Below are positions 1-64,000 of a stretch of DNA of 64,000 bases, in pieces. Made by a program: the position numbers and the translations under genes. Origin of the DNA: a virus. The notes under the pieces are model-generated. The model ran no database searches. It saw only the letters and a program-made list of their open reading frames with translations, and had not been told where the DNA came from. How positions within the stretch are numbered: the stretch's first letter is position 1; every line of letters starts with the position of its first letter. The DNA lies in the IMG/VR virus record IMGVR_UViG_3300021512_000004, positions 10,741-74,740 of that record, one strand, 5' to 3'.

Positions 1-3000
1 GCTGACCTTGGAGATCTCGTCTAATATTCTCTAATACTTTTTCCTGCTCTTTCTTTTGCAGGGAGAGTCTTTTAGATATTAGGTCGTTGTCGTCAGTCTT
101 GGCAAGATCCTCCAGAGAACTTCTTTCCTTGCCTCTGAGCCCTCTATTTATCTCTTTTGTCAGCCTGCTGATCTCGGTCTTAGCCTTGGGATCAGACAGA
201 AGCCTTTCAGCATCCTTGATTGCTTGCTTATCGGCAAACGCAGAAGCCTGGAAGGATCTCCAAAGCTCCATGATCTTTACAATAGACTCTATGGCAGGAG
301 GGAGGGATAGCTTTCCGTCTACTACCTCCGCCTGCTCAACCTTCTTCCGCAAAGCTGGAATGTCTCCCCCAGCCTTCCTTACCTGGGCGACCTGACTAGA
401 TAAGCTCCCAGCCTCATTAGACTTTAAGACTTTGTTAAGGTCCTCCCCGCCTTGAGCAGATTCAAACTGACCTATGGCAGAAAGGGTCTCCTGTCTTTGG
501 GACTCTATTAGTTTCTCGGCCTGTTCCGAGGCTGTTGATACTATGTCCCCAAGGTATTTATTTACTTTGGCTATAGGGCTCTTAAGCAGAGCCTGCCCAA
601 TAACCTCAGCTCCCACAGCATCCCCGGACAGTTCGGATATCCTTTCAGCTTGAGCCTCTGCCCACACCTGTAATAAGCTATCAGGGTCAGTAAAGTCAGC
701 ATCCTTAACTGCGGCTAGAAGAGCTTGTTTTACTACTTGATCCCCAACTCCCTTTGTTCCAGCAAGGGTTAGAATCTTCTTGAAGGTTTCCTTCTGTAGA
801 TTCTGCTTTACTGCGTCCCTAACCGCTATCAACTCTGGGCTCAGGGCTTGGATAGATTCCTTAATAGAGGTTATGTAGGCTGCGATAGCCTTAATTCTTT
901 CATCTCTTGAAAGGGTGGAGGTGCCGTCTATAAGGTCAGAGATTTGTTGGGAGCTGGCCCCAACTTCTATTGTTTTGAGTGCTTGTAGGAGCTTGGGATT
1001 TTGAAACACCTGGCTAGCATCTGACAGATCTATCCCGCCTTCTATCGCCCGGTCTACCTCTTCAACTGCTTTCTCGCTCATCAGCTGAAGTTCGACAATT
1101 ACCCCAGAGATAGCTCCGTCCATCCCGGAAGTAAGGTTCGACAACCTGCTTAAGGATTGATCCAGATCAGCTAAAGTCTTTCCAGACAGGGCTGTAGAGG
1201 CCCCTGTTATCTTAGGAAGTAAAACTTTACCTCTCACTTCAAGACTGGCTGAGGAGTACTCTTCCACCGCTGCTAGGATTGTCTTTTGAGCTTCTTGTGA
1301 CAGGGAGTCGAAGTCGGTTATGACCGCCCTTATCCCGGCAGAGAAGTCCCTCTGAGCTTCCTGAATCTTCAGGACTCCGGAAGCGGCATTCCCTTTACCT
1401 TTGGAAGAGTCTAGATCAAACTCATCAACCCCTCTCAGCACTTCCTGGAGGTTGCCTTCCGCATCTTCCAACTGCCCTCTGGCCGCATCTACCTTATCAG
1501 CAGATACCTGCATAGCTGTTCTATTGGCCTGGAATAGGCTTGCAGCCAATTGAACAACAGAGAAGATGCCTAATACTATGCCTAGCGGCCCGAGTCCGGC
1601 CAAGAACCTTGGAAGAGCCCTGGCAAACAATTTGACGGCCTGTGCGCCTTTACCTTGAGCTGCTCTTTTCGCCCCGCCTTTCATCAAACTAGAAGCGGAA
1701 GACAGTTTAGGCTTCGCCTTCCCCCCTGTAGCAGATCCCGCCAACCCTAACAATCCTAAAGCCGTTACGAATTCGGAACTACCTACACCTTCCTCCTGAA
1801 AAGCTAGACTCCCCGCACTCCCTGCAACTGCTCCAGAAACTATCCCTACTACCTTCCCAATAACTCCTTTACTCAGGAATCCTCCAGCCACCGCTCCGAC
1901 TGCACCAGGAGCAAACGTCCCCGCGAACCCTTCTTCCCCTGCGAGTTTTAAGGATTTATCTAACTCCACCAATCCGGAGATGGCCTCAGTAAGGACATCC
2001 ACGAACCCTTCTAAAGAGCGAACCCCTCCTCCAAATACCTCATCTCCAAAAGCGGTGAAAGCGGCTCCTAAGTTAGATAAGCTGTTGGCCAGAGACTTCA
2101 TTTGAATCTCAGAACCTTCCGCAGCAGCCTGACCGAAAGTTATCCGCTGCTCAGCCTCGCTTAGATTGTCAAGATTCTTGATCAGGGCGGTGATGGCATT
2201 GGTAGCCCTAACATTAAATGACCTTCCGAACAGTGCCTGGGCATCGTCGGCAAAGCCAATTCTTTTCAGCTCCTGTAACACAGACAACAGAGGGTTCTCT
2301 GCGTGTCGGAACTGAGCAAACATGCTTTTGATAGTGGCTTTGGACAGATTTTCGCCAAGCTGTTTGTACCGAGTTTCCAGAGCCCCAATCGCTTTATTGC
2401 TGGGAGTGAATAGCTCGGTGATTGCCTGACGTAAGCCGGTAGCAACAGTAGAAGGTTTGATGCCTGCGTTTCTCAGCGTAGTAGCGGCTGCCAAGTATTG
2501 CTCTGAAGTAAGGTTATAGGAGTCAGCAATCTGAGAGCTTAAGGACAAGATCGTTTTCAGATCCCCTGCAGTAAGCTTGGAGATGTTGATGGCCTTGGTC
2601 AGTTGGTTTGCAAGGTCAATCTCATCCATGTCTTTAAAGACATTTCTCATGGTGGTCAGGAGGTCAGCTGCAAGCTCTAACCCGCTATCAGTAGCGGCTG
2701 CAAACTGAGCAACAGACTCCAACACCTTTGGAATATTGTCAGCTTCCACCCCGGCCTGGGCCAGTACCCTAGCAGTTCTTGCAATTTCATCCGTAGTAAA
2801 CTTGGTGGTAATAGCGACCCTTTTAATGGACGCTTCGATACCTACCATGCCCTTATCCGTAACCCCGGCTACAGCTTGCAGGGAGTACAGTTCCTTATCT
2901 AAAGATACCAGACCTCTGGCCAGTGCGTTGACGGCCCCTAGAACCTGATACAATGCTCCATACCCAAGAGCAAACCTAAAGAACTGCCTAATAAGCAGAG

Positions 3001-4522
3001 ACCCTTGACCTAGGTGGGTGTTTAGCTCTTTGTGGGCTCCAGCAACATCCTTAACCCCTTTGGCCTGGGTCTTCGCCCCCTCAGCTGCCTTCTTAGTCGC
3101 AGTCGCCCTTTGAGCCTGAAGCTGTTTCACTTTCCTTTCTGACTCGGCTAAGGATTTGAGACGCGCATCTAGAGCCGTGACGGCTATTTGATATTTTCCT
3201 GACTCGTGAGTAAGCCGCTTTACGACCTTAATGTTGTCCCCTGCAGCGAGAGACCTGGCCTTCAAATCTGCAATATTGTCCTTAGCAAACTGCTTGAGTC
3301 TTTTAGCCGCTGCAGGATCCTGGACTCTACCTGCCTGTCCCTGCTTACCAAGATCCGCTACACTGCTCACTCCTAAGTTTTTCAGAAGGTTTGAAGGGGA
3401 TTGTGGATCACTGGCCGACCCCCGAGCAAAGGAGAGTCTGGACTCCCTCCTAACTCTAAGCTTTGCCTCTACTAAGGATTTCCTTTCTACAGCTGCTCTC
3501 TGCTTCTTTAGGGCTACTTCTTTCTTAAGCTGTGCGGCAGCTTTAGTTTCCTGCTTCTGCAGAACTCTTCTTACTGCAGCAACCTTCTCCAACTGTCTAT
3601 TATTCTTGAGGATCTGCTCAGAATAGTCGTGAGTCTCCTTCCCAAGCCTAGTATTTTCCTTGAGTAGTGCAGACTGTTCAGCATCTAAAGCTGACTTCGC
3701 CTTACTAACTAAATTGGGTGGCAGTGTTCCTGATCTTGCAGAAGAGGCAAGGGCTCCGACATCCCCTGAGCCAAAGACAGTTTGCCTTTGAGAGGCTCTG
3801 CCTTGAGAGGACTTTAAGTATGCTGCGTCCCTAGTCGCTCTGGAGGAAATCCCCTTGCGAGCCTCAATATTTTGATCTTGAGTTCTTCGGATCTTTGAAG
3901 TTATGCTGGACAGTTCAGAGGTGTCTTTAGAGAACTGCTTGTTAAACCCTATCAGCCCTGCCTTAAGATCCTCAAGCCCTGGGACGTTCCTAAGTCCGTG
4001 GATAGCCTCGGAGATCGCACTTTTCGTTGCCTCTTGAGCAGTAACCTGCCGGGTAACCCCGCTCCTTTGGAGAGGTCCCATACCTTCTAGGCGTTTTCTG
4101 GAGATCCTCTGATCCCCAATTCCAACCAGGCTCTGAGCCCTGCGAGCGTGAGCCCCACCAAGGCCCTTATTGGCTCTGACAACTTCATTGGTTCTACGGG
4201 CAACTGCTTTCAGCGCCTCTGCTTGTTGATACAGGGCGTCCGTTCTGGACTTAACCTTAGAGGTAAACGACTCTAGTTGGGACTTTGAAAGCCCTTCTGT
4301 AGACTTCTTCCCAACCTCTTCTATTGCAGCTATTCCGGCTTGAGCCTGCTTCTGGAATCCTTTTATAGCCGAGTCTAACGACTTAATAGACTTTCGTTTG
4401 TCTGCAGGAGACTGGAAGTCTCCTCTGGCTATTTTTTCGAGTTGCTTAACGGCATCAGAGGTGTCAAAGACCACCTTAGCTGGAAGGGTTAGGACATCTC
4501 CTGAGCTGCTCTTGGTGGCCAT
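1..4522 (-). CDS. Tail tape measure protein, TP901-family core (3' end beyond window edge)
   Basis: Missing from the ORF track, presumably because no stop falls in the window. ATG at 4522 (MATKSSSGDVLTLPAKVVFD...). Manual translation of about 2100-3000 gives LYSLQAVAGVTDKGM...TTKFTTDEIARTARVLAQAGV...LANQLTKAINISKLT...LRNAGIKPSTVATGLRQAI, typical of the TP901 TMP domain. Long, Ala/Leu/Lys-rich, and follows the tail tube and chaperone genes. Confidence 0.9.
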   Translation of the reverse strand, partial: MATKSSSGDVLTLPAKVVFDTSDAVKQLEKIARGDFQSPADKRKSIKSLDSAIKGFQKQAQAGIAAIEEVGKKSTEGLSKSQLESFTSKVKSRTDALYQQAEALKAVARRTNEVVRANKGLGGAHARRAQSLVGIGDQRISRKRLEGMGPLQRSGVTRQVTAQEATKSAISEAIHGLRNVPGLEDLKAGLIGFNKQFSKDTSELSSITSKIRRTQDQNIEARKGISSRATRDAAYLKSSQGRASQRQTVFGSGDVGALASSARSGTLPPNLVSKAKSALDAEQSALLKENTRLGKETHDYSEQILKNNRQLEKVAAVRRVLQKQETKAAAQLKKEVALKKQRAAVERKSLVEAKLRVRRESRLSFARGSASDPQSPSNLLKNLGVSSVADLGKQGQAGRVQDPAAAKRLKQFAKDNIADLKARSLAAGDNIKVVKRLTHESGKYQIAVTALDARLKSLAESERKVKQLQAQRATATKKAAEGAKTQAKGVKDVAGAHKELNTHLGQGSLLIRQFFRFALGYGALYQVLGAVNALARGLVSLDKELYSLQAVAGVTDKGMVGIEASIKRVAITTKFTTDEIARTARVLAQAGVEADNIPKVLESVAQFAAATDSGLELAADLLTTMRNVFKDMDEIDLANQLTKAINISKLTAGDLKTILSLSSQIADSYNLTSEQYLAAATTLRNAGIKPSTVATGLRQAITELFTPSNKAIGALETRYKQLGENLSKATIKSMFAQFRHAENPLLSVLQELKRIGFADDAQALFGRSFNVRATNAITALIKNLDNLSEAEQRITFGQAAAEGSEIQMKSLANSLSNLGAAFTAFGDEVFGGGVRSLEGFVDVLTEAISGLVELDKSLKLAGEEGFAGTFAPGAVGAVAGGFLSKGVIGKVVGIVSGAVAGSAGSLAFQEEGVGSSEFVTALGLLGLAGSATGGKAKPKLSSASSLMKGGAKRAAQGKGAQAVKLFARALPRFLAGLGPLGIVLGIFSVVQLAASLFQANRTAMQVSADKVDAARGQLEDAEGNLQEVLRGVDEFDLDSSKGKGNAASGVLKIQEAQRDFSAGIRAVITDFDSLSQEAQKTILAAVEEYSSASLEVRGKVLLPKITGASTALSGKTLADLDQSLSRLSNLTSGMDGAISGVIVELQLMSEKAVEEVDRAIEGGIDLSDASQVFQNPKLLQALKTIEVGASSQQISDLIDGTSTLSRDERIKAIAAYITSIKESIQALSPELIAVRDAVKQNLQKETFKKILTLAGTKGVGDQVVKQALLAAVKDADFTDPDSLLQVWAEAQAERISELSGDAVGAEVIGQALLKSPIAKVNKYLGDIVSTASEQAEKLIESQRQETLSAIGQFESAQGGEDLNKVLKSNEAGSLSSQVAQVRKAGGDIPALRKKVEQAEVVDGKLSLPPAIESIVKIMELWRSFQASAFADKQAIKDAERLLSDPKAKTEISRLTKEINRGLRGKERSSLEDLAKTDDNDLISKRLSLQKKEQEKVLENIRRDLQGQ

Positions 4523-4575
4523 ATTTATCCTGAAAGTTATTTATCTAGGGTGGTGGAATGATACCGCACAGCCCC

Positions 4576-5169
4576 CTAAAAACCTACAGATTTAGCCGCA
4601 GCTGCCATTTTGGAGAAAGACGCAGCATCCGTGACTTCATGGGTATTAGCATCGGTGGCAGGGGGGAGGTTTGACTTACTGTCTGAATAGCCTCCGCCGA
4701 AACCAAACAAACAGGCTTCGTATCTTTGGGTTAGAGTCTGCCACAAGAATCTATATTTTAAGGAGATGGATAGGTCTACAGCTTGGACAGGGGTGTTGCA
4801 GTAGTGGTGGGAAGCTTTGTCAAAATCGTACTCATAAACATAAAGCAAAGACTCCTGCAGGGTGAGTCCTTTTGTGAACTCTGCTAATTGAGTTCCAAGC
4901 CCCGGCTTTGGGTCAGGTTTCTTCTGCTTATTAACTTCCTCAGAAAGCTTTTTCTTCTCTTTAGAAACTTCATTAAGGGCCGCAGAGACGGATTGTAGAA
5001 ACTCCTCAGAGTATGGTGGAGGGTGTCCGCAAGCTTTCAGTACTGGAAGTAGCGCCTCCTTGAGAGAACATCCTGGACTCTCTTCCACACTCCGCTCCAA
5101 CAACTCCATAAACAGGTAGGTTATCGGGAACTCTTCCTTGTGGGAGTAGTGATAGAATAAAGTACTCAT
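4576..5169 (-). CDS. Putative tail assembly chaperone
   Basis: Position between tail tube and tape measure; synteny only. Confidence 0.55.
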   Translation of the reverse strand: MSTLFYHYSHKEEFPITYLFMELLERSVEESPGCSLKEALLPVLKACGHPPPYSEEFLQSVSAALNEVSKEKKKLSEEVNKQKKPDPKPGLGTQLAEFTKGLTLQESLLYVYEYDFDKASHHYCNTPVQAVDLSISLKYRFLWQTLTQRYEACLFGFGGGYSDSKSNLPPATDANTHEVTDAASFSKMAAAAKSVGF

Positions 5170-5175
5170 TACTGT

Positions 5176-5218
5176 AATTGGTCGGGAGCGGAGTGAAAGA
5201 TCCCGCTCCCGACCAATT
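5176..5218. terminator. 16-bp perfect stem-loop after the tail tube gene (attenuator/terminator)
   Basis: AATTGGTCGGGAGCGG ... CCGCTCCCGACCAATT fills the intergenic gap. Confidence 0.55.
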
Positions 5219-5220
5219 CC

Positions 5221-6039
5221 TTAAGCGTCAGCGCCGTTAGCGTACATGCCAATCGGGTGGGACGGGATAACAGATGCCAAGTGAACCAAAGCTCCGCCAG
5301 CCCCGTAATCTGCAGCAGAAGGCTCCAGGAGGCTGAGAGTTAGCTCCGTAGAGGCAAAGTCCTCAGCGTTATTGGCAACTTCAAGGCCAGAACTTACAGA
5401 CGCCTTCCAGAAGTGCCACACGGTTGGGCGGCCTGTTGAGTTCTCCTTCTGAATGACGGTAATCGCCATATAGTTGGTTTGTGAAACATCCCCAACAGGG
5501 AGCTGGTGGGATATGAAGTAAGGTGAGCCGTCTGCCAGGCCATAAGTGACAGGAGTTCCTGCATTCAAGGTCAGGGCGTCTACTGAGATACTGTCAATCA
5601 GACACACTGTCATCTTCTCAGGCTCGCCAGCAGGCCATGTGGTGATATAATCCCCGGCAGTGATAGACGCACCTTCGCCGGTAGCAACATTGATAAGAAC
5701 TGCGGCAGCTGCAACAATTCCATCCACTGTACCTGAGAAGTCTGTTGGAGCAGTTCCACTAGAACCCTCCCCAGACAACATGCGAATGTTACGTCTTGAA
5801 TACTCCCGCATAGTTGCGGTCAGTTCCGCAGTTTGCCGAATGATAGCTGAGTCAACCAATTTTCGAGGAAAGCCGCCTTCCAGTGTGGCAGACTCCTGAG
5901 CTATGTTGACGGTAACTTGATCCAAAAGGCCAGCTGAGTGATCAGCTTGGGTCAGACTCATTGCTAAAGTCTGGGGGCCGAAGCGCATCTCTGCAGTGCC
6001 GATGGGAAATTTGTTGGTAATCGCTGAACCTAAAGCCAT
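5221..6039 (-). CDS. Major tail (tube) protein
   Basis: 272 aa, beta-rich and Gly/Ala/Thr-rich; lies upstream of the chaperone and TMP and is followed by a hairpin. Confidence 0.7.
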   Translation of the reverse strand: MALGSAITNKFPIGTAEMRFGPQTLAMSLTQADHSAGLLDQVTVNIAQESATLEGGFPRKLVDSAIIRQTAELTATMREYSRRNIRMLSGEGSSGTAPTDFSGTVDGIVAAAAVLINVATGEGASITAGDYITTWPAGEPEKMTVCLIDSISVDALTLNAGTPVTYGLADGSPYFISHQLPVGDVSQTNYMAITVIQKENSTGRPTVWHFWKASVSSGLEVANNAEDFASTELTLSLLEPSAADYGAGGALVHLASVIPSHPIGMYANGADA

Positions 6040-6053
6040 GATAAATACTCCAT

Positions 6054-6788
6054 CTACTTATTTTTAAAAATTTCGGCAACGAGATTTGTGCCAAGTTTTG
6101 CTGAGAGTGCAGCTATAAACGGACGAGAGCCTTTTTTAGCGTACTGCTCAACCCATAAAACCCTCATAATAGAGGGAGTTTTGCTCTCTCCGAAAGGAGC
6201 AGTTCCCTGCCCCTTAATAGGAGTACCTCTGAAGAAAGATTTTACAATTAAGTTATCGAAAGGGCGAGGTAATTTATTTGCCGTCGATATATTTATATCA
6301 TACTTGAAGGACCCTTTCCGAGTAACCCCTTTGAATTCGTGAGTGACGACGACGCTTGCCTTGTCTAAGGATACTACAGGCTTTACCACGTTCCACAGCT
6401 TTCCAGAATCCCTCCAGAACGATGTTGGAGTACTAGAAGTAATCTTTTTCCTTGTAAGGGTGGAGGCGGCTAAAGCAGGCCACACAGGAGATAGTGGTAG
6501 ATCCCCTTTGGTTGCTGAGATGCTCAGCATGTCTAAATTGGAGGCAGCCCCTGGAACCCCTCTTAGAGTTTTCCTAACCCCTCTAAATAAGGCAACATAG
6601 TAATCGTCCGCCAATTTACGGATAGTCTTCTTCCTATGGCCAAGGATGGAGGCAGCACTTCTTCTGGATGCAGCAGACTCATAAATCCTTAGAGCTATGA
6701 AGTTCTCCACTCCTTTTTTTGCCTTGAGCTTTCCATACCTTACTCGGCTAGTCAAATGAACCTCTGCACTCTGGAGGTTATAGACCAA
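6054..6788 (-). CDS. Tail completion/neck protein (basic)
   Basis: Basic protein in the head-tail joining block; true start may be about 6738. Confidence 0.45.
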   Translation of the reverse strand: MVYNLQSAEVHLTSRVRYGKLKAKKGVENFIALRIYESAASRRSAASILGHRKKTIRKLADDYYVALFRGVRKTLRGVPGAASNLDMLSISATKGDLPLSPVWPALAASTLTRKKITSSTPTSFWRDSGKLWNVVKPVVSLDKASVVVTHEFKGVTRKGSFKYDINISTANKLPRPFDNLIVKSFFRGTPIKGQGTAPFGESKTPSIMRVLWVEQYAKKGSRPFIAALSAKLGTNLVAEIFKNK

Positions 6789-7246
6789 AACCTTATCCCG
6801 GCAACGTGGTCAAATACCTGAGGATCCAAGGAGATCCCAGTAACGTATAGACTACCTCTACCTTCTATGGCCGAATGCCCTCTGTAGTCCCCTAAAGGGA
6901 TAGTTTTCCCCTTCTCAAAGAGATTATGGATCTCTGCAGACAGGTCTGATAGTTTGTAATTTCCAACATCTGATACCGTTCTAGCTCCGGCAAGAAATGT
7001 GGCTGTGTATAGTGGATCGTGAGGAGAAGGTTGCACTGACTCAAAGGACCACACAATGACTGGGTTCTTAGCCTTCAGGATGGAGTCTACCTGCGTCACA
7101 TCGTCCATCTCAACTCCCTTGATACGTCTCCAGTCGCCTCCTCTAGCCCTCAAGGTATCGACCAAATCCAACATCACTTTATCAAGGGTGGACTTAACCA
7201 GTATCGCTACTTCACTCACTGCCAACCGCCTTGCCTTTGGCTCCAA
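6752..7246 (-). CDS. Putative tail terminator / head-tail joining protein
   Basis: Size and synteny. Confidence 0.45.
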   Translation of the reverse strand: MEPKARRLAVSEVAILVKSTLDKVMLDLVDTLRARGGDWRRIKGVEMDDVTQVDSILKAKNPVIVWSFESVQPSPHDPLYTATFLAGARTVSDVGNYKLSDLSAEIHNLFEKGKTIPLGDYRGHSAIEGRGSLYVTGISLDPQVFDHVAGIRFWSITSRVQRFI

Positions 7247-7814
7247 TCAGATCAAGGGTGTCGTAAACTTCATCCACGTTATACCTAAAACCATTTTCGA
7301 GAACTATGTAACAGTCTGAGTCTACTGGCGCTTCCTTAGGGAACGTGATATTTACCCTAGAGTACTCAACCTCTTCAAACTTTCTGGCAGAAGTAGCGGA
7401 GTACCTTTCTATATCTACCCAAAACTTCCCTAAGACTTCAACCCCAGACGATTGCCTAGCCCCTGAGGACCTTTCCAAATAAGACTGCTTACACAATTTC
7501 ACCTTATGGGGGGCGGCCCTAACAAGGTAAAACCTGCCATAGGAATCCCCTGCCCAGGCGTCCTGATTGCTGCTTTCCAGAAGGAATACGGTATCAACCG
7601 ACTCCAACTTATACGCTGGGTACCCTTCCGGCAATGTGTCGTCCCCGGAGAGGTGCAGTATTCTTTTCTTTTGGCCAAAAGTTCTTTCGGTTATGAACCT
7701 ATCAAAAGTAGACAGTCTGGCTTTAACACCAACACTAACCCACTTCTCTCTGTCGGAGTTCCATCCGTATACTTGTAGATCACAAAACTTGCCGATGGCT
7801 CTCCCTAAATTCAT
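7212..7814 (-). CDS. Putative head closure protein
   Basis: Synteny; translationally coupled to its neighbours. Confidence 0.45.
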   Translation of the reverse strand: MNLGRAIGKFCDLQVYGWNSDREKWVSVGVKARLSTFDRFITERTFGQKKRILHLSGDDTLPEGYPAYKLESVDTVFLLESSNQDAWAGDSYGRFYLVRAAPHKVKLCKQSYLERSSGARQSSGVEVLGKFWVDIERYSATSARKFEEVEYSRVNITFPKEAPVDSDCYIVLENGFRYNVDEVYDTLDLIGAKGKAVGSE

Positions 7815-8293
7815 TACTGTCCCGTAACCGCGTCTATGTCTGGAGAGGACACTCCCAACGGGGAGATCACTTCAGACGACCCGCTCCCTCCAAGGATAGC
7901 TGCGCTTAAGAGGTTCTTATACTTAGCCGCCCTGGAGGAAGCGAAGGAGACTATTTTATCTGGGTCATAGTTGGAGAACCTTTCAATCTTCGCCTTTCCG
8001 TCTGAAGTAGACTTTGGGAAAAGAAGAGGTCTAGCCGCTATCTCCTTGGCACAGAACCACCTTGAGTACAGGAGGAGGTGGGACCTGTTAGCCTTTTGGT
8101 CAGATGTGGCCAAGGCCGCCTTCCCTTCGGAGTCAACGGTAGAGTGGGTAGGAAGCCACGAATCAAGGTCAGATATCAGCTCCAGATCCATCCCCGAATC
8201 CACTATGATTCTGTCTGGGCAGTCTGATTCGTCAATCCCTAAACAAGCCCTGATAGAGGCTGTTCCGGTGTAACCTACGACCGAATTTTGCAC
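7814..8293 (-). CDS. Putative head-tail adaptor
   Basis: N-terminal YT...IRACLGID pattern typical of adaptor proteins; synteny. Confidence 0.5.
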   Translation of the reverse strand: MQNSVVGYTGTASIRACLGIDESDCPDRIIVDSGMDLELISDLDSWLPTHSTVDSEGKAALATSDQKANRSHLLLYSRWFCAKEIAARPLLFPKSTSDGKAKIERFSNYDPDKIVSFASSRAAKYKNLLSAAILGGSGSSEVISPLGVSSPDIDAVTGQ

Positions 8294-8295
8294 AA

Positions 8296-8526
8296 CTAGC
8301 CCCTAATTACCAAGAGTCCTGCGGATAGTTGAACATCTAGCCAGGAGCCTTCCTTGCACTTACTGATATCAAGTAAGGTAGGAACCTTGCTGAAAGAGAT
8401 GCCACGAGCAGAGTCAAATAAACTCCCATTGACCTTATCGGAGGTAGTGATGACACTCTCCCCTCTAGGGTATTTAGTCTTCTTGCTGCCGGGGGAGGCT
8501 ACCTTGTTTTGTGTCTGTAAAGCCAT
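8296..8526 (-). CDS. Hypothetical virion morphogenesis protein
   Basis: RBS (GAGG) and ATG downstream of the capsid terminator. Confidence 0.5.
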   Translation of the reverse strand: MALQTQNKVASPGSKKTKYPRGESVITTSDKVNGSLFDSARGISFSKVPTLLDISKCKEGSWLDVQLSAGLLVIRG

Positions 8527-8545
8527 AATACATACCTCTCAAATT

Positions 8546-8585
8546 AAGAAAAACATGAGGAAGGGGTTAAGGGAACCCCTTCCTC
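8546..8585 (-). terminator. Rho-independent terminator after major capsid gene
   Basis: GAGGAAGGGGTT-loop-AACCCCTTCCTC stem followed by a U-rich run on the minus strand. Confidence 0.7.
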
Positions 8586-8592
8586 GAAGGAC

Positions 8593-9792
8593 CTACACGG
8601 TCAGGGTCATAACGTCAAAAGCGTCAGTGTACAGCTTATGAGACAGCTCGCCATAATCCACACGGAAGCCAGTAGCTCGACGCAGAAGGAAGTTCTCTAT
8701 CGCGCTGTAGTTAGCCGATATGTTGACTACCTTGCGAATAGCGAACCGACTATCAAGCCCGACAATCGTATTGGCGGGAATTACTCCGTCCTCTACAATC
8801 AACACTCGAGGAGCTTGGATAGACAGGTTATCCACTGTCATATCAATCGGGAACTCGCCGCCAGGAACAAACACAGTATCTCGACGTGGCTTGCCAGTAC
8901 GAGCTTCAACAGCCAGAGCGGTATCAAGCGTCATAATAGTACGGTTGATATTTCTCTTCCGGTAATTAAGTCTCAGGTACTTAAGCCAAGCTTCGTGAGT
9001 AATAACCCCGGCAGCAACAATGCTGGAATCAAGAGTATCTGCCTGGAAAGTCGCAAGAGCTACTTCACCACGATCCACGTCACCAGCAACGATTCCAGAG
9101 ATGTGCTCCTCAACCATACGAACACGCTCACCGCGAGCTTGAGCAGTCATAGCCAAAGACACAAGATCCAAGGTAGACGTGCTTTGAGCTTGATCAGAGA
9201 TCATCAGGCCGATAGATTTGGTAGTGATGGTCTTACTAACTTCGCTGACAGTGATGCTCACCATCGCGTCTGGCTCTGCCAATTGCGAGATAGGGTTGCT
9301 GGAGTTAGACTCTGGAGCCGTAACATTGATGATCGGTTGCTCAAACTTCGGACCAGAAATCGTAGCCGTCTGGGCAATCATGCTTTCCCAACCAGAGAGG
9401 AAGTCATCGTGAGAGTTGCGAAGTTCACTTTCGATAGTTCGCATGATGATTTCAGGGAACAGCAATCGACCTGACGCAGTGTTATTACCGCTGCCGTCAT
9501 TTCGAGTGATTGCTCCAACCTGGATGCCGTCCTGGGCAACTGCCTTCATAGTAGGAGGCTTAATTCCTGTGGCAACGTCTTCACCAAGATACATCCCTGC
9601 ACTGGCCATAAACTGACCAATAACAGTTCCGTACTTGCCTTCGTCAGTTTTGTTACCGTGCTGCTGAGTAAGGTACTGAGTCAGAGATAAGCCGTTATCC
9701 GCTGCAACCTGATACTCTTTAATATTGAAGGCCACCTCTTGCGCGTTTCCTTCGGAGTCTCGCAGCTTAAATACACTTTCGTTCTCGTTCAT
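8593..9792 (-). CDS. Major capsid protein (HK97-like)
   Basis: 399 aa; order portal-protease-decoration-capsid; followed by a terminator. Confidence 0.8.
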   Translation of the reverse strand: MNENESVFKLRDSEGNAQEVAFNIKEYQVAADNGLSLTQYLTQQHGNKTDEGKYGTVIGQFMASAGMYLGEDVATGIKPPTMKAVAQDGIQVGAITRNDGSGNNTASGRLLFPEIIMRTIESELRNSHDDFLSGWESMIAQTATISGPKFEQPIINVTAPESNSSNPISQLAEPDAMVSITVSEVSKTITTKSIGLMISDQAQSTSTLDLVSLAMTAQARGERVRMVEEHISGIVAGDVDRGEVALATFQADTLDSSIVAAGVITHEAWLKYLRLNYRKRNINRTIMTLDTALAVEARTGKPRRDTVFVPGGEFPIDMTVDNLSIQAPRVLIVEDGVIPANTIVGLDSRFAIRKVVNISANYSAIENFLLRRATGFRVDYGELSHKLYTDAFDVMTLTV

Positions 9793-9834
9793 AATAATGT
9801 CTGCCTTTTTAAAATTTAAGGGTAAGCTGCTAAG

Positions 9835-10281
9835 TTACACGCGCTCAATAATGATCGTATCGCCAGAAGCTCCAGTCCCTGTAACAATGCGAACAATTCT
9901 CCAACGGAAGATTGTTGGAGAGCCTTCTTTAACCTTGGCTGCTCCTGCAGTACCTACTGCGGCCTGAGTGTCACCAACTGCATAGTTTCCTACAGTGACA
10001 TTACCTACTTGAGCCGCTCCAACTTCCACCTCGACTCGACCATCCCGTTGGACTCCCCCAAAAGAAAATCCGGCATTGACTGTGTTGGGTTCTACAGAGG
10101 TCACAAACCCTTCGAGTTCATTGCCTCCTACCGCCAAAACATAGTTCTGGGCAGTTCCCATCTTAACAGCTTTACCTACATCTCCAGTAATCCAGCCTTC
10201 GCCTGCGGCAGCGCCTAACGCAGCATCAGTGATGTCAGCAAAAGGGGAGTTAACTTTTACACCAAAATTGAAAGTACTCAT
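9835..10281 (-). CDS. Capsid decoration/cement protein
   Basis: 148 aa, Gly/Val/Ala-rich (DVGKAVK motif), between protease and capsid. Confidence 0.65.
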   Translation of the reverse strand: MSTFNFGVKVNSPFADITDAALGAAAGEGWITGDVGKAVKMGTAQNYVLAVGGNELEGFVTSVEPNTVNAGFSFGGVQRDGRVEVEVGAAQVGNVTVGNYAVGDTQAAVGTAGAAKVKEGSPTIFRWRIVRIVTGTGASGDTIIIERV

Positions 10282-10301
10282 CTCTATTTCCTTTATTTAA
10301 T

Positions 10302-11789
10302 TTACTGAAGAGTCAGCTTACGGTTTGCATTCTCTACCGCGTGGTTTACTACAGACTTCTCTCCCTTCGAGTCCGCATCGCTTGGAACCTCAGCAGAAGC
10401 TCCTGCACGGTACTTAGCATTAAATATGCTGTGTACTCTGTTGTACTGGGAAATGACCAAAGAAACGTCCATTCCGTCCATCTTGGATACCATGCCTCCA
10501 AGGGGGAGCTGCATCCGGTTCGTGACGTCAATAACTATCTTGGTAAGTGCTACCTCCGTAGACTTCGCCTTAGTCAACTCAGACTGTGAAGCTGTCAGGT
10601 CGGCCTTGCTTTGTGCCAATTCAGTAGATAGCGAAGTTACCTTATCGAGCAAGGTTTCCAAAGTCTTATCAGGGGCAGCTTGAAGCGTAACTCCTTCCTC
10701 GACTTTGCCTTCAACTTCCTTAGCAGCTTCTTTACCTTCTTCTGCGGCAGCTTCAACTTTAGGGGCTTCTTTACCCTCCTCGGTTTCTGTGATCATTTTC
10801 GGATCAGCCAAAACCTCAGCTTCTGGAGCTCCAGAAGCGATGGCTGCTACTGCTTCCTTAGTTAGAACTTTTTTCTTCATATCAAACTCACTCAAGTTAA
10901 TGTGTTGGTTGACCTCAAGACCTTCCACGTTGTTCTTGTGCTTACTGGAGATATGCTCAACTACTCTGTCAAACGTATCTATTGAATCCACAAGACCTAC
11001 AGGAACTGCCTCAGCCCCTATAAATACCCTGCCTTCTGCGGCAGTGGCTATTAAAGCTGGAATAGGGATACCTCGGTAGTCTGATACAGTCTCTAGGAAT
11101 ACATTATAAATGGAATCCATTTGGGCCTCTATCTGCTCACGGGCTTTACCATCCAACTTCTCATAAGGGGTTCCAAGACTCTTGTACTCCCCTTTACGAA
11201 TAACTGTAACCTCTACTCCATCTTTCTTCAACCTCTCAGCATAACTGGCGTGAGTGGTTATCACCCCGATGGAGCCTACTGTAGCCAACTTACCTGCGAA
11301 TATTTCCTTGGAGCTTGACCCAAGCCAGTACCCTCCAGAGGCCATAACGGTGTCAGTGAAAGCATAAACGGGACAGAGGCTGTCATTCACCTCTCGAATG
11401 AAATCCGCAGCCCCGGAAACTCCCGACGCACTTCCCCCAGGCGTCCCCAGAAGCAGCAGGACTGCTGACACTTCTGGGTGCTCTATCGCAGAGAAGACCG
11501 CATTTCTTATCTCCTCATAACTCACTACCCCAAAATACCGATTCCATCTATTGTTCTCAGTCACTAAAGGGCCGGAGATGCTGACTATTCCTACATTATT
11601 GTGGCGGGAGACCATGTATCCCATATCCCCAAACCCGTCTTGATCTTCATCTTCATCTTGAGGCCCGTATGAGGTGGATATAATGGCCTCAAGATCTTTT
11701 GGGGATGTCTCATTTACCTTAGTGAGGATATCTTGGTAAGTTTTAAAACTTCCCTCATCCCCTAACCAGATAGTGTGGTCGTTTTTCAC
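10302..11789 (-). CDS. S49 (SppA-like) prohead protease fused to a scaffold region
   Basis: TPGG, MASGGYWLGS, VGSIGV and GEYKSLG motifs of S49 peptidases; acidic coiled-coil C-terminal half. Confidence 0.88.
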   Translation of the reverse strand: MKNDHTIWLGDEGSFKTYQDILTKVNETSPKDLEAIISTSYGPQDEDEDQDGFGDMGYMVSRHNNVGIVSISGPLVTENNRWNRYFGVVSYEEIRNAVFSAIEHPEVSAVLLLLGTPGGSASGVSGAADFIREVNDSLCPVYAFTDTVMASGGYWLGSSSKEIFAGKLATVGSIGVITTHASYAERLKKDGVEVTVIRKGEYKSLGTPYEKLDGKAREQIEAQMDSIYNVFLETVSDYRGIPIPALIATAAEGRVFIGAEAVPVGLVDSIDTFDRVVEHISSKHKNNVEGLEVNQHINLSEFDMKKKVLTKEAVAAIASGAPEAEVLADPKMITETEEGKEAPKVEAAAEEGKEAAKEVEGKVEEGVTLQAAPDKTLETLLDKVTSLSTELAQSKADLTASQSELTKAKSTEVALTKIVIDVTNRMQLPLGGMVSKMDGMDVSLVISQYNRVHSIFNAKYRAGASAEVPSDADSKGEKSVVNHAVENANRKLTLQ

Positions 11790-13240
11790 TGACTTTCTCC
11801 TCCAGCTTTATTCGGTTGGTCGGACTGAAGAGCCCTACCCTGTGGGTCAGAATTTGGGGACACTTTATCCACGTCTATTCCTTTCTGACCTCTCATAAAA
11901 AATGTTCCACTCAAAGGTGGAGCTCCTTCTGGCCTTGGTCCGGTTCCCAGCATGTCTGCAGCTTGAGAGTCGGAAATAAATCCTTCAGATAAAAGTGTCA
12001 GTATCCGCGCCTGCTTCATGGTCTTGAAGGCTTCTAGCTCATCCTCAGGCCGGAGATTAATAGGTGCGAATCTAAACCTAACGTAAACGTCAGAACCGAA
12101 CAACCTTACTGCCAAGGTCATCAGTCTTGATAGGTTCTCCTCAACTGGGCGCTGGATACCTCTGGCCACTTTCAGAAACACCAGGCTCTCAGTGTTAGAC
12201 AAGCTCTGAGAGCCGTTTATTCTTAACCCGAGGATTGATGGGGATATCTTCAAAGAGGTTGCCAACTGTCCTGATAGGGCGTTCATTAAGGGGACGTAAT
12301 CTGCTTTCTCTCCCTCAGCCTTAACTAGGTCAACCTTACAACTATCGTAGGATACAATAGAATCCTCAGGAGCTAAGTTCTTCACCTCATCCTCAACAGT
12401 AGACCTTATCTGTTCCAGCCATACTTGGAGCTTTTCTGGATCTCCTTTTACATCGTCAGGAGCTGCAGCTACCACCTTCTCGGAGTCCAGAGTGAAAGTC
12501 AGCCTTCCATGACCTTGCCTGCGAACCGCTCTTCTCATCTCCTCAATAAACTCTCCAAAATGGAAAGTAGAGGACAAGGAGGCGGACATCATGGTGGTGG
12601 CGTAAGCCTTGTTAGCGTGTTTATGTAGCTCAGAGATAAACATGGTCGCTAGATCAAGTGAGATCTGGTCGCCAGTGGCTGACTCTTGTTGAGGATACTT
12701 GGTACCATCCCCTCTCGAGACCCAGGACAAGGTGTCATAAGGGATGACGTTAACTCTATCTGGAAGTCTGGACTTGTTCAGAACCAGCTCTTGAGCTAAC
12801 GCCCCAGTAGTGATGACCTCCAGGAGGGAGGTTTCCAAAATACCTGCAATGGATCGCTTGTCAGCAAACCCTTTAGAATAATCGTGCAAGGTGTCTAGGC
12901 TGGCCATAACAGATCTGGCCGTTTGAGTGCCTTCCTCGCTAAACTGGTGAGTAGTGGTGTCGTAGGCTTTCACAGAGAAATCGTTATTGGCAACCTCAAC
13001 AAAGGAGAATATCGCCGCAGACAGGGTTCCATCTTGTCTATCCAAAGCTCGAATAGCCGCAATGTCATCGTTCCTGGCTCTGAGAGCTGTTATAGATGAG
13101 TTCAGGGACTGCAAACTCTCCCTAGGAATAGCATCTCCCTTCCCAGTTGCAGAAGCTGAAGTGTCGGCTACGGCTTTTGTCGGAACCTTCCTTGGGAGGG
13201 TGATTCCAATCCCTGAGGCTGCATTAGATTTGTTTGCCAT
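11786..13240 (-). CDS. Portal protein
   Basis: 484 aa between terminase and protease. Confidence 0.75.
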   Translation of the reverse strand: MANKSNAASGIGITLPRKVPTKAVADTSASATGKGDAIPRESLQSLNSSITALRARNDDIAAIRALDRQDGTLSAAIFSFVEVANNDFSVKAYDTTTHQFSEEGTQTARSVMASLDTLHDYSKGFADKRSIAGILETSLLEVITTGALAQELVLNKSRLPDRVNVIPYDTLSWVSRGDGTKYPQQESATGDQISLDLATMFISELHKHANKAYATTMMSASLSSTFHFGEFIEEMRRAVRRQGHGRLTFTLDSEKVVAAAPDDVKGDPEKLQVWLEQIRSTVEDEVKNLAPEDSIVSYDSCKVDLVKAEGEKADYVPLMNALSGQLATSLKISPSILGLRINGSQSLSNTESLVFLKVARGIQRPVEENLSRLMTLAVRLFGSDVYVRFRFAPINLRPEDELEAFKTMKQARILTLLSEGFISDSQAADMLGTGPRPEGAPPLSGTFFMRGQKGIDVDKVSPNSDPQGRALQSDQPNKAGGESQ

Positions 13241-13255
13241 TAAACGTAACCCATA

Positions 13256-15025
13256 TTAACTGAACCCGTACCGACTTACGGCTGGCTGATCAGAGGACAT
13301 ATCCTTCATCTTTACCTTGCCCACCATAGGAAGGCAAGGTACTGCATTATTAATCAAACCCTCTGAGCAAGCTACCTTCTTAGCAATGGTAGCAAAAAGT
13401 AGAGAGTGTGCGTAGTGGTCATCGCCAGTATTTGTCCAATAACTAACTAATTCCCCTATATTATTTTTTTGATCTATCCTCTTCATGGACTTAACATGGT
13501 CAAGAATGGTCTTGAATTCTGGGCCATCCCCTATAGTAACCCTCTTGGAGTTTACATCCTTAACAAGATCATCAAAACATCCGGTTCTGTAGGACTTACA
13601 CACCTGAGACTCTACATCAAACTGAGTGTTTTTTAAATTCCTGCCTGCGGTCCGAGTATAATAATTGGCCCAAACAATTCCAACTGGGCAGGCGTCTATG
13701 AGGAACGCTGCCACACTGAAATCTGGAGCCGCGTCCACAACCCCGGCAACACACCCAAAATTCTTCATGAGTTGAAGAACCCGAGTACCTAAATAATTCT
13801 TACCGTCCTGTCGAATACGCTCTGCGTAGATCACTCTCCCGCCGCTGATACCTGGCAATGTCAAGACAGTGAACCAACTGGTCTTACCTACGTCCAGACC
13901 AAAGACCGTATTGCCTGCTTGAACCGTAGTCTCTCCGTCCAAAGGTTTGCTCAGGGATGGGAATGTGGAGCCCTCCTTTATCGGGCCTTCTAAGAAAGAA
14001 GTCTCAGCGTCAGAGAAAGGGAGGCCGACTTTAAAATTAACCCAGTCTTTCTTCCTATCATAATCTTGGATCTGCGCTAGAGTTCTTCTAATCGGGTTTA
14101 TCTCTGGAACATCCAACGGGCTTACCTGATAACCTCTGAACAGCTTATTCGGAGCCTCATGCACCCATGCTCGCTCCTTTGGGTTGAGCCAGTGCTTAGC
14201 GTCTATGGGGTTTGTACAGACATCACATCGGATGAACGCCTTGGATATGTCTACTCTCGGATCCTCGAGATCTTCCTTATCAAAGGTGTGCAGGGTTCCG
14301 TCATATCCAGGGATCTCCACAAAATCCATAAAGTTGGGGGATACTTGGTCCAGACAGTGAGGGCATCTGACCGTGTACTTCCCTCGGCTTGAGGAGCTGT
14401 ATGCCTTATTTATCCCAAACCCTTCTACAGTAGGGGTAGAGAATAGCCTCTCAAAATACTCCCCCTCCTTGGCGTGACCAAGACGTGAGTTGTAGGTAGT
14501 CAAAACCTCCTGATTACAGAAGTCTACCTCGTCCTTAAACAGTCCTTGCGCCGGTACAGAGATTGCGGACTGTTGTCCATAAGTTCCACTCACATACAAA
14601 AAGGACTGCCCTATCTGCTTCATCTCTGCGGAGTCATTCTTAGAGCTTGCTGCAGAGCTTAGGGTTGGACTGTCCTGCATCACCGGGTCAATTCTACCTT
14701 TGGTAAACTTCTTAGCGATGCCTGCTGTTGGTAGGACGTAGATCAGAGTGAATTTCTTTAATAGGTACAGGAGGGCTAAGGCCAGTCGAAGCTGTAGTTC
14801 AGAAGCTCCAACCTGAGAGCATTTCTGAACGCAGAGCTGAGCTGCTGTATCGGAAACAACGTCTATCTGGTATTCGTGGCCGTCGAACGTCCACAATTTT
14901 CCGGCATCCGTAGGGTGTGCGGTGTTCTTCTCCAGCCATTGTGGGATCTTGCTCAGGTCTGTGGTGTTTGATGACTGTATTCTGAGTCTGTCCAGATAGA
15001 GCCTGTAGTCTTTATGTAATGACAC
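13256..15025 (-). CDS. Terminase large subunit (lambda GpA-like)
   Basis: KCSQVGASE Walker-A variant, FKDEVD Walker B, STPT motif, CPHC/CDVC zinc site, GLDVG nuclease motif and DDHYAHS. Confidence 0.9.
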   Translation of the reverse strand: MSLHKDYRLYLDRLRIQSSNTTDLSKIPQWLEKNTAHPTDAGKLWTFDGHEYQIDVVSDTAAQLCVQKCSQVGASELQLRLALALLYLLKKFTLIYVLPTAGIAKKFTKGRIDPVMQDSPTLSSAASSKNDSAEMKQIGQSFLYVSGTYGQQSAISVPAQGLFKDEVDFCNQEVLTTYNSRLGHAKEGEYFERLFSTPTVEGFGINKAYSSSSRGKYTVRCPHCLDQVSPNFMDFVEIPGYDGTLHTFDKEDLEDPRVDISKAFIRCDVCTNPIDAKHWLNPKERAWVHEAPNKLFRGYQVSPLDVPEINPIRRTLAQIQDYDRKKDWVNFKVGLPFSDAETSFLEGPIKEGSTFPSLSKPLDGETTVQAGNTVFGLDVGKTSWFTVLTLPGISGGRVIYAERIRQDGKNYLGTRVLQLMKNFGCVAGVVDAAPDFSVAAFLIDACPVGIVWANYYTRTAGRNLKNTQFDVESQVCKSYRTGCFDDLVKDVNSKRVTIGDGPEFKTILDHVKSMKRIDQKNNIGELVSYWTNTGDDHYAHSLLFATIAKKVACSEGLINNAVPCLPMVGKVKMKDMSSDQPAVSRYGFS

Positions 15026-15164
15026 AATCTACTTCCACCAACTCTACGTCTGAGACTCTGACCAACTGATCTAAAGATGTAGAGGAGGATACCCTCTCTA
15101 CATCTTTAACTGAGTTAGACTCCTCGACCAACGAAGAGTGTCCGACGAGTTGATCAAGTTCCAT
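15012..15164 (-). CDS. Possible 50-aa hypothetical protein (MELDQLVGHSSLVEE...VDCVIT)
   Basis: Manual translation fills the gap between 15166 and the terminase; contains a 13-bp hairpin. Confidence 0.3.
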   Translation of the reverse strand: MELDQLVGHSSLVEESNSVKDVERVSSSTSLDQLVRVSDVELVEVDCVIT

Positions 15165-15165
15165 C

Positions 15166-15489
15166 CTAACTCCTATCTAAACCGCGAATTGGCGTTTTCC
15201 ACTTAGCGTTGCCTTTGGAACTTGATAAGGTAACGACAGCGTACAGCTGCTGTTCATCGCTGACGGGGAGGGTCCCAGGTAGAGTGTATCTATAGGTTCC
15301 CGGTAGATTAGACACTTCCGCTAAGGTAACTGGCCACGAAATAGAGGTAAGCGGAGTGTCGCTCTCATCATAAACTGTAGCTAAGATGACGGCTCCGCTT
15401 ATTATCTTGTTAGTAACTTGGTCACGGATATCTCCGGCCTGGAGCACCATGTCGTTCCCAACAAGAAAAACCTGTATCTGGTCATCCAC
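15166..15489 (-). CDS. Ig-like/beta-sandwich virion accessory protein
   Basis: Beta-rich small protein in the accessory structural block. Confidence 0.4.
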   Translation of the reverse strand: MDDQIQVFLVGNDMVLQAGDIRDQVTNKIISGAVILATVYDESDTPLTSISWPVTLAEVSNLPGTYRYTLPGTLPVSDEQQLYAVVTLSSSKGNAKWKTPIRGLDRS

Positions 15490-15491
15490 GA

Positions 15492-15767
15492 TTAGGACGC
15501 CTGTGAGTTCTTCTGTACCACCGCGTCTGGTTGAATCGTCTTAGTTGCAGCCCCCAATGAGCCGTCACCATTGACAATCCGGGAACCTGGGATTCTCTCC
15601 CCTTGCTCTCCAGTGTCAAAATCTTTAGCCCACCCTAACCCTATCCACTTATCGGCAATAGCCTTAGGAAGCGTAGAAACGTCCCCTTCGTAAAAGGGCT
15701 CAGGATATCCAGGCTCTTTAATGGTTTCTTCTGTTACCTGTACTCGCCTTCGGTCGGTCATTTTCAC
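15492..15767 (-). CDS. Hypothetical protein
   Basis: ORF with GAGG RBS in operon. Confidence 0.55.
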   Translation of the reverse strand: MKMTDRRRVQVTEETIKEPGYPEPFYEGDVSTLPKAIADKWIGLGWAKDFDTGEQGERIPGSRIVNGDGSLGAATKTIQPDAVVQKNSQAS

Positions 15768-15772
15768 TTCCT

Positions 15773-16144
15773 CTAGGTTGGGTCGCCAATTTCGTGAGCA
15801 TGAGCGCCTACATCAACAGTACCGCCAGAAGTAAGGGCTTGACTTGTGCAAGTAGTTACTCGCCGCAGAGAGGTGTCTCCGCTGTTAGCAATAGCAACGT
15901 GATCGGCAGTTCCAGAGGCGTCGATAGCCAGCCCTGTCTTTGCTGCCAAAGTTGACTTACGGCCACTTGTGTCGCCGTTTGCCGTAGTAAAATCTGTTGC
16001 TGGAACCAAAGTGTCGATAGCCAGTTTGAACGTGGTAATCGCTTCGGTATAGGTGGTAGGTTGGCCAGCACATACGCACAGCCTGTCACCCTCCCCTAAA
16101 TCTAATTGTGCATCAATAATTGAATCTGCTAACGCCTTAGCCAT
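15773..16144 (-). CDS. Conserved small virion structural protein
   Basis: Ala/Thr/Gly-rich (GDTSGRK...ASGTADHVA), a type seen next to phage fibre genes. Confidence 0.55.
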   Translation of the reverse strand: MAKALADSIIDAQLDLGEGDRLCVCAGQPTTYTEAITTFKLAIDTLVPATDFTTANGDTSGRKSTLAAKTGLAIDASGTADHVAIANSGDTSLRRVTTCTSQALTSGGTVDVGAHAHEIGDPT

Positions 16145-16155
16145 CTACCCAATCC

Positions 16156-18489
16156 TCAGTTAATTGTTACTTTCCCAGTTATCACTTCTTCAATAATAAC
16201 ACTACCTTCAACTTTCGTATAGAGTACCAACCTTCCTGAAATCCTTCCTAAGACTGCTCCCCCCAAACCTATAATCTCTAATATCTGACTTTGGGTGAGA
16301 GACTCCACGGCTAGAACCCCGTATTCAGTTAAAGCCGGGGAGTCAATTACCTGTAGCTGCCCAACGTCCGCTACGGATATAGCTGCGGATACAGACAAAG
16401 TAATCTGCTCCAACTCTTGAGATTGAAGTAGGGCGTCTACGAGTAATACGTTATTTTGCACTAGCAGAGGGGCGTCTAAGGACTGGGATTGAGTCATAGT
16501 ATCCCCAACCAATACCCCAGACACCAGCAATATAGACTCATCTAAGGACTGGGATTGCAGTATCTGATCTGAAGATAAAACACTATGGGTAGTCAGTGTT
16601 GGGAGGCTAATCTCTTGCTGCTGACCCATCCCGTGAATCGTTATCTGCGCCACTCCGCCGATAGTTGGGGAGCTGTACGTCTGGCCTTGGGAGGACCCTT
16701 CCGGGGTTATCTGTCCATGCTGCTGAAGGGTTGGGGAACCATACCCCTGACCCTGTTGCACTGCCTGAGCAATAATAGACGCAGCTATTGATAAGCTAAC
16801 CCCCTGTAGAGACTGAGACTGGTTTAATCCTCCTGGGTAAACGATGTTCTTCTGAGTTAAAGTCGGAGGGCCTATCGACTGTAGTTGGCCAATAGTTTCC
16901 GCAGTTAATATATGAGCCTGAGTTAAAGTCGGAGGGCCTATCGACTGTAGTTGGCCAATAGTTTCCGCAGAGATAACACTGTGCTGGGTGATTACCGGGG
17001 AGTCAAAGGAATGCAATTGCTCAATAGAATTCGGAGTGACATTACTCCCCTGCGTCAAAGTGATATTACTTAGGATCTGGGATTGGCTAATCAAATTTGA
17101 AAAAATGCTATTAGCCTGAGTTAAAACCGGACTGCCAAATGACTGGGATTGGTTGAGAGGCTGTAGGACTAGGGCAACCCCTGCTACAAAATCAACTGTA
17201 AACGTAGGTGCAGCAACTACCGCAGATGCGCTCGTTACAAGAGCTGTGGCCGGTATAGTCGCTGTGATCGTTTCCTGCGCTGTTATGTCATACGCTGCCC
17301 CTGCCGTAAGAGTGATTGTGACAACTGTGTCGCTTGTGCGTGCAACCGATGTTACAACTTCTTTATCTCTTACCTCGTTATTCCAGCCGAGTGTTTCTGT
17401 CTGTGCTGAATCGAGGCCATCAATAACATTCTGCCTCTGCGCGTCAAATGTCGCACCTGCCGCAACCCATGTGTCGCCGGTTAGCGTCAAGATGATTGTC
17501 TTGCCACCAGTGACAATATCGCTTTCTGAGATGCTAGATGTTGCTGTGCCGGTTAATGCTGCGCTGCTACCGGTAGCAGCATACTGGTCGAATCCTATAT
17601 CCCAAGGCGCTGCTCGAGTATCCCCATCGACATCATCCGAAAACGGATAATCTGGATCGGAGCTTAAATCTGTGCCATACCCTATCGCCCCTGCATCCGT
17701 TGATGCCAGATGGTAATCATCGTTAGCTGCATCCTCGAAAGTGAACGTCTGGTTTATTCTGTTGCCTGTGCCACCAGCATCATCTGCTGTGGCATCGGCA
17801 GACGCGCAATAAGCCACATTATTGCTTACATGCAAATTAAAATCTGTGCCGTTTCCTGCGCCAAGACAGTTTTTATAATACACTGTATCCGGTACGTATA
17901 GCACATTGGACGCAAAGCCGGTACCACTACAGTCAACCGCTGTACAGGAGTGCAAATGCGAGCTTAACCTCGCAGCAGTACTCCAGAGCATGAATCCAAC
18001 AGAGCACTCGTATGCCAAGCAGTTTCTAAGATAGTGTTTAAACGAAACACTGGAAAAACTTTCAAACCCATGCCGACCCCCCTTACAGATACAGGATTCA
18101 ACTTTAACTGAACTCGCACCTCCCAGCGTTATTCCGGTACCGTTAGAATCTGTATTGATAACATCCAGACCTTCCAGCACCATATAGTCAGCATGCAAGC
18201 CAATTAGCGGAACCCATGCCAAACCTTTTTGTATAAAGAACCCAGTTTGCGGGATGCCTGTATGCCTTTCCGTCACTGGCGTCATAACTCTGATATATCG
18301 TGTAGCGTCAGTCGTCCACCCAGCGACATTTACGCTATCTACCAGACCCCCAGGCCAGTCGTTATAACACTCCAATACCTCCTGCTCATCCAGCGCAACG
18401 AGATCTCTCTGCTCTCCAGCCTCCCACGCTGACATCGTGGTGTAGTCACCACCACTGGATCTGAGCGTGTGTGTTACAAGAGTTGCCAT
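16156..18489 (-). CDS. Fibre/spike-like virion protein: N-terminal beta-helix-like domain and C-terminal 22-aa Gln-rich repeats
   Basis: GGDYTT..AWE start, parallel-beta-helix-like segment ending DYHL...D.DG..R...WDIG, then QxQS..P.LTQ repeats. Confidence 0.6.
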   Translation of the reverse strand: MATLVTHTLRSSGGDYTTMSAWEAGEQRDLVALDEQEVLECYNDWPGGLVDSVNVAGWTTDATRYIRVMTPVTERHTGIPQTGFFIQKGLAWVPLIGLHADYMVLEGLDVINTDSNGTGITLGGASSVKVESCICKGGRHGFESFSSVSFKHYLRNCLAYECSVGFMLWSTAARLSSHLHSCTAVDCSGTGFASNVLYVPDTVYYKNCLGAGNGTDFNLHVSNNVAYCASADATADDAGGTGNRINQTFTFEDAANDDYHLASTDAGAIGYGTDLSSDPDYPFSDDVDGDTRAAPWDIGFDQYAATGSSAALTGTATSSISESDIVTGGKTIILTLTGDTWVAAGATFDAQRQNVIDGLDSAQTETLGWNNEVRDKEVVTSVARTSDTVVTITLTAGAAYDITAQETITATIPATALVTSASAVVAAPTFTVDFVAGVALVLQPLNQSQSFGSPVLTQANSIFSNLISQSQILSNITLTQGSNVTPNSIEQLHSFDSPVITQHSVISAETIGQLQSIGPPTLTQAHILTAETIGQLQSIGPPTLTQKNIVYPGGLNQSQSLQGVSLSIAASIIAQAVQQGQGYGSPTLQQHGQITPEGSSQGQTYSSPTIGGVAQITIHGMGQQQEISLPTLTTHSVLSSDQILQSQSLDESILLVSGVLVGDTMTQSQSLDAPLLVQNNVLLVDALLQSQELEQITLSVSAAISVADVGQLQVIDSPALTEYGVLAVESLTQSQILEIIGLGGAVLGRISGRLVLYTKVEGSVIIEEVITGKVTIN
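16852..16970. repeat. Exact 53-bp direct repeat with 66-bp period inside the fibre gene
   Basis: CTGAGTTAAAGTCGGAGGGCCTATCGACTGTAGTTGGCCAATAGTTTCCGCAG at 16852 and 16918. Confidence 0.9.
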
Positions 18490-18493
18490 CGTC

Positions 18494-18784
18494 CTAGCTG
18501 ATTACCGCAGTTTTGCCAGTAAATGCGAGTATCTTGTTGTATAGCGCCGTTTTAATCGGGGCGTAAACATCTGTACCAGCAATTGTGCTGGCGTCAACAA
18601 TAGCCCCAGAAAAGTCAGGGCCAGTCAGTGTTAGCATGCCCTCGCCCACTTTCGCATCATCCGAATCCAATTTGTCATAACTGACGTGGATTTCCTCCCG
18701 CGTCAGATCAATCGTAAAATCTGTAATTTTGTACTTGCTTGCCGTAGTCGCGATCACTTCCTCGGTATCTAATTGTGCTGGCAT
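18494..18784 (-). CDS. Hypothetical protein (fibre-associated)
   Basis: Coupled ORF in operon. Confidence 0.55.
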   Translation of the reverse strand: MPAQLDTEEVIATTASKYKITDFTIDLTREEIHVSYDKLDSDDAKVGEGMLTLTGPDFSGAIVDASTIAGTDVYAPIKTALYNKILAFTGKTAVIS

Positions 18785-19140
18785 CAGGATATCCTCTTAT
18801 CTAAGATTTGGTTTGTATCATCAAGGTTAATCTTATGTCGCCTGCGGGTTTTTACAGGGCGTTCACGCTGGCTCAACAGTCGCTTTAGTTTGGGCAGCTT
18901 TAATGCAGACCTTGGCACACTCTCTCGCAAACTGAGATTGTCCTCGCTACAGAGATAGTGATAATCTTCTGGTGGCCCTGGTAAGTCTACAACTCGAAAA
19001 GCGGGTGGACCTTCTTTATTACCAAACACATGACCATCAGGCAACACCGTAACTACATCCCCCCGCTTATATGAGCCAGCAATGTCCTTGCTGATGTCAG
19101 AATTAATATAGTCTTGAGCTTTAACTAAAAGCCTTGCCAT
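18784..19140 (-). CDS. Hypothetical protein (fibre-associated; YKRGDVV..LPDGH..G..E motif)
   Basis: Coupled ORF in operon. Confidence 0.55.
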   Translation of the reverse strand: MARLLVKAQDYINSDISKDIAGSYKRGDVVTVLPDGHVFGNKEGPPAFRVVDLPGPPEDYHYLCSEDNLSLRESVPRSALKLPKLKRLLSQRERPVKTRRRHKINLDDTNQILDKRIS

Positions 19141-19152
19141 CTTTAATCGCCC

Positions 19153-19335
19153 TTATTTAGCCCTGCTCATGCCAGCTACGCCAGCTGTCACTCGGCAGTT
19201 TTTGTCTATAGTCAACTCAGCAGATCGCATGACCCTGACCGATGTAATCGTGACCTCGCACTCGGGCGTCTTGTACTCGTATCGAGCAAAGCCCGAGAGC
19301 AGCGCAACTACCAGAATGATTGCTGCACTTGTCAT
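19153..19335 (-). CDS. Small secreted/lipoprotein-like protein
   Basis: Hydrophobic N-terminus. Confidence 0.4.
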   Translation of the reverse strand: MTSAAIILVVALLSGFARYEYKTPECEVTITSVRVMRSAELTIDKNCRVTAGVAGMSRAK

Positions 19336-19625
19336 TTAATTATCCGTTTTTTAGTAATTGTTTTGCCGCGCTTATGGCGCTCCCACAAAACTGTTTTCAC
19401 TCCATGCTGCCTCATTTCTGCGTCAAAATCAGGCCAAGCATTTTTTGGAATATCGCCTAATGTTGCGCTAACTGTTGCACTACCCCCAGATATTACAATG
19501 GAAGCAATGAGTACAGGTTCCCGCATCTCCTCGACAAGGGGCACTGCAACTTCAGCATCTTCGTTAAAGACTCTGAGATTGAAGGCCCCAGTGATGGGGT
19601 CAAGCCTAACCTTGCCGCAGGCCAT
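19332..19625 (-). CDS. Hypothetical protein
   Basis: Overlapping start/stop with neighbours. Confidence 0.5.
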   Translation of the reverse strand: MACGKVRLDPITGAFNLRVFNEDAEVAVPLVEEMREPVLIASIVISGGSATVSATLGDIPKNAWPDFDAEMRQHGVKTVLWERHKRGKTITKKRIIK

Positions 19626-20229
19626 GACTTACTGTCTCCACAATGATCGGACCAAAGAAATCTATCTCCGTAAAAATCCCACTGTGACCTAGGGCAGCTA
19701 CAGAGAAGTCGTGAGCTGTGCAGATATTTACCACTCCCTCACAATCTCCAAGATAGCCATACCTGCCCATCTCCCCCCAAGGTCTGGCTCTGCTTGCGAA
19801 CCATGTTAACCGCCTAAGCCACTTAGACCAAGTAACAACTTTGTCTTGTTCATTATGGAAGACTGTAACGCTGGGTACATTTTGGGCGGGGTGTTCGTCT
19901 CTCTTCAGGGCTGGGTTGAGGCAAGTCGCTACATCTGCTGGCATACTCCAACGATTTGCAGCAATCCTCATAATGGTACACCCGTTGGAATGCCCAACTA
20001 CCGCTACTTTCCGGCCATCTGCCTTATATTCCTTGACGATTCTAGCTAGTTTTTTGGCTAGAGTCCCATTTCTTAACCTGACCTTTCTAAGGCTGGCATA
20101 CCCGTAATTGAAATTCCTAACAAAGAACCCACCCTCTTGGAAATGCTTTGTTAACTTCCCTACAGAGTTGTCTGGATCTGTCACGTTGAAGCCGTGAATC
20201 AAAATAACTACTGGTTTATTTGTCATCAA
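19606..20229 (-). CDS. Alpha/beta hydrolase (lipase/esterase-like)
   Basis: LIHGF oxyanion motif, GHSNG nucleophile elbow, a conserved Asp (NEQD) and a C-terminal GHS His. Confidence 0.8.
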   Translation of the reverse strand: MMTNKPVVILIHGFNVTDPDNSVGKLTKHFQEGGFFVRNFNYGYASLRKVRLRNGTLAKKLARIVKEYKADGRKVAVVGHSNGCTIMRIAANRWSMPADVATCLNPALKRDEHPAQNVPSVTVFHNEQDKVVTWSKWLRRLTWFASRARPWGEMGRYGYLGDCEGVVNICTAHDFSVAALGHSGIFTEIDFFGPIIVETVSHGLRQG

Positions 20230-20636
20230 GCATATCCAAGGAACTCAAAATGAAACAAGTCATTAAATGTTTGGTCATCCATGTTGCCGTCGGAATCCCA
20301 GTCGCCCCCCCACCTAATGAGGTAGCCAAGTTCGCTGGCAATGGCCTCAACCTGTCCAGCGAAGCGGTAGAAATACTTATGGTCTTTAGGATAGCCTATT
20401 CCAGGAATATAGGGTCTGGCATCCACTGCGTCTGAAGGAACTGCGTTGTGCTTGCCGTCTGGCCAATCCAGCTTGGAAGTGCCACTTACGAAGCACTCAT
20501 GTTGATCGTGGCGATTCCTATGACCCTCTATTACTGCGTGATCAAACCCCCTTCTTAGCACCTCCCTAAACAACTTCTGCAGCTCTGGACGAGCGGTAGA
20601 CAATCTTCGGTCAGAGGTTCGGCTATACGATGGCAT
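20226..20636 (-). CDS. Endolysin, M15 family L-Ala-D-Glu peptidase
   Basis: EGHR...Q, KH....DAVD, RWGGDW and D..HFE motifs (T5 Lys-like). Confidence 0.9.
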   Translation of the reverse strand: MPSYSRTSDRRLSTARPELQKLFREVLRRGFDHAVIEGHRNRHDQHECFVSGTSKLDWPDGKHNAVPSDAVDARPYIPGIGYPKDHKYFYRFAGQVEAIASELGYLIRWGGDWDSDGNMDDQTFNDLFHFEFLGYA

Positions 20637-20991
20637 GGGTCACTCTCTGAATCACTTGAAGTTTTCCTATCTGTACAGTCTCTGACCCACCGGGATCTGA
20701 CACCGTGGAAATCCATAGGATGTCATAGCTGTATTCCCCAGGCTCAATCCCTGCAGTCTGAGCTGGAGTTGGACGTATGTACGCCACCCCAATCTCGGAG
20801 TCAGCATCAACCGGGACAGTTATTTCGATTTGTAGGTCTGCCTCGGAATCCGGCAGTGTGGGGTCTTTCTTGATGGTCAGATAGAGCTTATCGCCCCCAA
20901 TAGCGATGGGGCTGTCGTTCTTATCTGAAACGGTTACCCTGTACTTTGGGCTATTCCCCTGAACCAAAGGGCCGAGATCTTCAATCCGCAA
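20623..20991 (-). CDS. BppU-like N-terminal beta-sandwich virion protein
   Basis: QG......V...D...PI.I pattern and G.Y.YDI motif. Confidence 0.5.
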   Translation of the reverse strand: MRIEDLGPLVQGNSPKYRVTVSDKNDSPIAIGGDKLYLTIKKDPTLPDSEADLQIEITVPVDADSEIGVAYIRPTPAQTAGIEPGEYSYDILWISTVSDPGGSETVQIGKLQVIQRVTHAIV

Positions 20992-21044
20992 GTTGACAAC
21001 CTCTCACTTGTAATTAGCGTGGCAATCCGTCTAGAGGGGAAAGC

Positions 21045-21563
21045 TTAACACTTTGATAGGCGAGCTTCCAGCAGTGTTAGGAACTTCTCAGTCAAGTCTT
21101 CCCCTTCGCTGAGATCTTGTAAAATCTCCAAAGTAGTGGCCTCAACTGCCCTATATCTGTCCATAGTCATTAGCTTTTCATGATACTTCATCAGCGTTGC
21201 AATTAGTTGGGAAGAGGATGTTACCACCTCCTTCAGCTCTCTAGGCGATACCCCCTCTTTCACCCTGCCTGTGGACAAAAGAACCGTCTTTCTCATCGCC
21301 CTAACTGCGGATATCTGAGCAGCTATCTCTACTTTCAGGTCAAAGTTCTCGTCATAAACAAGATCCTCAGAGTCTGACCTGAAATACCCCAGAAAATTTA
21401 ACTTCTCAATAACTTTATCTGCCAGATCCTCATCAATCTCAGGCAGGATCTCATCACAAAACCGCCTAACCTCATGCCTTAGGTCAGACTCAGTTAACGG
21501 TAGACCTCCCTTTAAGGCGTTCTTAGTTATGTCAGACTCAAACTCATGGATTCCAGAGGTCAT
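21045..21563 (-). CDS. Helical protein, candidate terminase small subunit
   Basis: Likely start MTSGIHEF at 21563, coupled to the stop of 21560..21910; all-helical. Function is inference. Confidence 0.35.
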   Translation of the reverse strand: MTSGIHEFESDITKNALKGGLPLTESDLRHEVRRFCDEILPEIDEDLADKVIEKLNFLGYFRSDSEDLVYDENFDLKVEIAAQISAVRAMRKTVLLSTGRVKEGVSPRELKEVVTSSSQLIATLMKYHEKLMTMDRYRAVEATTLEILQDLSEGEDLTEKFLTLLEARLSKC

Positions 21564-21910
21564 AGGGAGTCCGCCTTTGTCTTTAAATCCCTCTGATTCT
21601 TCCAGTAAGCGTAGGGAGCGGCTCCCAGCAGGATGGCCCACAGGAGAGGTGTAAACACGCTCAAGACGAACAGTGTGGCCGCTATTGATGCTATCAGGTA
21701 GATGCTCTGAGAAAACAGCCTGAGCCAACATAATAGCCATGCTTTGAACACTTTATAAGTCAAGGGAAAGAACCCTTGGTGCATTTGAAACTGTGATAGA
21801 GTCCCTTCCAGTTTCGGAGCTTCACTGAATAGACCTTGCCAAAGCCTTGCATACGAGGACTTCACTACAAAAAGATAAAATCTGATAAGGTCCATCATCC
21901 CATTCTCCAT
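21560..21910 (-). CDS. Membrane protein, holin candidate
   Basis: Long hydrophobic C-terminal stretch with a charged tail, near the endolysin. Confidence 0.35.
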   Translation of the reverse strand: MENGMMDLIRFYLFVVKSSYARLWQGLFSEAPKLEGTLSQFQMHQGFFPLTYKVFKAWLLCWLRLFSQSIYLIASIAATLFVLSVFTPLLWAILLGAAPYAYWKNQRDLKTKADSL

Positions 21911-22158
21911 AGAATTTCAGTTATTAGGTTTGAAAGTTTGATCTTGGGGTGCAAGTATTTTACTCCAGACGGAAACCACCTCCCATCTACCCTAACTCGA
22001 TATAGGTTTTTATGACTTTGAACCTTTTTCCCAGTCATAGAATTAAGGTATTCTCCCAGAGGGAACTCCTCCGCCATGAAGACTTCAATCTTTTTATTTT
22101 CCTCAGCATTTCTACTTTTAAGCAGAAGGCTGTAGACAGGTTTTCGCACTTCTGACAT
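21895..22158 (-). CDS. Hypothetical protein
   Basis: GAGG RBS and ATG. Confidence 0.5.
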   Translation of the reverse strand: MSEVRKPVYSLLLKSRNAEENKKIEVFMAEEFPLGEYLNSMTGKKVQSHKNLYRVRVDGRWFPSGVKYLHPKIKLSNLITEILWRMG

Positions 22159-22177
22159 CTTTAACCTCTAAAACTTT

Positions 22178-22237
22178 TTGTGGTCGGTAGTTTACCCTTG
22201 CCCCTCCACTGGGGCAAGGGTAAACTACCGACCACAA
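22178..22237. repeat. 27-bp perfect inverted repeat, 6-nt loop
   Basis: TTGTGGTCGGTAGTTTACCCTTGCCCC-tccact-GGGGCAAGGGTAAACTACCGACCACAA. Confidence 0.9.
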
Positions 22238-22544
22238 CAAACTCAGGGAGTTCCAATTTGACAAACTTAAGAAACATCTACGCCAAGTTAAGCCAAATGC
22301 AGGGACAGTTGGGGGAGGGCTTTAGACTCTCAATATCGCTAGACCCCAGATTAGACAACAGCTTGTGCCTACTAGCTGAAGATTTGATGATCCGAGATAA
22401 CTTCTACAGGGTCACTCTCCACCCTACTGAACTGGCCAAGATGATTGACGATACCGCTGCAGTTAATCAGTTTATTGTGCAGGTGAAGCAGAAACATCTT
22501 CATATTAATACCTCTCGAAATCGTTGATCGGAGTTATATTGTCA

Positions 22545-23507
22545 ATGGCTAGAAAAGCAACCAATAAGCTATTACAAAAAGCAAAGAAATCAAAGAGTGA
22601 TGAGTTTTATACCCAGCTTTGCGATATTGAAAGTGAATTGCAACATTACAGAACACACTTTAAAGATAAGATCGTCTTTTGTAATTGCGACGATCCTGGA
22701 ATAAGTAATTTCTTTAAGTATTTTTCGGCAAATTTTAAAGAATTAGGTCTAAAGAAACTAATAGCGGCTTGTTACAGAGAACAAACAATAGATTTGTTTA
22801 ACACAGCAGAATATAAAAATGGTTTCTTCTTTGAATATACAGGTAAAGAGGAAGAAACTGACATTTCCTGCTTTAATGGGGATGGTGATTTTCGTAGTTC
22901 AGAAAGCATTGAACTATTAAAACAGTCCGATATTGTTGTTACGAATCCACCATTTTCATTATTTAGAGAATATGTTGAACCACTCGTTAAGTATGATAAG
23001 AAATTTTTAATAATTGGGAATGTTAATGCGATAACTTATAAAGAAATTTTCAAGCTGATCAAGGAGAATAAAGCGTGGCTGGGAATTAATCTTGGCAGAG
23101 GCGTTTCTGGTTTTATTGTCCCTGAGCATTATGAACTCTATGGGACAGAGACTCGTATTGATGATTCAGGAAACAGGATAGTTTCTCCAAATAATTGCTT
23201 ATGGCTAACTAACTTGGATACTTTCAAAAGACACGAGGACATCCCTCTTACAAAGAAATATTTTGGTAACGAAAATGACTATCCTAAGTATGACAATTAT
23301 GATGGAATCAATGTCAATAAAACGAAAGACATACCATCTGACTACAGTGGTGCCATGGGGGTTCCGATAACATTTCTTCATAAATTTAACCCTGATCAAT
23401 TTGAAATTATTAAATTCAGAAAAGGGGACGATGAAAAAGATTTATCTATAAACGGAAAATGTCCTTATTTTAGAATTCTAATTAGAAGTAAACGAATCTC
23501 CTCCTGA
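22545..23507 (+). CDS. Adenine-specific DNA methyltransferase, EcoRI methylase family
   Basis: AKKSKSDEFYT, FCNCDDP, GDGDFRS.E, DIVVTNPPFSLFREY and YDNYDGINV motifs; visibly AT-rich compared with its flanks. Confidence 0.9.
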   Translation: MARKATNKLLQKAKKSKSDEFYTQLCDIESELQHYRTHFKDKIVFCNCDDPGISNFFKYFSANFKELGLKKLIAACYREQTIDLFNTAEYKNGFFFEYTGKEEETDISCFNGDGDFRSSESIELLKQSDIVVTNPPFSLFREYVEPLVKYDKKFLIIGNVNAITYKEIFKLIKENKAWLGINLGRGVSGFIVPEHYELYGTETRIDDSGNRIVSPNNCLWLTNLDTFKRHEDIPLTKKYFGNENDYPKYDNYDGINVNKTKDIPSDYSGAMGVPITFLHKFNPDQFEIIKFRKGDDEKDLSINGKCPYFRILIRSKRISS

Positions 23508-23560
23508 GGACCTCAATTTACTGGAAACGTATAATCTGGCAGCCGAGGGTTAGGGTACTC

Positions 23561-23614
23561 AGCCGCCAATCCCACTAAATCTAAATGTTTCATATACGCC
23601 TATAGAACTACGGG
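23561..23614 (-). pseudogene. Degenerate duplicate of the C5-MTase gene start (direct repeat of 24353-24410)
   Basis: AGCCGCCAATCCC(a/g)CTAAAT...CTAAATGTTTCATATA..CCTATAGAACTACGGG occurs at both positions; this copy reads MKHLDL/frameshift/SGIGG*. Confidence 0.75.
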
Positions 23615-23621
23615 TAATGAG

Positions 23622-24389
23622 TCAGTGTGCTTTAATGCACTTCATTATCTCGTAAGCGATCTGTGGCACTATGGCGTTTCCTAGTCCTCTACGTCTGTCC
23701 AACCTATTGGGTATCCCATGTGGGCTTCCCATAAAGATGGGTTCACTCTGTCCTGCCACTGAAAAGGCTTCCCCGTTAAAAAGCACACGACTTGACTCAG
23801 CCCCTTTTGAACTGCCCTCCCCGTTTCCTTGTGGTACCACCTCTCGTTGCAAGTCAGAGGGGGCGCTCCTCTCTTGTCCACAATGGGGATATTTTTCCAA
23901 TTCGGCTCTTGTGCGCTCAGCGTAGGCAACAATCCAAAGCCTCTCCCTCGCATGGTCCTGTTGAAGAGCTCCAGCCGGAATAATAAGCGGCCTTGTGGCG
24001 TAGCCTTCACTCTCCAAATCAGTAAGCACTTTGTCGAGGCCCATGTATTCGTGGTCAGTAACATTTTCGCAAATAACCCAAGAGGGTCGCGCTTGCTTAA
24101 TAACTCTAAGCATTTCCGGCCAGAGGTGGCGGTCATCCTCCGTGCCTTTTTGCTTCCCGGCTCTACTAAATGGCTGGCACGGATACCCTCCTGTGATGAT
24201 GTCGATTCCTTCATATTCACTCCCGTCCAATTCTTTAATATCGTGGTGTATTGGTACGCCAGGAAAGTTCTTCCGCAGCACTTTGCGAGGGAACTCTTCT
24301 ATCTCGCAAAACCCCACAGTTTCAATCCCAGCCCATCTCGCGGAGAGGGCAAAGCCGCCAATCCCGCTAAATAAATCTAAATGTTTCAT
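23622..24389 (-). CDS. DNA cytosine-C5 methyltransferase, alpha polypeptide
   Basis: Motif I DLFSGIGG, IV GGYPCQPFS, VI ENV, VIII HARERLW and X GNAIVPQ; no recognisable motif IX. Confidence 0.92.
   Translation of the reverse strand: MKHLDLFSGIGGFALSARWAGIETVGFCEIEEFPRKVLRKNFPGVPIHHDIKELDGSEYEGIDIITGGYPCQPFSRAGKQKGTEDDRHLWPEMLRVIKQARPSWVICENVTDHEYMGLDKVLTDLESEGYATRPLIIPAGALQQDHARERLWIVAYAERTRAELEKYPHCGQERSAPSDLQREVVPQGNGEGSSKGAESSRVLFNGEAFSVAGQSEPIFMGSPHGIPNRLDRRRGLGNAIVPQIAYEIMKCIKAH
23681..24220 (-). CDS. C5-MTase beta polypeptide encoded in an alternative frame inside the alpha gene
   Basis: 179-aa nested ORF ending RVNPSLWEAHMGYPIGWTD, a motif-IX-like sequence; same layout as M.EcoHK31I. 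Confidence 0.7.
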   Translation of the reverse strand: MNMKESTSSQEGIRASHLVEPGSKKARRMTATSGRKCLELLSKRDPLGLFAKMLLTTNTWASTKCLLIWRVKATPQGRLLFRLELFNRTMRGRGFGLLPTLSAQEPNWKNIPIVDKRGAPPLTCNERWYHKETGRAVQKGLSQVVCFLTGKPFQWQDRVNPSLWEAHMGYPIGWTDVED

Positions 24390-24403
24390 ATATACCTATA
24401 GAA

Positions 24404-24706
24404 CTACGGGCCGGGGCAGTCGCAGTGGGCGAAATCATCCCCGCAGACGTGGCAGATAAGGTTGAAGCCGCAGGTGTCTGCAGAGAGGTGGTCCTCATAC
24501 AACTTTCCGCAGTCAGCACACTTACATTTGCTGGCATAAGATATCTCTGGAGGGTTCACCCACTCCATGAATTTCTCAGCTAATAGTTGGGCGGGTGTGG
24601 CAGGGTTGGGTTGGCCTGGGTCAAGTGGAGGGTCATATAGGACGCTGATATCTAAAGCCCCTTCGGACTGAGGATCGTCTGATATTGTTATGGTTACGGC
24701 GGTCAC
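24404..24706 (-). CDS. Hypothetical Cys-rich (zinc-binding) protein
   Basis: CADC, CHVC and HCDC motifs. Confidence 0.5.
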   Translation of the reverse strand: MTAVTITISDDPQSEGALDISVLYDPPLDPGQPNPATPAQLLAEKFMEWVNPPEISYASKCKCADCGKLYEDHLSADTCGFNLICHVCGDDFAHCDCPGP

Positions 24707-25047
24707 TCCTCCGCCTCCTTTAGAATCAGTTCAAGCTCTGCCAGACAGTTCCAGGCCGCGTGGTGCTTATGTGGCAGGCCAGATTCCTGGTCAAGTTGGG
24801 TTATGCTTGCGTTGAGTTCATGCCTCCACTTAGCGTCGTTATACCTCTCTATCCCATTTGGGACAGATATCCATCCCCCTCTAGTGTACTTTTTTGCTCC
24901 ATAGGTTCCGACTTCCGCTATGGCCAGAAGAGCCCTTGGGAAGTCTTTTATCAAACCTGCCAGGATTTTGCCGTCGTCTGCCTTTACTCCAAGCTGGTGG
25001 AGGTCTTCTTTGCTGTCGTCAGGGCTAGCTGCCTCTGTCAGGGACAT
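24703..25047 (-). CDS. dATP/dGTP diphosphohydrolase domain protein (DUF5664-like)
   Basis: K.DDGK...P.AL..IA.V.TYGAKKY...W...RY..A..RH...D.ESGLPH..HAAWN signature. Confidence 0.85.
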   Translation of the reverse strand: MSLTEAASPDDSKEDLHQLGVKADDGKILAGLIKDFPRALLAIAEVGTYGAKKYTRGGWISVPNGIERYNDAKWRHELNASITQLDQESGLPHKHHAAWNCLAELELILKEAEE

Positions 25048-25059
25048 ATTTCACTCCAT

Positions 25060-25314
25060 TTAAAAAGTAGTGGGTTGGGCAACGCTGCGAACGGCGCTCA
25101 TAAACCCCGTTTGTAGCTCATTTTTCGCCTTACTCAACCATCGTTCGCCAGTTGCAATGTAGTCAGCCCCGTGTCCTGAGTTGTACAAGTCATGCAGGGC
25201 GTGATCAAAAACCTTACTCACTTTCTCAGAGACCTCTTTAAATTCGTTCATTAAGTCAATCTCTTGCTGGCTTAAATCCCGATACCCTTTTATTTTCTTG
25301 TGTTGGTCTTTCAT
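25060..25314 (-). CDS. acb2: Anti-CBASS cyclic-nucleotide sponge Acb2
   Basis: QHKKIKGYRDLSQ.EID.MN N-terminus and RWL...K..LQTG.M...R.VAQP..F C-terminus match the Acb2 family as I recall it. Confidence 0.9.
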   Translation of the reverse strand: MKDQHKKIKGYRDLSQQEIDLMNEFKEVSEKVSKVFDHALHDLYNSGHGADYIATGERWLSKAKNELQTGFMSAVRSVAQPTTF

Positions 25315-25601
25315 TTTACTCTCCTTAGTTTTCTTACATCGCCATAAAAACGATTACTGAACTTGAACGGAGTACCATCTTTCTTTATCTTGTAGACTCG
25401 GATACTGAACCTATCCCCGCAGGGTTGGCTGTCTATAGACGCGACTAAGTAGTTCTCACACTCCCCTGAAAGCCTATCTCCAACTGAAAAAGGGCATAGT
25501 TCCTCGGCTAAATCTTGCTCTGCAGCTGCCAACAGCCTACGATCTGCTGTAAGCCTGTCTTTGAGAGCTCTGATCTCTAGTTTTTGAGTTTCAATGTTCA
25601 A
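25311..25601 (-). CDS. Hypothetical protein
   Basis: ATGA-coupled ORF. Confidence 0.55.
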   Translation of the reverse strand: MNIETQKLEIRALKDRLTADRRLLAAAEQDLAEELCPFSVGDRLSGECENYLVASIDSQPCGDRFSIRVYKIKKDGTPFKFSNRFYGDVRKLRRVK

Positions 25602-25882
25602 TTTATTTCCCTGGTAATTAGATGGTCTATTGCTATTTTAGCAAGGCTCAACGCCTTTTCCTCATCGACATTGTTAAAACCTATTTCCGCCTTATCCCAA
25701 CCCTCTTCACTATCTTGGAAGGATATAGCAATAGAGCTGACCCCAAGCCCCGGAGGCATAAAATAAAATCGAATTTCTGGGACACACTCTTCCGGACTGC
25801 TATCAAGTTTAACTAAAACTTGCCCCACTTCAGTTTCATATAATTTTGCAAACATTTTAAACCTCTTTAGACGTACTTCCAT
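25598..25882 (-). CDS. Hypothetical protein
   Basis: ATGA-coupled; likely start MFAKLY. Confidence 0.55.
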   Translation of the reverse strand: MEVRLKRFKMFAKLYETEVGQVLVKLDSSPEECVPEIRFYFMPPGLGVSSIAISFQDSEEGWDKAEIGFNNVDEEKALSLAKIAIDHLITREIN

Positions 25883-26045
25883 CGTCTGGACGACACTTCT
25901 TTTTCAGCTTTCCAATATAAACAACGACTGTTGCTAATAGGTATTTAGCTAAGAGTCTTGAATCAGGCATTGATAGCGAGATAGCGACGAATACCGCTCC
26001 AACTACTATTGCTGCTAAACAGCAGATGATGAATAGGGCTTCCAT
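25857..26045 (-). CDS. Small membrane protein
   Basis: Two hydrophobic segments. Confidence 0.45.
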   Translation of the reverse strand: MEALFIICCLAAIVVGAVFVAISLSMPDSRLLAKYLLATVVVYIGKLKKKCRPDDGSTSKEV

Positions 26046-26067
26046 AAATGGAAGTCCCCCTTATTGC

Positions 26068-26529
26068 CTAATACTTAGAGCAACTTCTAGCAGGGCCGCC
26101 GGTTCTGGTTTCCTTTACTTGAGGTTTCTTGGGCAGTTTTTTGATTACTAACTGCTGTTCATCAACCCACCAGCTATCAGGGCTGACGTTAGTCATGCCA
26201 AGTTTAGACTCAATGAAGATTCTGGAGCAGCCGTTCAGGTAAACAGCTCTACCAGTGGCTGTGCCTTTCTGCCCTCGTATAGGGTCGTCAACTATAGCCC
26301 CAAGAGGAACGGTTTGTGCAGGGGCAGGCATGGGCTCCATAACTGGCGGAGCGTCTGTAACCTTCAGCTGGGGGTCGTCCACCATTCTGCCCTCCGGCAC
26401 CTTCCCGTCTTTGTCAACTTGAGGCTGAACAAAGTAGCGGTCACATCCGTACAGGTAGGAGGCTCTGTTCTCTGCTATTCCTTCAAGTCCTGTTACTTGG
26501 TCTATTACGAAACTTCCTAATTTAATCAT
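26068..26529 (-). CDS. Hypothetical protein with an internal tandem duplication of an SH3-like unit
   Basis: LG..V.D...G..G.A..RA.YL.GC.R occurs twice. Confidence 0.65.
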   Translation of the reverse strand: MIKLGSFVIDQVTGLEGIAENRASYLYGCDRYFVQPQVDKDGKVPEGRMVDDPQLKVTDAPPVMEPMPAPAQTVPLGAIVDDPIRGQKGTATGRAVYLNGCSRIFIESKLGMTNVSPDSWWVDEQQLVIKKLPKKPQVKETRTGGPARSCSKY

Positions 26530-26592
26530 TTGTTTGTGTCCTGTTTTGGGTTTTGTTGGATTCTGATCGGAGCCGGGCAGTTAAACTTGCAG

Positions 26593-26760
26593 TTATGGCG
26601 GAACATTTTGACTCTTCTCATAAGCGCAGTCAGCGCACATACATGCTCTTTTGTTGCCAGTAAACTCTTTCTTGCATCTGTAGCACAGGTTGGAGTAGTT
26701 TCCTGGGGCCCAGCCGCGCCTCTTAGGGCGAAGGTCTCTGTCTACTTTATCGTCAGTCAA
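26593..26760 (-). CDS. 55-aa zinc-binding protein (GWAPGNY..LCYRC...F.GNKRA..CADCAY)
   Basis: Manual translation from a TTG start with an upstream GAGG; below the ORF-track size cut-off. Confidence 0.6.
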   Translation of the reverse strand: MTDDKVDRDLRPKRRGWAPGNYSNLCYRCKKEFTGNKRACMCADCAYEKSQNVPP

Positions 26761-26786
26761 TTTCTTTGCCTCTACTTTAAAGGGGT

Positions 26787-26815
26787 AGTTTGCCTTGGAA
26801 ATGAGGCAAAGTCAA
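26787..26815 (-). promoter_or_regulatory. Leftward promoter-like motif TTGACT-N17-CAAACT with internal TTTGCC/GGCAAA palindrome
   Basis: A near-identical motif occurs at 54393-54421 on the plus strand. Confidence 0.45.
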
Positions 26816-26934
26816 GAGTCTGGTGTGGGTAATACACCTGGGAGTTGAAAAGGGGCCGGGTAGGTGGAGGGGGTAGTATATATAGGTGAAATAAAGCCCA
26901 AAATAAAAGTCGTGGTGGGGGTTTTCTTCAATGA

Positions 26935-26947
26935 AATCAATGACTTA
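26935..26947 (+). promoter_or_regulatory. IHF-consensus site AATCAATGACTTA
   Basis: Matches WATCAANNNNTTR; identical inverted copy at 29413-29425. Confidence 0.5.
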
Positions 26948-26964
26948 GCACCGCACTATTAATT

Positions 26965-26993
26965 TTGACAATAGTATGAGATGAGCGTATAGT
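26965..26993 (+). promoter_or_regulatory. Strong sigma70 early promoter
   Basis: TTGACA-17 bp-TATAGT at the start of the rightward gene block. Confidence 0.8.
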
Positions 26994-27024
26994 ACGCCTA
27001 TCTTAATTTTTTACAGGAAGCACC

Positions 27025-27906
27025 ATGACCCAGGCCCAGGCTATGCCTACGTTTTTTACCCCGTCCGTGGACGGGCGTGGGACGCCTACGCCTGAATTTT
27101 CCCAACGTGTGAATTCACACAAGCCAAACCGACAAGGTGAAATTATGAAAACTACAAATGAAATTTCAAAATCAATTGACAATTCAAAAACAGACAAGAA
27201 GGCAAGTAAAATGATTGATATTAAAACACTGGAAAAAAGTTTTAAATCTGCCCAACTATCCGCAATAAAAGAGGGAAAACAAACTCCCCTTTTCAAATCA
27301 TTGGTAGGATTAGAAAACAGTTATGGAAAAGTTTTAAACTCTGTTAGGGAATACGTATCTCAAATTGAAAAAACAAAACAGGGCAAGCCATGCCTAGCAT
27401 CTACCAAAAAATCTATTGCTCAAGTTTTGACCGTCATGGATGCGTACCACCTTTACAGAATCGCGCCTCATGGTAGCCAGTCAACCCGCCACGCTCCCAA
27501 TGGTATCCTTCAAAATGTCAAGCGAGAAGTACAAAAAATATTTTCCAATGACCAATACGCTGTATTGATCGAAAAACCCAGAGGCAAGGCCCACGCTTTC
27601 AAAATGGTAAAATCTTCTCCTGTAGTGGTAGGTATCACTGCCAAGGCTAAGGGCCAGCAAATTGTAAGCGTTCCCACTGATATTGATACACCTAGCGCCA
27701 AGGCAAAGGGAAAGACAAAAGACAACGCCAAGGCTGAAGGGTTGTCACAGGTAGAACAGGCGGCGCTAATCAATGAACTAGAGCCGGTCGAATTATCAAA
27801 CGCTGAAAAGCAGGCCCTAGTGTCTGAACTGGTTAAAAAGGTAGGTATTAAGTTTGCAATGGATACCTTGCTAAGTATGGCTGAACAGGAAGCACTAGCC
27901 AACTAA
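27025..27906 (+). CDS. First early gene, Lys-rich hypothetical protein (likely start MKTTNE at about 27145)
   Basis: AAGGTG RBS before MKTTNE; followed by a terminator. Confidence 0.6.
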   Translation: MTQAQAMPTFFTPSVDGRGTPTPEFSQRVNSHKPNRQGEIMKTTNEISKSIDNSKTDKKASKMIDIKTLEKSFKSAQLSAIKEGKQTPLFKSLVGLENSYGKVLNSVREYVSQIEKTKQGKPCLASTKKSIAQVLTVMDAYHLYRIAPHGSQSTRHAPNGILQNVKREVQKIFSNDQYAVLIEKPRGKAHAFKMVKSSPVVVGITAKAKGQQIVSVPTDIDTPSAKAKGKTKDNAKAEGLSQVEQAALINELEPVELSNAEKQALVSELVKKVGIKFAMDTLLSMAEQEALAN

Positions 27907-27920
27907 ACCCAATCCACATA

Positions 27921-27956
27921 GAAACCAGCGAGGGCTTGGCCCTCGCTGGCTTTTCC
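27921..27956 (+). terminator. Rho-independent terminator
   Basis: CCAGCGAGGGC-TTG-GCCCTCGCTGG followed by CTTTT. Confidence 0.7.
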
Positions 27957-28082
27957 GTGCGCCTTAATTTTGACTTTGTGCGAATTCACACAGCTTCACT
28001 AACCCATTCTATGGGGGAGGGCATACCTTTGCGCCTTAATTTTGAGTTTGTGTGAATTCACACAAACTCAGAGGAGAATCTT

Positions 28083-28340
28083 ATGTTAGGAAAGATAACT
28101 AGACAAAACTTGATTGATTATGGGTTTGACCTTCAAAAAGAGACACCCATACGAATCCCAGCCCTAAAAGCCCTAAAAGGCCATTACCCACTAACCAGAG
28201 AGCTGATAGGCATGGAATTTTCGACCGTGGCCGAATCTTTGGCAGTAACCTTACTGTATAAGGCTAGCGAAGCCATGACGGCCATTAGAAAGGCTTATTG
28301 TCAGGGTTTGGTTCAAGGTCGAGTAATGGCTTTACTGTGA
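28083..28340 (+). CDS. Hypothetical early protein
   Basis: GAGGAG RBS immediately after a palindrome copy. Confidence 0.6.
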   Translation: MLGKITRQNLIDYGFDLQKETPIRIPALKALKGHYPLTRELIGMEFSTVAESLAVTLLYKASEAMTAIRKAYCQGLVQGRVMALL

Positions 28341-28576
28341 AAGTAGTCATCAGATACTGCCAACTATACAAGCTTTGGTACATCTGCCACGCAAAAAGCT
28401 ATCAAAACGCTTTCAGAAATTCCTGTAATGGCTATTCGTCCAGAGATAAGGCGGCAGAATTTGCAGAAGGCAAGGGTTGCGTCGTGGTAAAACACGGTTA
28501 CGACCGCTCACAAGATTTTTGACTTTGACTCTTGTGTGAATTCACACAAGAGTCAAACCACTTAAAAGGAATCACC

Positions 28577-28813
28577 ATGAAATACAAAAACGATAAAGAG
28601 CTGAAGTTAAGTATCGCCAACAAAGTAAGAGCGTTCCACGCAGGGAGAGATCTGGTCAGACAACTGCCCAGGTCGGCCTGGAGACAAGCCGAACATACGG
28701 CCCAGCATTCAAAGTTTGGATCAGAATCTATGCACCTTGGCATGTTGTCAGCTATTCGTGAGGTTCCGGCAAGGTTTGTTGGTAGGGATTTAACCCCTTG
28801 TACGGGCCGGTAG
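28577..28813 (+). CDS. Hypothetical early protein (MKYKND...)
   Basis: AAGGA RBS after a palindrome copy. Confidence 0.55.
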   Translation: MKYKNDKELKLSIANKVRAFHAGRDLVRQLPRSAWRQAEHTAQHSKFGSESMHLGMLSAIREVPARFVGRDLTPCTGR

Positions 28814-29412
28814 GGAGGTTTTGGCAGGGAAGGCTACACTTTACCTTGATTGCGGACAAAGAGGGCAGGAGCGAGGAGAATAGTGGCAGGGAGCTCGTCT
28901 GACAGAAGGAAGGGCTGCGCAGCAAAATACCCCTATTCTTAATACTCTTCTTTACTATATATAATAATAATAATATTAATATATATATAAGTATAAGGAA
29001 TATCATTCTTAAAGTCATTAAGGGGGTCTTTTTTGAGGGGGGGTCGATCCGGCTAAGAGAGGTCGCTGTTGTCTTCGTTTTGGCGAGTAAAACAGCCCCA
29101 GCCCCTAGCCCGTTCGACCCCATTTTTTGACCAAAACTATTAATAATCGCAAGACTATGTGGAATAGGTTCAAGACCCTTCCCTTTAGGCTTGCAGGAGC
29201 AAGCCTATCAGCCCTGTAAACAAATGTCAATTCAATACTAATACTCAATACTCGACCTGTAAAACGCATACTAAAAAAGCAAAATTTACGACTATGCCTT
29301 AATTTACAAAATACGCACTATTAACCTAACGGGGGAAACTATTAACTTCCTGAAAAACTATAAAATCCAGTAGTTGGGAGTATGCACTATGCCTCCTTTT
29401 TTTGAAAAAGAG

Positions 29413-29425
29413 TAAGTCATTGATT
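29413..29425 (-). promoter_or_regulatory. IHF-consensus site (inverted copy)
   Basis: TAAGTCATTGATT. Confidence 0.45.
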
Positions 29426-29652
29426 ATGAAGAATAAAATTTTATGGGAATGGAGGGCTTTTCTTTTTTGCCTAAGGTGGCGTGGCCACCTTAACATGCCA
29501 GATTCCTCCTGTCAATCGCAACAAAACCCTGGCAAACGTACTCACCTGCATAAATATGTTAATAACTTTGCCGATACAGGCATCATTAACCCTGAAAGAT
29601 CTCTATAAGGGAGAATAATGCCCGTATCTTTACGTTTAGGGGTAAATATACC

Positions 29653-29720
29653 TATTGTGTCTCTTATGTCTCTTGTGTGAATTCACACAAAGTCACACAA
29701 GAGACATAAGAGACACAATA
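29653..29720. repeat. 28-bp inverted repeat overlapping a palindrome copy
   Basis: TATTGTGTCTCTTATGTCTCTTGTGTGA ... TCACACAAGAGACATAAGAGACACAATA. Confidence 0.85.
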
Positions 29721-29743
29721 ATCTCAACTAAGGAGTACCAACA

Positions 29744-29980
29744 ATGTCTAACCACTTCAGATACGCAATGTTAACTTCAGACTCATGCGAGTTGTTTTCC
29801 AGCTCCAGGAGTGCTCTACACGCCAAACACGCCCTCTTGGAAGACTTACCCTTAGGGTGGGAGGGGGAAATACCCACCTCCCCCTCCCACCCTAAAAATC
29901 AGACTTTCGAGGTGCAGGTCTGGAGAATCACCCCTGCAAATGCCCACCATGAAATGATCAAAAAATACGAGGTACATTGA
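29744..29980 (+). CDS. Hypothetical early protein
   Basis: AAGGAG RBS. Confidence 0.6.
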   Translation: MSNHFRYAMLTSDSCELFSSSRSALHAKHALLEDLPLGWEGEIPTSPSHPKNQTFEVQVWRITPANAHHEMIKKYEVH

Positions 29981-29981
29981 A

Positions 29982-30260
29982 ATGGATATCAATATGAAAG
30001 TAAAACTCGACATCTGGGTAAGCTCAGACTCAGACCCAGACTCAGGCCACGTTCACTTTTTCACCTCTAAGCGAATGGATAAAGACACAGAAAACTGGTA
30101 CAGGGGTCGAGGCAATATGAAAGTTGGCGAGGCTGTGGTAGACCTGACCGACTACTACGCCACCTGCGCAGATTCGAAAGCTCAGACTCTTAAGGCGAGA
30201 GAGTCCGACCTGAGGAAATTGCTTGAGGATGTTCAACGGCAGATTAGTGAAGAAGCCTAA
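29982..30260 (+). CDS. Hypothetical early protein
   Basis: GAGG RBS; coupled. Confidence 0.6.
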   Translation: MDINMKVKLDIWVSSDSDPDSGHVHFFTSKRMDKDTENWYRGRGNMKVGEAVVDLTDYYATCADSKAQTLKARESDLRKLLEDVQRQISEEA

Positions 30261-30669
30261 ACTCTCAATCTCTGAGCTGAGTGGCAGTCGCAGGAACTGG
30301 CAATGCAACCTGTTAATAGGTAGAAAGCCTGTGGCCAAAGTATTTGGCCCCCCTCTGACCTATCGGCTCAAGTCCTATGCCACGCAGGAACTGGCGGAAT
30401 CTCTCGGCCCTATGTCTGAGGAGGAGTTTGAGGCGACGCTATCCCGCCTGGTAGAGACAGAGTTCTTATGGAAGAGGTTTCCCGGCTATCTAAACCGAAC
30501 AACGGTAGGCCGTCATGGTTTAGGCTATATGGAGTGGAAGCGTCCGAGAGATAAGTTACGCCAGATCCTCCAGCAAGCCACTCTGTCCAGGCAGTACCCG
30601 GGTATTATTTTTTTGAATAATATGCGAGTGGACGTCGCCTTCCAGCACTATCTACAACGGATGCTTTGA
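30223..30669 (+). CDS. Hypothetical early protein
   Basis: ORF in operon. Confidence 0.5.
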   Translation: MRMFNGRLVKKPKLSISELSGSRRNWQCNLLIGRKPVAKVFGPPLTYRLKSYATQELAESLGPMSEEEFEATLSRLVETEFLWKRFPGYLNRTTVGRHGLGYMEWKRPRDKLRQILQQATLSRQYPGIIFLNNMRVDVAFQHYLQRML

Positions 30670-30725
30670 CACGGCCTTTGTGTGAATTCACACAAAGTCA
30701 CACAAATCAAAAGAGGACTAAAACC

Positions 30726-31037
30726 ATGAGTGACTATCTGAAATACACATTGTTAAGTATTGACGCATGGCGCAGCGGACAAGGCGGATGGGATTGGAAC
30801 AATTGGCACAGGCTGGAGGAGGACATCTATATTGCTCCAGACCTGTCTAACCGAGCATTAATTAAATTTTTTAGGGATGATCTGAACCTGATCAATGATA
30901 AATCAAAGGGCAAAGTGTCCATTGAGGATGACGATTACAATATCATTCTGCAAATTAGGCAGACTGGCGAACCTATATACGCCCTCTGCTACGGGATGCA
31001 CGATAGAGAGGAATCAAAAAATGAAATTCATAATTGA
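30726..31037 (+). CDS. Hypothetical early protein (MSDYLKY...)
   Basis: GAGGA RBS after a palindrome copy. Confidence 0.6.
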   Translation: MSDYLKYTLLSIDAWRSGQGGWDWNNWHRLEEDIYIAPDLSNRALIKFFRDDLNLINDKSKGKVSIEDDDYNIILQIRQTGEPIYALCYGMHDREESKNEIHN

Positions 31038-31731
31038 ATTTAAAGACACCATCCCGTACATCTGTCCTGAGTTTTCTAGTGTTGTAGGCGAATCAATTTG
31101 GACGTACTTCTGCTTGAATGATTCTGGAGTAACTGCGTTGTATTATGCTGATGAACTAGAAAGCGCCTTGGACAAGGTTAAACGTAATAAAAATATCGAC
31201 TTGCGAAAAACGCTAGAAGATTCGGAGGAATACGATAAAAGCTGGATTCTAAACGCTGCGCACGAAGCGGCAGTGGAAAGCAATGTTTATGACTATATAA
31301 AAGCAGCATTCGAGGATATGCGATTTTTTAAGCATTTCGTAGATATAGATGGGAAAGATTGCGAATTTTACGAGTCAACTGGAGCGCGTTTTAACGTAAC
31401 AATAGTCAAATGCTTGAAATACAGTTTTGACAAAAATCCAGGCCGTGATGATTGGGAGCATCAAGGGCAAACTAAAGGCGAATACTGTTTAGATATGTAT
31501 CTTGAGGAAGAAGTGGATGAGTATAAAATTGACTCGGGCAATCTATTTAATAATTCGGAACCCTGCTACCGAAAGGTAGAGGAGAACATCCACACCTTGC
31601 TGATTGACTACACGCTGGGCGAATACACAAACAAGAAAACCAACTATTTCAATAAGTTGAAAGCATTGATCCGAGCGCACGTGCCGATCTCGTCCAGACC
31701 TGCAATTCTTAAAAACATTGTCTACATTTAG
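31021..31731 (+). CDS. Hypothetical acidic protein (MKFIIEF...)
   Basis: GAGGA RBS before the ATG at 31021. Confidence 0.6.
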   Translation: MKFIIEFKDTIPYICPEFSSVVGESIWTYFCLNDSGVTALYYADELESALDKVKRNKNIDLRKTLEDSEEYDKSWILNAAHEAAVESNVYDYIKAAFEDMRFFKHFVDIDGKDCEFYESTGARFNVTIVKCLKYSFDKNPGRDDWEHQGQTKGEYCLDMYLEEEVDEYKIDSGNLFNNSEPCYRKVEENIHTLLIDYTLGEYTNKKTNYFNKLKALIRAHVPISSRPAILKNIVYI

Positions 31732-31791
31732 GCTAACCTTTGTGTGAATTCACACAAAGTAGATAACTAATTAATCAAAGGAACTAACAGG

Positions 31792-31968
31792 ATGAATAAT
31801 TTACTGACACTGTTGGCTAGTGTCTGGAATGCAGATAATCTGCCAAAAGGAAGGGCCAAGAAGGATGGTAAGTGCTTGTATTGTGGCAAGCCTCATAATC
31901 ACAACAATAGTTTTTGCTCGGCCAGTTGCTGCAAAGCATTCAAGACCAATAAAAGGACTAAATCATGA
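31792..31968 (+). CDS. 58-aa zinc-ribbon protein (CLYCGKP...FCSASC)
   Basis: Manual translation; AAGGA RBS; ATGA overlap with the next gene. Confidence 0.55.
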   Translation: MNNLLTLLASVWNADNLPKGRAKKDGKCLYCGKPHNHNNSFCSASCCKAFKTNKRTKS

Positions 31969-32354
31969 ACAACTACAGCGTAACCTCAGCTCAAACCGCT
32001 ATCTTTGACAAGTACGGCACGTTCTTCGCCTTCTCTGCGGGGCAGCTGAATAAAGGAAAAAAGGAGGGAGTGAAGTACGAGAGCGGCCCTGGAGGGATGG
32101 TTTCCCCTGTCGGAACAGTTCGAAAAGTTTATCAAGAGTTGGGAGAACTCAATGATAAAAAGGTGAAGTACGAGTTGGAAAACAACTCAATCAAAGATCT
32201 GATATGGGACTCGCTCGCTAACTACGAATGTCAGATAACTGGGGATTGGGACGATGCCGTGGAAGCTTTGGAGGAGTATGGCATAACGGCTGATCAGGTA
32301 AAGGCGGAGTACCCTGCCTATTTCCAGCATTGCTGCGACAACGATTATTTCTAA
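31965..32354 (+). CDS. Conserved hypothetical phage protein (FFAFS..Q; LANYEC..TG)
   Basis: ORF with RBS. Confidence 0.65.
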   Translation: MNNYSVTSAQTAIFDKYGTFFAFSAGQLNKGKKEGVKYESGPGGMVSPVGTVRKVYQELGELNDKKVKYELENNSIKDLIWDSLANYECQITGDWDDAVEALEEYGITADQVKAEYPAYFQHCCDNDYF

Positions 32355-32372
32355 GAGAATCAAGGAGTTAGG

Positions 32373-33086
32373 ATGATGAACATAGGTGAATACAAGATAT
32401 CAGTAATGGCAGACCCTGATCCGGTCGATCCTAGGGCGAAGACCCAAATGATCAGCGTTCATTTGGCAGACACCCCTCAGGCTAAGTGGGGCTTTCCAAT
32501 AACTGTGGAAGAGTACCTGTCAGAAGGGAAGGCGTACCAAGAGTTTGACGCAAATTACTATCACCTGAAGGTTTATCAGTACCCAGAAGGTTACAGTAAG
32601 GCTATCAGTATTGTGTTCCTTCCATTCGCGTCCTCGTTGACAGGGGTCGCCTTCTCCCGCAAAAAGTACTGGCGGGGCGATTCTGCCTCCAGACTAGCCT
32701 ATGTCAACATGAAGGAACTTGTAAAACAACTATCCTGCTACATCAAAAAGGAGGTTTATGGGTATACCGTTTCTCGCCAGGACGCTGACCAATCAAGCCC
32801 CCCACTTGCCTCTGAATGGGGTTTTTACGACGAGGATGAGGCAAGACAAGATGCACTGAATTTCGGACTGGAGCAGGCGAAATCTAAACATAAAGAGACC
32901 AACCCGGAAGGGTGGAACACCTCTACCCTTCCAAAAGATACTACCCAGCTCTACCTGCTCTCCATAAATGGAGGGTATGAATTAGCATACTGGAACGACG
33001 CTGGACAATATTGGGACAGTCCCTACGGCTCAGCCATGCTAAATAGTGAAATTGACGGGTGGCGCACCCTTCCTGACCATCCGTAA
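32373..33086 (+). CDS. Hypothetical protein
   Basis: AAGGAG RBS. Confidence 0.6.
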   Translation: MMNIGEYKISVMADPDPVDPRAKTQMISVHLADTPQAKWGFPITVEEYLSEGKAYQEFDANYYHLKVYQYPEGYSKAISIVFLPFASSLTGVAFSRKKYWRGDSASRLAYVNMKELVKQLSCYIKKEVYGYTVSRQDADQSSPPLASEWGFYDEDEARQDALNFGLEQAKSKHKETNPEGWNTSTLPKDTTQLYLLSINGGYELAYWNDAGQYWDSPYGSAMLNSEIDGWRTLPDHP

Positions 33087-33197
33087 TCTTTGTTTGACTT
33101 TGTGTGAATTCACACAAGTAAAGAAGTAACTTTTGATTTGCCTTCCGAAAACAGACTCGGAAGGCAAATCCCAACAAAATCAAGAGGTTAAAACGAA

Positions 33198-33779
33198 ATG
33201 CAAATACATGTTAATGACTTAAAAGCAGCTCTACACACTTGCGCGAAAAATGACGTTCGTTATTACTTAAATGGCGTTCTAATAAAGGCGGAAAACGGCA
33301 AGTTGGCTATCGTGTCAACGGATGGAAGCATTCTTTACTACTCCTGTAATCCGGTAGGGGATTGTGAAGACTGTGAAATTATCATCCCAAGTGACGCAGT
33401 GAAGATGGCCACAACGAGCCTTCTTAAACACCAGGAGTATGTCGAATTCAGCCCTACAGCCAACACTTTAGGCCAGGTCACATTCAGCCCTGTAGCGGGG
33501 GAATATCCATATTACAAGAGTGTAATTCCGAAGCCATATGACATCTCTGAAGACAACAAATCAGCAGATAGGTTTGACCCTCGTCTGCTGATGAGGGCGC
33601 ATAAAGCTCTGGCTGCAAGTAACGGAGCTTCAGCCAACAAATGTCTTCCCTACCCTCTGCGTCACAACAAATTAAGCCATGGGGCGGCAATTATGCAGGG
33701 GAAAGATACCTCAAGATTCGTAATCGTCATGCCATATAAGGCAAAAGACATTAAGCCGTTTTTAGGTGTGGAGGTTTAG
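33198..33779 (+). CDS. DNA polymerase III beta-clamp-like protein
   Basis: DVRYYLNGVLI...IVSTDG..L, GEYPYY..VIP and C-terminal VIVMP, typical of truncated phage DnaN homologues. Confidence 0.8.
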   Translation: MQIHVNDLKAALHTCAKNDVRYYLNGVLIKAENGKLAIVSTDGSILYYSCNPVGDCEDCEIIIPSDAVKMATTSLLKHQEYVEFSPTANTLGQVTFSPVAGEYPYYKSVIPKPYDISEDNKSADRFDPRLLMRAHKALAASNGASANKCLPYPLRHNKLSHGAAIMQGKDTSRFVIVMPYKAKDIKPFLGVEV

Positions 33780-33781
33780 AT

Positions 33782-34045
33782 ATGAATTTTGCTAAAGAGA
33801 TAATCAGAAGGGCGTTTTTAGAAGGGTATGAGTGCCGAGTTGATGACGGGGATGGGGTGCCTAGAAGGTACGAAGACTTTCTCCAAACCTGGGAAGCAGT
33901 GACATCAGTGTGCGAAGCTCAGGTGTACATAAACACAGAACGTCGGACTGAAAGAATGTATGTAGTTAACAGCGTAAAGCCAGAGGAAACCGCAGCTGAC
34001 TTCTCCGGTGATGGTTTTATTGAAGCGGTCTGGGATGAACTCTAG
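33782..34045 (+). CDS. Hypothetical protein
   Basis: GGAGG RBS. Confidence 0.6.
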   Translation: MNFAKEIIRRAFLEGYECRVDDGDGVPRRYEDFLQTWEAVTSVCEAQVYINTERRTERMYVVNSVKPEETAADFSGDGFIEAVWDEL

Positions 34046-34059
34046 GAGGGGAAACTACC

Positions 34060-34512
34060 ATGTGTGAATTCACACAAACAGAGAAAGAAGTAATAAAGCA
34101 AGCCATGTCCATTATGGAAAAGGCTCTGAAGACCCACGAATTCCAAGCATCTGACATAGGGACAGTCAAACAGTTCTGCCAAGCAAAGTTAGTAGACGCT
34201 TTGGATGAGCAGTTCTGCTGTCTGTTTCTTAACTCTAAATACGAACTGATGAAATTCGAAGTTCTATTTAAGGGGACAATTGACTCCTCATCAGTCCACC
34301 CAAGGGTAGTAGTACGAAAGGCGCTAGAGTTGAACGCAGCTGCGATAATCTTCTGCCACAATCACCCCTCTGGGAACTCAGAGCCAAGTCCAGCAGACCA
34401 GGAGATAACTAAGAGGCTGAAGGACATCTTGAAGGTAGTAGATGTTCGATTTCTAGACCACATAATAGTGGGAAGCGTGGCTGTATCTATGGCAGAGCTT
34501 GGCTTAATTTAA
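34060..34512 (+). CDS. radC: RadC-like JAB-domain protein
   Basis: E.F..LFLN, GTID...VHPR.V, HNHPSG...PS.AD and LDHIIVG. Confidence 0.92.
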   Translation: MCEFTQTEKEVIKQAMSIMEKALKTHEFQASDIGTVKQFCQAKLVDALDEQFCCLFLNSKYELMKFEVLFKGTIDSSSVHPRVVVRKALELNAAAIIFCHNHPSGNSEPSPADQEITKRLKDILKVVDVRFLDHIIVGSVAVSMAELGLI

Positions 34513-34532
34513 TTTAATGTGAGGGGTTAAGC

Positions 34533-35261
34533 ATGAAAAAATCAGTATTAGCAAGAGAACAAAAGAAAGAGTTTAGATTCACCAGGCAAACCAAAGAATA
34601 TGGATTGGTTGATATTATTCTGAACTTAAGATACGACGATGAGGGTGGGAACAGTCACAACTCCTTTTCGATAACTGCAGCAGTCCATAAGGGAGGTAAA
34701 AATTATTCTGGGCATTCCTTAATTGCCTGTGGAGTTTTTACGAAATTTATCAAACACAATCTACCAGACTTCGCCTATCTTTCAAAGTGGCACTGGATGA
34801 CGAGTGAGGGGCCGCTTCACTACATTGCTAACACGCAGTATCACGCTTCTGACAAGGACTGCCACGGCTTAAGGAAGGGAGAATATTCTGCTTACGTCAT
34901 TAAAGTAATGTGCAATATAGGCAAAGAAGAAGAGGAGGTGCAGGTTTATGAGAGTGGGACAATGTACACAAACCCGCAGGGAAATGAAAATCTGGAAAGT
35001 AGCAACGCTAAGGAACAGTTGAAAGTAGAGGAAATGGTTCAGAGGATAAAGCCAGAACTAAATCCAAGATTGGTTAAAGTGCCCTTAGAAGGGTCTATTA
35101 GCGACGGGAAAGAGGTTGATGTTGAGGCTGCGAGAGACTCCGCTATCTGGCCAGAAGCCTCCCTGGATCAGTTAAGGGATGAAGGGGCATTGAAAAGGAG
35201 ACTGCCGCAGCTAATTTCAGACTTTGCCGCAGATATGGGGAAGTTGGGCTTCACTTTCTGA
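34533..35261 (+). CDS. Conserved hypothetical phage protein
   Basis: ORF with RBS. Confidence 0.6.
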   Translation: MKKSVLAREQKKEFRFTRQTKEYGLVDIILNLRYDDEGGNSHNSFSITAAVHKGGKNYSGHSLIACGVFTKFIKHNLPDFAYLSKWHWMTSEGPLHYIANTQYHASDKDCHGLRKGEYSAYVIKVMCNIGKEEEEVQVYESGTMYTNPQGNENLESSNAKEQLKVEEMVQRIKPELNPRLVKVPLEGSISDGKEVDVEAARDSAIWPEASLDQLRDEGALKRRLPQLISDFAADMGKLGFTF

Positions 35262-35274
35262 AGGAGAAACAAAG

Positions 35275-35571
35275 ATGAAAAACGAACCAGGTCTAGTATG
35301 CAAAGAAGACAAATTCTCAGATTTTATATCATTCCTCCTGGCCAAGGATAAGGTCGTAAAGTCCTTGGTGGAAAGCGGGAATCACGAGGCTGCAGAGAGG
35401 GTTCGCAGCAGCTCTGTGTATATTGAGATTGATGGAACTCCCACCAGGATTGGAACTGTTAGAGGGCTGATGAGCCGAAGCATCAGATCGCTGGAACTAC
35501 TGCACAACGCCGTTACAGACAGGAGGATTAACCCGGAAAATGGGGCGGTGCTACGCCCAGTAGAGGACTAA
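35275..35571 (+). CDS. Hypothetical protein
   Basis: AAGGAG RBS before MKNEPG. Confidence 0.55.
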   Translation: MKNEPGLVCKEDKFSDFISFLLAKDKVVKSLVESGNHEAAERVRSSSVYIEIDGTPTRIGTVRGLMSRSIRSLELLHNAVTDRRINPENGAVLRPVED

Positions 35572-35572
35572 C

Positions 35573-35806
35573 TTGAGTCAATCAAAGATCCAATCCTTAG
35601 TAGAATCGACAGTAAACGTGTTAGTAGGTTTCTGGGTGGCTGTAGCTTCGCAGGTAGTCATATTTCCTTACTTTGGGATACAGACAAGCCTGACCTCAAA
35701 CTTAGGCATAGCTGCCTGGTTTACTCTAATCAGCATACTGCGAAGCTACCTCCTGAGAAGGTTTTTTAACGCAAGATTAAAGAGAAAGTACAATGAAACC
35801 ATTTAA
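35573..35806 (+). CDS. Small two-TM membrane protein (Q....SL.ES..NV..G...R.Y..RR.FN family)
   Basis: Hydropathy and a common phage motif. Confidence 0.7.
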   Translation: MSQSKIQSLVESTVNVLVGFWVAVASQVVIFPYFGIQTSLTSNLGIAAWFTLISILRSYLLRRFFNARLKRKYNETI

Positions 35807-36008
35807 ATACAACATAGGTGAAAAGCTCTACATCGGAGGTCTCAGTAAGAAGTATAAATTGGCAAACCCATTTATTGTTGGTAAGCGCAAAAGGGAGATC
35901 ATAAAACTCCTGGTTGACGGTGAGATCGTAGAGTCTGAACACCTCCAATACTGCCCTGACCCGGATGAATTTGCTCAGGTTTGGTATGGTATGGCGAGGA
36001 AGCATTGA
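35793..36008 (+). CDS. Hypothetical protein
   Basis: Coupled ORF. Confidence 0.45.
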   Translation: MKPFKYNIGEKLYIGGLSKKYKLANPFIVGKRKREIIKLLVDGEIVESEHLQYCPDPDEFAQVWYGMARKH

Positions 36009-36038
36009 CAAAAAACGTGGAATCTGGAGCTTATTAAC

Positions 36039-37127
36039 ATGCAAATAAGACTGTTCAAAAATCATAACTCGACAATAGGGTACTGGGAGTGCTGGACAAC
36101 TTCAGAAGGGGTTGTGCATTCAAAATGGGCAACCTCCCTAACCGGGAAGCCCACCTGCTATCAATATAGGGCCGAACCTATGAACGTAGGGAAAGCCAAC
36201 GAAACAACTCCATTGGAGCAGGCCGAAAAAGAACTTTTAAGCGCCGTTAAGCGTAAAAAAGATAAAGGGTATGTGGATACTATGAAGGAAGCGGAACTGC
36301 CCTGTACAAACAGCCTTGGTCTATTGAAGCCTATGTTGGCCACTCCAATTAATAAAATCAAAGCGGAGAAAATAGATTGGAAAAACGCCTTTGTGCAGCC
36401 CAAACTGGACGGTCACAGGGCGCTGTACACAGACGGGATACTTTATAGCCGTACAGGTCAGGAGTTAAACCTACCCCATGTAGTAAAGGCCATTAAGGCC
36501 AGCGGCCTTGGCCACCTTCATTTGGACGGAGAGCTGTACATTCACGGGTACACCTTGCAAGAGCTAAGCTCCCTAATTAAAAAGCAACAGCATGGGACGC
36601 AGCATCTTGAGTATCATATTTACGATATAGTTAACGACAAACCGTTTGTAGACAGATATGCGGCCATAATATTGGCAGATACCTCCCACTCACACATTAA
36701 AGTAGTAGAGACTACAGTTATTACAGATAACTCCGGGTTAGTCACATTACATAAATCCCATCTGTCCAATCACTATGAAGGAAGCATCTTACGTATGGGA
36801 CGTAAAGGCTACCAGGACGGGAAACGCTCACGAAATTTATTAAAACTGAAAGAGTTTCAGGACGCCGAATTTGAAATCATTGGCGTAGAAAGCGGGAAGC
36901 CTCACATAGGAGCAGAGGGTACTTTCCAAGTTCCAATATGGAAATGCGCTGTAGGTAATGGAGAAACCTTTACGGTTACAGCGCAAGGTAAGAGACACGA
37001 AAAACATCAACTGCATGAAGAATCCGCACAGCATATTGGGAAAAAGCTGACCGTAAAGTACCACTATTTGAGCAAGTTGGGAGTACCTCAGCTGCCAGTA
37101 GCGTTACGCTTTTTTGAGGGGTTGTAA
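36039..37127 (+). CDS. lig: ATP-dependent DNA ligase
   Basis: KPMLA, QPKLDGHR (KxDG), LDGELY, YHIYD, YEG and LLKLK motifs. Confidence 0.93.
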   Translation: MQIRLFKNHNSTIGYWECWTTSEGVVHSKWATSLTGKPTCYQYRAEPMNVGKANETTPLEQAEKELLSAVKRKKDKGYVDTMKEAELPCTNSLGLLKPMLATPINKIKAEKIDWKNAFVQPKLDGHRALYTDGILYSRTGQELNLPHVVKAIKASGLGHLHLDGELYIHGYTLQELSSLIKKQQHGTQHLEYHIYDIVNDKPFVDRYAAIILADTSHSHIKVVETTVITDNSGLVTLHKSHLSNHYEGSILRMGRKGYQDGKRSRNLLKLKEFQDAEFEIIGVESGKPHIGAEGTFQVPIWKCAVGNGETFTVTAQGKRHEKHQLHEESAQHIGKKLTVKYHYLSKLGVPQLPVALRFFEGL

Positions 37128-37561
37128 TGGATAAATGGGACGAGCGTTTTTTAGATATGGCGGAGTTAGTCAGCACATGGTCGAAAGACCCTGCAGCGAA
37201 GGTAGGCGCAGTCATTGTAGACGCAAACCAGAGGATAATATCAACAGGCTTTAACGGACTTGCACGTAATGTTATAGATGCAGCCTCGCGCTATTCAGAT
37301 AAAGCAATCAAACATCAAATAATATTACATGCAGAAAGTAATGCAATATTATTTGCTCAACAATCTTTAGCAGGATGCACCATCTACACATCACCTCTGC
37401 CAACCTGCGCCCACTGCTCATCGCAAATCATACAAGTAGGTATCACCAGGGTAGTTTGCCGCCGATCAGATGTAAGTGATAAATGGGAATTGTCTGCTGA
37501 GCTGGCAAGAAATATGTACGAAGAAGCGGGAGTTATTTTCGATGACAACATATCGAGTTAG
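37127..37561 (+). CDS. dCMP deaminase
   Basis: SKDP..KVGAVIV, TGFNG, HAE.NA and PTCAHC zinc motifs. Confidence 0.92.
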   Translation: MDKWDERFLDMAELVSTWSKDPAAKVGAVIVDANQRIISTGFNGLARNVIDAASRYSDKAIKHQIILHAESNAILFAQQSLAGCTIYTSPLPTCAHCSSQIIQVGITRVVCRRSDVSDKWELSAELARNMYEEAGVIFDDNISS

Positions 37562-38878
37562 TTGGGAAATTGATGTAGAAGCGGATTCCGTAAGCGGAGC
37601 CGCATTACAAGCATGGGAAATTATGAAAGATAATTCAGAAGATAATGAGGCCACGATATTAGGTATTCGTAAACTGGGAGCTAAAGAGGAAACTCTAGTA
37701 GACGTTTTAGATCTGAATCTGAAGGAGGGGGAAAATGACTTATGAAGAAGAGATCTTCAAAGGTGTTCTAATGTTTCGCCATAACCGCCACTCTGCTTGG
37801 CAGCAATGCTCGATTGAGAAAATGAGTGAGAGAATAATTAATCTGGAACTTAGTATTAAGGAGGCCAAGGAAGCAGGGTACATGGAAGGGAAGCGTTACG
37901 TGCAAGGCAGGATGAGATGCCTCCTTGGATTAGAAGATTAATTAATGTGTGAATTCACACAAAATAAAAGGTGACAGATATGATTAATATTGTACCGGAC
38001 TCAAAAGACGATAGCTTCATAGAAGCTAAAAACGTAAACCCCAACAATCCCATATTCGCCATTAAAGGGGGAAAAGTTGCGGACATGTTGGTTGCAGAAA
38101 ACAAAGGCTGGATACTTAGAATCGGAGGGGTGAATGGCTCATCAGGATACTTCGAAGACATCTCTGATTGTATAGAAGCTGGGGAGGAGTGTGGGTACAC
38201 CTTCCACCAAGAGGTAGAAGTTAAATAGTGAGGGATTACGACCACGAGGCTGCCAGTGAATTTGCTATGTTTGGTGGCTATGGAGATTGGTATTTTCAAA
38301 CCCCAGAAGAACAAGAGCAAGCTTTGAAGGATCGACTTGCCTTACCCAGCAGCGGAGAAGAGGCGCAGGAGGCTAAAGCAAGAATACGGAAGAGAATAGC
38401 ACTGCGAAAATTACAGAATCGAAGGGGGAGGCTACATGAAACTTAGTGAACAATTAAAACAAGACCATGAAAGTGGAGATTGTGGGCGTTGGCTGGAGGG
38501 TTACGCGGAAAGGGCAAAACAGATGGAAGACATTATTAAAGAACTTTGTGACTGTTTAGAGGCAACCTACTCAGGCTCACCAGAGGGTAGAGCCTACCTA
38601 AGAAAGGTAAGAGACGCCCTATCTGGACAATGCGATTAAGAGGGCTAAGTATGAGAAAGAGTAAAAACTTTAGGCCTATAACCCTCCAATTTAAATTATG
38701 GAGGTTGCGGAAAAAAGCCAGAGGTCATCGTAAGGCTTATTTAAAACTCTCTAACAAGTATTCTTGCGGTATTTTGTTACTGAATGGGGTAACTGGAGGG
38801 CGGTCTTGTTATCACATAAGAGAGTTAGAGAGAATTGTAAAGCTAATAAAAACTCTTGAGGAGGTAAGTAATGATTAA
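37542..38878 (+). CDS. Run of six small hypothetical genes (37542-37745, 37735-37941, 37971-38228, 38228-38446, 38436-38639, 38630-38878)
   Basis: Tightly packed plus-strand ORFs, most with RBS-like sequences. Confidence 0.5.
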
Positions 38879-39470
38879 CTGCACAGAAGAAAGTTTTAAG
38901 AAATCAACCAAAGATCACAAGATGCACATCATTAGGGACGAAGGTGTTCACCGGCATATACGCTTTAAAAAGCCAAGAACAGTCTGCTACAGCTTTGACT
39001 TAATCACCTGGCCAGGACACCTCTGTATTACTGGCGACTGTGGCACCTACGTGTTTCAGAGAACCGAAGATATGTTCAGTTTCTTCAGGGGCAACCCCCG
39101 GCAGAAAGAGAGGCTATATATCAACCCAGGTTACTGGGGAGAGAAGCTGCTCAGTATTGGAACTAACGCCGGGTACAAAGAGTTTGATGAAGATGTGTTC
39201 AAGAAGCGGGTAGCGGATCATTTTGAACAGTGGAAAGAACATAAAGATTTAACATCCAGCCAATCAAGGAGTCTATGGGAGGCGCTGGAGAGTACAGTTC
39301 TGTCCTATATGATGGACGGGGAAGTTCAGGCGTATCAGTCCATCAGTGAATTTGAGTATGAGGGCTTTCAATTTGAAGATTTCTTTGATGCTGGAGGCAC
39401 TGAAACATACGCCTTTCATTACTTGTGGTGCCTGTATGCAATTGTATGGGGTATTCAGCAATATGATTAG
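38871..39470 (+). CDS. Conserved hypothetical phage protein (FDLITWPGHL..TGDCGTYVF)
   Basis: GGAGG RBS; motif common in phages and prophages. Confidence 0.7.
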   Translation: MINCTEESFKKSTKDHKMHIIRDEGVHRHIRFKKPRTVCYSFDLITWPGHLCITGDCGTYVFQRTEDMFSFFRGNPRQKERLYINPGYWGEKLLSIGTNAGYKEFDEDVFKKRVADHFEQWKEHKDLTSSQSRSLWEALESTVLSYMMDGEVQAYQSISEFEYEGFQFEDFFDAGGTETYAFHYLWCLYAIVWGIQQYD

Positions 39471-39789
39471 AGATTTGACAGACCCAGCCAACACAGTGAT
39501 CTCAATCAACCTTAAAGATGGGAGATACTTTGAAGAATGTGACCTTACAAGTGATCCGTTTGGGGTGCCAGGGTTCGTTGCCTTTTGGGTAGGAGAAACC
39601 ATACTGGTGATCCCACTGTCAACAGTGGTCAGTATGACAATGCAGGTCGGCGTGTAGCCGCTTGGATCGGAGGGTGGGGATGAAGAAACTAATTATAGGC
39701 AACTGTAATAACTGTCCTTTTATACGTGACGAAGAAACACGCTCAGAATTATTATTTGCTTACATAACAAAAGACCAGAGGGAGAATAA

Positions 39790-40104
39790 ATGAACCTGAT
39801 AACATATAAATTTGTGATACCGAAAAAAATAAGCGCGTGTCTACCTACAGATAGGAAGCTGTTAGTCGAGGCAGAAGCCCGAGGATTTTATAATGGAGAT
39901 ACCCCATATAATACCCTGTTTTCTAAACTATTCTTTTCTGGTGGGGAGTTAAACTTCAAGAGTAATATACCTCCTAAATTTGCAGAGGGGGCCGCCACGT
40001 ATCTAAAACTATTCATGGGTAGCTTTGAACCAAAACACGAGGAGAAAGAGGCTATCTGCGCGATGATACTCAGTGAGCTGGTTGACTTACCGACAAAGGA
40101 TTGA
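39790..40104 (+). CDS. Conserved hypothetical protein (SFEPKHEEKEA.CA)
   Basis: GAGGGAG RBS. Confidence 0.6.
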   Translation: MNLITYKFVIPKKISACLPTDRKLLVEAEARGFYNGDTPYNTLFSKLFFSGGELNFKSNIPPKFAEGAATYLKLFMGSFEPKHEEKEAICAMILSELVDLPTKD

Positions 40105-40105
40105 G

Positions 40106-40342
40106 ATGAGAAAAATCACTATACCAGAATGGGCCAGGGAGTTACCTGACTCAGCTAACCTAACGGCCAAGGATGTACTCTCTATATTTGAGTACTCCCC
40201 AAAAACATCTTGGTCTACCTTGGTGAGTAATAAGCTATTACCGCCCCCAGACCGCACGATGCCTAGATGCGTAGGCCGATGCCCTATATCGTTTTGGTAT
40301 CTAGGGACTCTGCGCAATTTAGTTACTAATCATGGAGGTTGA
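40106..40342 (+). CDS. AlpA/excisionase-like winged-HTH protein
   Basis: LTAKDV..IF......W..LV....LPPP...W pattern. Confidence 0.5.
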   Translation: MRKITIPEWARELPDSANLTAKDVLSIFEYSPKTSWSTLVSNKLLPPPDRTMPRCVGRCPISFWYLGTLRNLVTNHGG

Positions 40343-41342
40343 AATGAACTTAATGACGGCGCAATCAGAGATAGTCAGGATGAAGCGGGAGCTCGGGGTT
40401 AGGAATTTTAAAGCCCTTAATGGCAGTTACTACAGGACAAAGAAAAGTCAAAGGGAGCTGATCACCTCCACCTGCGGGAAGAAGATATCCCAAGCTCACT
40501 TCCTAAGGGAGTGTGTGCGATTTCAAGGGGTGAAGGATGCCTTCAGAAAAGAGGCCAATTCTAAAGTCAGAGTAAGACGAAGCTACAGTAAGCCTTTTCG
40601 TTATGGAGATCTAAATCAAAGGATCTCAGATGGCAGGTGCGGAATCGCTCAAGCATTGAGAGCGCGGAAGGCCATTATACGACAAGCTGTTTCTGACAGT
40701 ATAAAGCACCCTGCGGGACAATCCACTATTAACATTGAAATGGTAGAGACGCCTGAGGAGGTTTATTACACCTCTCGCACGGAGAAAGGAGAGCAGTACA
40801 GCAGTAGATGTACGTTCAGAAAAACAGATTTGATTGTGAATGTTGGCCTACCGCATAAGTGGTACAGCAGAGTCTATAAAAAAGGATTCTCCACTGTGGA
40901 CGGACTGTTTAACTTAGACATATCCACACCTCTAAGGAACCAGCCTGAAGGGGTGGAGGTAAGAGCGGCAAAATTCCTATACCCTGGGAGAGGGTGCTCT
41001 TACCACGTAATGGATGGATTTATAGCGTTTGCGGAAGAGTTCTCTTTCCATGGAAAAACCCTAAAGTCCTCTATTAAAGGTGTGGCAAAGAAAGCCAGAA
41101 TTTCTGAGTTACTTAAGGCTAGGCCCTCAGAAATTATAGCCAGGGCTTTGAAGTCTTCCGTGAAAGTAGGGGTGAGGGATTCTTATAAAGCAGGTAATTG
41201 TCAGTGGGGGACGTTGGACTTTTGCCGCCGTCACAACTTAGATCCGAAGTCAAAGATACCCCTGGAGGAGTTAGCGGCCTTGGCTCAAAAAGAGCCCAGG
41301 GCAGAGGTACTAACCGTATTAGCTATGAAACTTGCAGATTGA
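40332..41342 (+). CDS. Basic hypothetical protein (C-terminal GNC..GT..F motif)
   Basis: Long ORF with RBS. Confidence 0.6.
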   Translation: MEVEMNLMTAQSEIVRMKRELGVRNFKALNGSYYRTKKSQRELITSTCGKKISQAHFLRECVRFQGVKDAFRKEANSKVRVRRSYSKPFRYGDLNQRISDGRCGIAQALRARKAIIRQAVSDSIKHPAGQSTINIEMVETPEEVYYTSRTEKGEQYSSRCTFRKTDLIVNVGLPHKWYSRVYKKGFSTVDGLFNLDISTPLRNQPEGVEVRAAKFLYPGRGCSYHVMDGFIAFAEEFSFHGKTLKSSIKGVAKKARISELLKARPSEIIARALKSSVKVGVRDSYKAGNCQWGTLDFCRRHNLDPKSKIPLEELAALAQKEPRAEVLTVLAMKLAD

Positions 41343-41355
41343 GGGAGTGAGCTAA

Positions 41356-42123
41356 ATGCTAAATGATATCGCAATACCTAAAAATCTGAATGACTTTATC
41401 TCAGCGCGTGACGCGGCAATAGCAGGGTTCTCCCACGCAAAGAGGGCTCTTTACCTAGCAGAGAAGGCGCTGGACTCTGTGATCTCCTACACCTGGCCTT
41501 TGGGATCTAATCCGAAACTTACCAATGAAGAATTTGTCAGGGAAATTGACAGAAGAATGTGGCGCAAGGCATTCGATCTGACCCGGTTTGCGCAGGTGAT
41601 GGACAGGGAGGCCAGAGAGAGCTTCAACCAAAGTCTTGACGGCAAACCTCCTGAATTTACGGCTGACAATGTTCGGTCTATCTTTTTGTCGGTGTCACAA
41701 GAGTCAGACCTGATGTTCAAGCGAGGGCTGGTTAATGTATTCAAGAGAAGAAACTCAGGCTATAAGACAAATAGCAAAGAGGCGTTTAAGGTTGATCGAA
41801 AGATGGTCATGACGTGTATCACCCGACCGAACTATGGTCGAGGGATGCAAATGTCCAGTTACGGGGCGGCAGAGATCAACGATATAGACAGGATTTTCAA
41901 AACCCTTGACGACAAGAAGCATAATCAAGGGGAGCTTGAAACAGCCCTTAACGCGGCCTGGAGAGATAAGCCGTATGTTTATGAAGATGACTACTATCAG
42001 GTCAAGGGGTTTAAGAACAGCAACGCCCACTTTGTATTCAAGAGGCAAGATCTGCTTGACAAGGCAAATTTGCTAATTGCCGAGTATTATGAGGATGGAG
42101 CGTTGGCCGATGGTTCTGTGTGA
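41356..42123 (+). CDS. DUF4942-like protein
   Basis: ID...W...F...MD...R..F...PPEFT..NV, DIDR.F..LD and KGFKN.NAH..F...DL....N motifs. Confidence 0.75.
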   Translation: MLNDIAIPKNLNDFISARDAAIAGFSHAKRALYLAEKALDSVISYTWPLGSNPKLTNEEFVREIDRRMWRKAFDLTRFAQVMDREARESFNQSLDGKPPEFTADNVRSIFLSVSQESDLMFKRGLVNVFKRRNSGYKTNSKEAFKVDRKMVMTCITRPNYGRGMQMSSYGAAEINDIDRIFKTLDDKKHNQGELETALNAAWRDKPYVYEDDYYQVKGFKNSNAHFVFKRQDLLDKANLLIAEYYEDGALADGSV

Positions 42124-42147
42124 ATTCACACAAAAAGGAGAGTAAGC

Positions 42148-43270
42148 ATGATTGATAAAGTAGTAATACAGCAGATTAATAAGTTCAAAGTCACTATAAA
42201 CGGCAAGACCTATGATAACTTTGAGAAAGTTGACGAGTGGAATGGGATGCTACATTTCACTGGGCCTAAAGGGATGATCATTGTCCATAAACCGGAAAAT
42301 ATGTTCGCTACGTTTGCAACTATCTTTGGAGGCAGTGATCAAGAGGTGCAGGAAGAGTTTGACCTGGCGAAAATATCATCAGACTTACTTAAAGATTCAA
42401 GGAATGTGGAGGGAGAAAAATGAGCGGAGGAGATTGGAATCGTATATTCAATGAGGTGGAAGACGCGGCGGAGAAATTAAAAGCTGAGAGATGCCCTTTG
42501 AGGAGGGCTTTCGGAGATCACTTAAGCTTGGTAGCGGAGGCATTACACCAAATAGAACTGGTTGACGGAGGGGATTCATCGAGTCCAGAGGATACTAACG
42601 CTATCAAAAAGGTCTATGGAGACATGGCGGAGTCTGTGGAGTTGGCGGCGTTGCGGGAAGATGCAGGAAAACTAATTAAAGAGTTGAGGAGGCTGGGAGG
42701 GTGAGGAGTTACAAGGGAAGGTCAATCAGAGACTTAGACAAGAAAGGTAATTATTACTCCAGACATATTGACGCTATGACGAGGGAGAAGCTTCATGGGA
42801 AGGCTGAAATTGCCGCTGAGTTAGCTCATAGGGATATGGTTATAGACACCTTAAAGGTGGGTAATGTTCAGCTGAATAAGTTCGTGAGTTACCTTTTGTC
42901 AGACAGGGAGGACTTGGACGACGAGTTTATTGCCTGCCAGAACAAAGAAGATCTTCTTAAAGTTATCGACACAGTTTAGAGGTAAGGGATAATGGAAAAC
43001 AAAGATTTAAGTCTACTTTGGGTAGGGGCTTTCAGGTATTACCTTGGAGGGCAGAACATAGCAGTACACAGCTTCTGTAGTCTGTTAATGGACGAGATAG
43101 ATGCCGGGAGGGTTCCAGACAATGCACAATTCGTCATTAAAAAGGGCTTGCTGGAGGCGTTTGCAGCGGACGATAAGGATCAAATGCGAGGATTTGATTC
43201 ATCTATTCTTGGACATAAAGTGGATAGAAGTAAGTGGCTGGAAGTTCTTGGGGCGTTGTCGGGAGGGTAG
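42148..43270 (+). CDS. Four small hypothetical genes (42148-42423, 42420-42704, 42701-42979, 42992-43270)
   Basis: Coupled ORFs with RBS. Confidence 0.55.
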
Positions 43271-43272
43271 CA

Positions 43273-43722
43273 ATGAAAGCAGAAGAGTTCGTAGCAGAGA
43301 GCAATAAAATAGAGCGGATAACTAGACCCCCGAAGCTTGTCGAGATACAGGAGCACGTAATATTCATCAACTTACCTGTTATCACCCTAAAGGATCTACT
43401 GCGATTTGTAGAGGTCTACCAACCAAATGCAAGGTTAAGGGATAAGTTCGGGCTAGATGTCTTAGTAGGGCATCACATGCCCCCTTTAGGCAGCCCAAAC
43501 ATGGGAAATCTGGTGGAGGAATTGCTAGACCAACAGGACGACCTATCAGCTTATGAACTCCATGTAAGGTACGAAAGCTTACACCCATTTACTGACTGCA
43601 ATGGACGAAGCGGGAGGGCTTTATGGGCGTGGAAAATGATGCAGACGGTAGGGCATTATAGCCTTGGATTCCTACATCACTTTTATTATCAGGCACTCGA
43701 TGCCAGTAGGGTTAACAAATGA
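43273..43722 (+). CDS. Fic-domain protein
   Basis: HPFTDCNGRSGR matches the Fic motif HPFxDGNGRxxR with G to C; GGAGG RBS before MKAEEF. Confidence 0.88.
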   Translation: MKAEEFVAESNKIERITRPPKLVEIQEHVIFINLPVITLKDLLRFVEVYQPNARLRDKFGLDVLVGHHMPPLGSPNMGNLVEELLDQQDDLSAYELHVRYESLHPFTDCNGRSGRALWAWKMMQTVGHYSLGFLHHFYYQALDASRVNK

Positions 43723-43822
43723 CGGACGAAATTATAATTTTCGGAGTTATTCTAATGTGTATATTGTTTGCTGGGGATCCAGACTTAATGGATGCAATTA
43801 TATCTTTAATAGAGTGTAACAA

Positions 43823-44581
43823 ATGAAAAACATACAATTGAAAATACTGAGTCCGCTAGTAGGAAATGAGTTCCCAATTCCAGCTTACTCAACAGAGGGA
43901 TCTGCCGGAATGGATCTCAGGGCCTGCATTGAGCAGGAAATGGCTGTCAGTAAAGGAAAAGCAGTCTTAATCCCTACTGGGGTAGCTATACACATAGAAG
44001 ACCCTGCATACGCTGCAGTAATCTTACCAAGATCAGGTCTGGGCCATAAGCATGGAGTAGTCCTTGGCAATCTGGTGGGGCTGATTGACAGTAAAAATCA
44101 TAGGTAAATTGCTGTCATTAAATTCGGTGAATTGCTGGGAAATCCTTAGAGTTCTTATACCAAAGCGGAACTGGAAACGGTAAACGTAACGGTTTGAAAA
44201 GTTAAGAAATTGGACAATCAGCAGCCAAGACCCTGAAAAGTGTAAAAGTATGGGTAAGGTTCAACGACTAGGTGTTGAGTTAGCTAGACGATACTACACC
44301 CACGAGCGCCGGACACTTAAATTAAGTGAAGATATAGTCTGAACTTTAGGGAAACTTAAAGAAACAAGGATAAAGAGCCTTGTGATAACACGATGGATTA
44401 CCAAGGACAGTTGATGATCTCCTGCTGGAATAGGAGCGATGTGAGCTACATAGTGAAGCCTGGGGAGCGCATAGCCCAGTTGATCATTGTTCCTGTAGTG
44501 CAGGCAGAATTTGAAGTGGTTGAGGAGTTTAGCCAGAGTCAAAGAGGGGAGGGAGGATTTGGCAGTACTGGAGTTTGTTAA
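43823..44581 (+). CDS. dut: Trimeric dUTPase, intron-split: exon 1 43823-44092, exon 2 44396-44581 (151 aa)
   Basis: Motifs GSAGMDL, PRSGLG, GLIDS|DYQG, RIAQL and [10 protein letters not shown]; removing 44093-44395 restores motif III exactly in frame. Confidence 0.95.
44093..44395 (+). ncRNA. Group I self-splicing intron (IA-like, 303 nt, no homing endonuclease)
   Basis: P element AATTGCTGGGAA, Q AATCAGCAGCC, R GTTCAACGACTA and S AAGATATAGTCT. P1 exon UGACAGU pairs with GCUGUCA giving the U-G wobble; terminal G; P3 TTCGGTG/CGCCGGA; a P7.1 hairpin, P8 CACTTA/TAAGTG and a GAAA-capped P9. Confidence 0.93.
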
Positions 44582-44602
44582 ATAACTGGAGAGGAGACAA
44601 AA

Positions 44603-44953
44603 ATGTTTGAGTACAGTGCAGAGGTTAAACGAGTCGTGGACGGAGACACCTATGACTTAGTAGTTGATCTAGGCTTCAACATAAAACATACGATCAGAGT
44701 ACGCCTTGACGGGATAGACACACCAGAGCTATTCCGACCTAGAAACTCAGCGGAGAGAAGCCACGCGGTTGAGGCTGCTGAGTTTGCGTCGAATCAGGTT
44801 CTGTCTAGATCTGTGATACTGCGAACCAAAAAGGACAAGACTGGAAAGTATGGAAGGTACATAGCCTCTATCCACTACGGTAGAAATTTTGAGTATGACT
44901 TAACCCAGGAGCTGATTTCCAATGGCTTTAGTAAGAGGGGGGAGTATTTATGA
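44603..44953 (+). CDS. Thermonuclease (SNase-like)
   Basis: VVDGDT, VRL.GIDTPE and GKYGRY motifs. Confidence 0.9.
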   Translation: MFEYSAEVKRVVDGDTYDLVVDLGFNIKHTIRVRLDGIDTPELFRPRNSAERSHAVEAAEFASNQVLSRSVILRTKKDKTGKYGRYIASIHYGRNFEYDLTQELISNGFSKRGEYL

Positions 44954-45219
44954 TCCGAGGAACAGAAAAAGAAGACATTCAAGCCCTACTAAGACAGGGG
45001 ATATGTGAAGTAGTATTCACTAAAAAGGACGGATCAGAGCGACAGATGAACTGTACTCTCGATCAGACGTTCCTGCCATTAGTTGACCAGGAGTCTACTG
45101 GAACCGCAACAGGAGAGCATGAAGGATTAGTGACTGTTTGGGATACCGATGCTGAAGGAGGGAGAAGAATAATTCTTGAGAATATTATTTACGGTCCTAA
45201 GCTCCTAACAGGAGAGTAG
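44950..45219 (+). CDS. WYL-like/SH3 beta-barrel protein
   Basis: V.F.KKDGS.R.M.CTL...VWD pattern. Confidence 0.7.
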   Translation: MIRGTEKEDIQALLRQGICEVVFTKKDGSERQMNCTLDQTFLPLVDQESTGTATGEHEGLVTVWDTDAEGGRRIILENIIYGPKLLTGE

Positions 45220-45281
45220 GGCCGCTCCCAAAGAGGGGTAGGAGCGGCCCTACTAACATTGGAACTCCGCAGAGGGGGACA

Positions 45282-45616
45282 AGGCGCTCTGCGGAGTAGA
45301 AAGTATACCTTACAGGTTATGTACGTTCAATAGGAGTGGAGTTATGGCAAGCATTTTTGTAATGACAGACCCTATGTCTGAAGTTTACTACTCGCTGAAG
45401 GATAATCGGGTTAGAAAGTTCAACCTTCATGGGAAAACGCTGTATGACGAATATAAAGGGGTTTCTGCGGAAGGGTGGGAGGATGCGCTAGTAAAGTTCG
45501 TGAAACAGCAGCGATTGAATATAGATGGAGGGGAAGGACTTCCCTCATTCGTGTACGGCCTGATTGATAGAGGACTGCTGGAAGACTAACAGGCGCTCTG
45601 CGGAGTAGAAAGTATA
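45282..45616 (+). repeat. 26-bp direct repeat flanking ORF 45344-45589
   Basis: AGGCGCTCTGCGGAGTAGAAAGTATA at 45282 and 45591. Confidence 0.85.
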
Positions 45617-46507
45617 TATCATAAGGTAGGAGGGAGCTAGAGATGAGGTATAAAACTGAAAATAAGCACATAGATGAGATTAGAAGCGGAGACTACGTGT
45701 TACATAATGAGGAGGTGGTAACTGTAGGGCGGAGGGATATAAAACTGAGCGAATTTATGGGAACAACTCTGTTCGGAGACTGCTATCACTTGGGAACAAA
45801 GCCAGTGAAAAAGGTGACAATCCTTGGGAGTGAAAGACTATGAGCATCAAAACAACATGTCAGAATGGACTGACACTATGATTGAGGACAAGATGGCGGA
45901 ACCGTTTTTCCGGCACAGTATGTTTAACAATTACACTCTGCCACGTTAGCTGAGTTGCTATCAATTACGGAGGGATAATTATGTGCTTGATAACCGACGT
46001 GTATGATGCTGGATACGACTGTAGTAAAAAGGAGAAAGGCTATAGCCCAGAAGGTAGCGCCGCAGTAGCCCTGGCAAAACATGAGATAGCCTGCCTGAAA
46101 CTTGAAAGCGAGGGTTATTTTGCAAAGATACAAAAGATGAGGGCTACTCTAGAGTTGACGAAGAGATCTATTATCGACAGGAGGCTTAATATGCCAGAGA
46201 CAATGGCCGTGATTGAGGAGGCTTTAGCCTCGCAGCGGTCGATTAAGCTACCATTTAATTTTGGATAAATCCACGGGGGTTGCAGATGAGACTAAAAATT
46301 AAACAGAGCCAGAATTTAAAAGAAGGGGAGGTAAGGGTTTGCAAAGGGTTTCTATGGTTGCCTAAATACCTGGATAGAGAGTGGAGGTGGCTTGAGTTTG
46401 CAGAATGGGCACAAATGACAATGCGACTACCCCCACTTGCGGTTGAAGTCGGTTGCTATTCCCCAGGGCAAACTCCCCTTCAATGGGTGAGTACGGAGTG
46501 GAGGTAA
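45344..46507 (+). CDS. Four small hypothetical genes (45344-45589, 45643-45843, 45981-46268, 46280-46507)
   Basis: ORFs with RBS-like sequences. Confidence 0.5.
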
Positions 46508-46644
46508 CCCCCGGGCTGGTTCCTTATAGTTGTAAATTTACTATTTGGAGCGTTAAACGTAAGGAATTTTACGCAGCTCTAACACCAGATTCAGCTGCGC
46601 GCTTGGCGCGTCCGCTGGAATTAATGTTAGATTGCGATTGATTT

Positions 46645-46884
46645 TTGGAGGATGAGAGAGTGGATAAAGCAAAAGAGATTCGCAGGGGATTTGTTGATAT
46701 TTGGAAATGGATAGGCTCGCCAGATTGTTGGTTTTTAATAATGGTTACGTTTTGCCTCTGGTGCATATTTTTAGCTCCAGAATCAGCTATCGCTGGGCTT
46801 GCGAATACATTTATTGTTATCGGGCTGGTTATAATTTGGCATTTGGCAAGAATCGCAAAATCCTTAGAGGACAAGGCAATCTAA
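46645..46884 (+). CDS. Cassette A gene: two-TM membrane protein
   Basis: Bounded by GTTAGATTGC...GCAATCTAAC; its stop is the TAA of TAAC. Confidence 0.7.
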   Translation: MEDERVDKAKEIRRGFVDIWKWIGSPDCWFLIMVTFCLWCIFLAPESAIAGLANTFIVIGLVIIWHLARIAKSLEDKAI

Positions 46885-46931
46885 CAACCAGCATAACGGG
46901 TGAGCGGATAATTTAACTGAGGATGGTGAGC

Positions 46932-47327
46932 ATGGAAAACCAGAACGAACAGAAGCAACAAGAAACCAGCGGTGAAGAAGCGAATCCGGTTGATGTAATT
47001 GTTAGTGCTCGCTGCCCGGACTGCGCTGCTCAGCCTGGCATGCTGCACAAGCTGGGCTGTGATGTTGAAAAATGCCCCGAATGCGGCTGGCAATATATCA
47101 GCTGTGACTGCCCCGCCGAAGAGACAACGGCTCCCCGCCTCCTCTGGTCTGGCGAATGGCCAGGGATAAGGGAGTGCCGCGAATTTGGATGGTATTCAAA
47201 ATTGGTTTCTGGGCGCGGCTGGGTGAGCTGTGACAAAAGCGAGCCTGGCGCAAGCGAGAGCCTCAACCGCCTTGCCGTTGACGCCACATGGGATAAAGAA
47301 AAAGGGCGCTACATACTAGAGAGCTAA
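46932..47327 (+). CDS. Cassette B gene: Cys-rich zinc-binding protein starting inside attC
   Basis: TGAGGA RBS and ATG lie within the attC loop; CPDC..H..GCD.E.CP.CG.Q..SC.C motif. Confidence 0.75.
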   Translation: MENQNEQKQQETSGEEANPVDVIVSARCPDCAAQPGMLHKLGCDVEKCPECGWQYISCDCPAEETTAPRLLWSGEWPGIRECREFGWYSKLVSGRGWVSCDKSEPGASESLNRLAVDATWDKEKGRYILES

Positions 47328-47398
47328 CGCTCGCATAAACTGCGGAGCGTCAGCGGAGTCAGATTTTCATGCGATTGTTATAAATCTGGAGTAGAACG

Positions 47399-47644
47399 AT
47401 GGCAACAAACAAATACGATTTGGACACAGCTTACATCGGAAAAAACCTTAAAATATTGCAGCGGGATATTGAGCAATATACCCCTCAAGAGATGAGGACA
47501 GCTTTGAACAAGCTGGCAGACACGTGCCATAACTTTGCTAAGTGCGGTCGCTGTAGCGGCTACAACACGTCAACGATGCGACACGATGCGGCTCACTGGT
47601 TTTGCTATGACTGCGCCGAGAAGTACCCACTAAAAGCCTTATAA
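47399..47644 (+). CDS. Cassette C gene: small protein with C-terminal zinc ribbon
   Basis: GGAG RBS; CGRC...CYDC; stop in TAAC. Confidence 0.7.
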   Translation: MATNKYDLDTAYIGKNLKILQRDIEQYTPQEMRTALNKLADTCHNFAKCGRCSGYNTSTMRHDAAHWFCYDCAEKYPLKAL

Positions 47645-47718
47645 CGCTCAATTAAACGGTTGCGTAGCAATCCGGTTTAAATTGCTTGTTATATTTAATA
47701 TTAATTCGGAGAAAAATC

Positions 47719-47967
47719 ATGAGTGAAATTGAAACAGTTGCAGCGAGTCTCACTATTGAAATGAATGTCACATGCCCTAATCCTGACTGCGGGGATTATA
47801 TAGATTTGCTGCGATCAGAGTATACGAACGGGGTGGATCATAATGAGGACGGGGGTTTGCTGCGCCAGATGTTCCCTGAAAATCATAGTAATGAAGATTT
47901 TGAGTGTGATGATGTCATTTGCACAAAATGCAAAACAATGTTCAATGTGCGCGAGCTGGAATGGTAG
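47719..47967 (+). CDS. Cassette D gene: zinc-ribbon protein
   Basis: GGAG RBS; CPNPDC...CTKC; bounded by GTTATATTTA...TAAATATAAC. Confidence 0.7.
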   Translation: MSEIETVAASLTIEMNVTCPNPDCGDYIDLLRSEYTNGVDHNEDGGLLRQMFPENHSNEDFECDDVICTKCKTMFNVRELEW

Positions 47968-48027
47968 TAAATATAACACCCTGCATAACGAGTGAGCGTG
48001 GACAACAAAATGAATGAGGTGAACACG

Positions 48028-48330
48028 ATGGGCAAGAACGAAGCCACGAAGACAGAACCCAGCGGCGAAGAAGCGAATCCAGTTGATGCACTTGTTATGC
48101 GGCAACTAGATAAAATCACTGGATATTTTCAGCCTAAACGCACGGAAACGCTGCGCGATGAAGCCCTGCCATTTGTTGGTCGGCTATTAACATTCGAGGC
48201 TCTTTGGCTGATAGATAAAGAAGATGGGGGCCCTTACGTCGGACAATGGGCGATGCGCCCGATTAATGAAGCAGGGGGCTGGTTGCCAATTGGGTGGGTT
48301 CCCGAAGAAGACATTAGACCTGCTACATAA
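48028..48330 (+). CDS. Cassette E gene: hypothetical protein starting inside attC
   Basis: GAGGTG RBS and ATG inside the attC loop; leader SGEEANPVD shared with cassette B. Confidence 0.7.
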   Translation: MGKNEATKTEPSGEEANPVDALVMRQLDKITGYFQPKRTETLRDEALPFVGRLLTFEALWLIDKEDGGPYVGQWAMRPINEAGGWLPIGWVPEEDIRPAT

Positions 48331-48412
48331 CACCCGATTCAGCTGCGCGTTTGGCGCGTCCGCTGGAATTAATGTTAGATTGCTAATTAATTAATTATGG
48401 GGCGATAACGAG

Positions 48413-48601
48413 ATGGCCGAAGTGAAGTTCTGGTGTGACAGCGGGGCAAACATCCATTCTTGCAATACTGAAACAGTTGATACCGTTGATGATTTAGGGT
48501 TAGACGAAGGGGAGTGGGAAAAGCTCACTGATGACGAAAGGCACAAGCATGTTAGGGATTGGGCTAATAACTACATAGAGATGGGGTGGGCAGCAATCTA
48601 A
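48413..48601 (+). CDS. Cassette F gene: small acidic protein
   Basis: Bounded by GTTAGATTGC...GCAATCTAAC. Confidence 0.7.
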   Translation: MAEVKFWCDSGANIHSCNTETVDTVDDLGLDEGEWEKLTDDERHKHVRDWANNYIEMGWAAI

Positions 48602-48643
48602 CGCCCACATAAGCGACTTGATGTGATTGTTATAAATGAAACT

Positions 48644-48808
48644 ATGAAAAAGTATATTTGCGTTAGGTGTTTAACCGTAATGAGCCGGGTTGAGCTTAGA
48701 GACGGAGCAAAACTTAAAAAGATTTCTATTGAGTTAAGCCGGAAAATTAAAATGTGCAAGTCTTGCACATGCCGGACTTTCTATAGTATTTAATTTGGGA
48801 GCAAGTAA
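48644..48808 (+). CDS. Cassette G gene (cassette end lost): 54-aa zinc-finger-like protein
   Basis: Manual translation MKKYICVRC...MCKSCTCRTFYSINLGSK. Confidence 0.5.
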
Positions 48809-48985
48809 ACGTAAGTAAAAAGACAGTTTTGAATGCTCCGAAGGTGAGCGTAGAGATAACTATTGTGTATATTGCAATGGGAAATATCGAGGTGTCCAGA
48901 GCATTACGACAATCACGAACAATCTAAGAAAGGCGCTACCGTCTTTCAAGGCAACATAATTAGATTGTTTTAAAGAGGGTAAAAT

Positions 48986-49273
48986 ATGGGAAAAGTTTTA
49001 AAGTTCAAACGAAAGGTTTCATTCTCAAAGGAGAAGATGATCTCTGCAAATCCTAACGTAAAGGTAAAAGAAGAGGAGATGGAGATTTATCAAGAATTTG
49101 GAAAGGTTTACGCAGATGTATTCGTAAAGCCTCATGGGTTCTACTCCGGGGCGTTCTTATTAAACGAAAACACCTTGAAGATAGAGGAGATGGTGAGCCT
49201 CCTGCCAAGGAGGTTCTTCCTGTCACAGGTCAGGGCAGCCCAGGAAAAGTGTTGGGCGAAAGATTGGATTTAA
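48986..49273 (+). CDS. Hypothetical protein
   Basis: GAGG RBS. Confidence 0.55.
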   Translation: MGKVLKFKRKVSFSKEKMISANPNVKVKEEEMEIYQEFGKVYADVFVKPHGFYSGAFLLNENTLKIEEMVSLLPRRFFLSQVRAAQEKCWAKDWI

Positions 49274-49301
49274 ATTGCAAGATGTAATAGTATAACCTTT
49301 C

Positions 49302-49799
49302 ATGCGAGTATTGGAGATTAACATGGTGGACAAAGTAAACAACCCTTTAACACGGCAAGACTTTACAACTGGAACCTTACCTGGGGAGGTAGCCAAAGAC
49401 GGTGAGGAGATTGGAGGAGTTAGTAGAACTTTGTTAGGGGCGGAAACCATCAAGGCTAAGGACGTAGCTGAGTTTGAAAGAAAGGAAGAGTTCGAGCCTG
49501 TAAGGAAGTCATCACCGTCAAAGATTTTTTACAATCAGTTAGCCGAGTCTTTGAATAAAATGAAAGTAGGGGATATACTCTTGTTCCCTCTACCTGAGAA
49601 CATGCTTGCTCATAACTTAAAGAAAGTTATGAGCAACAGAGGGGCAAGGGACGGAGTAGATATCCAGTATGGTAGAGCAAGGAAAGACTTCCAAGGAAGG
49701 ACTCTACCAATGAAGCTACGACCGATGACAGTAAAGAAGCTGACAGCCTGCATCATCACAGTGTTCCCATTAGCAGTCAAAAACAAAGTCAAAGAGTAG
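49302..49799 (+). CDS. Hypothetical basic protein
   Basis: GGAG RBS before MVDKVN. Confidence 0.55.
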   Translation: MRVLEINMVDKVNNPLTRQDFTTGTLPGEVAKDGEEIGGVSRTLLGAETIKAKDVAEFERKEEFEPVRKSSPSKIFYNQLAESLNKMKVGDILLFPLPENMLAHNLKKVMSNRGARDGVDIQYGRARKDFQGRTLPMKLRPMTVKKLTACIITVFPLAVKNKVKE

Positions 49800-49870
49800 T
49801 GTATTTTGTTTACAACCCTTTGACTTTGTTGAACAAAGTGTAGCAGCTACACACTTACAGGAGGTAAGAA

Positions 49871-50068
49871 GTGAATGAGAATTTAAGGTACATGAAGGAA
49901 GTCCGAGCCAGGTACCGATTAACGCATAGAGAGCTGGCAGCTCTGAGTGAATATGGGTTGGACTCAGTTAAAGGGTGGTTCTCTACGTCTCCAGGAAGGA
50001 AGGTAAATGTTCCTGACAGAGCTGTGGCGATAGTTAAGTTGAAGCTGGAGAAAAGAGAAAGAACCTGA
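49871..50068 (+). CDS. Cro/XRE-like HTH DNA-binding protein
   Basis: R....LT..ELA........SV..W pattern; AGGAGG RBS. Confidence 0.65.
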   Translation: MNENLRYMKEVRARYRLTHRELAALSEYGLDSVKGWFSTSPGRKVNVPDRAVAIVKLKLEKRERT

Positions 50069-50079
50069 AGGGGGAGGCG

Positions 50080-52881
50080 ATGTATCGCTACTATCAGTTG
50101 GAAGAAGGAAAGTCAGAGTGGAAGGTAGCCAGAGCCTCTGAGATAGAGGAAAAAATTAGAGAGGAGAAACCTAAAAGAGTTGCGATATTGGAAGTTTCCG
50201 AGCTGGTAACGGACGGGGCAGATAAAAGGTCATACTATTATAAAGGGCCTTTATATTTCGATATAGACTGTAAAGATGACCTTGATTTAGCTCTGCAATC
50301 AGGGGTTAGTTTAGTCAATAAATTAGTCTCTATGGGAGTACCGCAGCAGGAAGTTCAGATATTTGCCTCAGGAAGTAAGGGGGTCCATGTTCTAGTTGAT
50401 GAGAGAGTATTCAGCTCTGGGAGAAAGGTCAAAGCCCTGCCTCTAGTTTATAAGCAGATGGCCAGGGAGCTGTATGTTCCTGGAATGGATTTCGCAGTGT
50501 ATTCTTGCGGAAGGGGAAATGTGTTTAGGGTTCCCAACATAAAAAGGCCAGACGGGAATTATAGGATACCAATCCTGTACGACAAGTTAACTTCCCTAAA
50601 TGCAGAGAGTTACAGAGAACTTTGCTCTAAGCCTAGTGAGATATCCCACCTCCTGCCAGAGAACAAAGTAAAAGCCCTGCAGTTAGAAGATATGTTTAAC
50701 AGGTGCAAAAAGGCGGCGAACTCTAAGCCTGCAGTAGTTGTCACTGTACCTTCCAACCAGATGATACAGTTGAGAGACGTGACCCCTCCTTGCATACAGA
50801 AGGTGTGCGACTGGAAAGGGCTGAGGGCTGAGGTAAACCTGAACCAAGCAGCTATGCAAGTAGCAGTTTTCCTAAAGGCTGCCAGTGTCCCAGACTCCCT
50901 GTCTTCGGGGATGATAACCAGATTAGCGGAAAACTCCGTAAGCTCGAAGTATGACAACTGGAAATCTAGGCTAGAGCACATAAAGGGCCAGGTAGAGTAC
51001 ATGAAGGGCTCTGAATATACCTTCGGATGCAACTGCATGAGGTCTCTGCTTCTGAAGCGGCCCTGTGAAGGGTGTCCCATCGAGAAGGATCAGGCGTTCT
51101 CTGAAGAGGCTTCACATGGCGGGTTGATAGAGAAGAATGGTGGGTACTACCTCAGAGGGGCAGAGAAGGATCGAATGATAACAGACTGGACGATGAAACC
51201 TATGGACTCTTTCATCGACATCCCTCAGGACGGATCCAGTCAACCTAGAAGGGTGGGAACTCTCTTCGAACTGATACAGAACGACGAAACCATCTGTACC
51301 GTTACAGTAGACGAAACCAGCTGGATGTCTCGATCAGGATTCCTCAGGGACACCACGGAGTCCGGGTATATCCCTCTCCGATCCCCCTGTAGCTACTACG
51401 GGCAAGATGCAGACCTACACAAGATCAGAAATCACGTTTTTAGGAAGGAGAGCGACATGGGAGAAGTCTACCAAGTTTATACTTGTGGGATACACGTTGA
51501 TAAGGTGAGCCATTCTGACGTATTCACCTACGTTGAGCCTGAAATGTCCATAAATAGTAACAGGGTTTCAGGCACTCATAAACTGGCAGGCCGGGTTGTA
51601 GCCAGACCTTACTTCGCTGAAGTGGGAGTGTGTAAGGAGGGAGACGAGGCTGCAGACGAGGCTCTGTTTAATCTGATGGCGATGAATGAACCCCACGTCA
51701 TGGCGAAGACACTTGGTTGGTTTGTAGCCTGCCATTTGAAAGTCCATCTGACAAAAGTCTATCACCAATTCCCCGTCCTGAGTTTGTGGGGAGGGGCGGG
51801 ATCTGGGAAGTCTATCACTGCAGGTCTAGTTAGTTGGATCAACGGGACAGACTACATGGACAGAGATACAGGAGTGAACGTCTCCAACATCACCAACTAC
51901 GCCTTGCTGGAGTATTCGGCCAGCACAACGACAATCCCAAGGCTGATGGAGGAGTTCAACGAGTCTAAGATGTCAGAGAAAGCCTACAACTCTGTTGGGG
52001 AAATTCTAAAGGCCAGCTGGAACGGGGAAACTTTGCTGCGGGGTACTTTAGGCAACAAATCGGATAAGGGGAGGACGGGGGCAGTGGTTACGGCTATTCC
52101 TATCACAGGGCCTCTATGTGTGATGAGCGAGCAAAGGCCGGTTATGCCTGCCATCCAGGAGAGGTCTTTGGACGTATTCTTATCAAAGCCTGGGAAGAAA
52201 GGAAGAAAGCCTTACATGAGGAAGGCTTCTTCTGGAAAGCTCAAGTTAAGGGAGATAGGAAAGGCACTTATGTTTAAGGCTCTTCAGACGGATATAAAGA
52301 CAGCGACCAAGTGGTTTGACGAGGTGGATGATAGTTTGTCCGACGAGTTAGACGATAGGCCGAGATATTGTCAGATGGTGGCAATGATAGGCTTGAGATT
52401 TCTGAAGTTAGTGCTAGAGAAAGACCTTAAACTCCCTAAATCCTGTGCAAGATTAGACGACCTCATCTACACTCAGCAGTCTTACTTTGACAGATTGGCA
52501 GGTGATACTGCCATACTGGGGGCCAGCACTGAGATAGACAGGATATTGGACAAGATGGCCATCATGGCGTCCTTGACCACTGTAGGTAACGGGGTTGAGT
52601 GGCTTGTGGCAGGAGTTCACTACCTGAAAGGTGGGTCAGAGCTGCTGATAGATCCAACCCTATGTCACGCCATGTACAAGCAGTTCTGTGCTAGGGAAAG
52701 CAGAGAGGTGGTGATTATCAAGGAAGCTGCACAATTCAAGAAACTCCTCAGGGATGAAGCGTACTTCAAAGAGATTGTTAGGGATCCAAATATATTTGAC
52801 GGTAGGGAGCTTTATTGCTTGGACCTAGAATCCATGAAGATGCAGGAGATTCCTGTAGATAGGTTTGAGGAGTTGACGTAA
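50080..52881 (+). CDS. Primase-helicase fusion (AEP primase, PriCT/Cys region, P-loop helicase)
   Basis: LYFDID, SGSKGVH, PPCI and C..C...C..CP motifs; Walker A GGAGSGKS. Confidence 0.85.
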   Translation: MYRYYQLEEGKSEWKVARASEIEEKIREEKPKRVAILEVSELVTDGADKRSYYYKGPLYFDIDCKDDLDLALQSGVSLVNKLVSMGVPQQEVQIFASGSKGVHVLVDERVFSSGRKVKALPLVYKQMARELYVPGMDFAVYSCGRGNVFRVPNIKRPDGNYRIPILYDKLTSLNAESYRELCSKPSEISHLLPENKVKALQLEDMFNRCKKAANSKPAVVVTVPSNQMIQLRDVTPPCIQKVCDWKGLRAEVNLNQAAMQVAVFLKAASVPDSLSSGMITRLAENSVSSKYDNWKSRLEHIKGQVEYMKGSEYTFGCNCMRSLLLKRPCEGCPIEKDQAFSEEASHGGLIEKNGGYYLRGAEKDRMITDWTMKPMDSFIDIPQDGSSQPRRVGTLFELIQNDETICTVTVDETSWMSRSGFLRDTTESGYIPLRSPCSYYGQDADLHKIRNHVFRKESDMGEVYQVYTCGIHVDKVSHSDVFTYVEPEMSINSNRVSGTHKLAGRVVARPYFAEVGVCKEGDEAADEALFNLMAMNEPHVMAKTLGWFVACHLKVHLTKVYHQFPVLSLWGGAGSGKSITAGLVSWINGTDYMDRDTGVNVSNITNYALLEYSASTTTIPRLMEEFNESKMSEKAYNSVGEILKASWNGETLLRGTLGNKSDKGRTGAVVTAIPITGPLCVMSEQRPVMPAIQERSLDVFLSKPGKKGRKPYMRKASSGKLKLREIGKALMFKALQTDIKTATKWFDEVDDSLSDELDDRPRYCQMVAMIGLRFLKLVLEKDLKLPKSCARLDDLIYTQQSYFDRLAGDTAILGASTEIDRILDKMAIMASLTTVGNGVEWLVAGVHYLKGGSELLIDPTLCHAMYKQFCARESREVVIIKEAAQFKKLLRDEAYFKEIVRDPNIFDGRELYCLDLESMKMQEIPVDRFEELT

Positions 52882-54396
52882 ATGTACACTCTGGACGACT
52901 ATTATAAGGCTGCAGGGGTGGAGCACACTATTGCTTTCGCTCCTCACATTGGGATGGATAAGACACCAAGACCTCATCAGATATCAGGGTTAAATCTCGC
53001 CCTGAGAAATGATAAGTTCGGTTTGTTTGATGACCCAGGGACGGGGAAGACTTTGATAGCCCACGCATTCACAATGTACTGGGTGTCTGAGGGGGAGAAG
53101 GTATTAATATGTATGCCCCCAACCCTGCGTTACCAGTATTCAGAGTCGCTGCATGAGGAGTATCCTGGGTCGGAGAATTACTTCTCTCCTGTCATACTGG
53201 ACCAAGGACCAAAGAAGAGAGAGCAACTGTACAAAGAATGGAAGGAGGGGAGAGCTCCGGAGATATTGATAGTAGGGATTCAGCTGTTTAGGCAGGAGTT
53301 TGAGAAGCTGGATAGATTAGGATATAAAATTCTCATCGTGGACGAAGCGCATTGTCTAAGAGGACATGAATCCTCCCTATTCAGTTGCGTAAATAAGTTC
53401 TTGAATGAGAACAGAGGTACTGGAGGGTTGCTGATGACCGGAACCCCGTTGTACAACGAACTGAAGGATGGGTACTCTCCATGCAAACTGCTGGATACTT
53501 CTTCTTACAGGAACTACAAGGAGTTCGACAAGATTCACTGTAGATGGAAGAGTATTAGGTTGAAGACCCCTAAGAGACTTCCAAGTGGAAGAGTTCAAAG
53601 AGGGTTCAAGATATTCCAGGGGTATGTGAACCAAGGAACTTTGCAGGCCAATCTGTACAGACACGCAAGGAGGGTGTTGGGGTCTGAGGTTAACAAGCAC
53701 ATAAAGGTTAACCCAGTAACTGAGGTTCCAGTTAAGTTAACCACAACTCACACTAACTTATATCAAAAGCTGATCAGAGAGAGGTTCCTGGAACTTGCTG
53801 AAGGGGAGATCATATCTGCAGTAACCGAGCAATCCTTGAGGCAGAAATGCTTGCAGATAGTGACGTGTCCTGAGCTGTTCACCGAGAACTTCAGAGGGAA
53901 GAACAACATTGAGGAAACGGTTAGAACCTTGATGGATACTGTTAACATCAAGAAGACAAAGATAATCCTATTCCTAAATTTTAGAAGTACTGTAGAGCAG
54001 TACCTAGAGAAGTTCAAAGCATTAAATCCTGCGGCCATGTATGGAGGCTCGTCTAATGAGAAGAACCGTAAGAAGTTTCTATTTGATGACTCTTGTAGGC
54101 TGTTAATAGCTAACCCTGAGTCCGCCGGAGTGGGGTTCAACTTCCAATCCGTATGTCATACAGTCATCTTTGGGGAACCTACTTCGATCCCTGGACAGTT
54201 TAAGCAGGCTGTGGAGAGGGTGGTGAGGGGGGATCAGAAAGAGATAGTTAATATTTACATCCTGAAGGCATTAGGCACATTGGCCTTGAAAGCTACCAAG
54301 AACATGAGGAGGAAAGCCCATGAAGCAAATAAAGTAAACAGGGATAAGAAATCTCTGATGGATGACTTTAGATTAAGTAAACAAGGGAGGTATTGA
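52882..54396 (+). CDS. SNF2-family helicase
   Basis: PGTGKT, DEAH, TGTP and GVGFNFQ...Q...RV.R motifs. Confidence 0.9.
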   Translation: MYTLDDYYKAAGVEHTIAFAPHIGMDKTPRPHQISGLNLALRNDKFGLFDDPGTGKTLIAHAFTMYWVSEGEKVLICMPPTLRYQYSESLHEEYPGSENYFSPVILDQGPKKREQLYKEWKEGRAPEILIVGIQLFRQEFEKLDRLGYKILIVDEAHCLRGHESSLFSCVNKFLNENRGTGGLLMTGTPLYNELKDGYSPCKLLDTSSYRNYKEFDKIHCRWKSIRLKTPKRLPSGRVQRGFKIFQGYVNQGTLQANLYRHARRVLGSEVNKHIKVNPVTEVPVKLTTTHTNLYQKLIRERFLELAEGEIISAVTEQSLRQKCLQIVTCPELFTENFRGKNNIEETVRTLMDTVNIKKTKIILFLNFRSTVEQYLEKFKALNPAAMYGGSSNEKNRKKFLFDDSCRLLIANPESAGVGFNFQSVCHTVIFGEPTSIPGQFKQAVERVVRGDQKEIVNIYILKALGTLALKATKNMRRKAHEANKVNRDKKSLMDDFRLSKQGRY

Positions 54397-54421
54397 CTTT
54401 GCCCCATAAATAAGGCAAAAT
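54393..54421 (+). promoter_or_regulatory. Promoter-like motif TTGACT-N17-CAAAAT
   Basis: Twin of 26787-26815; lies upstream of the SSB-like gene. Confidence 0.45.
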
Positions 54422-54478
54422 AGATAGGCTGATAAAGCGAAAATGATTGAAATTAATTAAACTTAAAAGGCAAAAATA

Positions 54479-55240
54479 ATGGCACTTACCCGAAAAAACT
54501 CAGTGAAAGAATCCGTTCAAGAAACTCAAGAAGACGCTCCTGTTGAGGCTTCCGTGCAACGTGAAGAAGATGTGTTGGAGCATGAGCCACAAGAAGACGC
54601 CATCCAAGAAGAAGAAGCAGTAGTTCAGACCTCTTCGCCAGTTAAACAGGAAGCAGCTAAAGCGATGACTGCCCCTAAAGCAGGAGGTGGCGTAGCTACC
54701 CGAGAAATGGAAGAGGCTGGGTTTGCTGGAGCAACTCTGGACTGGTCTTCATTCTCCATCGTAAAGCTCTACCAAGGGGAGTTTTGCACAGGGGACGGGG
54801 ATGATCTTGGCACAGACGGCTTTGCTTGCAAGTTCCTGAGGTCTATGGATCGTTTCGTATTCAAGGAAGTCGGAGACGACGAAGACGACGATGTGGACGT
54901 TTTCTACACTTACGACAAGAATGATCAGAATACGGAAGGAACGGAAGTCTTTGAGAAGATCAAGGAGTGGAAGGAAGAAGGAGTAAAGTGGGAGATGAAG
55001 GAGTACGTCGAGGTTCTGGCTATGATTGTTGATCCAGAATGCGAGCTGGACGGAAACATTGTCAACCTGCAAATCTCCCCAGCGTCAAAAGGAAAGTATG
55101 GCGGGTACATCCACACTCAGAAATGGGTTAAGCAACTTGGCCCAGATGAGTACCTGACCAAAGTATCCAGAGGGAAGAAAATCACCTCCGGCAGGTTCGA
55201 CTACTACCCTTGGAAATTCTCCTTCCTGTCTGCCCTCTAA
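54479..55240 (+). CDS. Acidic ssDNA-binding/annealing-like protein
   Basis: Position between helicase and polymerase, with its own promoter and terminator; function is inference. Confidence 0.5.
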   Translation: MALTRKNSVKESVQETQEDAPVEASVQREEDVLEHEPQEDAIQEEEAVVQTSSPVKQEAAKAMTAPKAGGGVATREMEEAGFAGATLDWSSFSIVKLYQGEFCTGDGDDLGTDGFACKFLRSMDRFVFKEVGDDEDDDVDVFYTYDKNDQNTEGTEVFEKIKEWKEEGVKWEMKEYVEVLAMIVDPECELDGNIVNLQISPASKGKYGGYIHTQKWVKQLGPDEYLTKVSRGKKITSGRFDYYPWKFSFLSAL

Positions 55241-55267
55241 AGACACGAAGGGTTAGAGGTTAAGTGT

Positions 55268-55298
55268 ACGGCGAGGGAATCCCCTCGCCGTTCTTGTT
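55268..55298 (+). terminator. Rho-independent terminator
   Basis: ACGGCGAGGG-AATC-CCCTCGCCGT followed by TCTTGTT. Confidence 0.65.
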
Positions 55299-55318
55299 AC
55301 TGAAGAGGAGATTTAACA

Positions 55319-58300
55319 ATGTCTGTAGAGATCATAAAGACCATACTTGACGCAAAAGGTACAGTCATCCACATGTATCACAGAGGAAGCGACCTTCACC
55401 CTGTCCATTTTGGAGAAGAAGGCGAGACTGTAGCCAGCGCATCCCACTGTGTAAGGAATTGGATAGAGGGGGTTCTTCTCCCCACCTTGGAGCGGTCAGC
55501 TCCTCAAGATGTTATAGCTGCATGGGATGGGGGAAACCTTTACCGGGAGACTTTATATTCAAAGTATAAACTCCACAGGAGGGGGGAAAAGACAGAGTTT
55601 CAACTGGAGGAGGCCAACCAACAGGAGATTGCACAGAAAACAATAAAACTTCTTTTGGCTCATCTTGGGGCTGTGAACGTCTTTGTCAGCGGGGTAGAGG
55701 CGGATGACGTAATTGCCCTTCTGTGCGAAGGATTAAAGAATGAGAAGAAGTATATACAGACTGGGGATGAGGACCTAATCCAGCTGGTGAACGATAACAC
55801 TGTAGTCCTCCTGAAAGAGAAAGTAATTTTGGGAGAACATAAGGGGGTTCCCCCCCATCTAGTAGTGCTACATAAATCGTTAGTTGGGGATAGTTCAGAC
55901 GGGTATCCAGGAGTGAAAGGGTTCGGTCCAGCTGCCTGGAAGGATCTGGAGGAGGTCTATGGGAGAGATGGCCTTGAAGAGATAGATCAGTGCATGGTCA
56001 ACAAAGACTACACTTTGATAGAAGAATGTGTGGAGCAGGACGGTAACAAACATCTGTCGAAAGCCTTGGACGACCTAAAGTCTTGGAAGATGTGCTACAA
56101 CCTGGCCACCCTGCATCCTGAGATTTGTTATGACACGAGAGGGCGCAGGGTGATAAGGCCCCAATGGTTCACTAAAATACCGGACAACGGCAGCAAGATT
56201 AGAAGGATTCTGGAGTCGGTAGGAGGAATGGAGTTCTACAGCTCATTAGAGACTCACCTCAGAACAGAGACCTTGGTTACGGCTGACAACCTTGAGGCTG
56301 CCTTTGACGCATTGAATGAGGAGCTGCCAAACAGCCCTCTGGTCTCCTTCGATTATGAGACTACCGATACCTTAAAACATGCTCCATTTACGGAGGCCTT
56401 GTCTGCAATGCAGCGAAGCAGAGGTGGGTATGTAGATGTCCTTAGTCAAGTTATCAACGGAGTTTCATTTAATTTTGGCAGAAACAATCAACACACCTTA
56501 TATCTGTCAACTGATCACAAGGATACCAATAACGTAGATCAGGAAGTTATCTGCGATGTACTGAAAGAAGTCCTTTACGAAGTTAAAGTTCCTATGGCAG
56601 CCCATAACTTCTCGTTCGAGGAGCAAGTGACAAAGCAATGCCTGGGGATGGAGCTGCCGCCGATGGCGGACACCAAGATCCTGGCCAGCTATGCAGATGA
56701 AGAGACTCAGGCCGGGTTAAAGTCATTGAGCTTTGACTATCTTGGGTACACCCAGACCACCTACAAGGAACTGCTTGAGTCTGCCGGAGTTGACGATATG
56801 TCGCAGATGTCAGGGGAGCAGGTCCTGAGCTATGGTTGTGATGACTCAGTGATAACCTCTCACCTGCATAAGCTATTCACCCTGATCTGTAAAATAGAAG
56901 GCACCTTGGAGTTTGTAGAGGGTCAGGAGTACCCTACCGTCCTCCCACTGAATCGGAGATTCGAAGCCGGGATGGCTGTTGACTATGAGGTAATGTCCAA
57001 ACTGCAAGAAGAGGACAGGACAGTTGTTGAGGAAAGTGAAGTCCGATTAAGAGAGTTGCTTTTGGATAACTGCTGTCAGGTAAACAAAAAGGCTGCAGAG
57101 GACTACATCGCCTCAGAGTTCCGATCTTTAAAGAAGCTTAAGGAGTTGGACGGGAAGAAGCTCAGGAGAGAGGAGGAGTTGTTACGCTACGAAAACAAGT
57201 CTGAGTACATTCCTTACTTCAAAGAGGAATCTTCGTTGGAGTTTACAGGAACTGCCGGACAGCTGAAAAAGATAGCCCTGCTTGTCGGCTTCCCAGAAGA
57301 CATTCAAATGCAGTCAGTGGCTAAAACAAAGATAAATCTATGGCTGACCGAGATCAAGGAGTGGGACTGGAAAGAGGCCATAGAGCTCGACAGGCTGGCC
57401 CAGGCTGGAGAGTTCCTGACCCTGCTGGCTGAGTCCGCCCACCAAGTTGCCAAGAAGGAAGGGGAGGAGTTTGAAGAACTCAAAAAATTCTGTTCCGGAT
57501 TCATGGACAAGAAAACAAAGACAGTCGGAGACGCTCTTAATCTAAATAGCCCCGCACAGATGCAGGAGCTGCTGTACTTAAAACTAGGCTTCTCTGTATC
57601 CATGAGGACTATGCCACAGAGGGGGTCAAGGAGAGATGAGCTAGGCCTTCCTGGAAGTCCGGGAACCGATGAAGACTCAATGAAGTTCCTAGTGGCTGAG
57701 CAGACTGAGGAAGGGGATTGGAGAAGGGAGGTTGTGTCTTTGGTGATAGCATCAAAAGCCAGCTCCACCAGAGAGAGTCTGTATTGGAAACCGTACCCTA
57801 AGTGGAAGCACCCAAGAGACGGGATGATCCATCCAGGGATAAATTGTCCTGCTACAAAGACCAGAAGACCAAAAGGAACCTCCCCAAACATCCTCCAAGT
57901 ATCTAAAGGGCCGACAAGAAGCTTCGTCATCCCGAGATACACAAAGGATGTGATAGTTGCTTTGGATTTCTCAGGGCAGGAGTTGAGGATAACCGGATCA
58001 GAGTCAAAAGACTCCGAGCTTATAAGCGCCTACACGGCAGGAGGGAGTTACATTGATGAAGACGGGATGGAGCGACAGATCCTTAAAGACATACACTCTG
58101 TTACGGCTTGTTCTTTTGCCTCTAAGATAATAGAACAGTCGGTTGGAAAGGAGGCTATGGCATCGCTTCCAGTGACTAACGGAGGGTTGGATTATCAGTT
58201 CTTCATATCAGTTCTTGAAGGGGATGAGCAGGTTATAGCAAACTCAGGAATCCTTGCAGACGAGCTGTCTAGATTGATCTACCTCTGCAGGAAGATGGCT

Positions 58301-58882
58301 AAAGTGGTCAACTTTTTGATCATCTACGGAGGAGGTCCTACAACTCTGGCCAAAGACTTGGGAGTTACTGTCAAATTTGCTGAGCAACTGATGGAGGCTG
58401 TGTTCAACTCTTACAAGATGTTGGCTCCTTGGCAGGAGAGGGTGATAAGGTTTGCCAGGGATAATGGATTTGTGAAAACTGCTTACGGGAATTGGAAGCA
58501 TCTGACCGACTCAATACTGTCCAGGGATAGCGGGCTCAGGGGGCACGCTGAGAGGCAGGCAGTTAATCAGACCATTCAAGGGTGTGCAGCTGACATCCTT
58601 AAGGTAGTCCTGTCAGGGTGCCAAAAGACGAAGCTATTTGAGGAAACTGGAGCAACTTTCTATGCTCCAGTGTATGACGAAATATTGGCATCCGTACCTA
58701 TAGACAACCTGTTTGAGTACTGTGAAAGGATGCAAACCTTGATGAACATAACGCCTCCAGGACACGCCATTCCAATGATGGCGGAGGTTTCTGTAGGCCC
58801 AAGCTGGTTTCCAATGACAGAGCTAGGGGATCGCCCTTCTGAGAAGAAGTTAATAGCTTGTGTAGATTCATTTACTAAGTAG
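55319..58882 (+). CDS. polA: Family A DNA polymerase with 5'-3' and 3'-5' exonuclease domains
   Basis: EADDVI and GDSSDGYPGVKGFG (5' exo); FDYET, HN..F and YGCDD (3' exo); DFSGQELR, R..AKVVNF...YG and QG.AADI (pol); motif C is YDE. Confidence 0.95.
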   Translation: MSVEIIKTILDAKGTVIHMYHRGSDLHPVHFGEEGETVASASHCVRNWIEGVLLPTLERSAPQDVIAAWDGGNLYRETLYSKYKLHRRGEKTEFQLEEANQQEIAQKTIKLLLAHLGAVNVFVSGVEADDVIALLCEGLKNEKKYIQTGDEDLIQLVNDNTVVLLKEKVILGEHKGVPPHLVVLHKSLVGDSSDGYPGVKGFGPAAWKDLEEVYGRDGLEEIDQCMVNKDYTLIEECVEQDGNKHLSKALDDLKSWKMCYNLATLHPEICYDTRGRRVIRPQWFTKIPDNGSKIRRILESVGGMEFYSSLETHLRTETLVTADNLEAAFDALNEELPNSPLVSFDYETTDTLKHAPFTEALSAMQRSRGGYVDVLSQVINGVSFNFGRNNQHTLYLSTDHKDTNNVDQEVICDVLKEVLYEVKVPMAAHNFSFEEQVTKQCLGMELPPMADTKILASYADEETQAGLKSLSFDYLGYTQTTYKELLESAGVDDMSQMSGEQVLSYGCDDSVITSHLHKLFTLICKIEGTLEFVEGQEYPTVLPLNRRFEAGMAVDYEVMSKLQEEDRTVVEESEVRLRELLLDNCCQVNKKAAEDYIASEFRSLKKLKELDGKKLRREEELLRYENKSEYIPYFKEESSLEFTGTAGQLKKIALLVGFPEDIQMQSVAKTKINLWLTEIKEWDWKEAIELDRLAQAGEFLTLLAESAHQVAKKEGEEFEELKKFCSGFMDKKTKTVGDALNLNSPAQMQELLYLKLGFSVSMRTMPQRGSRRDELGLPGSPGTDEDSMKFLVAEQTEEGDWRREVVSLVIASKASSTRESLYWKPYPKWKHPRDGMIHPGINCPATKTRRPKGTSPNILQVSKGPTRSFVIPRYTKDVIVALDFSGQELRITGSESKDSELISAYTAGGSYIDEDGMERQILKDIHSVTACSFASKIIEQSVGKEAMASLPVTNGGLDYQFFISVLEGDEQVIANSGILADELSRLIYLCRKMAKVVNFLIIYGGGPTTLAKDLGVTVKFAEQLMEAVFNSYKMLAPWQERVIRFARDNGFVKTAYGNWKHLTDSILSRDSGLRGHAERQAVNQTIQGCAADILKVVLSGCQKTKLFEETGATFYAPVYDEILASVPIDNLFEYCERMQTLMNITPPGHAIPMMAEVSVGPSWFPMTELGDRPSEKKLIACVDSFTK

Positions 58883-58891
58883 GGGAGAATC

Positions 58892-60172
58892 ATGGGAATA
58901 ACACTTAATCAAGATCAGAGGGATGCGATAGACAAGATGCACGACTTCCTGTCTGATCCAGACCAGTCTTTATTCGTACTTAGAGGGTACGCCGGTACAG
59001 GTAAAACCACTTGCATTCAGACTTTGCTTAGAGAGGAAAAGGTGGTTGCAGTTTTGACGGCTCCAACCAATAAGGCAACTAGGGTGCTAAGCCAGATAAG
59101 TAAATCAGAAGGGGTGGATTGCGAGTGCTGCACCATCTACTCCCTGCTGGGGTTGAGGCTGACCTCAAATAGCGACATCCAGAGAGTGGAGGCTATAGGG
59201 GAAAGCAAGGTCGATATGTACCAACTCATGGTAGTGGATGAAGGGTCTATGGTTGGGGAGGTCCTGCTTGGCCACATCATGGAAGCGTCTCTCGAGGCCA
59301 ACGTAAAAGTCATATTTATGATGGACCCTATGCAACTGCCTCCAGTAGGTGAGGACAGGTCTCCACTCATGGATGCACCTTGCTCTGCGTCCCTCACGAA
59401 GGTTGAGAGACATGATAATCAAATACTGGCACTGGCTACTCAAGTGAGGCTGGCAGCTTCAGGAGAAGGGGATCTGAAGCTTAAGAGTAGTCACGACGAG
59501 AACGGAGGGGTCTACGTTGTCAGGCCGAACGCATTCAACGGAAAGATAACCTCAGGCTTCACCTCCCTGAAGTACCAGGAAGACCCTGAAACCTTTAAGT
59601 GCATAGCCTGGAGGAATAAGACAGTTAATTTCTACAACTCTATAATCAGAAAGGGCCTGTACGGAGACAAGGAACTGCCTAAATTCATGGAAGGGGAGAG
59701 GGTAGTAGCTGCCTCCCCTGTAATGGTTAAAGGGCCTGATGGGTGGTTTGCTGAGATGACCACTGACGAGGAAGCAGAGGTTCAGGAGGTGGTTGAGTGC
59801 GGCCACCCAGTTTTTGAAGATATAAAGTGCTACAAACTTCTTTTAGACTCGTCTGACAGAGAAGGGTATGTCACTGCTTTTGTCCCGCATGAGGAGTCTA
59901 TGAAGCTGTACTCTTCCAAGTTAAAGCAAGCCATAGATATCGCCAAAAAAGACAGATCAAAGTGGGGACATTACTGGGCACTGAAAAAAGATTTCTTCAG
60001 TGATATCCGGCCCTGCCATGCCATCACCGCTCACAGATCTCAGGGCAGCACCTATGACACTACCTTTGTAGATGCTGGAGACATATTAGCTAATCGAAAT
60101 AAATTGGAAGGGTTGAAATGCCTGTATGTAGCGGTATCCAGGGCTTCCAGAATTGTCGTAATGAGGAAATAG
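58892..60172 (+). CDS. Dda/RecD-like SF1B helicase
   Basis: GYAGTGKT, APTNKA, DE.SM, QLPPV, AITAHRSQGST and YVAVSRA. Confidence 0.92.
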   Translation: MGITLNQDQRDAIDKMHDFLSDPDQSLFVLRGYAGTGKTTCIQTLLREEKVVAVLTAPTNKATRVLSQISKSEGVDCECCTIYSLLGLRLTSNSDIQRVEAIGESKVDMYQLMVVDEGSMVGEVLLGHIMEASLEANVKVIFMMDPMQLPPVGEDRSPLMDAPCSASLTKVERHDNQILALATQVRLAASGEGDLKLKSSHDENGGVYVVRPNAFNGKITSGFTSLKYQEDPETFKCIAWRNKTVNFYNSIIRKGLYGDKELPKFMEGERVVAASPVMVKGPDGWFAEMTTDEEAEVQEVVECGHPVFEDIKCYKLLLDSSDREGYVTAFVPHEESMKLYSSKLKQAIDIAKKDRSKWGHYWALKKDFFSDIRPCHAITAHRSQGSTYDTTFVDAGDILANRNKLEGLKCLYVAVSRASRIVVMRK

Positions 60173-60175
60173 ATT

Positions 60176-60676
60176 ATGGTTAGCAGAAAAGAAGCGCAAG
60201 AAAGAGGGAAGAAGTTTGAGGATGAGATTGGGATATTCCTAAAAGCCCTTGAGCAGAGGAACCCATGCAAATGTCACAGAATCTACGACTCAAGATCTGC
60301 AGGTAACTACCTGCCAAATCAGCCAGGGGACTACTACTTCTTCAGGCCTGGAGGATCAGTGTTGATTGAGTGTAAGTCTAGCTCAATACACTCCTCTCTG
60401 TGCGGCAATAGAAAAGCTATGACCGACTTGATAGGGAGGGATCAAGCAGCACACATGAGACTACACAAGAGAGCAGGAGGAGTCTCCCTGTATATTTTTG
60501 AGAACCAGGAAAACCGAACCTACGAGGTTTGGGAGGGGGCAGAGGTGGCGAAAGCCTTGGCCACCCCAAGGAAGCTACCAGACCGAACCCATGTAGTGGA
60601 AGTAAGGTGCCTTAACGACCTGAAGGATTTTCTAAGGTCCTCAATGCTGTTTGAAGATTACTTTGGGGGTTCCTAA
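60176..60676 (+). CDS. Holliday junction resolvase-like PD-(D/E)XK nuclease
   Basis: RG..FE, PGD...IECKS. Confidence 0.7.
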   Translation: MVSRKEAQERGKKFEDEIGIFLKALEQRNPCKCHRIYDSRSAGNYLPNQPGDYYFFRPGGSVLIECKSSSIHSSLCGNRKAMTDLIGRDQAAHMRLHKRAGGVSLYIFENQENRTYEVWEGAEVAKALATPRKLPDRTHVVEVRCLNDLKDFLRSSMLFEDYFGGS

Positions 60677-61704
60677 TGACACTTCTTATATATTCAGATC
60701 CGCACCTTGGGATGGAACTAAAGTCGCACACTACACCACAGTCAAGGATAAAGTTGAGAGATAAATTGTGCAGTCACGCGACAGAAATGATACCTAAGTT
60801 TTATGAAGATGGGGATATAGTCTGCGCTGGAGACTTCTTCCACAAGCCTCATAACTGTGAGGAGGTCATCAAACAGTCCCTGCACCTATTTCACATGACA
60901 GCCATCCTGTTAGAAGGAAACCACGACACTCCAAATATAGTAGATCAATCCTACACCTTGGATTTACTGTCCCAGATTTCTAGGGGGAAGGTTGAGGGGG
61001 GAGCTGTGAGGAGGTGTGGAGATTCCCTGTACACGGTTCCTCATCAGCTGACCCAGGAAGCCTTTGAACAAGGGTTGGAGGAGGCAATGAGATTAGCAGA
61101 GGAGGATCGACATCTTCCAGGAGATAAGATTCTAATCACCCATTGCAACTATGATAGGGAGTTTGCAAAAGACGACTCATCCTTGTTGATGACTAGAGGC
61201 GATGCAGAGATTCTTCTTGAGTCATTTTCCTACGTCATTCTAGGGCATGAACATGAACCGAGGGAAGATTTTGATGGTCGTCTCATTGTAGTTGGCAGTA
61301 CCCACCCAACTAACTTTGGAGATATTGGCGACAAGAGGATAATCCTGATTGACGACGAGGGTGTGGTGTCATCAAAGACTGTTTGGGAGCAGGAGGGGAA
61401 ATACTTTGAATTAGATGTAGGAACTTTGAATGACGTAGACCTCCCTGACACGGCAAACTTCATAAGAATAAAAGGGACGGTAAAAGCCGAGCAGATTTAT
61501 GAGGTGTCCAAGTCAATAAAGAGACTATGGAAAGAGCTACCCAACGTCTACGCCATAAGGTCGGACGTGAAGATAGAGTCCCCAGACTGTCTGGAGACAG
61601 ACTTAAAAACTAGAGGAAGAGTGTCGATCAAAGAACGTATAACTGCTGATTTAGAGGGAATCCCTTCTCTCCTGGCCATGTGGAACGAGGTGACTTGTGA
61701 TTAG
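60676..61704 (+). CDS. SbcD/Mre11-like metallophosphoesterase nuclease
   Basis: SDPHLG, GDFF, GNHD and LGHEH. Confidence 0.9.
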   Translation: MTLLIYSDPHLGMELKSHTTPQSRIKLRDKLCSHATEMIPKFYEDGDIVCAGDFFHKPHNCEEVIKQSLHLFHMTAILLEGNHDTPNIVDQSYTLDLLSQISRGKVEGGAVRRCGDSLYTVPHQLTQEAFEQGLEEAMRLAEEDRHLPGDKILITHCNYDREFAKDDSSLLMTRGDAEILLESFSYVILGHEHEPREDFDGRLIVVGSTHPTNFGDIGDKRIILIDDEGVVSSKTVWEQEGKYFELDVGTLNDVDLPDTANFIRIKGTVKAEQIYEVSKSIKRLWKELPNVYAIRSDVKIESPDCLETDLKTRGRVSIKERITADLEGIPSLLAMWNEVTCD

Positions 61705-63862
61705 TAAACTGAGACTCCAAAACTTTAAAAAGCATGACAATACTGAGATCCTATTTACTCCAGGGCTGAACGGAATATTCGGACCTAACTACTCAGGAAA
61801 GACCTCGATACTCTACGGAATTCTGTTCGCTCTTGGTGGGGTTTCTTGTGTGCCTGGATCAAATATGGAGAAGAAGGGGGGAGGTAGGATGTCGGTAGAT
61901 ATGTCCTTCTCAGTAGGGGAGGTTGAGTACCAAATACATCGAACCAAAACAAAATGCGTTTTGTACTGTGAAGAGGAAATCCTTGCCTCTGGAACATCCC
62001 CAGTCAATGAAAAGATAGAGACCCTGTTAGGCTTGTCTATGAAGAGGTTCAGACAGCTGAAGTATGTTGAACAGAAGATGTCCCACGCCCTCCTCACTGC
62101 AAGTTCTTCGGAGATACACAATATTATAAATGAGCTGACTGGAGCTCAGGATGTAGAGAACGCTATCTCTGCCTTGACTAAGATCAGAACCTCCTGTGAG
62201 GGTGGGTTAGAAAGCCTGGGAGACGTTGATCAAGGGGAGTTGAGCACCCTTGAGAAAGCAATTAACGTCTCTGAAAACTCCTCTAAGAAATTAGAGCAGT
62301 CACTTAAAGCGGCCAAGTCTACGAAACAGAGTAGGGAGAGGGATGAAGCGGAGAGCAGGAGGGTTGCAGAAGACGGCCACCTGTCTCGATCTAAGTTCCT
62401 GCTGGAGAAAGTCAACCTGGCTAAATTAGAGACATCTATTAAATTGAGGGAGGAAGAGTTATCCGATACCAGAGTAGAGCTGGGAAAGGATACCCTTGAG
62501 AGGTTGTCAGCCGTCCGCGCCTCTCTGTCTAGGCAGAGCAAGGAAACAGAAGCCTCAGAGTTGAGGAGGAGGGAATTGGATCGCACTATGCAAAGGCTCG
62601 AGAAGGGTCTTACCAAGGTTGAGAATAAATTAGCCGTTTCTCTGGAGGAGGGGGAGGAGGTTGCAGAGAAAATACGGAATGTTGGGGGAGAGATTAAGGA
62701 TGTAGAAAGGCCAGAAGAAGGGTTCTCTGCCGCCATTCTAACACTGGCTGAAAGAAAGGCAGAGGGGTTGGCCTTCTTAAAGAGGTACAACAATTTAAAA
62801 GGGTCTGATAAATGTCCAACTTGTGGCAGTACAGTGACCGGCTGCCTCTCTTCCTGGGAGAGTAAGGTAGAACATTATGAACAAGAAATTGAGATCAGCG
62901 AGAACGCTATAAAGAATGTAGAAGGCGCTCGCAGCAGGTTAACTAAGCTTGAAAAGAGTAAGACGAGTCTCACCCTAAAGCTGGAAAATATTGCAGAAAT
63001 AGTTTCAGACTCAGAAGAAGACAGAGATCTACACAACAAGTCTTTGAGAGAGTCGAAATTAGAGGTACGAGACATCCCTGAAACTGCTGGCAAGGATTGG
63101 GACAGGTTACAGAAGGAGTTGGAGAAGTCTGTTGCCTCTGTGGCGTCTTACCAAGCACTGTTAAGGCAGGAGAAATCCCTCTCCTCTAATTTAAAGGATG
63201 GCAAGGAAAGTCTGTCTAAAGTGAAGGTCTCAGAGGAGATTACAGAGGAGCAGGTGAGGGTGTTACAGGATCTATTTGGGATAGCCAGACAGGAGCTGCG
63301 GGAGGCTGAGTTGTGGTTCTCCTCCACAGAAAAGAAAGTTAATGAGAACGCTTCATTCCTTCGGCACAGTAAGCCCCGCCTGGTAGAAATGCAGAGCAAG
63401 GCTAAGGAGGTAGAGAGACTTTCAACAAGGTCAACCACATCAAAGGAACTGACTAAGTTCCTCAGGAAGAACAAGGATAGGTTGATGTCAGACGTGTGGA
63501 GCCACTTCATGGCTCTGGCCAGTACCTTTGCATCAAACTGTACTGGAGGGGTAATAGAGTCTATACAGAGGCAGGAGTCTGGAGCATTCACCTTTGTTGA
63601 AGGAGGTCACGATATGTCAGTGGCCGATGCTTCAGGCGCTCAGGCCGCTATCATGGGCCTTGGAGTGCAGTTGGCTCTAGCAGAGGAGGCGAGATGCCCT
63701 TTGGATATCTTGCTAGTTGACGAGCCAACAGCAGACATGGACCCAGAGCATTCTATATCTGCCACTTCCCTCCTGGCGGCCTCTGGAGCACAAGTGATAG
63801 CAGTATCTCACAGTTCTATGGACTCTACCCTGTGCAACAACGTAATCCACCTGGAGAGGTGA
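61697..63862 (+). CDS. SbcC/Rad50-like SMC ATPase
   Basis: GPNYSGKT, coiled coils with a CPTCG zinc hook, SGAQ signature and LLVDEPT. Confidence 0.92.
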   Translation: MISKLRLQNFKKHDNTEILFTPGLNGIFGPNYSGKTSILYGILFALGGVSCVPGSNMEKKGGGRMSVDMSFSVGEVEYQIHRTKTKCVLYCEEEILASGTSPVNEKIETLLGLSMKRFRQLKYVEQKMSHALLTASSSEIHNIINELTGAQDVENAISALTKIRTSCEGGLESLGDVDQGELSTLEKAINVSENSSKKLEQSLKAAKSTKQSRERDEAESRRVAEDGHLSRSKFLLEKVNLAKLETSIKLREEELSDTRVELGKDTLERLSAVRASLSRQSKETEASELRRRELDRTMQRLEKGLTKVENKLAVSLEEGEEVAEKIRNVGGEIKDVERPEEGFSAAILTLAERKAEGLAFLKRYNNLKGSDKCPTCGSTVTGCLSSWESKVEHYEQEIEISENAIKNVEGARSRLTKLEKSKTSLTLKLENIAEIVSDSEEDRDLHNKSLRESKLEVRDIPETAGKDWDRLQKELEKSVASVASYQALLRQEKSLSSNLKDGKESLSKVKVSEEITEEQVRVLQDLFGIARQELREAELWFSSTEKKVNENASFLRHSKPRLVEMQSKAKEVERLSTRSTTSKELTKFLRKNKDRLMSDVWSHFMALASTFASNCTGGVIESIQRQESGAFTFVEGGHDMSVADASGAQAAIMGLGVQLALAEEARCPLDILLVDEPTADMDPEHSISATSLLAASGAQVIAVSHSSMDSTLCNNVIHLER

Positions 63863-64000
63863 TCACCGATGCTCTCTGACCAACCTGTGATTCTGAATGG
63901 TTTCAGAGAGCTTCTCTAGGTTGCCCTCCGCAGTCCTTTGGAAGGAAGTGACGTTACTGGTCAGTTGCCCTATCTGAGTAGCGTTCACTTCCTGCCTTAT
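63863..64000 (-). CDS. 3' end of a convergent minus-strand gene (partial)
   Basis: Open frame ...IRQEVNATQIGQLTSNVTSFQRTAEGNLEKLSETIQNHRLVREHR* ends right at the SbcC stop. Confidence 0.35.
   Translation of the reverse strand: MRQEVNATQIGQLTSNVTSFQRTAEGNLEKLSETIQNHRLVREHR

Follow-up and report, generated by a model that had tools for sequence, protein, structure and literature searches.

A phage dut gene broken in the middle of motif III by 303 nucleotides raises two questions: how a complete dUTPase could be made from it, and what kind of element the intervening sequence is. The gene lies in a stretch of 64,000 nucleotides, which we call the window, comprising bases 10741 to 74740 of a 74,740-bp IMG/VR virus record that was assembled from a metagenome and is estimated to be 90% complete. 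An earlier note, made from the letters of this DNA, had read the insertion as a group I intron. We find that it is very probably a bona fide, subgroup IA-like group I intron of the dUTPase gene and a member of a wider lineage, most likely in an endonuclease-deleted form.

The genome encodes a terminase, head protease, major head protein, primase, helicase and ligase, together with a family A-type DNA polymerase, SbcCD-like nucleases and a tape measure protein longer than 1,507 amino acids. Because of this gene content, and of a capsid protein 38–39% identical to those of Vibrio phage SHOU24 and Pseudomonas phage PMBT3, the virus appears to be an uncultured siphovirus of about 75 kb whose host is probably a gammaproteobacterium.

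The dut gene is divided at a codon boundary in motif III

The gene and the landmarks of its interruption are as follows (window coordinates).

43823–44092, + strand: dut exon 1, 90 codons, with motifs I and II and the first half of motif III, ending GLIDS (PF00692, E 5.6e-15, profile positions 2–70)
44093–44395, + strand: group I intron of 303 nt without an endonuclease ORF (RF00028 match; covariation on alignment A1)
44105–44107, + strand: in-frame TAA that ends translation of the unspliced mRNA (ORF 43820–44107, ending ...GLIDSKNHR)
44395, + strand: terminal guanosine (omega G) at the 3' splice site
44396–44581, + strand: dut exon 2, starting DYQG, with the second half of motif III, motifs IV and V and the stop codon (PF00692, E 4e-16, profile positions 71–129)

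Exon 1 ends ...GGG CTG ATT GAC AGT at 44092, the intron ends ...ACGATG, and exon 2 starts GAT TAC CAA GGA. Three observations place the junction at 44092/44396: the 129 positions of the Pfam dUTPase profile are shared out between the exons with a seamless join at 70/71; the tblastn matches of the two exons abut without a gap in nine of nine phage dut genes from IMG/VR that have no intron; and the closest full-length Dut proteins in a collection of 5.8 billion proteins are 151 amino acids long, equal to the 90 + 61 codons found here. Removal of the intron restores the reading frame at the codon boundary GLIDS|DYQG, so the exact split proposed in the earlier note agrees with both the profile and the homologues, and the G44395 and the stop at 44107 that it had listed are both present. 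All five dUTPase motifs are kept across the two exons, neither of which contains a frameshift or a stop. Identity to the closest Dut proteins is 70–77%, and those that are named come from gammaproteobacteria. The gene itself was not found in a spliced or intron-less form, 77% being the identity of the best full-length match.

Read without splicing, the frame continues past exon 1 for four intron codons (K N H R) and then meets the TAA. Stops occur in all frames of the insertion, and the longest stop-to-stop frame wholly inside it has 50 codons. Unspliced RNA would give a dead fragment of 94 amino acids, and production of the dUTPase would therefore depend on splicing. Gene callers cut dut into fragments of 94 and 55 amino acids.

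In all nine aligned dut introns the final residue is a G that immediately precedes the D/G-Y codons. The last three bases of the window intron, 44393–44395, read ATG in frame with exon 2; among the nine 3' ends ATG occurs in six, TTG in two and AAG in one. This preference may reflect descent or a P9.0-type constraint, and we found no evidence that the terminal ATG is used as a start codon.

We also looked for genes split at the intron site among dUTPase proteins of the size of exon 2. The search gave 1,540 matches at E 1e-5 or better; the best 120, which were listed, contain no fragment split at the site and are truncated genes with an intact motif III. Two fragments on long contigs, P0233 and P0139, have unrelated N-terminal residues fused right before LIDSDYQG. 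They may represent other insertions, a few codons upstream of the intron site, in dut genes of cellular type.

The ribozyme core is intact and covaries

When the 64-kb window was scanned with the Rfam covariance models, RF00028 was the sole family to exceed its threshold, and a scan of the whole record returned the same match. It extends from 44064 to 44361 (101.9 bits, E 2.8e-25, model positions 1–253) and scores about twice the gathering score of 50 bits. The P/Q/R/S-type core that had been recognised by inspection is thus recovered by a covariance model, with the following helices.

44123–44129, + strand: P3 5' strand, partner 44307–44313 (helix 1: seven pairs, three compensatory, 98% paired)
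44133–44223, + strand: P4 (44133–44138 with 44218–44223) around P5 (44143–44145 with 44212–44214) and a P5 extension of about 65 nt with a GAAA loop (Rfam alignment; helices 2–3)
44224–44260, + strand: P6 and P6a (helices 4–6)
44266–44270, + strand: P7 5' strand GACTA, partner 44335–44339, TAGTC (invariant helix 7; Rfam consensus)
44272–44304, + strand: P7.1/P7.2 hairpins between P7 and the P3 3' strand (helices 8–9; helix 8 compensatory at four of four pairs)
44314–44328, + strand: P8 hairpin (helix 10: compensatory at five of five pairs)
44344–44382, + strand: P9, with a GAAA-type loop, and P9.1 hairpins (helices 11–12: 11 of 13 pairs compensatory)

We scored covariation on an alignment of seven dut intron cores (A1), adding the canonical P7 to the RNAalifold structure beforehand. 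In this alignment 91.9% of cells are paired, as against 30–45% when the partners are slid; 29 of the 56 core pairs have changed on both sides, and none of 500 shuffles reaches any of the observed covariation measures. RNAalifold itself recovers P3, P4, P5, P6, P7.1/7.2, P8, P9 and P9.1, and the P3–P8 core is present with its P3/P7 pseudoknot. P4 and P7, the latter of which we take to be the guanosine-binding helix, are invariant in the aligned introns and hence uninformative for covariation. The minimum-free-energy (MFE) z-score of the single sequence, −1.73, is not supportive alone; such modest values are usual for pseudoknotted ribozymes.

Two computed elements were set aside. RNAalifold paired columns 255–261 of A1 with 342–348, that is, the P7 3' strand with the terminal G and the first six bases of exon 2. 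This helix is mismatched in the window's own sequence and probably arises because two segments are conserved independently of each other; the canonical P7 took its place. A second RF00028 match at 61363–61604 scores 22.9 bits, below gathering, and lies within an intact SbcD-like metallophosphatase ORF (60676–61704); we regard it as a chance match.

P7.1 and P7.2 hairpins are a trait of subgroup IA. On account of these hairpins we call the intron subgroup IA-like, possibly IA2-like, as a provisional label.

The guide sequence matches the codons of its own gene

Close to the 5' splice site we identify three further elements.

44086–44092, + strand: P1 5' strand, the last seven nucleotides of exon 1 (TGACAGT), with U44092 as the splice-site U (complementarity to 44111–44117; MFE fold; covariation)
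44111–44117, + strand: internal guide sequence GCTGTCA, the P1 3' strand (complementarity; MFE fold; covariation)
44103–44109, + strand: P10 segment just 5' of the guide, able to pair with the 5' end of exon 2 at 44397–44402 (pairing tracked in relatives)

The P1 with a U·G splice pair that had been claimed for this intron, formed by U44092 and G44111, appears in the MFE fold of the window intron and has a counterpart in each relative in which it can be read: P1 has seven base pairs with the splice-site U·G in all five dut introns for which both strands are available. Across these five the guide follows the exon at three positions, with G-C and C-G pairs at −2, A-U, G-C, G·U and U-A at −3, and U-A, A-U and C-G at −7. 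The window guide is complementary to the codons of its own exon, including an unusual AGT serine codon, and these codons differ from those of the relatives. A hairpin labelled 'P1' in the Rfam alignment lies inside exon 1 (44068–44086) and is unrelated to the true P1.

P10 is less clear-cut. In the relatives the segment upstream of the guide pairs with exon 2 nucleotides +2 to +9 over 4–8 bp and changes with the exon. The earlier note had proposed a pairing of GGTAA with TTACC, and these segments (44103–44107 and 44398–44402) are indeed complementary over 5 bp; the pairing is, however, shifted by one base from the register of the relatives, in which the window sequence forms 3 bp. A window P10 with a bulged A is plausible, not proven.

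These features bear on two ways in which the locus might mislead. Since the record is a metagenome-assembled virus, an assembly error might have joined a foreign intron into dut. The guide and P10 are nevertheless complementary to the flanking exons of this very gene, AGT codon included, and the insertion is base-exact at a known homing site, which together make the chance of such an artefact negligible. The other concern is decay: dut may be a pseudogene and its intron a relic that no longer splices. The terminase of this phage has no relative in IMG/VR above 56% identity, and of 11 terminase relatives (at most 56% identity, four of them complete) none contains a gene for dUTPase or an intron of group I. 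Within this phage group the gene and its intron are thus accessory, and the dispensability of dut speaks for decay. Features of the locus itself argue the other way: all core helices are intact and the covariance-model score is double the gathering threshold, the guide matches this genome's exon codons, which differ from those of the relatives, and the undamaged exons retain all motifs and strong Pfam scores. We consider a dead relic very unlikely.

One intron lineage occupies the same dut site in other phages

We searched IMG/VR for other dut genes with an intron at this site, using a pattern in which the conserved J8/7–P7 element is followed after 40–70 nt by G and the codons D-Y-R/Q-G. It returned nine loci, seven of which (L050, L051, L053, L055, L056, L057 and L058) are dUTPase genes with exon 2 starting exactly there. 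A further pattern, which combined the P9.1 loop with the intron 3' end, added the dut introns L275, L313–L315, L317, L318 and L320, and the first pattern found two more, L087 and L143, in metagenome contigs. The 24 pattern matches obtained at that stringency in 185,579 representative prokaryote genomes include no dUTPase gene, and so no cellular dut with the intron.

Where exon 1 of a relative is on the contig, it ends ...ID-A right before the intron. The motif III codon boundary is identical in L050, L051, L056 and the crAss-like phage cr50_1; in the other same-site members the exon-2 side alone was read, and exon 2 begins at the same D-Y codons. Alignments A1 and A2 give core identities of 59–74%, and the introns have the P9.1 and 3'-terminal sequence in common.

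In the GenBank genomes of the crAss-like phages cr1_1 and cr50_1, one region matches the L050 core at 80–84% identity. In cr50_1 (MT774375.1, Crassvirales) two CDSs annotated as 'dUTPase' stand on either side of a 'putative intron-encoded HNH endonuclease [crAssphage_NC_024711]', and the junction that we read from the sequence, VIDC|GYKGE, falls at the same codon boundary as in the window. A published account (PMC7551546) has the dUTPase gene of crAssphage interrupted by an intron that encodes an HNH endonuclease. The earlier note knew of no phage group I introns in dUTPase genes; both host gene and site are in fact already known from crAss-like phages.

The crAss-like and window introns share the host gene, the boundary ID-x|D/G-Y in motif III, a homologous core (59–66% identity over about 240 aligned nucleotides), a 7-bp P1 with the U·G pair, the order of helices and the P9.1 loop sequence. 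They differ in size and content: the crAss-type introns are 842–1092 nt long and have a zinc-finger/HNH_3 ORF in the P1 loop, whereas the window intron, at 303 nt, has an 18-nt loop and no ORF. The window intron also has the P5 extension, which the crAss-type clade is without, and it interrupts a gammaproteobacterial-type dut in a siphovirus unrelated to crAss-like phages. Its nearest relatives, L275 (IMGVR_UViG_3300022494_000106) and L143 (JAEIGA010740054.1), are unpublished dut introns with cores 74.4% and 70.4% identical to that of the window; they occupy the same site, have the same P5 extension of about 65 nt and belong to one clade with it, although their dut exons are very different from the window's.

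The structural modules of these introns recur beyond dut. The P4–P5-extension motif occurs on more than 116 IMG/VR contigs and in many other genes; among 116 fetched loci L275 alone was a dut intron, and the module is widespread among phage introns. The P9.1 and 3'-terminal module is likewise not unique to dut, being found in 7 of 80 introns of other genes. The dut introns are therefore a branch of a large phage intron family, a branch defined by its target site and its P1-loop endonuclease. A scan of IMG/VR for the guide combined with a P4 motif gave 34 loci, none near a dUTPase gene, and was abandoned, a heptamer guide being too short for specificity.

Related introns turned up in two other settings. 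On the metagenome contigs L124, L141 and L157 an exon with the start DYKG follows the same 3' pattern. By eye it resembles the 5'-3' exonuclease domain of a DNA polymerase I, so that polA-type genes may contain related group I introns. A 73-kb phage genome with an intact dut, probably N4-like (L012, IMGVR_UViG_3300045988_020372), has a group I intron at 887–1731 (RF00028, 55.9 bits) with an HNH_3 ORF after the P3 3' strand. This intron interrupts what by eye resembles an AAA-ATPase gene about 2.2 kb from dut, and its core elements closely resemble those of the window intron.

The P1 loop has no endonuclease gene

There is no ORF of at least 60 amino acids inside the 303-nt intron. A search of the 74.7-kb record gave no match to HNH, HNH_3, GIY-YIG or LAGLIDADG_3, and Pfam scans of 13 ORFs, covering most of 42148–49799, found no homing-endonuclease family near dut. 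The absence of a homing endonuclease from intron and window, asserted earlier from inspection, is thus confirmed for these families. The window copy neither encodes nor adjoins a homing endonuclease of these families with which it could home autonomously, its neighbours being Fic/DOC, SNase and WYL_2 genes.

The relatives look different. Every one whose 5' part is on the contig has a zinc-finger/HNH ORF in the P1 loop, downstream of the 5' splice site and ahead of the guide, and the distance from splice site to guide is 603–844 nt in these HNH-bearing introns as against 18 nt in the window. Against an HNH_3 cut-off of 24.8 bits their ORFs score 35.0 (L051), 33.6 (L056) and 36.8 (L275), with L050 just under the cut-off at 23.0. 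In L275 the HNH_3 ORF ends in the P10 segment. The HNH ORFs of L050 and L051 overlap P10, the guide sequence, P3 and P4, and in L056 (6168–7154, minus strand) the HNH ORF has a stop-free frame of 345 codons from stop to stop, which crosses the whole ribozyme core and ends shortly before the 3' splice site.

In a maximum-likelihood tree of nine cores the window intron groups with L275 and L143 (support 100/99). L275, the nearest relative, bears an HNH ORF, and the other clade also contains HNH-bearing members. The two clades have the HNH ORF at one and the same place, which makes loss from the window copy the simpler history. We consider it quite probable that the intron lost its HNH gene, given a tree of nine thinly sampled cores in which the 5' part of L143 is missing. 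With the site and the homologous core of the motif III dut lineage but without the HNH_3 ORF in its P1 loop, the window copy is likelier to be an endonuclease-less derivative of the crAssphage-type dut lineage.

The reverse history would make the endonuclease-free form ancestral and place the arrival of an HNH gene in the P1 loop after it. It draws some strength from the loop itself, whose 18 nt contain no recognisable remnant of an HNH ORF, and from the P5 extension, which is found in the window intron and its two nearest relatives, not in the crAss-type introns, and so marks the clades as distinct. The contig of L143, one of the two nearest relatives, is cut 8 nt before the guide sequence, short of the place of an HNH ORF. 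Yet the nearest relative has its HNH ORF in the same place, as do the examined members of the other clade, and a single loss is simpler than two or more separate events that put homologous ORFs into the same spot. We therefore regard an ancestral endonuclease-free form as unlikely and continue with loss as the favoured history.

Genes around dut and the possibility of mobility in trans

An SNase-family nuclease gene (44603–44953; Pfam PF00565, E 1.2e-9; PHROG 452 'endonuclease', E 4.2e-29) begins 24 nt downstream of dut, and by eye its product keeps a D-T-P-E active-site stretch. It is followed by a gene for a WYL_2 protein (44950–45219). Directly upstream of dut lies a Fic/DOC-family gene (43234–43722; PF02661, 24.9 bits, barely above the cut-off). 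None of these neighbours is shared with nine other dut genes, compared over 2.5 kb to either side. The cultured phages with the closest dut are, as we recognise them, N4-like; those nine loci, the first to be retrieved, therefore probably belong to N4-like phages and were dropped as relatives of the genome.

Reportedly, Bonocora and Shub described in 2009 an endonuclease-free intron in the gene that encodes the DNA polymerase of T7-like phage PhiI and proposed a model of 'collaborative homing', in which a neighbouring HNH homing endonuclease is said to cut intron-less alleles. The window intron resembles that of PhiI in that it is a group I intron without an ORF and has a nuclease gene close by; its neighbour belongs to the SNase family. 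Could the intron still be mobile through a nuclease supplied in trans, either the adjacent SNase-family enzyme or the HNH protein of a co-infecting phage? A nuclease gene does adjoin the intron-bearing gene, and the same dut site is recognised in nature by related introns that bear HNH genes. But nothing ties the SNase gene to dut at the nine dut loci just described, and the HNH-bearing relatives reside in very different phages, which makes co-infection unlikely. SNase-type enzymes are non-specific nucleases, and the family is not known to include homing endonucleases. We judge continued mobility in trans highly improbable. The broader proposition that the 303-nt copy either is the form that preceded HNH invasion or is still spreading by means of a trans nuclease such as the SNase gene product seems to us distinctly unlikely. 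Our preferred reading remains an intron of the dut lineage that has lost its endonuclease gene and that would at present be immobile.

A proposed splicing pathway for the dut message

From an intact, co-adapted ribozyme and undamaged exons we infer that the intron is self-splicing. P1 would form between the last seven bases of exon 1 and the guide, which lies 18 nt into the intron, with the U·G pair at the point of cleavage. An exogenous guanosine, bound by P7, would then attack after U44092, after which G44395 would take over the binding site and exon 1 would attack after G44395, with help from a short P10. The ligated message, ...GLIDS-DYQG..., would encode the complete 151-amino acid dUTPase.

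On an evolutionary scale, the intron lineage targets a single motif III codon boundary in very different phages, crAss-like ones among them. The zinc-finger/HNH homing endonuclease gene that is usual in the P1 loop of this lineage has most likely been deleted here, leaving the window intron as a non-autonomous passenger, retained because splicing works.

The best-known phage introns offer a close parallel. Those of the T4 genes td, nrdB and nrdD (sunY), like other phage introns of subgroup IA in nucleotide-metabolism genes, are group I introns of the self-splicing type that interrupt genes of deoxynucleotide metabolism at conserved active-site motifs, and they have P7.1/P7.2 hairpins and an early in-frame intron stop, as does the window intron. 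The host gene differs from dut, and the GIY-YIG or HNH ORFs of the T4 introns are looped out from peripheral helices other than P1.

Implications

The dut intron does not overturn current understanding. What the window presents is a minimal, 303-nt, endonuclease-free form, in a gammaproteobacterial-type dut and in a phage group that is otherwise without dut. For annotation the consequence is practical, since with dut called as fragments the phage would be scored as having no intact dUTPase. For the intron family, a single lineage recurs at one active-site codon boundary of dUTPase in viruses ranging from crAss-like phages to a siphovirus, with its guide sequence re-tuned to the codons of each host gene. 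The 303-nt copy, together with its close HNH-bearing relatives, could serve as a model for the cycle of gain and loss of homing endonucleases. If instead the ancestral or the trans-mobile reading were true, these introns would show, as a natural before-and-after pair, how mobile introns are assembled from ORF-less introns and free-standing endonucleases.

Follow-up and report, generated by a model that had tools for sequence, protein, structure and literature searches.

A probable integrase-less cluster of seven integron-type attC sites with reversed cassettes in an uncultured tailed phage

The bottom strand of an attC site reads 5'-RYYYAAC, an unpaired spacer of 5-6 nt, an L box and GTTRRRY-3', and its fold leaves extrahelical bases at position 16, usually a G, and a T at position 23 or 24, six pairs away (Nivina et al. 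2016, PMC5027507). Clusters of attC sites in virulent phages, together with IntI1 assays, have already been published (Qi, Rajabal, Ghaly, Tetu, Gillings 2023, Front Microbiol, PMC9892861), so that such clusters are less unfamiliar as a feature of lytic phages than the original prediction for the present locus supposed. The attC1 site of Pseudoalteromonas phage H101 (PH101) was recombined into attI1 by IntI1 (PMC9892861), and the same authors called the arrays typical and did not remark on the reversed orientation of the genes (Qi et al. 2023, PMC9892861).

The locus described here is a 2.2-kb stretch of an uncultured phage contig of ~75 kb (74,740 nt, roughly 90% complete), and it consists of seven small co-oriented open reading frames, each preceded by an attC-type hairpin (table 1). 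Reexamination confirmed the seven small genes and the seven imperfect palindromes bounded by TAAC...GTTA that separate them, which lie just upstream of the replication genes of a tailed phage. The seven sites are packed into 2.06 kb of a contig that carries no integrase, which is the composition by which a CALIN is recognized (at least two close attC sites, no nearby integrase), and we regard the stretch as very probably such a cluster, with reversed cassettes. The stop codon lies in TAAC in six of the seven genes, and gene D ends in a TAG nine bases before its TAAC. The six cassettes with defined ends measure 271-443 nt; the right boundary of the last one, which holds gene G, is undefined, and a downstream search for a closing R' partner found none.

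Table 1. The attC-type sites (S1 to S7) and genes (A to G) of the array. Site coordinates include 7-nt R boxes, and the cassette that starts within a site is given in the row of that site; for all sites the + strand is the attC bottom strand. R1 is the proxy covariance model described in the text.
Feature	Family	Position	Strand	Length	Cassette	Remarks
S1	alpha	46577-46632	+	56 nt	46583-46884	R1 26.9 bits, E 1.2e-4, best match of window; spacer loop, G bulge at position 16, 3-nt loop; z -4.1 vs shuffles
Gene A		46645-46884	+	79 aa ORF		Hydrophobic; probable start GTG 46660; stop TAA in TAAC of S2; no Pfam or PHROG match
S2	beta	46879-47007	+	129 nt	46885-47327	Loop contains RBS, ATG 46932 and leader of gene B
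Gene B		46932-47327	+	131 aa		Cys-rich, zinc-ribbon-like; common in phages
S3	gamma	47322-47383	+	62 nt	47328-47644	Constrained-fold bulges at 16-17, 21, 25; R1 only 10.0 bits, E 5
Gene C		47399-47644	+	81 aa		Cys pairs near C-terminus; no Pfam or PHROG family match
S4	delta	47639-47694	+	56 nt	47645-47976	R1 19.3 bits, E 0.014; z -3.8 vs shuffles; unpaired bases at 16-17, 20, and T at 24
Gene D		47719-47967	+	82 aa		From ATG 47719; zinc-ribbon-like; weak matches only, to PHROG 6298 and IBR
S5	beta	47971-48100	+	130 nt	47977-48330	Loop contains RBS, ATG 48028 and leader of gene E; R1 14.4 bits; G bulge at 16
Gene E		48028-48330	+	100 aa		Leader motif SGEEANPVD common to genes E and B
S6	alpha	48325-48380	+	56 nt	48331-48601	R1 21.7 bits, E 0.003; G bulge at position 16
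Gene F		48413-48601	+	62 aa		DUF7167 / PHROG 8831
S7	gamma	48596-48635	+	40 nt	48602 to ~48793	Minimal or truncated; R1 13.9 bits
Gene G		48644-48793	+	49 aa		From ATG 48644; two Cys pairs; last cassette

The attC design of the sites was assessed with a proxy covariance model, R1, which was derived from 12 class 1 plasmid attC bottom strands only, is distinct from the model of IntegronFinder and gives rough E-values; no filter was applied in searching the two strands of the window, by which we mean the whole 64-kb stretch of DNA analyzed. A covariance-model search had been named beforehand as a possible refutation of the attC reading, and R1 returned five of the seven sites as the best matches of the window, in the order S1, S6, S4, S5, and S7, all on the + strand, full-length and with exact ends. 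S3 scored lower and S2 was unlisted. Applied to 967 kb of other phage loci, the same model gave only two matches of at least 19 bits, and it scored the four H101 sites at 20.6-26.9 bits. A rule-based attC scan found six of the seven sites within 2 kb, where ~0.27 matches would be expected (elsewhere in the genome and in relatives, the background is ~1.3 matches per 10,000 strand-bases); this detector was a relaxed one, the strict version having caught only 3 of ~13 real attC sites.

As a control for the folding, 11 class 1 attC bottom strands were passed through the identical fold-and-parse pipeline, and their first 3'-arm bulge fell at position 16 in ten cases and at position 17 in one. The + strand folds of the phage sites have this bulge at 16 or 16-17 in six of seven, S2 being read by eye only; the bulged base is a G in S1, S5, S6, and S7 (and by eye in S2), and S3 and S4 have a two-base bulge. 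Folds of the - strand place the bulges on the wrong arm. In the seven + strand folds, the unpaired spacer appears as an internal loop that, counted from the 3' end, occupies positions 9-11 and is reduced in S3 to a single mismatch at 9; it behaves alike in real attC sites in the same pipeline. The distal T lies at 24 in S4, which thus has the pattern of three extrahelical bases, and at 25 in S3; S1 and S6 have a 1x2 loop at 20-21 instead. S7 is laid out as an R box, a 5-nt spacer, an L box with the G bulge and a 3-nt loop, lacks the second extrahelical base, the distal T, and is shorter than any described attC. With respect to the described range of 57-141 nt, the three sites of 56 nt are one base under.

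All seven sites have AAC/GTT, and the full R-box consensus is present in ATCTAAC (S2, S7) and GTTAGAT (S1, S6); the remaining R boxes depart from it as TATAAC/GTTATA, a type that is likewise found in the IntI1-validated sites of H101. By free energy alone, only S1 and S4 stand out from shuffled sequences. The unconstrained fold of S3 favors a different structure, and S2 is the weakest of the long sites, its constrained fold being without the position-16 bulge, which we read through homology to S5. Between S3 and S7, a compensatory change from G:C to A:T in the L box points to selection on the structure of the sites.

The most direct connection to a characterized system is the alignment of S5 with H101 attC1, which are identical at 45 of 57 positions (79%) apart from one 72-nt loop insertion, a value reached by 2 of 500 shuffles; S2 aligns with the same site at 38 of 53. 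At the sequence level, this shows the kinship of the phage sites with an attC that IntI1 recombines, and it is the homology of S5 that would suggest, by analogy, that sites of the array can be recombined by IntI.

That hairpins between early genes may be no more than ordinary regulatory elements (terminators, RNase sites, or promoter-stem-loop modules) without any site-specific recombination needs to be considered, given that the sites are placed after a stop codon and ahead of the next ribosome-binding site, that GTTA is followed in S3 and S4 by bases that look like -10 hexamers, and that S1 and S6 received weak terminator-like calls. However, promoter prediction gave no sigma-70-like element on the + strand of the array, promoter counts are under the shuffle mean, and the phage has its own family of intergenic palindromes, which differ in sequence and are absent from the array. 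Such hairpins would also leave unexplained the complementarity along the chain of cassettes described below, the recurrence of a bulge at position 16 across four independent families, and the matches to the attC model, and we consider this explanation highly improbable; the same very low probability applies to its corollary that TGTTA is part of an extended -10 and TAAC a stop codon plus one base. An explicit promoter-plus-terminator reading was rejected on the promoter predictions, and an Rfam search of the array gave no match. The nearest phage parallel of this kind is the PeSL, reportedly described by Arbiol et al. in 2010 as a mobile regulatory cassette of T4-type phages that combines an early promoter with a stem-loop and is thought to use homologous recombination. 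There, too, repeated stem-loops flank the small accessory genes of a hyperplastic early region of the phage, and shuffling of genes between phages has been proposed; the present array differs in the lack of predicted promoters and in the attC design of its sites.

The ends of the gene units are complementary along the chain: between the six bases 3' of GTTA in one site and the six that precede TAAC in the next, 30 of 36 positions pair, compared with 13 of 42 for the two flanks of the same site, which bears out the complementary ends noted originally. Only 2 of 720 permutations of the partners reach the observed total, and these two are equivalent because the flanks of S2 and S7 are identical. 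The end complementarity is perfect (10/10) in three cassettes and 13/14 in one. This chain is the footprint that would be expected of circular cassettes joined at AA|C.

The sites fall into four families, alpha (S1, S6), beta (S2, S5), gamma (S3, S7), and delta (S4), which are reused with unrelated genes, as had been proposed. S1 has 91% identity to S6 over 65 nt, and the two have an identical extended R box (GCAATCTAAC/GTTAGATTGC); S2 and S5 have both arms and the leader in common, with an 80-nt stretch 74% identical; and S3 and S7 have common arms. Homology between members of a family starts at TAAC and extends beyond GTTA, limits that fit an AA|C crossover on the + strand and cassettes in which the attC comes first. 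The coding strand is the bottom strand of the sites, and the unit of a gene followed by its attC, as initially drawn, is corrected to an attC followed by a gene, with the crossover at the left end of each site. A reversed unit of this kind starts at the C of TAAC, continues through the attC and one small gene, and ends at the TAA stop of that gene. In S2 and S5, the 72-nt loop insertion holds the ribosome-binding site, the start codon, and ~20 leader codons of the gene of their own cassette.

The array of H101 is reversed too: all its annotated genes are on the strand that carries its four R1 matches and the published bottom strands, each of them upstream of a gene. Both arrays are attC clusters among small hypothetical genes of a lytic-type phage without an integrase. 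The present array has seven sites, four attC families, and two sites with the loop insertion, whereas four sites, of 57-77 nt, were found in H101 and most phages of the published list have 2-4; the two phages (75 kb here, 132 kb for H101) are unrelated. With the integrons of bacteria, both mobile class 1 and sedentary chromosomal, the array shares the attC architecture, the AA|C crossover logic, the complementary cassette ends, the stop codon in the R box, and attC families common to unrelated genes. In contrast to these, the contig has no intI and so lacks part of what makes up a complete integron (intI, attI, and Pc), its cassettes are very small and carry phage-type small proteins, and its genes all lie on the bottom strand, whereas those of bacterial integrons lie mostly on the top strand, where they can be expressed from Pc (PMC5027507).

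The absence of an integrase, originally noted for the window, holds for the whole 74.7-kb contig, in which no tyrosine recombinase was found: PF00589, TIGR02249, and PF00239 gave no match in its 74,740 nt, the first two in six-frame searches that admitted matches as weak as E 1. Next to the array, nothing resembling an attI site stood out. A phage genome that is 100% complete and has a similar array (G002) is also without a tyrosine or serine recombinase. Since the contig encodes neither type of enzyme, we can only infer a host integrase acting in trans. An IntI-type tyrosine recombinase that works on the folded bottom strand would have built the array and perhaps still reshuffles it; the bacterial host may supply this enzyme, because the phage contig encodes none, and the genes of the array may be transcribed by read-through from upstream phage promoters. 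Service by IntI and present-day shuffling of the array are thus suggestions; the reading of the stretch as an attC cassette array is supported.

The enzyme might alternatively be a recombinase of the phage lineage other than IntI, for example a Xer-like one, whose gene has been lost or lies in the portion of the genome that the contig lacks. The contig is only ~90% complete, and XerCD is the sole other tyrosine recombinase known to act on folded single strands (PMC5027507). Against this, the sites match the IntI-type attC design position by position and are detected by a model trained on class 1 attC, a homologous site (H101 attC1) is a substrate of IntI1, and the complete G002 genome with its similar array has no tyrosine or serine recombinase either, which makes this alternative quite unlikely. 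A dif/Xer-like reading of the arms, made by eye, was dropped given the attC model and the H101 homology. Filamentous phages of the CTX type resemble the proposed mechanism in that a host tyrosine recombinase, XerCD, acts in trans on an imperfect hairpin of one phage strand (attP), but there the whole phage integrates at dif, and the system has neither an array of cassettes nor an AAC/GTT R box, and it lacks the extrahelical base at position 16.

A stronger competitor, although still a doubtful one, is that the attC sites are genuine and the array a fossil: a single event of homologous or illegitimate recombination would have brought in the block from a bacterial integron or another phage, and it would now be inert, never having been served by an integrase here. 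This is consistent with the contig being without a recombinase, the truncation of S7, the low scores of S3 and S2, and a last cassette without a closing partner. An imperfect direct repeat (TAAACGTAAG and adjoining bases) flanks the array on both sides, and off-target or illegitimate recombination has been proposed for the entry of arrays into phages (Qi et al. 2023, PMC9892861). However, the perfect or nearly perfect end complementarity of four cassettes, the near-ideal architecture of S1 and S4, and the S3/S7 stem kept by its compensatory change suggest that the sites are still under selection and are not decaying.

The cargo of the array is in part widespread among phages. Gene B has 22 homologues and occurs at 139 viral loci, the homologue P0002 being 59% identical; its conserved core begins at CPDC, three codons past the GTTA of S2. 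Homologues of gene B in two unrelated phage contigs lie between R1 matches on the coding strand. Gene F has a 95% homologue (P0023), and no relatives of it were found in IMG/VR. A near-identity search of the array region against GenBank phages and a search for the exact alpha-site patterns in IMG/VR gave no match, and a gapped alpha pattern run on 185,579 bacterial genomes gave five hits, each of which fell within coding DNA and was a chance match; this pattern search found no bacterial array with matching attC sequences and identified no host array. A search for IntI in 401 genomes of one bacterial class gave no lead to the host, and the genomes it returned, four of them unpublished (G042, G144, G299, G311), support none of the claims made here. 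Relatives recovered through the primase share 27% identity in this protein among GenBank phages, 42% in IMG/VR, and at most 56% in metagenomes; the nearest (42-56%) have no such array, the primase-based searches turned up no close relative whose cassettes differ, and those found are too distant for an analysis of breakpoints.

The locus adds a well-resolved case of seven cassettes to the few attC clusters of lytic-type phages, with a sequence tie to IntI1 substrates. Beyond what has been published, the bottom strand is the coding strand in this array, in H101, and in two other phage contigs, and the loop of an attC can contain the ribosome-binding site, start codon, and leader of a gene. It is possible, though short of probable, that phages keep a pool of reversed cassettes of their own, which is swapped among unrelated phages through the integron integrases of their hosts and is separate from the bacterial cassette pool, with some attC loops doubling as translation-start and leader modules. 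Under this reading, the reversed build would leave a phage gene silent where its cassette entered a bacterial integron and expressed by read-through in a phage. If arrays of this kind are reshuffled by host integrases, accessory genes would pass among phages, and not only among bacteria, by way of integrons.

The seven small ORFs A–G alternate with seven imperfect palindromes (S1–S7) bounded by TAAC and GTTA, as the original prediction had described them. By sequence the sites form four families: alpha (S1, S6), beta (S2, S5), gamma (S3, S7), and delta (S4). The claim that the ends of each gene unit are complementary likewise held: the six bases 3' of GTTA and the six bases 5' of the next TAAC pair at 30/36 positions, compared with 13/42 for the flanks of the same site, and among 720 permutations of partners the observed order scores best, the sole tie being a trivial swap of two identical flanks. 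The TAA within TAAC serves as stop codon of the upstream gene in six of seven cases.

Features of the contig and of related phage loci. Positions refer to the window unless a locus is named; R1 is the class 1 attC covariance model.
Feature	Location	Strand	R1 rank	Bits	E
S1	46577-46632	+	1	26.9	1.2e-4
S2	46879-47007		not listed
S3	47322-47383	+	10	10.0	5
S4	47639-47694	+	3	19.3	0.014
S5	47971-48100	+	4	14.4	0.32
S6	48325-48380	+	2	21.7	0.003
S7	48596-48635	+	5	13.9	0.43
Gene F	48413-48601
Palindrome downstream of gene G	48925-48965
Bracketing direct repeat	46523-46570, 48776-48822
Major head protein	8593-9792	-
Large terminase	13256-15025	-
TGTGAATTCACA copies (range)	27108-42130
Group I intron	44064-44361
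Adjacent hairpins	45206-45319
Primase	50080-52881
Helicase	52882-54396
DNA polymerase	55319-58882
H101 attC sites (R1)	L131 (NC_029094 73500-81500): 2420-2477, 3030-3086, 3809-3885, 4432-4488	-
Long attC-like sites with RBS, start, and leader in loop	L008: 4345-4449, 4652-4777, 5303-5449; L006: 2436-2554
Stop-free frame	L006: 1840-2892

The bottom strand of an attC site comprises, from its 5' end, the R' box (RYYYAAC), an unpaired spacer of 5–6 nt, L' and a variable loop, followed by L'', a second spacer and the R'' box (GTTRRRY); within L'', position 16 is extrahelical and usually G, and a T stands at 23/24 (Nivina et al. 2016, PMC5027507). As positive controls we folded 11 attC bottom strands from class 1 integron arrays on five plasmids, running controls and phage sites through one script with DNA parameters and only the AAC:GTT pairs forced. 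The first bulge of the 3' arm fell at position 16 in ten controls and at position 17 in one. All seven phage sites, folded as the + strand, showed a spacer loop at positions 9–11, and six had their first 3'-arm bulge at position 16 or 16–17, the bulged base being G in S1, S5, S6, and S7; in S3 and S4 two bases bulge, and S4 also has the T at position 24. The constrained fold of S2 pairs differently, and its G bulge was read by eye from homology with S5. Folds of the - strand placed the bulges on the 5' arm, so the coding + strand is the equivalent of the attC bottom strand. It should be noted that S7 is shorter than a canonical attC permits, and that stability was clearly higher than that of shuffled sequence for S1 and S4 only. 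A reading of the hairpins as promoters plus terminators fails: no promoters were predicted on the + strand in the array, and both the chain of complementary ends and the position-16 bulge would be left unexplained.

A relaxed attC rule built on these fold features, which recovers ~9/13 real attC sites, found six of the seven phage sites; its background elsewhere is ~1.3–1.4 matches per 10,000 strand-bases, so that ~0.27 would be expected in the array. A covariance-model search for attC had been set beforehand as a possible refutation. We used R1, a proxy for IntegronFinder's own model, built from 12 aligned class 1 attC bottom strands with the R/L-box structure supplied and containing no phage sequence. 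In an unfiltered search of both strands of the window, S1, S6, S4, S5, and S7 were the top five matches; S2 and S3 were weak. R1 aligned to S1 and S3–S7 over their full length, with the ends falling exactly on the 7-nt R boxes. On 967 kb of other phage loci, just two matches reached at least 19 bits.

The margins of the array hold further repeats. A 192-nt non-coding gap downstream of gene G contains a palindrome with arms (CAATCTAA / TTAGATTG) ~30 nt apart that match the extended R box of the alpha sites, except for G...A in place of the sites' C...G; it gave no R1 match in the window search and may represent either the end site of the array or a site in decay. The array is flanked on both sides by an imperfect direct repeat, consisting of TATAGT, ATTTA, and then an exact TAAACGTAAG, the right-hand copy of which shares bases with the end of gene G.

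Homology within site families begins at TAAC, as predicted for an AA|C crossover in the + strand 5' R box, and extends past GTTA. If each attC precedes its gene, both alpha cassettes carry one complete identical site, its extended R box being GCAATCTAAC/GTTAGATTGC; the gene-first order, which we rejected, would assign this R box to two unrelated attC bodies. The beta sites, too, are compatible with the attC-first order alone: their loops enclose the RBS and start codon of the downstream gene together with a leader, SGEEANPVD, common to both. CPDC, the start of the family's conserved core, follows the GTTA by three codons in gene B.

Members of the gene B family occur at 139 viral loci, most of which lack flanking hairpins. 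The two strong R1 background matches both adjoin gene B homologues, at the phage contig loci L006 and L008, each with a small coding-strand array; the loops of three L008 sites and one L006 site enclose a leader with its start codon, and the leader within such long loops, including the beta sites, spans ~20 codons. The L008 phage genome, rated 100% complete, encodes no tyrosine or serine recombinase. At L008 the R'' box itself codes for part of a shared G-L-D-T motif. On the GC-rich L006 provirus contig, one stop-free frame extends from an upstream gene (possibly an HD-type phosphohydrolase, by the look of its translation) across an attC-like site into the gene B homologue; this may point to a fusion or simply to how rarely stop codons occur at 70% G+C. 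Gene F has a 95% identical counterpart on a separate 2.1-kb contig, which may be the same cassette in another setting.

Seventeen attC clusters have been described in phages, and of six sites taken from three virulent phages IntI1 recombined five with attI1; bottom strands are given in the supplement (Qi et al. 2023, PMC9892861). S5 and attC1 of the Pseudoalteromonas phage H101 are identical at 45/57 aligned positions, with one 72-nt insertion in the S5 terminal loop, a score reached by 2/500 shuffles. R1 found four sites in H101 (20.6–26.9 bits), two of them near-duplicates. The strand that carries all of the annotated genes there is also that of these matches and of the bottom strands as published, and each site stands upstream of a gene; the H101 cassettes are thus reversed in the same way as those in the window, and the reversed layout already exists in a published array, where it draws no comment (Qi et al. 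2023, PMC9892861).

The 74,740-nt IMG/VR contig, of which the window covers bases 10741-74740, is a tailed phage (linear, ~90% complete by CheckV, 46.6% G+C), and the array sits 1.3–3.5 kb upstream of the primase among small ORFs on the same strand. The window holds other elements. The group I intron matches the full-length Rfam model RF00028 (101.9 bits, E 6.6e-26), and the two adjacent, very stable hairpins upstream of the array (GC-rich stems of 14 and 11 bp) probably act as terminators or form a processing site. The palindrome TGTGAATTCACA occurs in 11 copies (10 exact; 0.13 expected), confined to the rightward small-gene region and missing from the array; it represents an intergenic repeat family of its own, perhaps an operator or methylase-related site.

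The best primase identities are 27% among GenBank phages, 42% in IMG/VR, and 54–56% for two metagenome contigs, and a comparable array is absent from these nearest relatives. Neither a polymorphic relative nor a recombination product came to light. That the array is an inert block acquired once is unlikely, though an alternative of some weight. Since the ~90% complete contig encodes no tyrosine or serine recombinase, we infer that the recombining enzyme is the host's; a phage recombinase other than an IntI might use the sites, but nothing found supports it. The kinship to H101 sites and to primases of Vibrio and Pseudomonas phages offers no more than a hint of a marine gammaproteobacterium as host. 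As far as the literature was searched, the systematic reversed build and attC loops carrying translation starts seem undescribed; the array itself is a further case of the published phage attC clusters.

Follow-up and report, generated by a model that had tools for sequence, protein, structure and literature searches.

A probable integrase-less attC array in a phage early region with cassettes reversed relative to bacterial ones

In the classical integron cassettes of class 1 integrons and of sedentary chromosomal integrons such as that of V. anguillarum, the ORF is located on the top strand with the attC site 3' of it, and expression is driven from Pc. Integron biology assumes that attC strand selection serves to orient promoterless genes behind Pc. 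A recombination site can also supply the translation start to an adjacent gene, as attI1 does with the RBS, start codon and short leader of ORF-11. Toxin-antitoxin cassettes in chromosomal integrons are reverse-oriented. These cassettes carry their own promoter (PMC13108822). Recombination of the attC bottom strand is approximately 1000-fold more efficient than that of the top strand, a bias for which extrahelical bases, unpaired spacer and terminal structure are responsible (PMC8946536). Among phages, Pseudoalteromonas phage H101/PH101 is integrase-less and lytic and carries attC arrays among small genes; its sites recombine with IntI1, and the bottom strand of PH101_attC1 recombined with attI1 under this enzyme (PMC9892861). 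Tetrasphaera phage TJE1 (from PMC9892861) differs from the locus described here in its canonical polarity.

Here, a stretch of 64,000 nt (the window; positions 10,741 to 74,740 of the 74.7-kb IMG/VR phage record IMGVR_UViG_3300021512_000004) was analyzed, in which seven attC sites interleaved with small plus-strand genes occupy positions 46577-48635 of the early region (Table 1). The locus probably represents a genuine integron-type array that lacks an integrase and whose cassettes are reversed in comparison to bacterial ones. Like PH101, it combines attC sites with small genes in a phage without integrase; sites B and E are homologous to PH101_attC1, and the annotated PH101 genes likewise lie on the bottom strand. 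The window array differs from PH101 in being longer (seven sites) and in containing long sites with coding loops. No published description of a reversed cassette polarity in phages was found.

Table 1. Coordinates of the attC sites and genes of the array, with the predicted cleavage given as the two flanking positions.
Feature	Position	Strand	Size	Predicted cleavage	Remarks
attC site A	46577..46632	+	56 nt	46582/46583	CTCTAAC ... GTTAGAT; 91% identical to F; fold, repeat family D2, motif scan
attC site B	46879..47007	+	129 nt	46884/46885	long type
attC site C	47322..47383	+	62 nt	47327/47328	AGCTAAC ... GTTATAA; bulged C
attC site D	47639..47694	+	56 nt	47644/47645	TTATAAC ... GTTATAT; bulged A
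attC site E	47971..48100	+	130 nt	47976/47977	long type; PH101_attC1 bottom-strand match plus 72-nt loop insert
attC site F	48325..48380	+	56 nt	48330/48331	paralogue of A
attC site G	48596..48635	+	40 nt	48601/48602	3-nt loop; unusually short
Possible decayed eighth site or right array end	48930..48975	+			ATCTAAG ... TTAGATTGTTTTAA; 75% like right halves of C and G; repeat family D3, inverted repeat I10
g1	46660..46884	+	74 aa		GTG start after GGAGGA; two hydrophobic segments; stop is TAA of site B left box
g2	46923..47327	+	131-134 aa		CxxC zinc-ribbon protein
g3	47399..47644	+	81 aa		zinc-ribbon-like; stop is TAA of site D left box
g4	47719..47967	+	82 aa		CxxC pairs; TAG stop at 47965-67, three codons ahead of site E
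g5	48028..48330	+	100 aa		head common to g2 (SGEEANPVDxxV); tail unrelated
g6	48413..48601	+	62 aa		DUF7167 / phrog_8831, phage protein family
g7	48644..48793	+	49 aa		CxxC pairs; beyond the final full site

All seven sites follow the order xxxxAAC, spacer of 4-6 nt, L stem, loop, returning L stem, spacer and GTTxxxx. The AAC and GTT triplets are invariant (7/7) and provide the inverted core sites of an integron attC; the outer four box positions match RYYYAAC/GTTRRRY only partly (e.g. GTTATAA), and the same GTTAT deviation is also seen in bacterial sites adjacent to IntI. When A, D, F and G are folded as DNA, the features of a folded attC strand emerge, in agreement with the motif scan: unpaired spacer nucleotides separate the R stem from the L stem, and a single base is extrahelical in the L stem, bulging from its 3' arm on the plus strand. 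The same layout was recognized in B, C and E by inspection and motif scan. When scored by the scan, a 3'-arm bulge reaches 6-7 of 7 pairs in every site, against 4-5 of 7 for a 5'-arm bulge; the bulged base is a G in five of the seven. Site G falls below the classical attC length, the unstructured loops of B and E accompany poor folding of both sites, and C adopts a competing fold. The first version of the motif scan was frequently matched by chance at score 11, and its criteria were then tightened. Seven motif matches occur inside 2.1 kb, compared with three in the largest such cluster among 60 Markov simulations of 64 kb, and the rest of the window contains only three matches, all weak. The array resembles classical cassettes in its R boxes, unpaired spacer, L boxes with extrahelical base and variable loop, in the predicted bottom-strand cleavage between AA and C, and in an attC family that is found next to IntI in marine Gammaproteobacteria. 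This family points to a host among these bacteria.

The sequence-only reading had proposed that the attC layout is canonical only on the minus strand, with all seven sites inverted, and the plus-strand 3'-arm bulge in each of the seven bears this out. The assignment of the plus (mRNA-sense) strand as the attC bottom strand is supported by benchmarked bulge polarity, homology to attC sites that were tested or adjoin IntI, and a strand-specific profile search. As a benchmark, the bottom strands in Table S3 of Qi et al. (aadA7 and five phage sites) present the bulged G on the 3' arm (PMC9892861), and in the Vibrio anguillarum integron (MK672802), where intI defines the top strand, 16 sites have the bulge on the 5' arm of that strand. 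Sites B and E align with the bottom strand of PH101_attC1 (alignment A3), and the alignments of C and D have the same orientation. Profile R1 is a covariance model built from bacterial bottom strands; since its RNAalifold consensus does not represent the attC fold, it serves only as a strand-specific, mainly sequence-based profile. It matches window sites C (27.7 bits, E = 1.8e-5), D (E = 0.0024), E (E = 0.017) and G on the plus strand only, and four PH101 sites, also on the plus strand. On the Vibrio integron, R1 yields bottom-strand matches except for one that is weak, non-significant and outside the array (E = 1.2). Together with the alignments to PH101_attC1 and bacterial sites, R1 therefore provides a strand-specific match to bona fide integron attC, chiefly at the sequence level. 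The earlier suggestion that attC sits at the 5' end of each gene, with the mRNA-sense strand as bottom strand, agrees with the bulge, homology and profile tests, and a model favoring the opposite strand, named in advance as the outcome that would count against it, did not emerge, as the bacterial bottom-strand profile matches the window sites only on the plus strand.

The plus-strand ORFs are real genes, as evident from their RBS, positive codon-usage scores for all but the ambiguous g1 (not separated from the antisense ORF 46569-46874), the family match of g6 and the homologues of g2. Most of the 21 database homologues of g2 begin 1-4 residues ahead of CPDC, a motif located just past the right box of site B. 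The encoded cargo is of phage type and agrees with the genome in GC content. The possibility that a fragment of a bacterial integron had been captured, the plus-strand ORFs being spurious, was also considered and was rejected on the basis of RBS, codon usage, family matches and GC content. All seven genes lie on the attC bottom strand with the site 5' of the gene, in contrast to the top-strand ORF and 3' attC of the canonical, Pc-expressed cassette. An antisense ORF relative to attC polarity is shared with the toxin-antitoxin cassettes, which are a minority with promoters in canonical arrays, whereas the window array is reversed throughout, encodes small proteins of phage early type and is no richer in promoter- or terminator-like sites than shuffled sequence. 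In five of six complete cassettes, the upstream gene terminates at the left-box TAA (46882-84, 47325-27, 47642-44, 48328-30 and 48599-601), exactly as had been noted from the sequence, with g4 as the exception. Since a stop inside RYYYAAC is typical of canonical cassettes too, the inverted call is based on bulge polarity, homology and linkage instead of on the stops. On the coding strand the unit reads 5'-C-attC-(RBS)-ORF-TAA-3', so that attC forms the 5' leader of the gene and the recombinogenic bottom strand is mRNA-sense.

The long sites extend into coding sequence. The unstructured loop of B contains the RBS, the ATG (46923 or 46932) and approximately 25 codons of g2, and g5 obtains its RBS, start codon (ATG at 48028) and leader from the 72-nt loop insert of E. 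Both sites thereby supply a translation start and short leader as attI1 does, with the difference that the module resides in an attC loop, is read on the bottom strand and serves at least four unrelated proteins, on which it recurs at 75-88% identity. Inside B/E-type sites, homologous heads continue into four unrelated tails, with the joint precisely at the right-box GTT codon; a crossover at the left box alone is an insufficient explanation. In metagenome contig L274, the attC of g5 and the start of its tail follow a different gene, and identity to the window, ~83% within the loop, rises to 100% across the right arm and tail, a step that would also fit a right-box crossover. These four joints, the L274 step near the right box and the variable right-box tails of C-type copies that are otherwise 90% identical would be accommodated by a canonical polarity, in which the plus strand is the top strand, cassettes read TTRRRY-ORF-attC-G, crossover occurs between the right-hand G and TT, and the bulge misleads for this attC family or enzyme; the order of gene, stop within RYYYAAC, hairpin and next RBS likewise resembles classical cassettes. 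This polarity is nevertheless quite improbable, given the 3'-arm bulge in 7/7 sites, benchmarked on real integrons, and the bacterial loci in which the pattern orientation beside IntI is the bottom strand (4/4). Moreover, the start codon of the downstream gene lies inside the long sites of the window and of contigs L006 and L008, so a right-box cut would split genes, dividing g2 and g5 between cassettes.

The moved units found in viral contigs also argue against canonical polarity. Contigs L211 and L212 share a block of 228 nt (98.7% identical) and L226 and L229 one of 313 nt (99% identical); in unrelated contexts, each block runs from its own left-box AAC to the next RYYYAAC. With both break points at RYYYAAC, attC-gene-TAA constitutes the mobile unit, and the cut is the canonical one between AA and C. 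Among viral pairs with similar attC cores, the downstream flank alone is conserved in three and the upstream flank alone in none. Related contigs carry the attC types of the window with different genes, and related arrays are present in the metagenome samples Ga0190303 and Ga0190313. The array had no megablast match in isolated phages, the exact A/F and B/E site patterns had none in viral contigs, and four IMG/VR relatives identified by their primase (42% identity) contained no such sites near the primase gene. As a separate observation, the stretch common to L088 and L008 comprises only a 25-nt left half and is uninformative about unit boundaries.

For a broader comparison, one attC sequence pattern was searched in bacterial and viral collections, resulting in 82 bacterial and 68 viral-contig sites, which are phylogenetically non-independent and for which gene strand was called from ORF length only. 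In bacteria, the opposite strand carries 80% of the flanking coding sequence (66 sites, versus 8 with same-strand coding), the bulge is on the 3' arm in 53 sites versus 3, and IntI lies on the expected side in 4/4 loci, where the pattern orientation corresponds to the bottom strand. In viral contigs, 73% of the coding sequence is on the same strand (48 sites same, 8 opposite), and the left box coincides with the stop of a same-strand ORF in 55/68 sites. The gene-strand contrast between both collections is strong (Fisher p = 1.2e-18), with the caveat that the sites are phylogenetically non-independent, and suggests that phages keep a separate, mirror-image cassette pool. The distinct class of phage cassettes postulated from the sequence gains support from this contrast for one attC pattern and from the moved attC-ORF units.

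Searches for tyrosine recombinases (TIGR02249, PF00589) found none in the 74.7-kb record (90% complete), the complete L008 phage or PH101; Vibrio IntI gave no tblastn match in the record either. The array differs from a complete integron in the absence of intI from the record and of attI and Pc, no attI-like array end having been identified; with seven attC sites of one polarity in 2.1 kb and no integrase in the record, it classifies as a CALIN. The putative array ends lie within 46508-46576 and 48794-48985. An absent integrase is also what would be expected if the sites were attC-derived relics that no longer recombine and act either at the RNA level, as 5' leader hairpins with a role in stability, processing or the start of translation, or as hot spots of ordinary homologous recombination. 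The coding loops and poor folding of B and E, the competing structure of C, the possible decayed site at 48930-48975 (Table 1), the mutated left box in L273 and the truncated sites in L272 and L088 point in this direction; L272 and L273 carry 91% identical copies of site C. Relic status is unlikely, however, in view of intact AAC and GTT in 7/7 sites, single-bulge stems retained across three diverged site types, attC types shared by related contigs with differing genes, recent movement of near-identical units in relatives and the activity of the PH101 homologues with IntI1 (PMC9892861). The absence of IntI from the window phage, the L008 phage and PH101 could alternatively indicate another recombinase, either host Xer-type or an unrecognized phage protein, for which the hairpins merely resemble IntI substrates. 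This is highly improbable, as IntI homologues accompany the attC family both in bacteria and at two viral loci (L267 and L231, where the homologues adjoin co-oriented arrays) and IntI1 works on PH101 sites (PMC9892861).

For an array of reversed integron cassettes, an integron integrase from the host or a co-infecting element would fold the plus strand and cut the left box between A and C, directly past the stop codon; in some phages that carry arrays of this kind, the integrase may be self-encoded. Expression would rely on read-through of phage early transcription. If replication is co-directional with transcription, as GC skew allows, the bottom strands would reside on the lagging-strand template, favoring attC folding. 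Reversed polarity would separate phage and bacterial pools in expression, with the recombination chemistry common to both. The wider proposal that phages maintain a mirror-image cassette pool, and that long attC sites are in-frame translation-start heads re-joined to unrelated tails at the right-box GTT, appears to us evenly poised between true and false. It would unite the bacterial attC family and cleavage chemistry with genes on the bottom strand, so that each cassette would be a self-contained leader hairpin, ORF and TAA expressed by read-through; a phage cassette would be silent in a bacterial integron, and vice versa. The re-joining of heads and tails could perhaps proceed via rare recombination of the other strand.

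If a large phage class of opposite polarity exists, attC/IntI chemistry would serve a second pool of genes that are expressed by rules of their own. Surveys that pair attC with the upstream ORF would misassign the contents of phage cassettes, and phage early genes, which likely function in host takeover or counter-defense, could be shuffled as units among unrelated phages. Such a class would also make it simple to test the influence of polarity on exchange between phage and host integrons. Among the paralogous sites of the window, the right box is kept in A/F and C/G and the left box in B/E, in what is a small number of cases.

Seven hairpin sites (A to G, window 46577-48635) share a layout of left box (xxxxAAC), spacer of 4-6 nt, L arm, loop, returning L arm, spacer and right box (GTTxxxx). 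As ssDNA, sites A, D, F and G fold into an R stem and an L stem separated by an unpaired spacer, the L stem having a single bulged base, and the mapping by folding proposed in the sequence-only reading places this base on the 3' arm of the plus strand in all four. A scan for a defined motif picks up every one of the seven, with 6-7 of 7 pairs for a 3'-arm bulge versus 4-5 of 7 for the alternative, and per 2.1 kb it yields 7 hits in the array and never more than 3 in simulated sequences. The real genes are the plus-strand ORFs (g1 to g7), which possess ribosome-binding sites (RBS) and positive codon-usage scores, g1 being ambiguous. As noted earlier, five of the six genes lying between two sites take their stop codon from the left box that follows (TAA); the exception is g4 (TAG). 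The product of g6 matches DUF7167/phrog_8831, while for g2, a CxxC zinc-ribbon protein, the protein database contains 21 homologues, mostly metagenomic, and isolated actinophages contain matches too.

Coordinates of attC sites and associated features
Feature	Source	Positions	Remark
Site A	window	46577-46632	
Site B	window	46879-47007	long attC; loop with RBS, start codon and conserved leader
Site C	window	47322-47383	
Site D	window	47639-47694	
Site E	window	47971-48100	long attC, loop as B
Site F	window	48325-48380	
Site G	window	48596-48635	
Long attC	L272	2611-2727	loop as B
Long attC	L273	714-845	loop as B
Long attC	L274	1053-1180	loop as B
C-type/A/F-type site	L272	3682-3785	GTTAGATTGC twice
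Overlapping genes	L008	1917-1970	stop TGA overlaps ATG
IntI homologue and array	L267 (IMGVR_UViG_3300032255_000005)	6950-9548	
Antisense ORFs	PH101 (L085, NC_029094)	3263-3511; ~4750-4920	unannotated
Group I intron	window	44064-44361, plus strand	Rfam RF00028, 101.9 bits, E = 2.8e-25
Exact 26-nt direct repeat AGGCGCTCTGCGGAGTAGAAAGTATA	window	45282-45307; 45591-45616	
Hairpin involving first repeat copy	window	45260-45296	CTCCGCAGAG...CTCTGCGGAG

Since attC sites are near-palindromes, the polarity rule was benchmarked on known sites. Table S3 of Qi et al. 2023 (PMC9892861) gives the bottom (recombinogenic) strands of attC-aadA7 and six phage sites, and five of the six phage sites recombined; the aadA7 strand is fixed by its known junction with the 3' conserved segment. 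The bulged base, mostly G, lies on the 3' arm in those bottom strands of the table that were parsed. The second benchmark was the Vibrio anguillarum prophage MK672802, whose top strand is known because the cassette array and intI diverge; in essentially all of its sites, the 5' arm of that strand carries the bulge. By the bulge rule from these two sources, the window plus strand is the bottom strand at 7 of 7 sites, which upholds the claim that all cassette genes run antisense to the canonical orientation, in which attC lies downstream of a co-oriented gene. Homology points the same way. The bottom strand of PH101_attC1 (GTGAGCGT ... AGCGAATC ... CACTTGTTAT) from Pseudoalteromonas phage H101 (PH101) aligns with sites B and E, with a 72-nt insert in the loop, and sites C and D align with it in the same orientation. 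A 53-sequence profile of bacterial bottom strands, which has a poor consensus structure and is taken as a strand-specific sequence test, matches C, D, E and G on the plus strand only and four PH101 sites on the plus strand; on the Vibrio integron, all matches fall on the bottom strand except a weak, non-significant one outside the array (E = 1.2).

The pattern TAAC-N15-35-GAGCGTAGCGA-N8-38-TTGTTAT, oriented as the PH101 bottom strand, was run on bacterial and viral collections. The bacterial matches comprised at least 120 stretches, from which 80 loci, mostly of marine Gammaproteobacteria, were retrieved and 82 sites analysed. Of these, 53 have a 3'-arm bulge and 3 a 5'-arm bulge; 80% of the coding sequence is on the strand opposite to the pattern (66 sites opposite, 8 same), and an opposite-strand ORF ends at the right box in 60 of 82. 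Four bacterial loci (L161, L133, L137 and L097) contain IntI homologues, and in each the homologue lies on the side predicted by taking the pattern strand as the bottom strand. Among the 68 viral sites (61 stretches), 73% of the coding sequence is on the pattern strand (48 sites same, 8 opposite), and a same-strand ORF ends at the left box in 55. Tabulated as the sequence-only reading had suggested, gene orientation thus shows opposite polarity in phage and bacterial arrays for one pattern (Fisher p = 1.2e-18, with sites non-independent as lineages and strand calls taken from ORF lengths). In the arrays of L008, a complete 65.6-kb phage, and L006, both reached via g2 homologues, the coding strand has a bulged G on its 3' arm. 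Of the three phages tested by Qi et al., Tetrasphaera phage TJE1 has canonical polarity, unlike the window, whereas PH101 has its annotated genes on the bottom strand, as in the window, and some antisense ORFs unannotated. Two PH101 cassettes contain such antisense ORFs with good ribosome-binding sites, each preceded by a repeated ~100-nt module adjoining the attC left box, one copy being truncated to 8 codons. A search of the paper library returned Qi et al. 2023 (PMC9892861), but nothing that describes phage arrays as having reversed polarity.

According to the published mechanism, the bottom strand folds and is cut at AA|C in its 5' arm, a position that in the window array would fall immediately 3' of the stop codon. 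When viral sites with similar attC cores are compared in pairs, conservation is confined to the downstream flank in 3 pairs and to the upstream flank in 0. Two pairs share blocks of 228 nt (L211/L212, 98.7% identity) and 313 nt (L226/L229, 99%). Each block begins with its own left-box AAC, spans attC, RBS and ORF, and stops at the TAA within the following RYYYAAC, with unrelated flanks on either side; each is a reversed cassette that has moved as a unit. The JGI contigs L272 and L273 carry the window attC types with other genes, at identities of 91% (C), 89% (D), 88-93% (A/F) and 76-86% (B/E), and in L274, where another gene lies upstream, homology to the window starts with the site E ATAAC and extends into g5. 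In one L272 stretch, a C-type attC runs straight into an A/F-type loop and right arm, which suggests a hybrid site or a rearrangement.

In B and E, the loop carries an RBS, a start codon and the coding sequence of a leader (..ETSGEEANPVDxxV). Heads homologous to these are fused in frame, with the GTT codon of the right box as the joint, to no fewer than four proteins that are unrelated to one another: g2, g5, one membrane protein (L272) and one Cys-rich protein (L273). Most g2 homologues start where the window right box ends. Such joints are not produced by left-box crossover; they might stem from rare recombination of the other strand or from homologous exchange in the conserved right arm. 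Identity between L274 and the window is ~83% in the loop and 100% across right arm and tail. In L008, the left box of a long attC lies within an ORF whose stop overlaps the start of the next gene inside the loop, so that one of the two genes would be severed whichever crossover point is used.

No tyrosine recombinase is encoded in the window's record, the L008 phage or PH101; the PH101 sites recombine with IntI1 (PMC9892861). IntI homologues adjoin the arrays of two viral loci, L267 and L231, with the array genes pointing toward intI. In L267, small genes each led by an attC form an array, and the homologue (46% identity to Vibrio anguillarum IntI) follows immediately downstream in the same orientation; the locus resembles a complete phage integron whose cassettes are reversed. 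Promoter- and terminator-like sites show no excess in the window array. GC skew there is strongly positive, and attC folding is reportedly favoured by a bottom strand on the lagging-strand template (PMC8946536); the skew, here inseparable from transcription, is compatible with such a placement.

The IMG/VR virus record is linear, 74.7 kb long and ~90% complete, the window covering bases 10741-74740. Structural genes occupy the minus strand up to ~22 kb, and early and replication genes the plus strand beyond; the primase shares just 26% identity with isolated Vibrio and Pseudomonas phages. A group I intron lies upstream of the array. The two AGGCGCTCTGCGGAGTAGAAAGTATA copies each follow one of two successive genes, the second being preceded by GACTAAC with the stop codon within TAAC, and the repeat possibly acts as a promoter or regulatory element of the phage.

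Follow-up and report, generated by a model that had tools for sequence, protein, structure and literature searches.

An integron cassette is usually described as a promoterless gene followed by a non-coding attC site. A row of small genes in a vent phage raises the question of whether an attC can instead stand in front of a gene, on its coding strand, and supply the first codons of the protein. Direct reading of the window (the whole 64,000-nt stretch of DNA that was analysed, from record IMGVR_UViG_3300021512_000004) revealed seven integron-type attC sites of four types, S1–S7, between positions 46577 and 48635. The row is made up of integron-type gene cassettes and belongs to the arm of a tailed-phage genome that carries the early and replication genes. 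It lies within a hypervariable region (46229–48826, assigned to neither strand) recognized by comparison with a close relative from metagenome run X2, in which flanks of 97–100% identity (45500–46228 and 48827–50200) enclose other DNA. No match to TIGR02249 (IntI) or PF00589 and no tyrosine recombinase was found in the 74.7-kb record; thus, the array is a CALIN, i.e., attC sites without an integrase.

All sites and genes of the row are on the + strand. The type I site S1 (46577–46632; cores CTCTAAC/GTTAGAT) has a G bulged at position 16 and 91% identity to S6, and is matched exactly in metagenome contigs from TAAC (46580) through GTTAGATTGC (46635). It is followed by gene A (46645–46884), which encodes a small membrane-like protein matched by no Pfam or PHROG family; its start is likely the GTG at 46660, with GGAGG upstream, and its TAA stop lies inside the first core of S2. 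S2 is a long site of type II (46879–47007; ATCTAAC/GTTAGTG), matched by our geometry scanner with a G at position 16, and metagenome contig matches to it begin at 46881. Gene B (46932–47327) encodes an attC-derived leader of 23–27 aa and a Cys-rich body (CPDC..CPEC), and its TAA stop is part of the first core of S3. The latter site (type III, 47322–47383; AGCTAAC/GTTATAA) is homologous to S7, from which it differs by a compensatory change (CGCAT/ATGCG versus CACAT/ATGTG); at least eight metagenome contigs match 47325–47381 only, with unlike DNA on both sides. Gene C (47399–47644), coding for a CxxC protein of 81 aa, has its own SD (GGAG) 3' of the attC and a stop in the first core of S4 (type IV, 47639–47694; TTATAAC/GTTATAT), a site with bulges at positions 16, 20 and 24 and a fold z-score of −3.3. 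Behind S4, direct reading places gene D (47719–47967; zinc-ribbon-like, 82 aa), and then the second long type II site, S5 (47971–48100; ATATAAC/GTTATGC), and gene E (48028–48330), with its leader and a body of 77 aa. The last two sites are recognized by both fold and scanner: S6 (type I, 48325–48380; ACATAAC/GTTAGAT), followed by gene F (48413–48601; DUF7167/phrog_8831), the sole array gene named by Pfam and PHROGs, and the short type III site S7 (48596–48635; ATCTAAC/GTTATAA), which occurs with 32 additional loop bases in a contig of metagenome run X4. Gene G (48644–48793; CxxC..CxxC, 49 aa, direct reading) closes the row.

Several features identify these repeats. Inverted 7-bp cores of the RYYYAAC/GTTRRRY type, with ..TAAC and GTTA.., are present in all seven sites, S2 and S5 included, together with an unpaired spacer, an L box, an R box and a bulge at position 16, which is a G in most sites. 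Constrained DNA folds place this bulge, counted from the 3' end, in S1 and S3–S7 as well as in the loci L024, L008 and L025, with further bulges at positions 20 and 23/24; for S2 the position-16 bulge comes from the geometry scanner. These positions agree with the extrahelical bases G16/T23 and G16/A20/T24 named for attC_aadA7 and attC_oxa2 (PMC5027507). The scanner, which looks for canonical attC geometry, gave six + strand matches, all within 46577–48635 and including both long sites, against a chance level of about one per strand per 64 kb (40 dinucleotide shuffles). It replaced an earlier scanner that needed six of seven R-box pairs within one site and missed most sites, because the R boxes in the array are hybrids. 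The GTT flank of each site complements the AAC flank of the next over 10, 5, 7, 10, 6 and 11 contiguous nt, and the flank of the next site beats that of the same site in five of the six pairs, with one tie at S2 (permutation p = 0.0005). A similar signature was found in other arrays, where complementarity is exact with the next site in 35 of 52 pairs and with the own site in 19 (23 versus 9 among informative pairs). S1–S7 are true attC-type sites, and their recombination by IntI is predicted from this geometry.

The preliminary description of the locus held that the two long sites carry a ribosome-binding site and an ATG in their loops, and that they are translated through the L and R boxes into otherwise unrelated proteins sharing an SGEEANPVD leader. 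Direct reading confirmed this. In the S2 loop, the SD GAGGA (46919–46923) is separated by an 8-nt spacer from the ATG at 46932, and the frame opened there crosses the 3' arm, which codes for ..SGEEANPVDVIVS, to give MENQNEQKQQETSGEEANPVDVIV-SARCPDC (ORF 46932–47327). In the S5 loop, GAGGTG (48016–48021) is followed after 6 nt by the ATG at 48028, whose frame crosses a 3' arm coding for ..SGEEANPVDALV and reads MGKNEATKTEPSGEEANPVDALV-MRQLDK (ORF 48028–48330). The two sites share 74% identity over 80 nt and have similar 5' arms (TAACAMCCWGCATAACGRGTGAGCG). The SGEEANPVD..V leader is common to B and E, with roughly the first 23 codons inside the attC hairpin, and the bodies belong to different families with separate homologue sets. 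The observation that the body of B lacks a start ahead of its first CPDC motif was upheld as well: the stretch from GTTA (47001–47004) to the first CPDC codon contains neither ATG nor GTG nor TTG in frame, and B therefore depends on the loop ATG at 46932. We found 54 homologues of B and more than 550 metagenome loci; in L024, L008 and L025, the homologues are encoded behind an attC with an SD and an ATG in its loop, in frame with CPDC.

We could not support the proposal that folding of the hairpin regulates translation. The DNA of the long sites folds no better than shuffles (z +1.3 for S2 and −0.7 for S5), with base pairs only at the base of the hairpin, and in RNA folds of these sites the SD and AUG are mostly unpaired. 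The short sites, in turn, reach z-scores of −1.7 to −3.3. In S2 and S5, the R box and an L stem of 6–8 bp alone close a loop of approximately 75 nt, so these two sites may recombine badly or be relics; strong folds (−27 and −30 kcal/mol) are predicted for their long homologues in L024 and L008.

Loop-start heads are not confined to this phage, as they are joined to many unrelated bodies in many other uncultured phage contigs. When viral contigs were scanned with a loose pattern, most matches were due to chance, and the loci retained were those in which the geometry scanner recognized at least two sites on one strand; the exact back-translated leader pattern had no match in the viral contigs. 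Among 31 loop-start ORFs from 19 arrays, 15 use the frame in which GTT is a codon, 15 the next frame, and one the frame closed by TGA; hence, 30 of the 31 use the two frames that are open in GTTGA...GTTRRRY, the third being closed by the TGA of GTTGA. An SD is present for 24 of them. In a control on long sites, a long ORF was found on the forward strand in 28 of 42 and on the reverse strand in 15 of 42, which makes long ORFs alone weak evidence in high-GC contigs. Head similarity ends at both 7-mer cores. The arrays include one of 11 sites in a complete 35.9-kb phage without IntI (L212). All-against-all BLAST of the arrays gave three long HSPs only, too few for a tally of unit boundaries.

The strand on which the sites lie bears on which gene each of them belongs to. 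IntI cleaves within 5'-AAC-3' of the attC bottom strand, and recombination of the top strand occurs at 10^-3 to 10^-4 of the bottom-strand rate (PMC5027507). In the window, the gene-sense strand is the one with the bulged bases at 16, at 20 and at 23/24 and with the asymmetry of the spacer. As controls, the scanner matched attC_aadA1 of a class 1 integron (L223) only antisense to aadA1, and the attC of phage TJE1 antisense to the TJE1 genes. The canonical orientation, with the gene on the attC top strand and the attC downstream, is not that of the window; to judge from this geometry, the attC of this phage, like those of many other uncultured phages, precedes the gene and lies on the coding strand. 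Bulges and asymmetry on the sense strand imply an IntI-type cut at 5'-TAA/C, upstream of the loop, with head and body travelling together. The crossovers predicted for the long sites fall at 46884/46885 and 47976/47977, both upstream of the loop ATGs, and would be made by an IntI-type enzyme of the host, although strand choice by a recombinase other than IntI need not follow the IntI rules.

Related contigs indicate which pieces move as units. In a related contig of run X2, S4 and gene D are kept together (47640–47977) between two AAC boxes; the DNA ahead of 47640 is unlike that of the window, the attC that follows 47977 is a different one, and one contig of run X5 likewise ends at 47977. Joint travel of head and body is seen here for D and is suggested for B by the related heads of its homologues; the unit argument is mainly that of one cassette, D, in assembled contigs. 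Heads are also re-used. In a contig of run X3, an S5-type head extends to 48100 and is followed by a third body, in frame as VMPLRTVCAECG, and such a head also occurs as an empty form with no body. The body of F (48373–48602) is found in run X2 behind a different, S4-like attC, showing that head and body are not always co-inherited. These relatives and the many other phage contigs bear out the earlier expectation of leader-type heads fused to diverse bodies.

Taken together, we consider it probable that the row consists of cassettes with sense-strand attC sites and loop-borne starts, which cross over at TAA/C and move as head plus body. The genes lie on the attC bottom strand, and a cassette would run from C through the attC hairpin, the GTTRRRY core and the gene to its stop, this stop codon forming the ..YTAA of the next crossover box (TAA/C). 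Behind the short sites (S1, S3, S4, S6 and S7), genes begin with an ordinary SD and start codon after the site. The loops of the type II sites S2 and S5 would have been taken over by the start of the gene (SD, ATG and about 17 purine-rich codons), from where the ribosome would translate the arm with the bulges, then the GTTRRRY core, and so reach the body. Since the ribosome would read through arm and core, the SGEEANPVD..V leader can be understood as translated attC DNA (CCR GTT GAT G.. ... GTT A..), and it would be the version found here of the leaders ..G(P/Q)VERxVR and ..LSEGLG of consensus GTTGAGCGAGGGGTTAGGC, which use the two open frames. Head and body would normally move together, and a rarer exchange beside the GTT core would re-pair them. 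The leaders of B and E are predicted to be translated. In AlphaFold2 models, the bodies of both proteins reach pLDDT >90 and the leaders form low-confidence coils (55–65 in B, <50 in E), and Foldseek found no significant PDB match to B, and to E only weak SH3-like ones; the leader is probably a disordered passenger and not a functional peptide.

One may go further and propose a coding variant of the integron, in which a sense-strand attC would combine three roles, those of the recombination site, the start of translation and an N-terminal exon open to exchange, and rare exchange on the GTT side would re-pair heads and bodies in one of two possible frames. We put this forward tentatively, as a minority possibility. 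If true, leaderless DNA would be made an expressed gene in one step, and a route to the making of cassettes would become visible.

The translation of the leader is most open to dispute for E. The mature product, of E at least, could lack the leader and start at the in-frame ATG at 48097–48099, inside the GTTATG core of S5, the loop ORF being incidental or loading ribosomes as ORF-11 of attI1 does. Fifteen of the 17 E homologues have no SGEEANPVD leader, their N-terminus falling on or close to the Met aligned with this ATG, and one other has an unrelated N-terminus; two distant homologues (L021 and L022) are located outside any attC context, and the family had no match in reference prokaryote genomes. 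In a close homologue with 94% identity to E (P0055), the 23-aa leader shows six changes whereas the 77-aa body is unchanged, and the E leader is predicted to be disordered. On the other hand, no SD is found within 20 nt upstream of the ATG at 48097, whereas that at 48028 has GAGGTG at 6 nt; the leader frame of P0055 is uninterrupted; no other start is available to B; and in-frame loop starts recur with many bodies. We therefore find a leaderless product unlikely. A start downstream of GTTA, which the preliminary description regarded as refuting its reading, is thus encountered in part for E, most of whose homologues are leaderless and have their first Met where E has the ATG of the GTTATG core; such a start is absent from B.

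Somewhat more doubtful is a model that assigns the long attC to the preceding cassette (A or D) and has a G/TT crossover put an incoming body behind a ready SD, ATG and leader. It would account for head-body similarity ending exactly at the GTTRRRY core, for the presence of one head on B, on E, on the third body and without a body, for body F behind two different heads, and for the position of the ancestral Met of E 2 nt past G/TT; the low rate of top-strand recombination cited above could rarely yield such exchanges. Yet, bulges and spacer asymmetry make the sense strand the bottom strand, so that cleavage would fall in the 5' AAC, ahead of the loop. Moreover, S4 travels with D while the attC behind D does not, B homologues retain related heads across deep divergence, and core-bounded homogeneous attC sites are also the rule in chromosomal integrons, where no two-core crossover is implied. 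On this evidence, each gene sits behind its own attC, and the cassette ahead of it would not be the donor of the leader. Hence, of the idea that the site is a portable ribosome-binding site and leader, the occurrence of heads on many bodies stands, but its donation by a front cassette to captured DNA conflicts with the strand geometry and the S4-D unit.

It is very improbable that the repeats are regulatory stem-loops (terminators or promoters of the PeSL kind found in T4-type phages, or sites of RNA processing between early genes) and not recombination sites. In favour of this view are a position between early genes of small size, the likeness of some 3' cores to an extended −10 box (S3 and S7, with TGTTATAAAT), and the weak terminator-like score of the S1 and S6 hairpins. 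However, sigma-70-type promoter-like sites number 5 versus 6.7 expected, with none on the + strand within the array, no Rfam family matched there, and the fixed position-16 bulge, the AAC/GTT cores and the complementarity to the next-site flank are predictions of cassette recombination rather than of termination. Equally hard to credit is selection of the shared leader at the protein level, as a functional peptide such as a cleaved targeting or propeptide tag with an S-G-E motif: 13 of 14 residues are common to two unrelated proteins, whose DNA differs there at four positions, two of them synonymous, but all four fall at structurally unpaired attC positions, the N-terminal half is free to vary in P0055, the leader is present in only two of the seven cassettes, AlphaFold2 gives low-confidence coils, and other arrays read the same DNA in two frames into unrelated peptides, for which reason a capsid-targeting or propeptide role was rejected.

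Sense-strand attC cassettes with loop-borne starts would matter in several respects. Loop starts bear on how cassettes stay expressed wherever they land, and since gene callers and attC finders handle sites and genes separately, such starts will be miscalled. Identical heads on unrelated bodies and a bodiless head are the intermediates expected from head-plus-body assembly, which bears on the origin of cassettes; to our knowledge, how a gene acquires its attC is an unsolved problem. In addition, the 2.6-kb hypervariable early region, with its small zinc-ribbon and unknown proteins, is where genes for host takeover or anti-defence may be sought.

Two known kinds of repeats resemble the row in part. 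PeSLs of T4-type phages are promoter/stem-loop modules defined by an early promoter, and they likewise place repeated stem-loops beside small genes in a hyperplastic early region; in the window, by contrast, promoters are not enriched, and attC cores and bulges are present. The VCRs of Vibrio, homogeneous attC sites of about 120 nt in sedentary chromosomal integrons, are likewise long, similar attC families on unrelated genes, with similarity ending at both cores. Yet, VCRs are paired along most of their length and non-coding, unlike S2 and S5 with their unstructured loops of about 75 nt encoding a leader.

In turn, cassettes with the gene opposite to the usual strand are known as reverse-oriented cassettes of chromosomal integrons, which carry toxin-antitoxin genes with their own promoters (PMC8876359, PMC13108822). 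They are a minority of their arrays and have separate promoters and starts, whereas in the window seven of seven genes are reversed and two start inside an attC. Also close in architecture are the CALINs of virulent phages (Qi et al., 2023; PMC9892861), which have the same cores, spacer, L box and bulges at 16, 20 and 23/24, the same co-oriented one-gene cassettes with a core matching the next inverse core, and no integrase; neither a bottom-strand gene orientation nor a coding loop or 3' arm is mentioned in that report. The genes of the window are on the attC bottom strand and those of the class 1 control and of phage TJE1 on the top strand, and in the window the attC precedes the gene, the predicted crossover follows the previous stop, and the loop and 3' arm of the long sites are coding.

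The loop-start design of attC was found in no paper by our literature searches, and the only analogue is provided by ORF-11 and ORF-18 of attI1. Together with ORF-17 and the N-terminal fusions of aac(6')-Ib, these have been reviewed (PMC8876359), and likewise involve an SD and an ATG within a recombination site that serve a cassette gene lacking a start, sometimes by in-frame fusion. The attI1 starts, however, belong to a single platform attI, act mainly by translational coupling, and their small ORF spans the crossover point. The starts in the window are located in the attC sites of individual cassettes, are fused in frame, and lie downstream of the predicted crossover, so that the start would move with its gene.

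The window covers 64 kb of an IMG/VR virus record that is 74.7 kb long; it comes from a tailed phage whose minus arm encodes terminase, head protease and major head protein, and whose plus arm encodes primase, helicases, a PolA-type polymerase and SbcCD. Between the dUTPase and primase genes, at 46577-48635, lie seven imperfect palindromes (S1-S7), each of which starts with ..TAAC, ends with GTTA.. and parts two small plus-strand genes. Five are short (40-62 nt); the two long ones, S2 (46879-47007) and S5 (47971-48100), were identified on the plus strand by direct reading of the sequence. As no tyrosine recombinase is encoded in the whole 74.7-kb record, the array is a CALIN, i.e., an attC cluster without an integrase. 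CALINs have been described from virulent phages, and IntI1 recombines some of those sites (PMC9892861). The gene at 46280-46507 also terminates with ..GGTAAC followed by ..TAGTTGTAAAT, and this stretch (46502-46540) could be a degenerate site, S0. The start of the variable region, at 46229, lies farther upstream. At 49290-49318, TATAAC is followed by CTTTCATGCGAGTATTGGAG, a sequence similar to the S3 3' arm (TTTTCATGCGATTGTTATAAATCTGGAG) in which the GTTA core is missing; it may be the decayed final site of the array.

Other features were noted upstream. The dUTPase gene (exons at about 43823-44107 and 44393-44581) is interrupted by a group I intron at 44064-44361 (Rfam RF00028, 101.9 bits), and the intron region and that of polA in Staphylococcus phage K-like phages share 83-87% identity over ~85-110 nt. 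A small ORF (45344-45589) is flanked by the two copies of a perfect 26-nt direct repeat (AGGCGCTCTGCGGAGTAGAAAGTATA; 45282-45307 and 45591-45616), and a perfect 14-bp inverted repeat lies just upstream (45215-45228/45241-45254); this arrangement could be a small mobile or regulatory unit of another type.

The palindromes are attC-type sites by every structural test available. In constrained single-strand DNA folds, an unpaired spacer separates the R box from the L box. The base at position 16, counted from the 3' end, is bulged, with further bulges at 20 and 23/24, and these positions coincide with the extrahelical bases G16/T23 and G16/A20/T24 named for attC_aadA7 and attC_oxa2 (PMC5027507). 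All six plus-strand matches of our attC-geometry scanner fall within the array, S2 and S5 among them, compared with ~1 match per strand in shuffled windows. Moreover, the GTT-core flank of each site is complementary to the AAC-core flank of the next over 10, 5, 7, 10, 6 and 11 contiguous bases, which exceeds the complementarity with its own or any other site (permutation p = 0.0005) and is the classic footprint of cassettes with a circular form. Among 52 consecutive pairs in other phage arrays, the match was exact with the next site in 35, versus 19 with the own site.

Both long sites carry a predicted translation start in their loop: GAGGA, 8 nt and ATG at 46932 in S2, and GAGGTG, 6 nt and ATG at 48028 in S5. 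The frames opened there continue through the 3' arm and core into gene B (46932-47327; Cys-rich, with a CPDC motif) and gene E (48028-48330). S2 and S5 are 74% identical across 80 nt, and their 5' arms are likewise similar. The loop starts and the frames read through the 3' arm had been named in a preliminary description, and each element it named was recovered at the coordinates given there; the observation is genuine and well beyond what chance would give. In agreement with that description, the bodies (the parts encoded after the GTT core) fall in different families, and body B has no in-frame start codon 3' of GTTA. A correction concerns E: the SD, ATG and open frame are present as in B, but body E also has an in-frame ATG at 48097, inside the GTTATG core, and 15 of 17 E homologues lack the leader and start at or near the corresponding Met. 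Within the conserved 38 nt, all four DNA differences between S2 and S5 occupy unpaired attC positions, and the close E homologue P0055 shows six leader changes with the remainder identical. AlphaFold2 models predict confident body folds for both proteins, preceded by low-confidence coil at residues 1-25 in B and 1-20 in E. We interpret the leader as a passenger peptide that the site dictates rather than as a selected tag. For the further suggestion that hairpin folding could regulate translation we obtained nothing in support: the folds of S2 and S5 are no stronger than those of shuffled sequence, and in RNA folds the SD and AUG of the loop starts are mostly unpaired.

In the window array, it is the gene-sense strand that has the bulges and the longer 5' spacer. 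The control was attC_aadA1, located by a 59-nt query (100% identical in ~1,960 plasmids): in a class 1 integron, every match of the same scanner was antisense to aadA1, and position 16 was G. The best site of TJE1, a published phage, lies between orf2 and orf3 and is antisense to both. In contrast to these systems, the window array therefore has its genes on the attC bottom strand and inverts the canonical layout. Since IntI cleaves within the bottom-strand 5'-AAC-3' (PMC5027507), crossover is predicted at TAA|C, immediately 3' of the preceding gene's stop codon, and each gene is predicted to lie downstream of its own attC.

Logan contigs from four metagenomes served to compare relatives. One close relative shares 97-100% identity at 45500-46228 and at 48827-50200, with other DNA in between. 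Array matches are short blocks that begin at a site TAAC (46580, 46881, 47325, 47641, 47974) and whose ends either lie just past a GTT core (46636, 47381, 47693, 48100) or coincide with the next TAAC (47977, 48602). One contig retains 47640-47977, i.e., S4 plus gene D, with unlike DNA upstream and a different attC past the TAAC; this is the unit predicted by the bottom-strand model. Together with the bulge and spacer geometry, it would place the gene behind its own attC, and the start module thus probably does not belong to the upstream cassette. In the same run, body F (48373-48602) stands behind a different attC, which counts against strict linkage of bodies to their attC sites. The S5-type head (attC with its loop SD, ATG and leader codons) recurs in relatives with variant loops and joined to a third body, where VMPLRTVCAECG follows GTTATGC in frame; it also abuts an S3-type site with no body in between. 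In two runs, a joint 47004->47325 sets a type II head directly against an S3-type attC, the B body missing; this is apparently an empty cassette, whose leader ORF would end inside the next site. The close relative also carries ~150 extra bases at about 45856, inside a stretch otherwise 98-100% identical.

The B family of phage proteins is very large (54 close homologues, 14 viral loci, >550 metagenome loci); many N-termini are short and ordinary, and several bear leaders of ~22 aa. Despite the confident model (pLDDT 88), neither Pfam nor PHROG contains a matching family, and the PDB gave no structural match. In three B homologues with DNA (L024, L008, L025), the leader is encoded by the 3' arm of an attC that folds strongly and has bulges at 16, 20 and 24, and the loop SD and ATG are in frame with CPDC. 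A pattern fitting S2, S5 and L024, searched on viral contigs and filtered by the geometry scanner (at least 2 sites on one strand), yielded 19 arrays. A loop start with an ORF into the body was found in 28/42 long sites, against 15/42 in the reverse-strand control; ORF length alone is therefore weak evidence in high-GC DNA. An SD is present at 24 of 31 loop starts. In 15 loop-start ORFs, GTT is read as a codon (..VERxVR); another 15 are in the next frame (..LSEGLG), and the remaining one is in the frame that the TGA of GTTGA closes. PVDVIVS and PVDALVM of the window correspond to the first of these frames in a diverged version. The proposed start module shared by unrelated proteins is borne out across arrays: identical heads precede different bodies, among them DNA methyltransferases, Lar-like proteins and many of unknown kind, and similarity breaks down at both 7-mer cores. 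In two contigs (L160, 996-1124; L185, 730-858), N6 DNA methyltransferase genes start within long attC loops (..GQVERFVM|LRGDCLEIM..DPPF), and the GTTATG core gives an in-frame ATG, as in gene E. One of the 19 arrays belongs to a complete 35.9-kb phage with terminal repeats (IMG/VR contig L212), which carries 11 attC sites on one strand over ~4.3 kb, several with loop starts, and its genome encodes no integron integrase (IntI).

Our literature search turned up no paper that describes sense-strand attC arrays or start codons within attC loops. The closest functional analogue is found in attI1, whose ORF-11/ORF-18/ORF-17 provide a start for cassettes without one (PMC8876359). Yet, the attI1 ORFs start in attI and span the crossover, whereas the starts in the window are located in attC.
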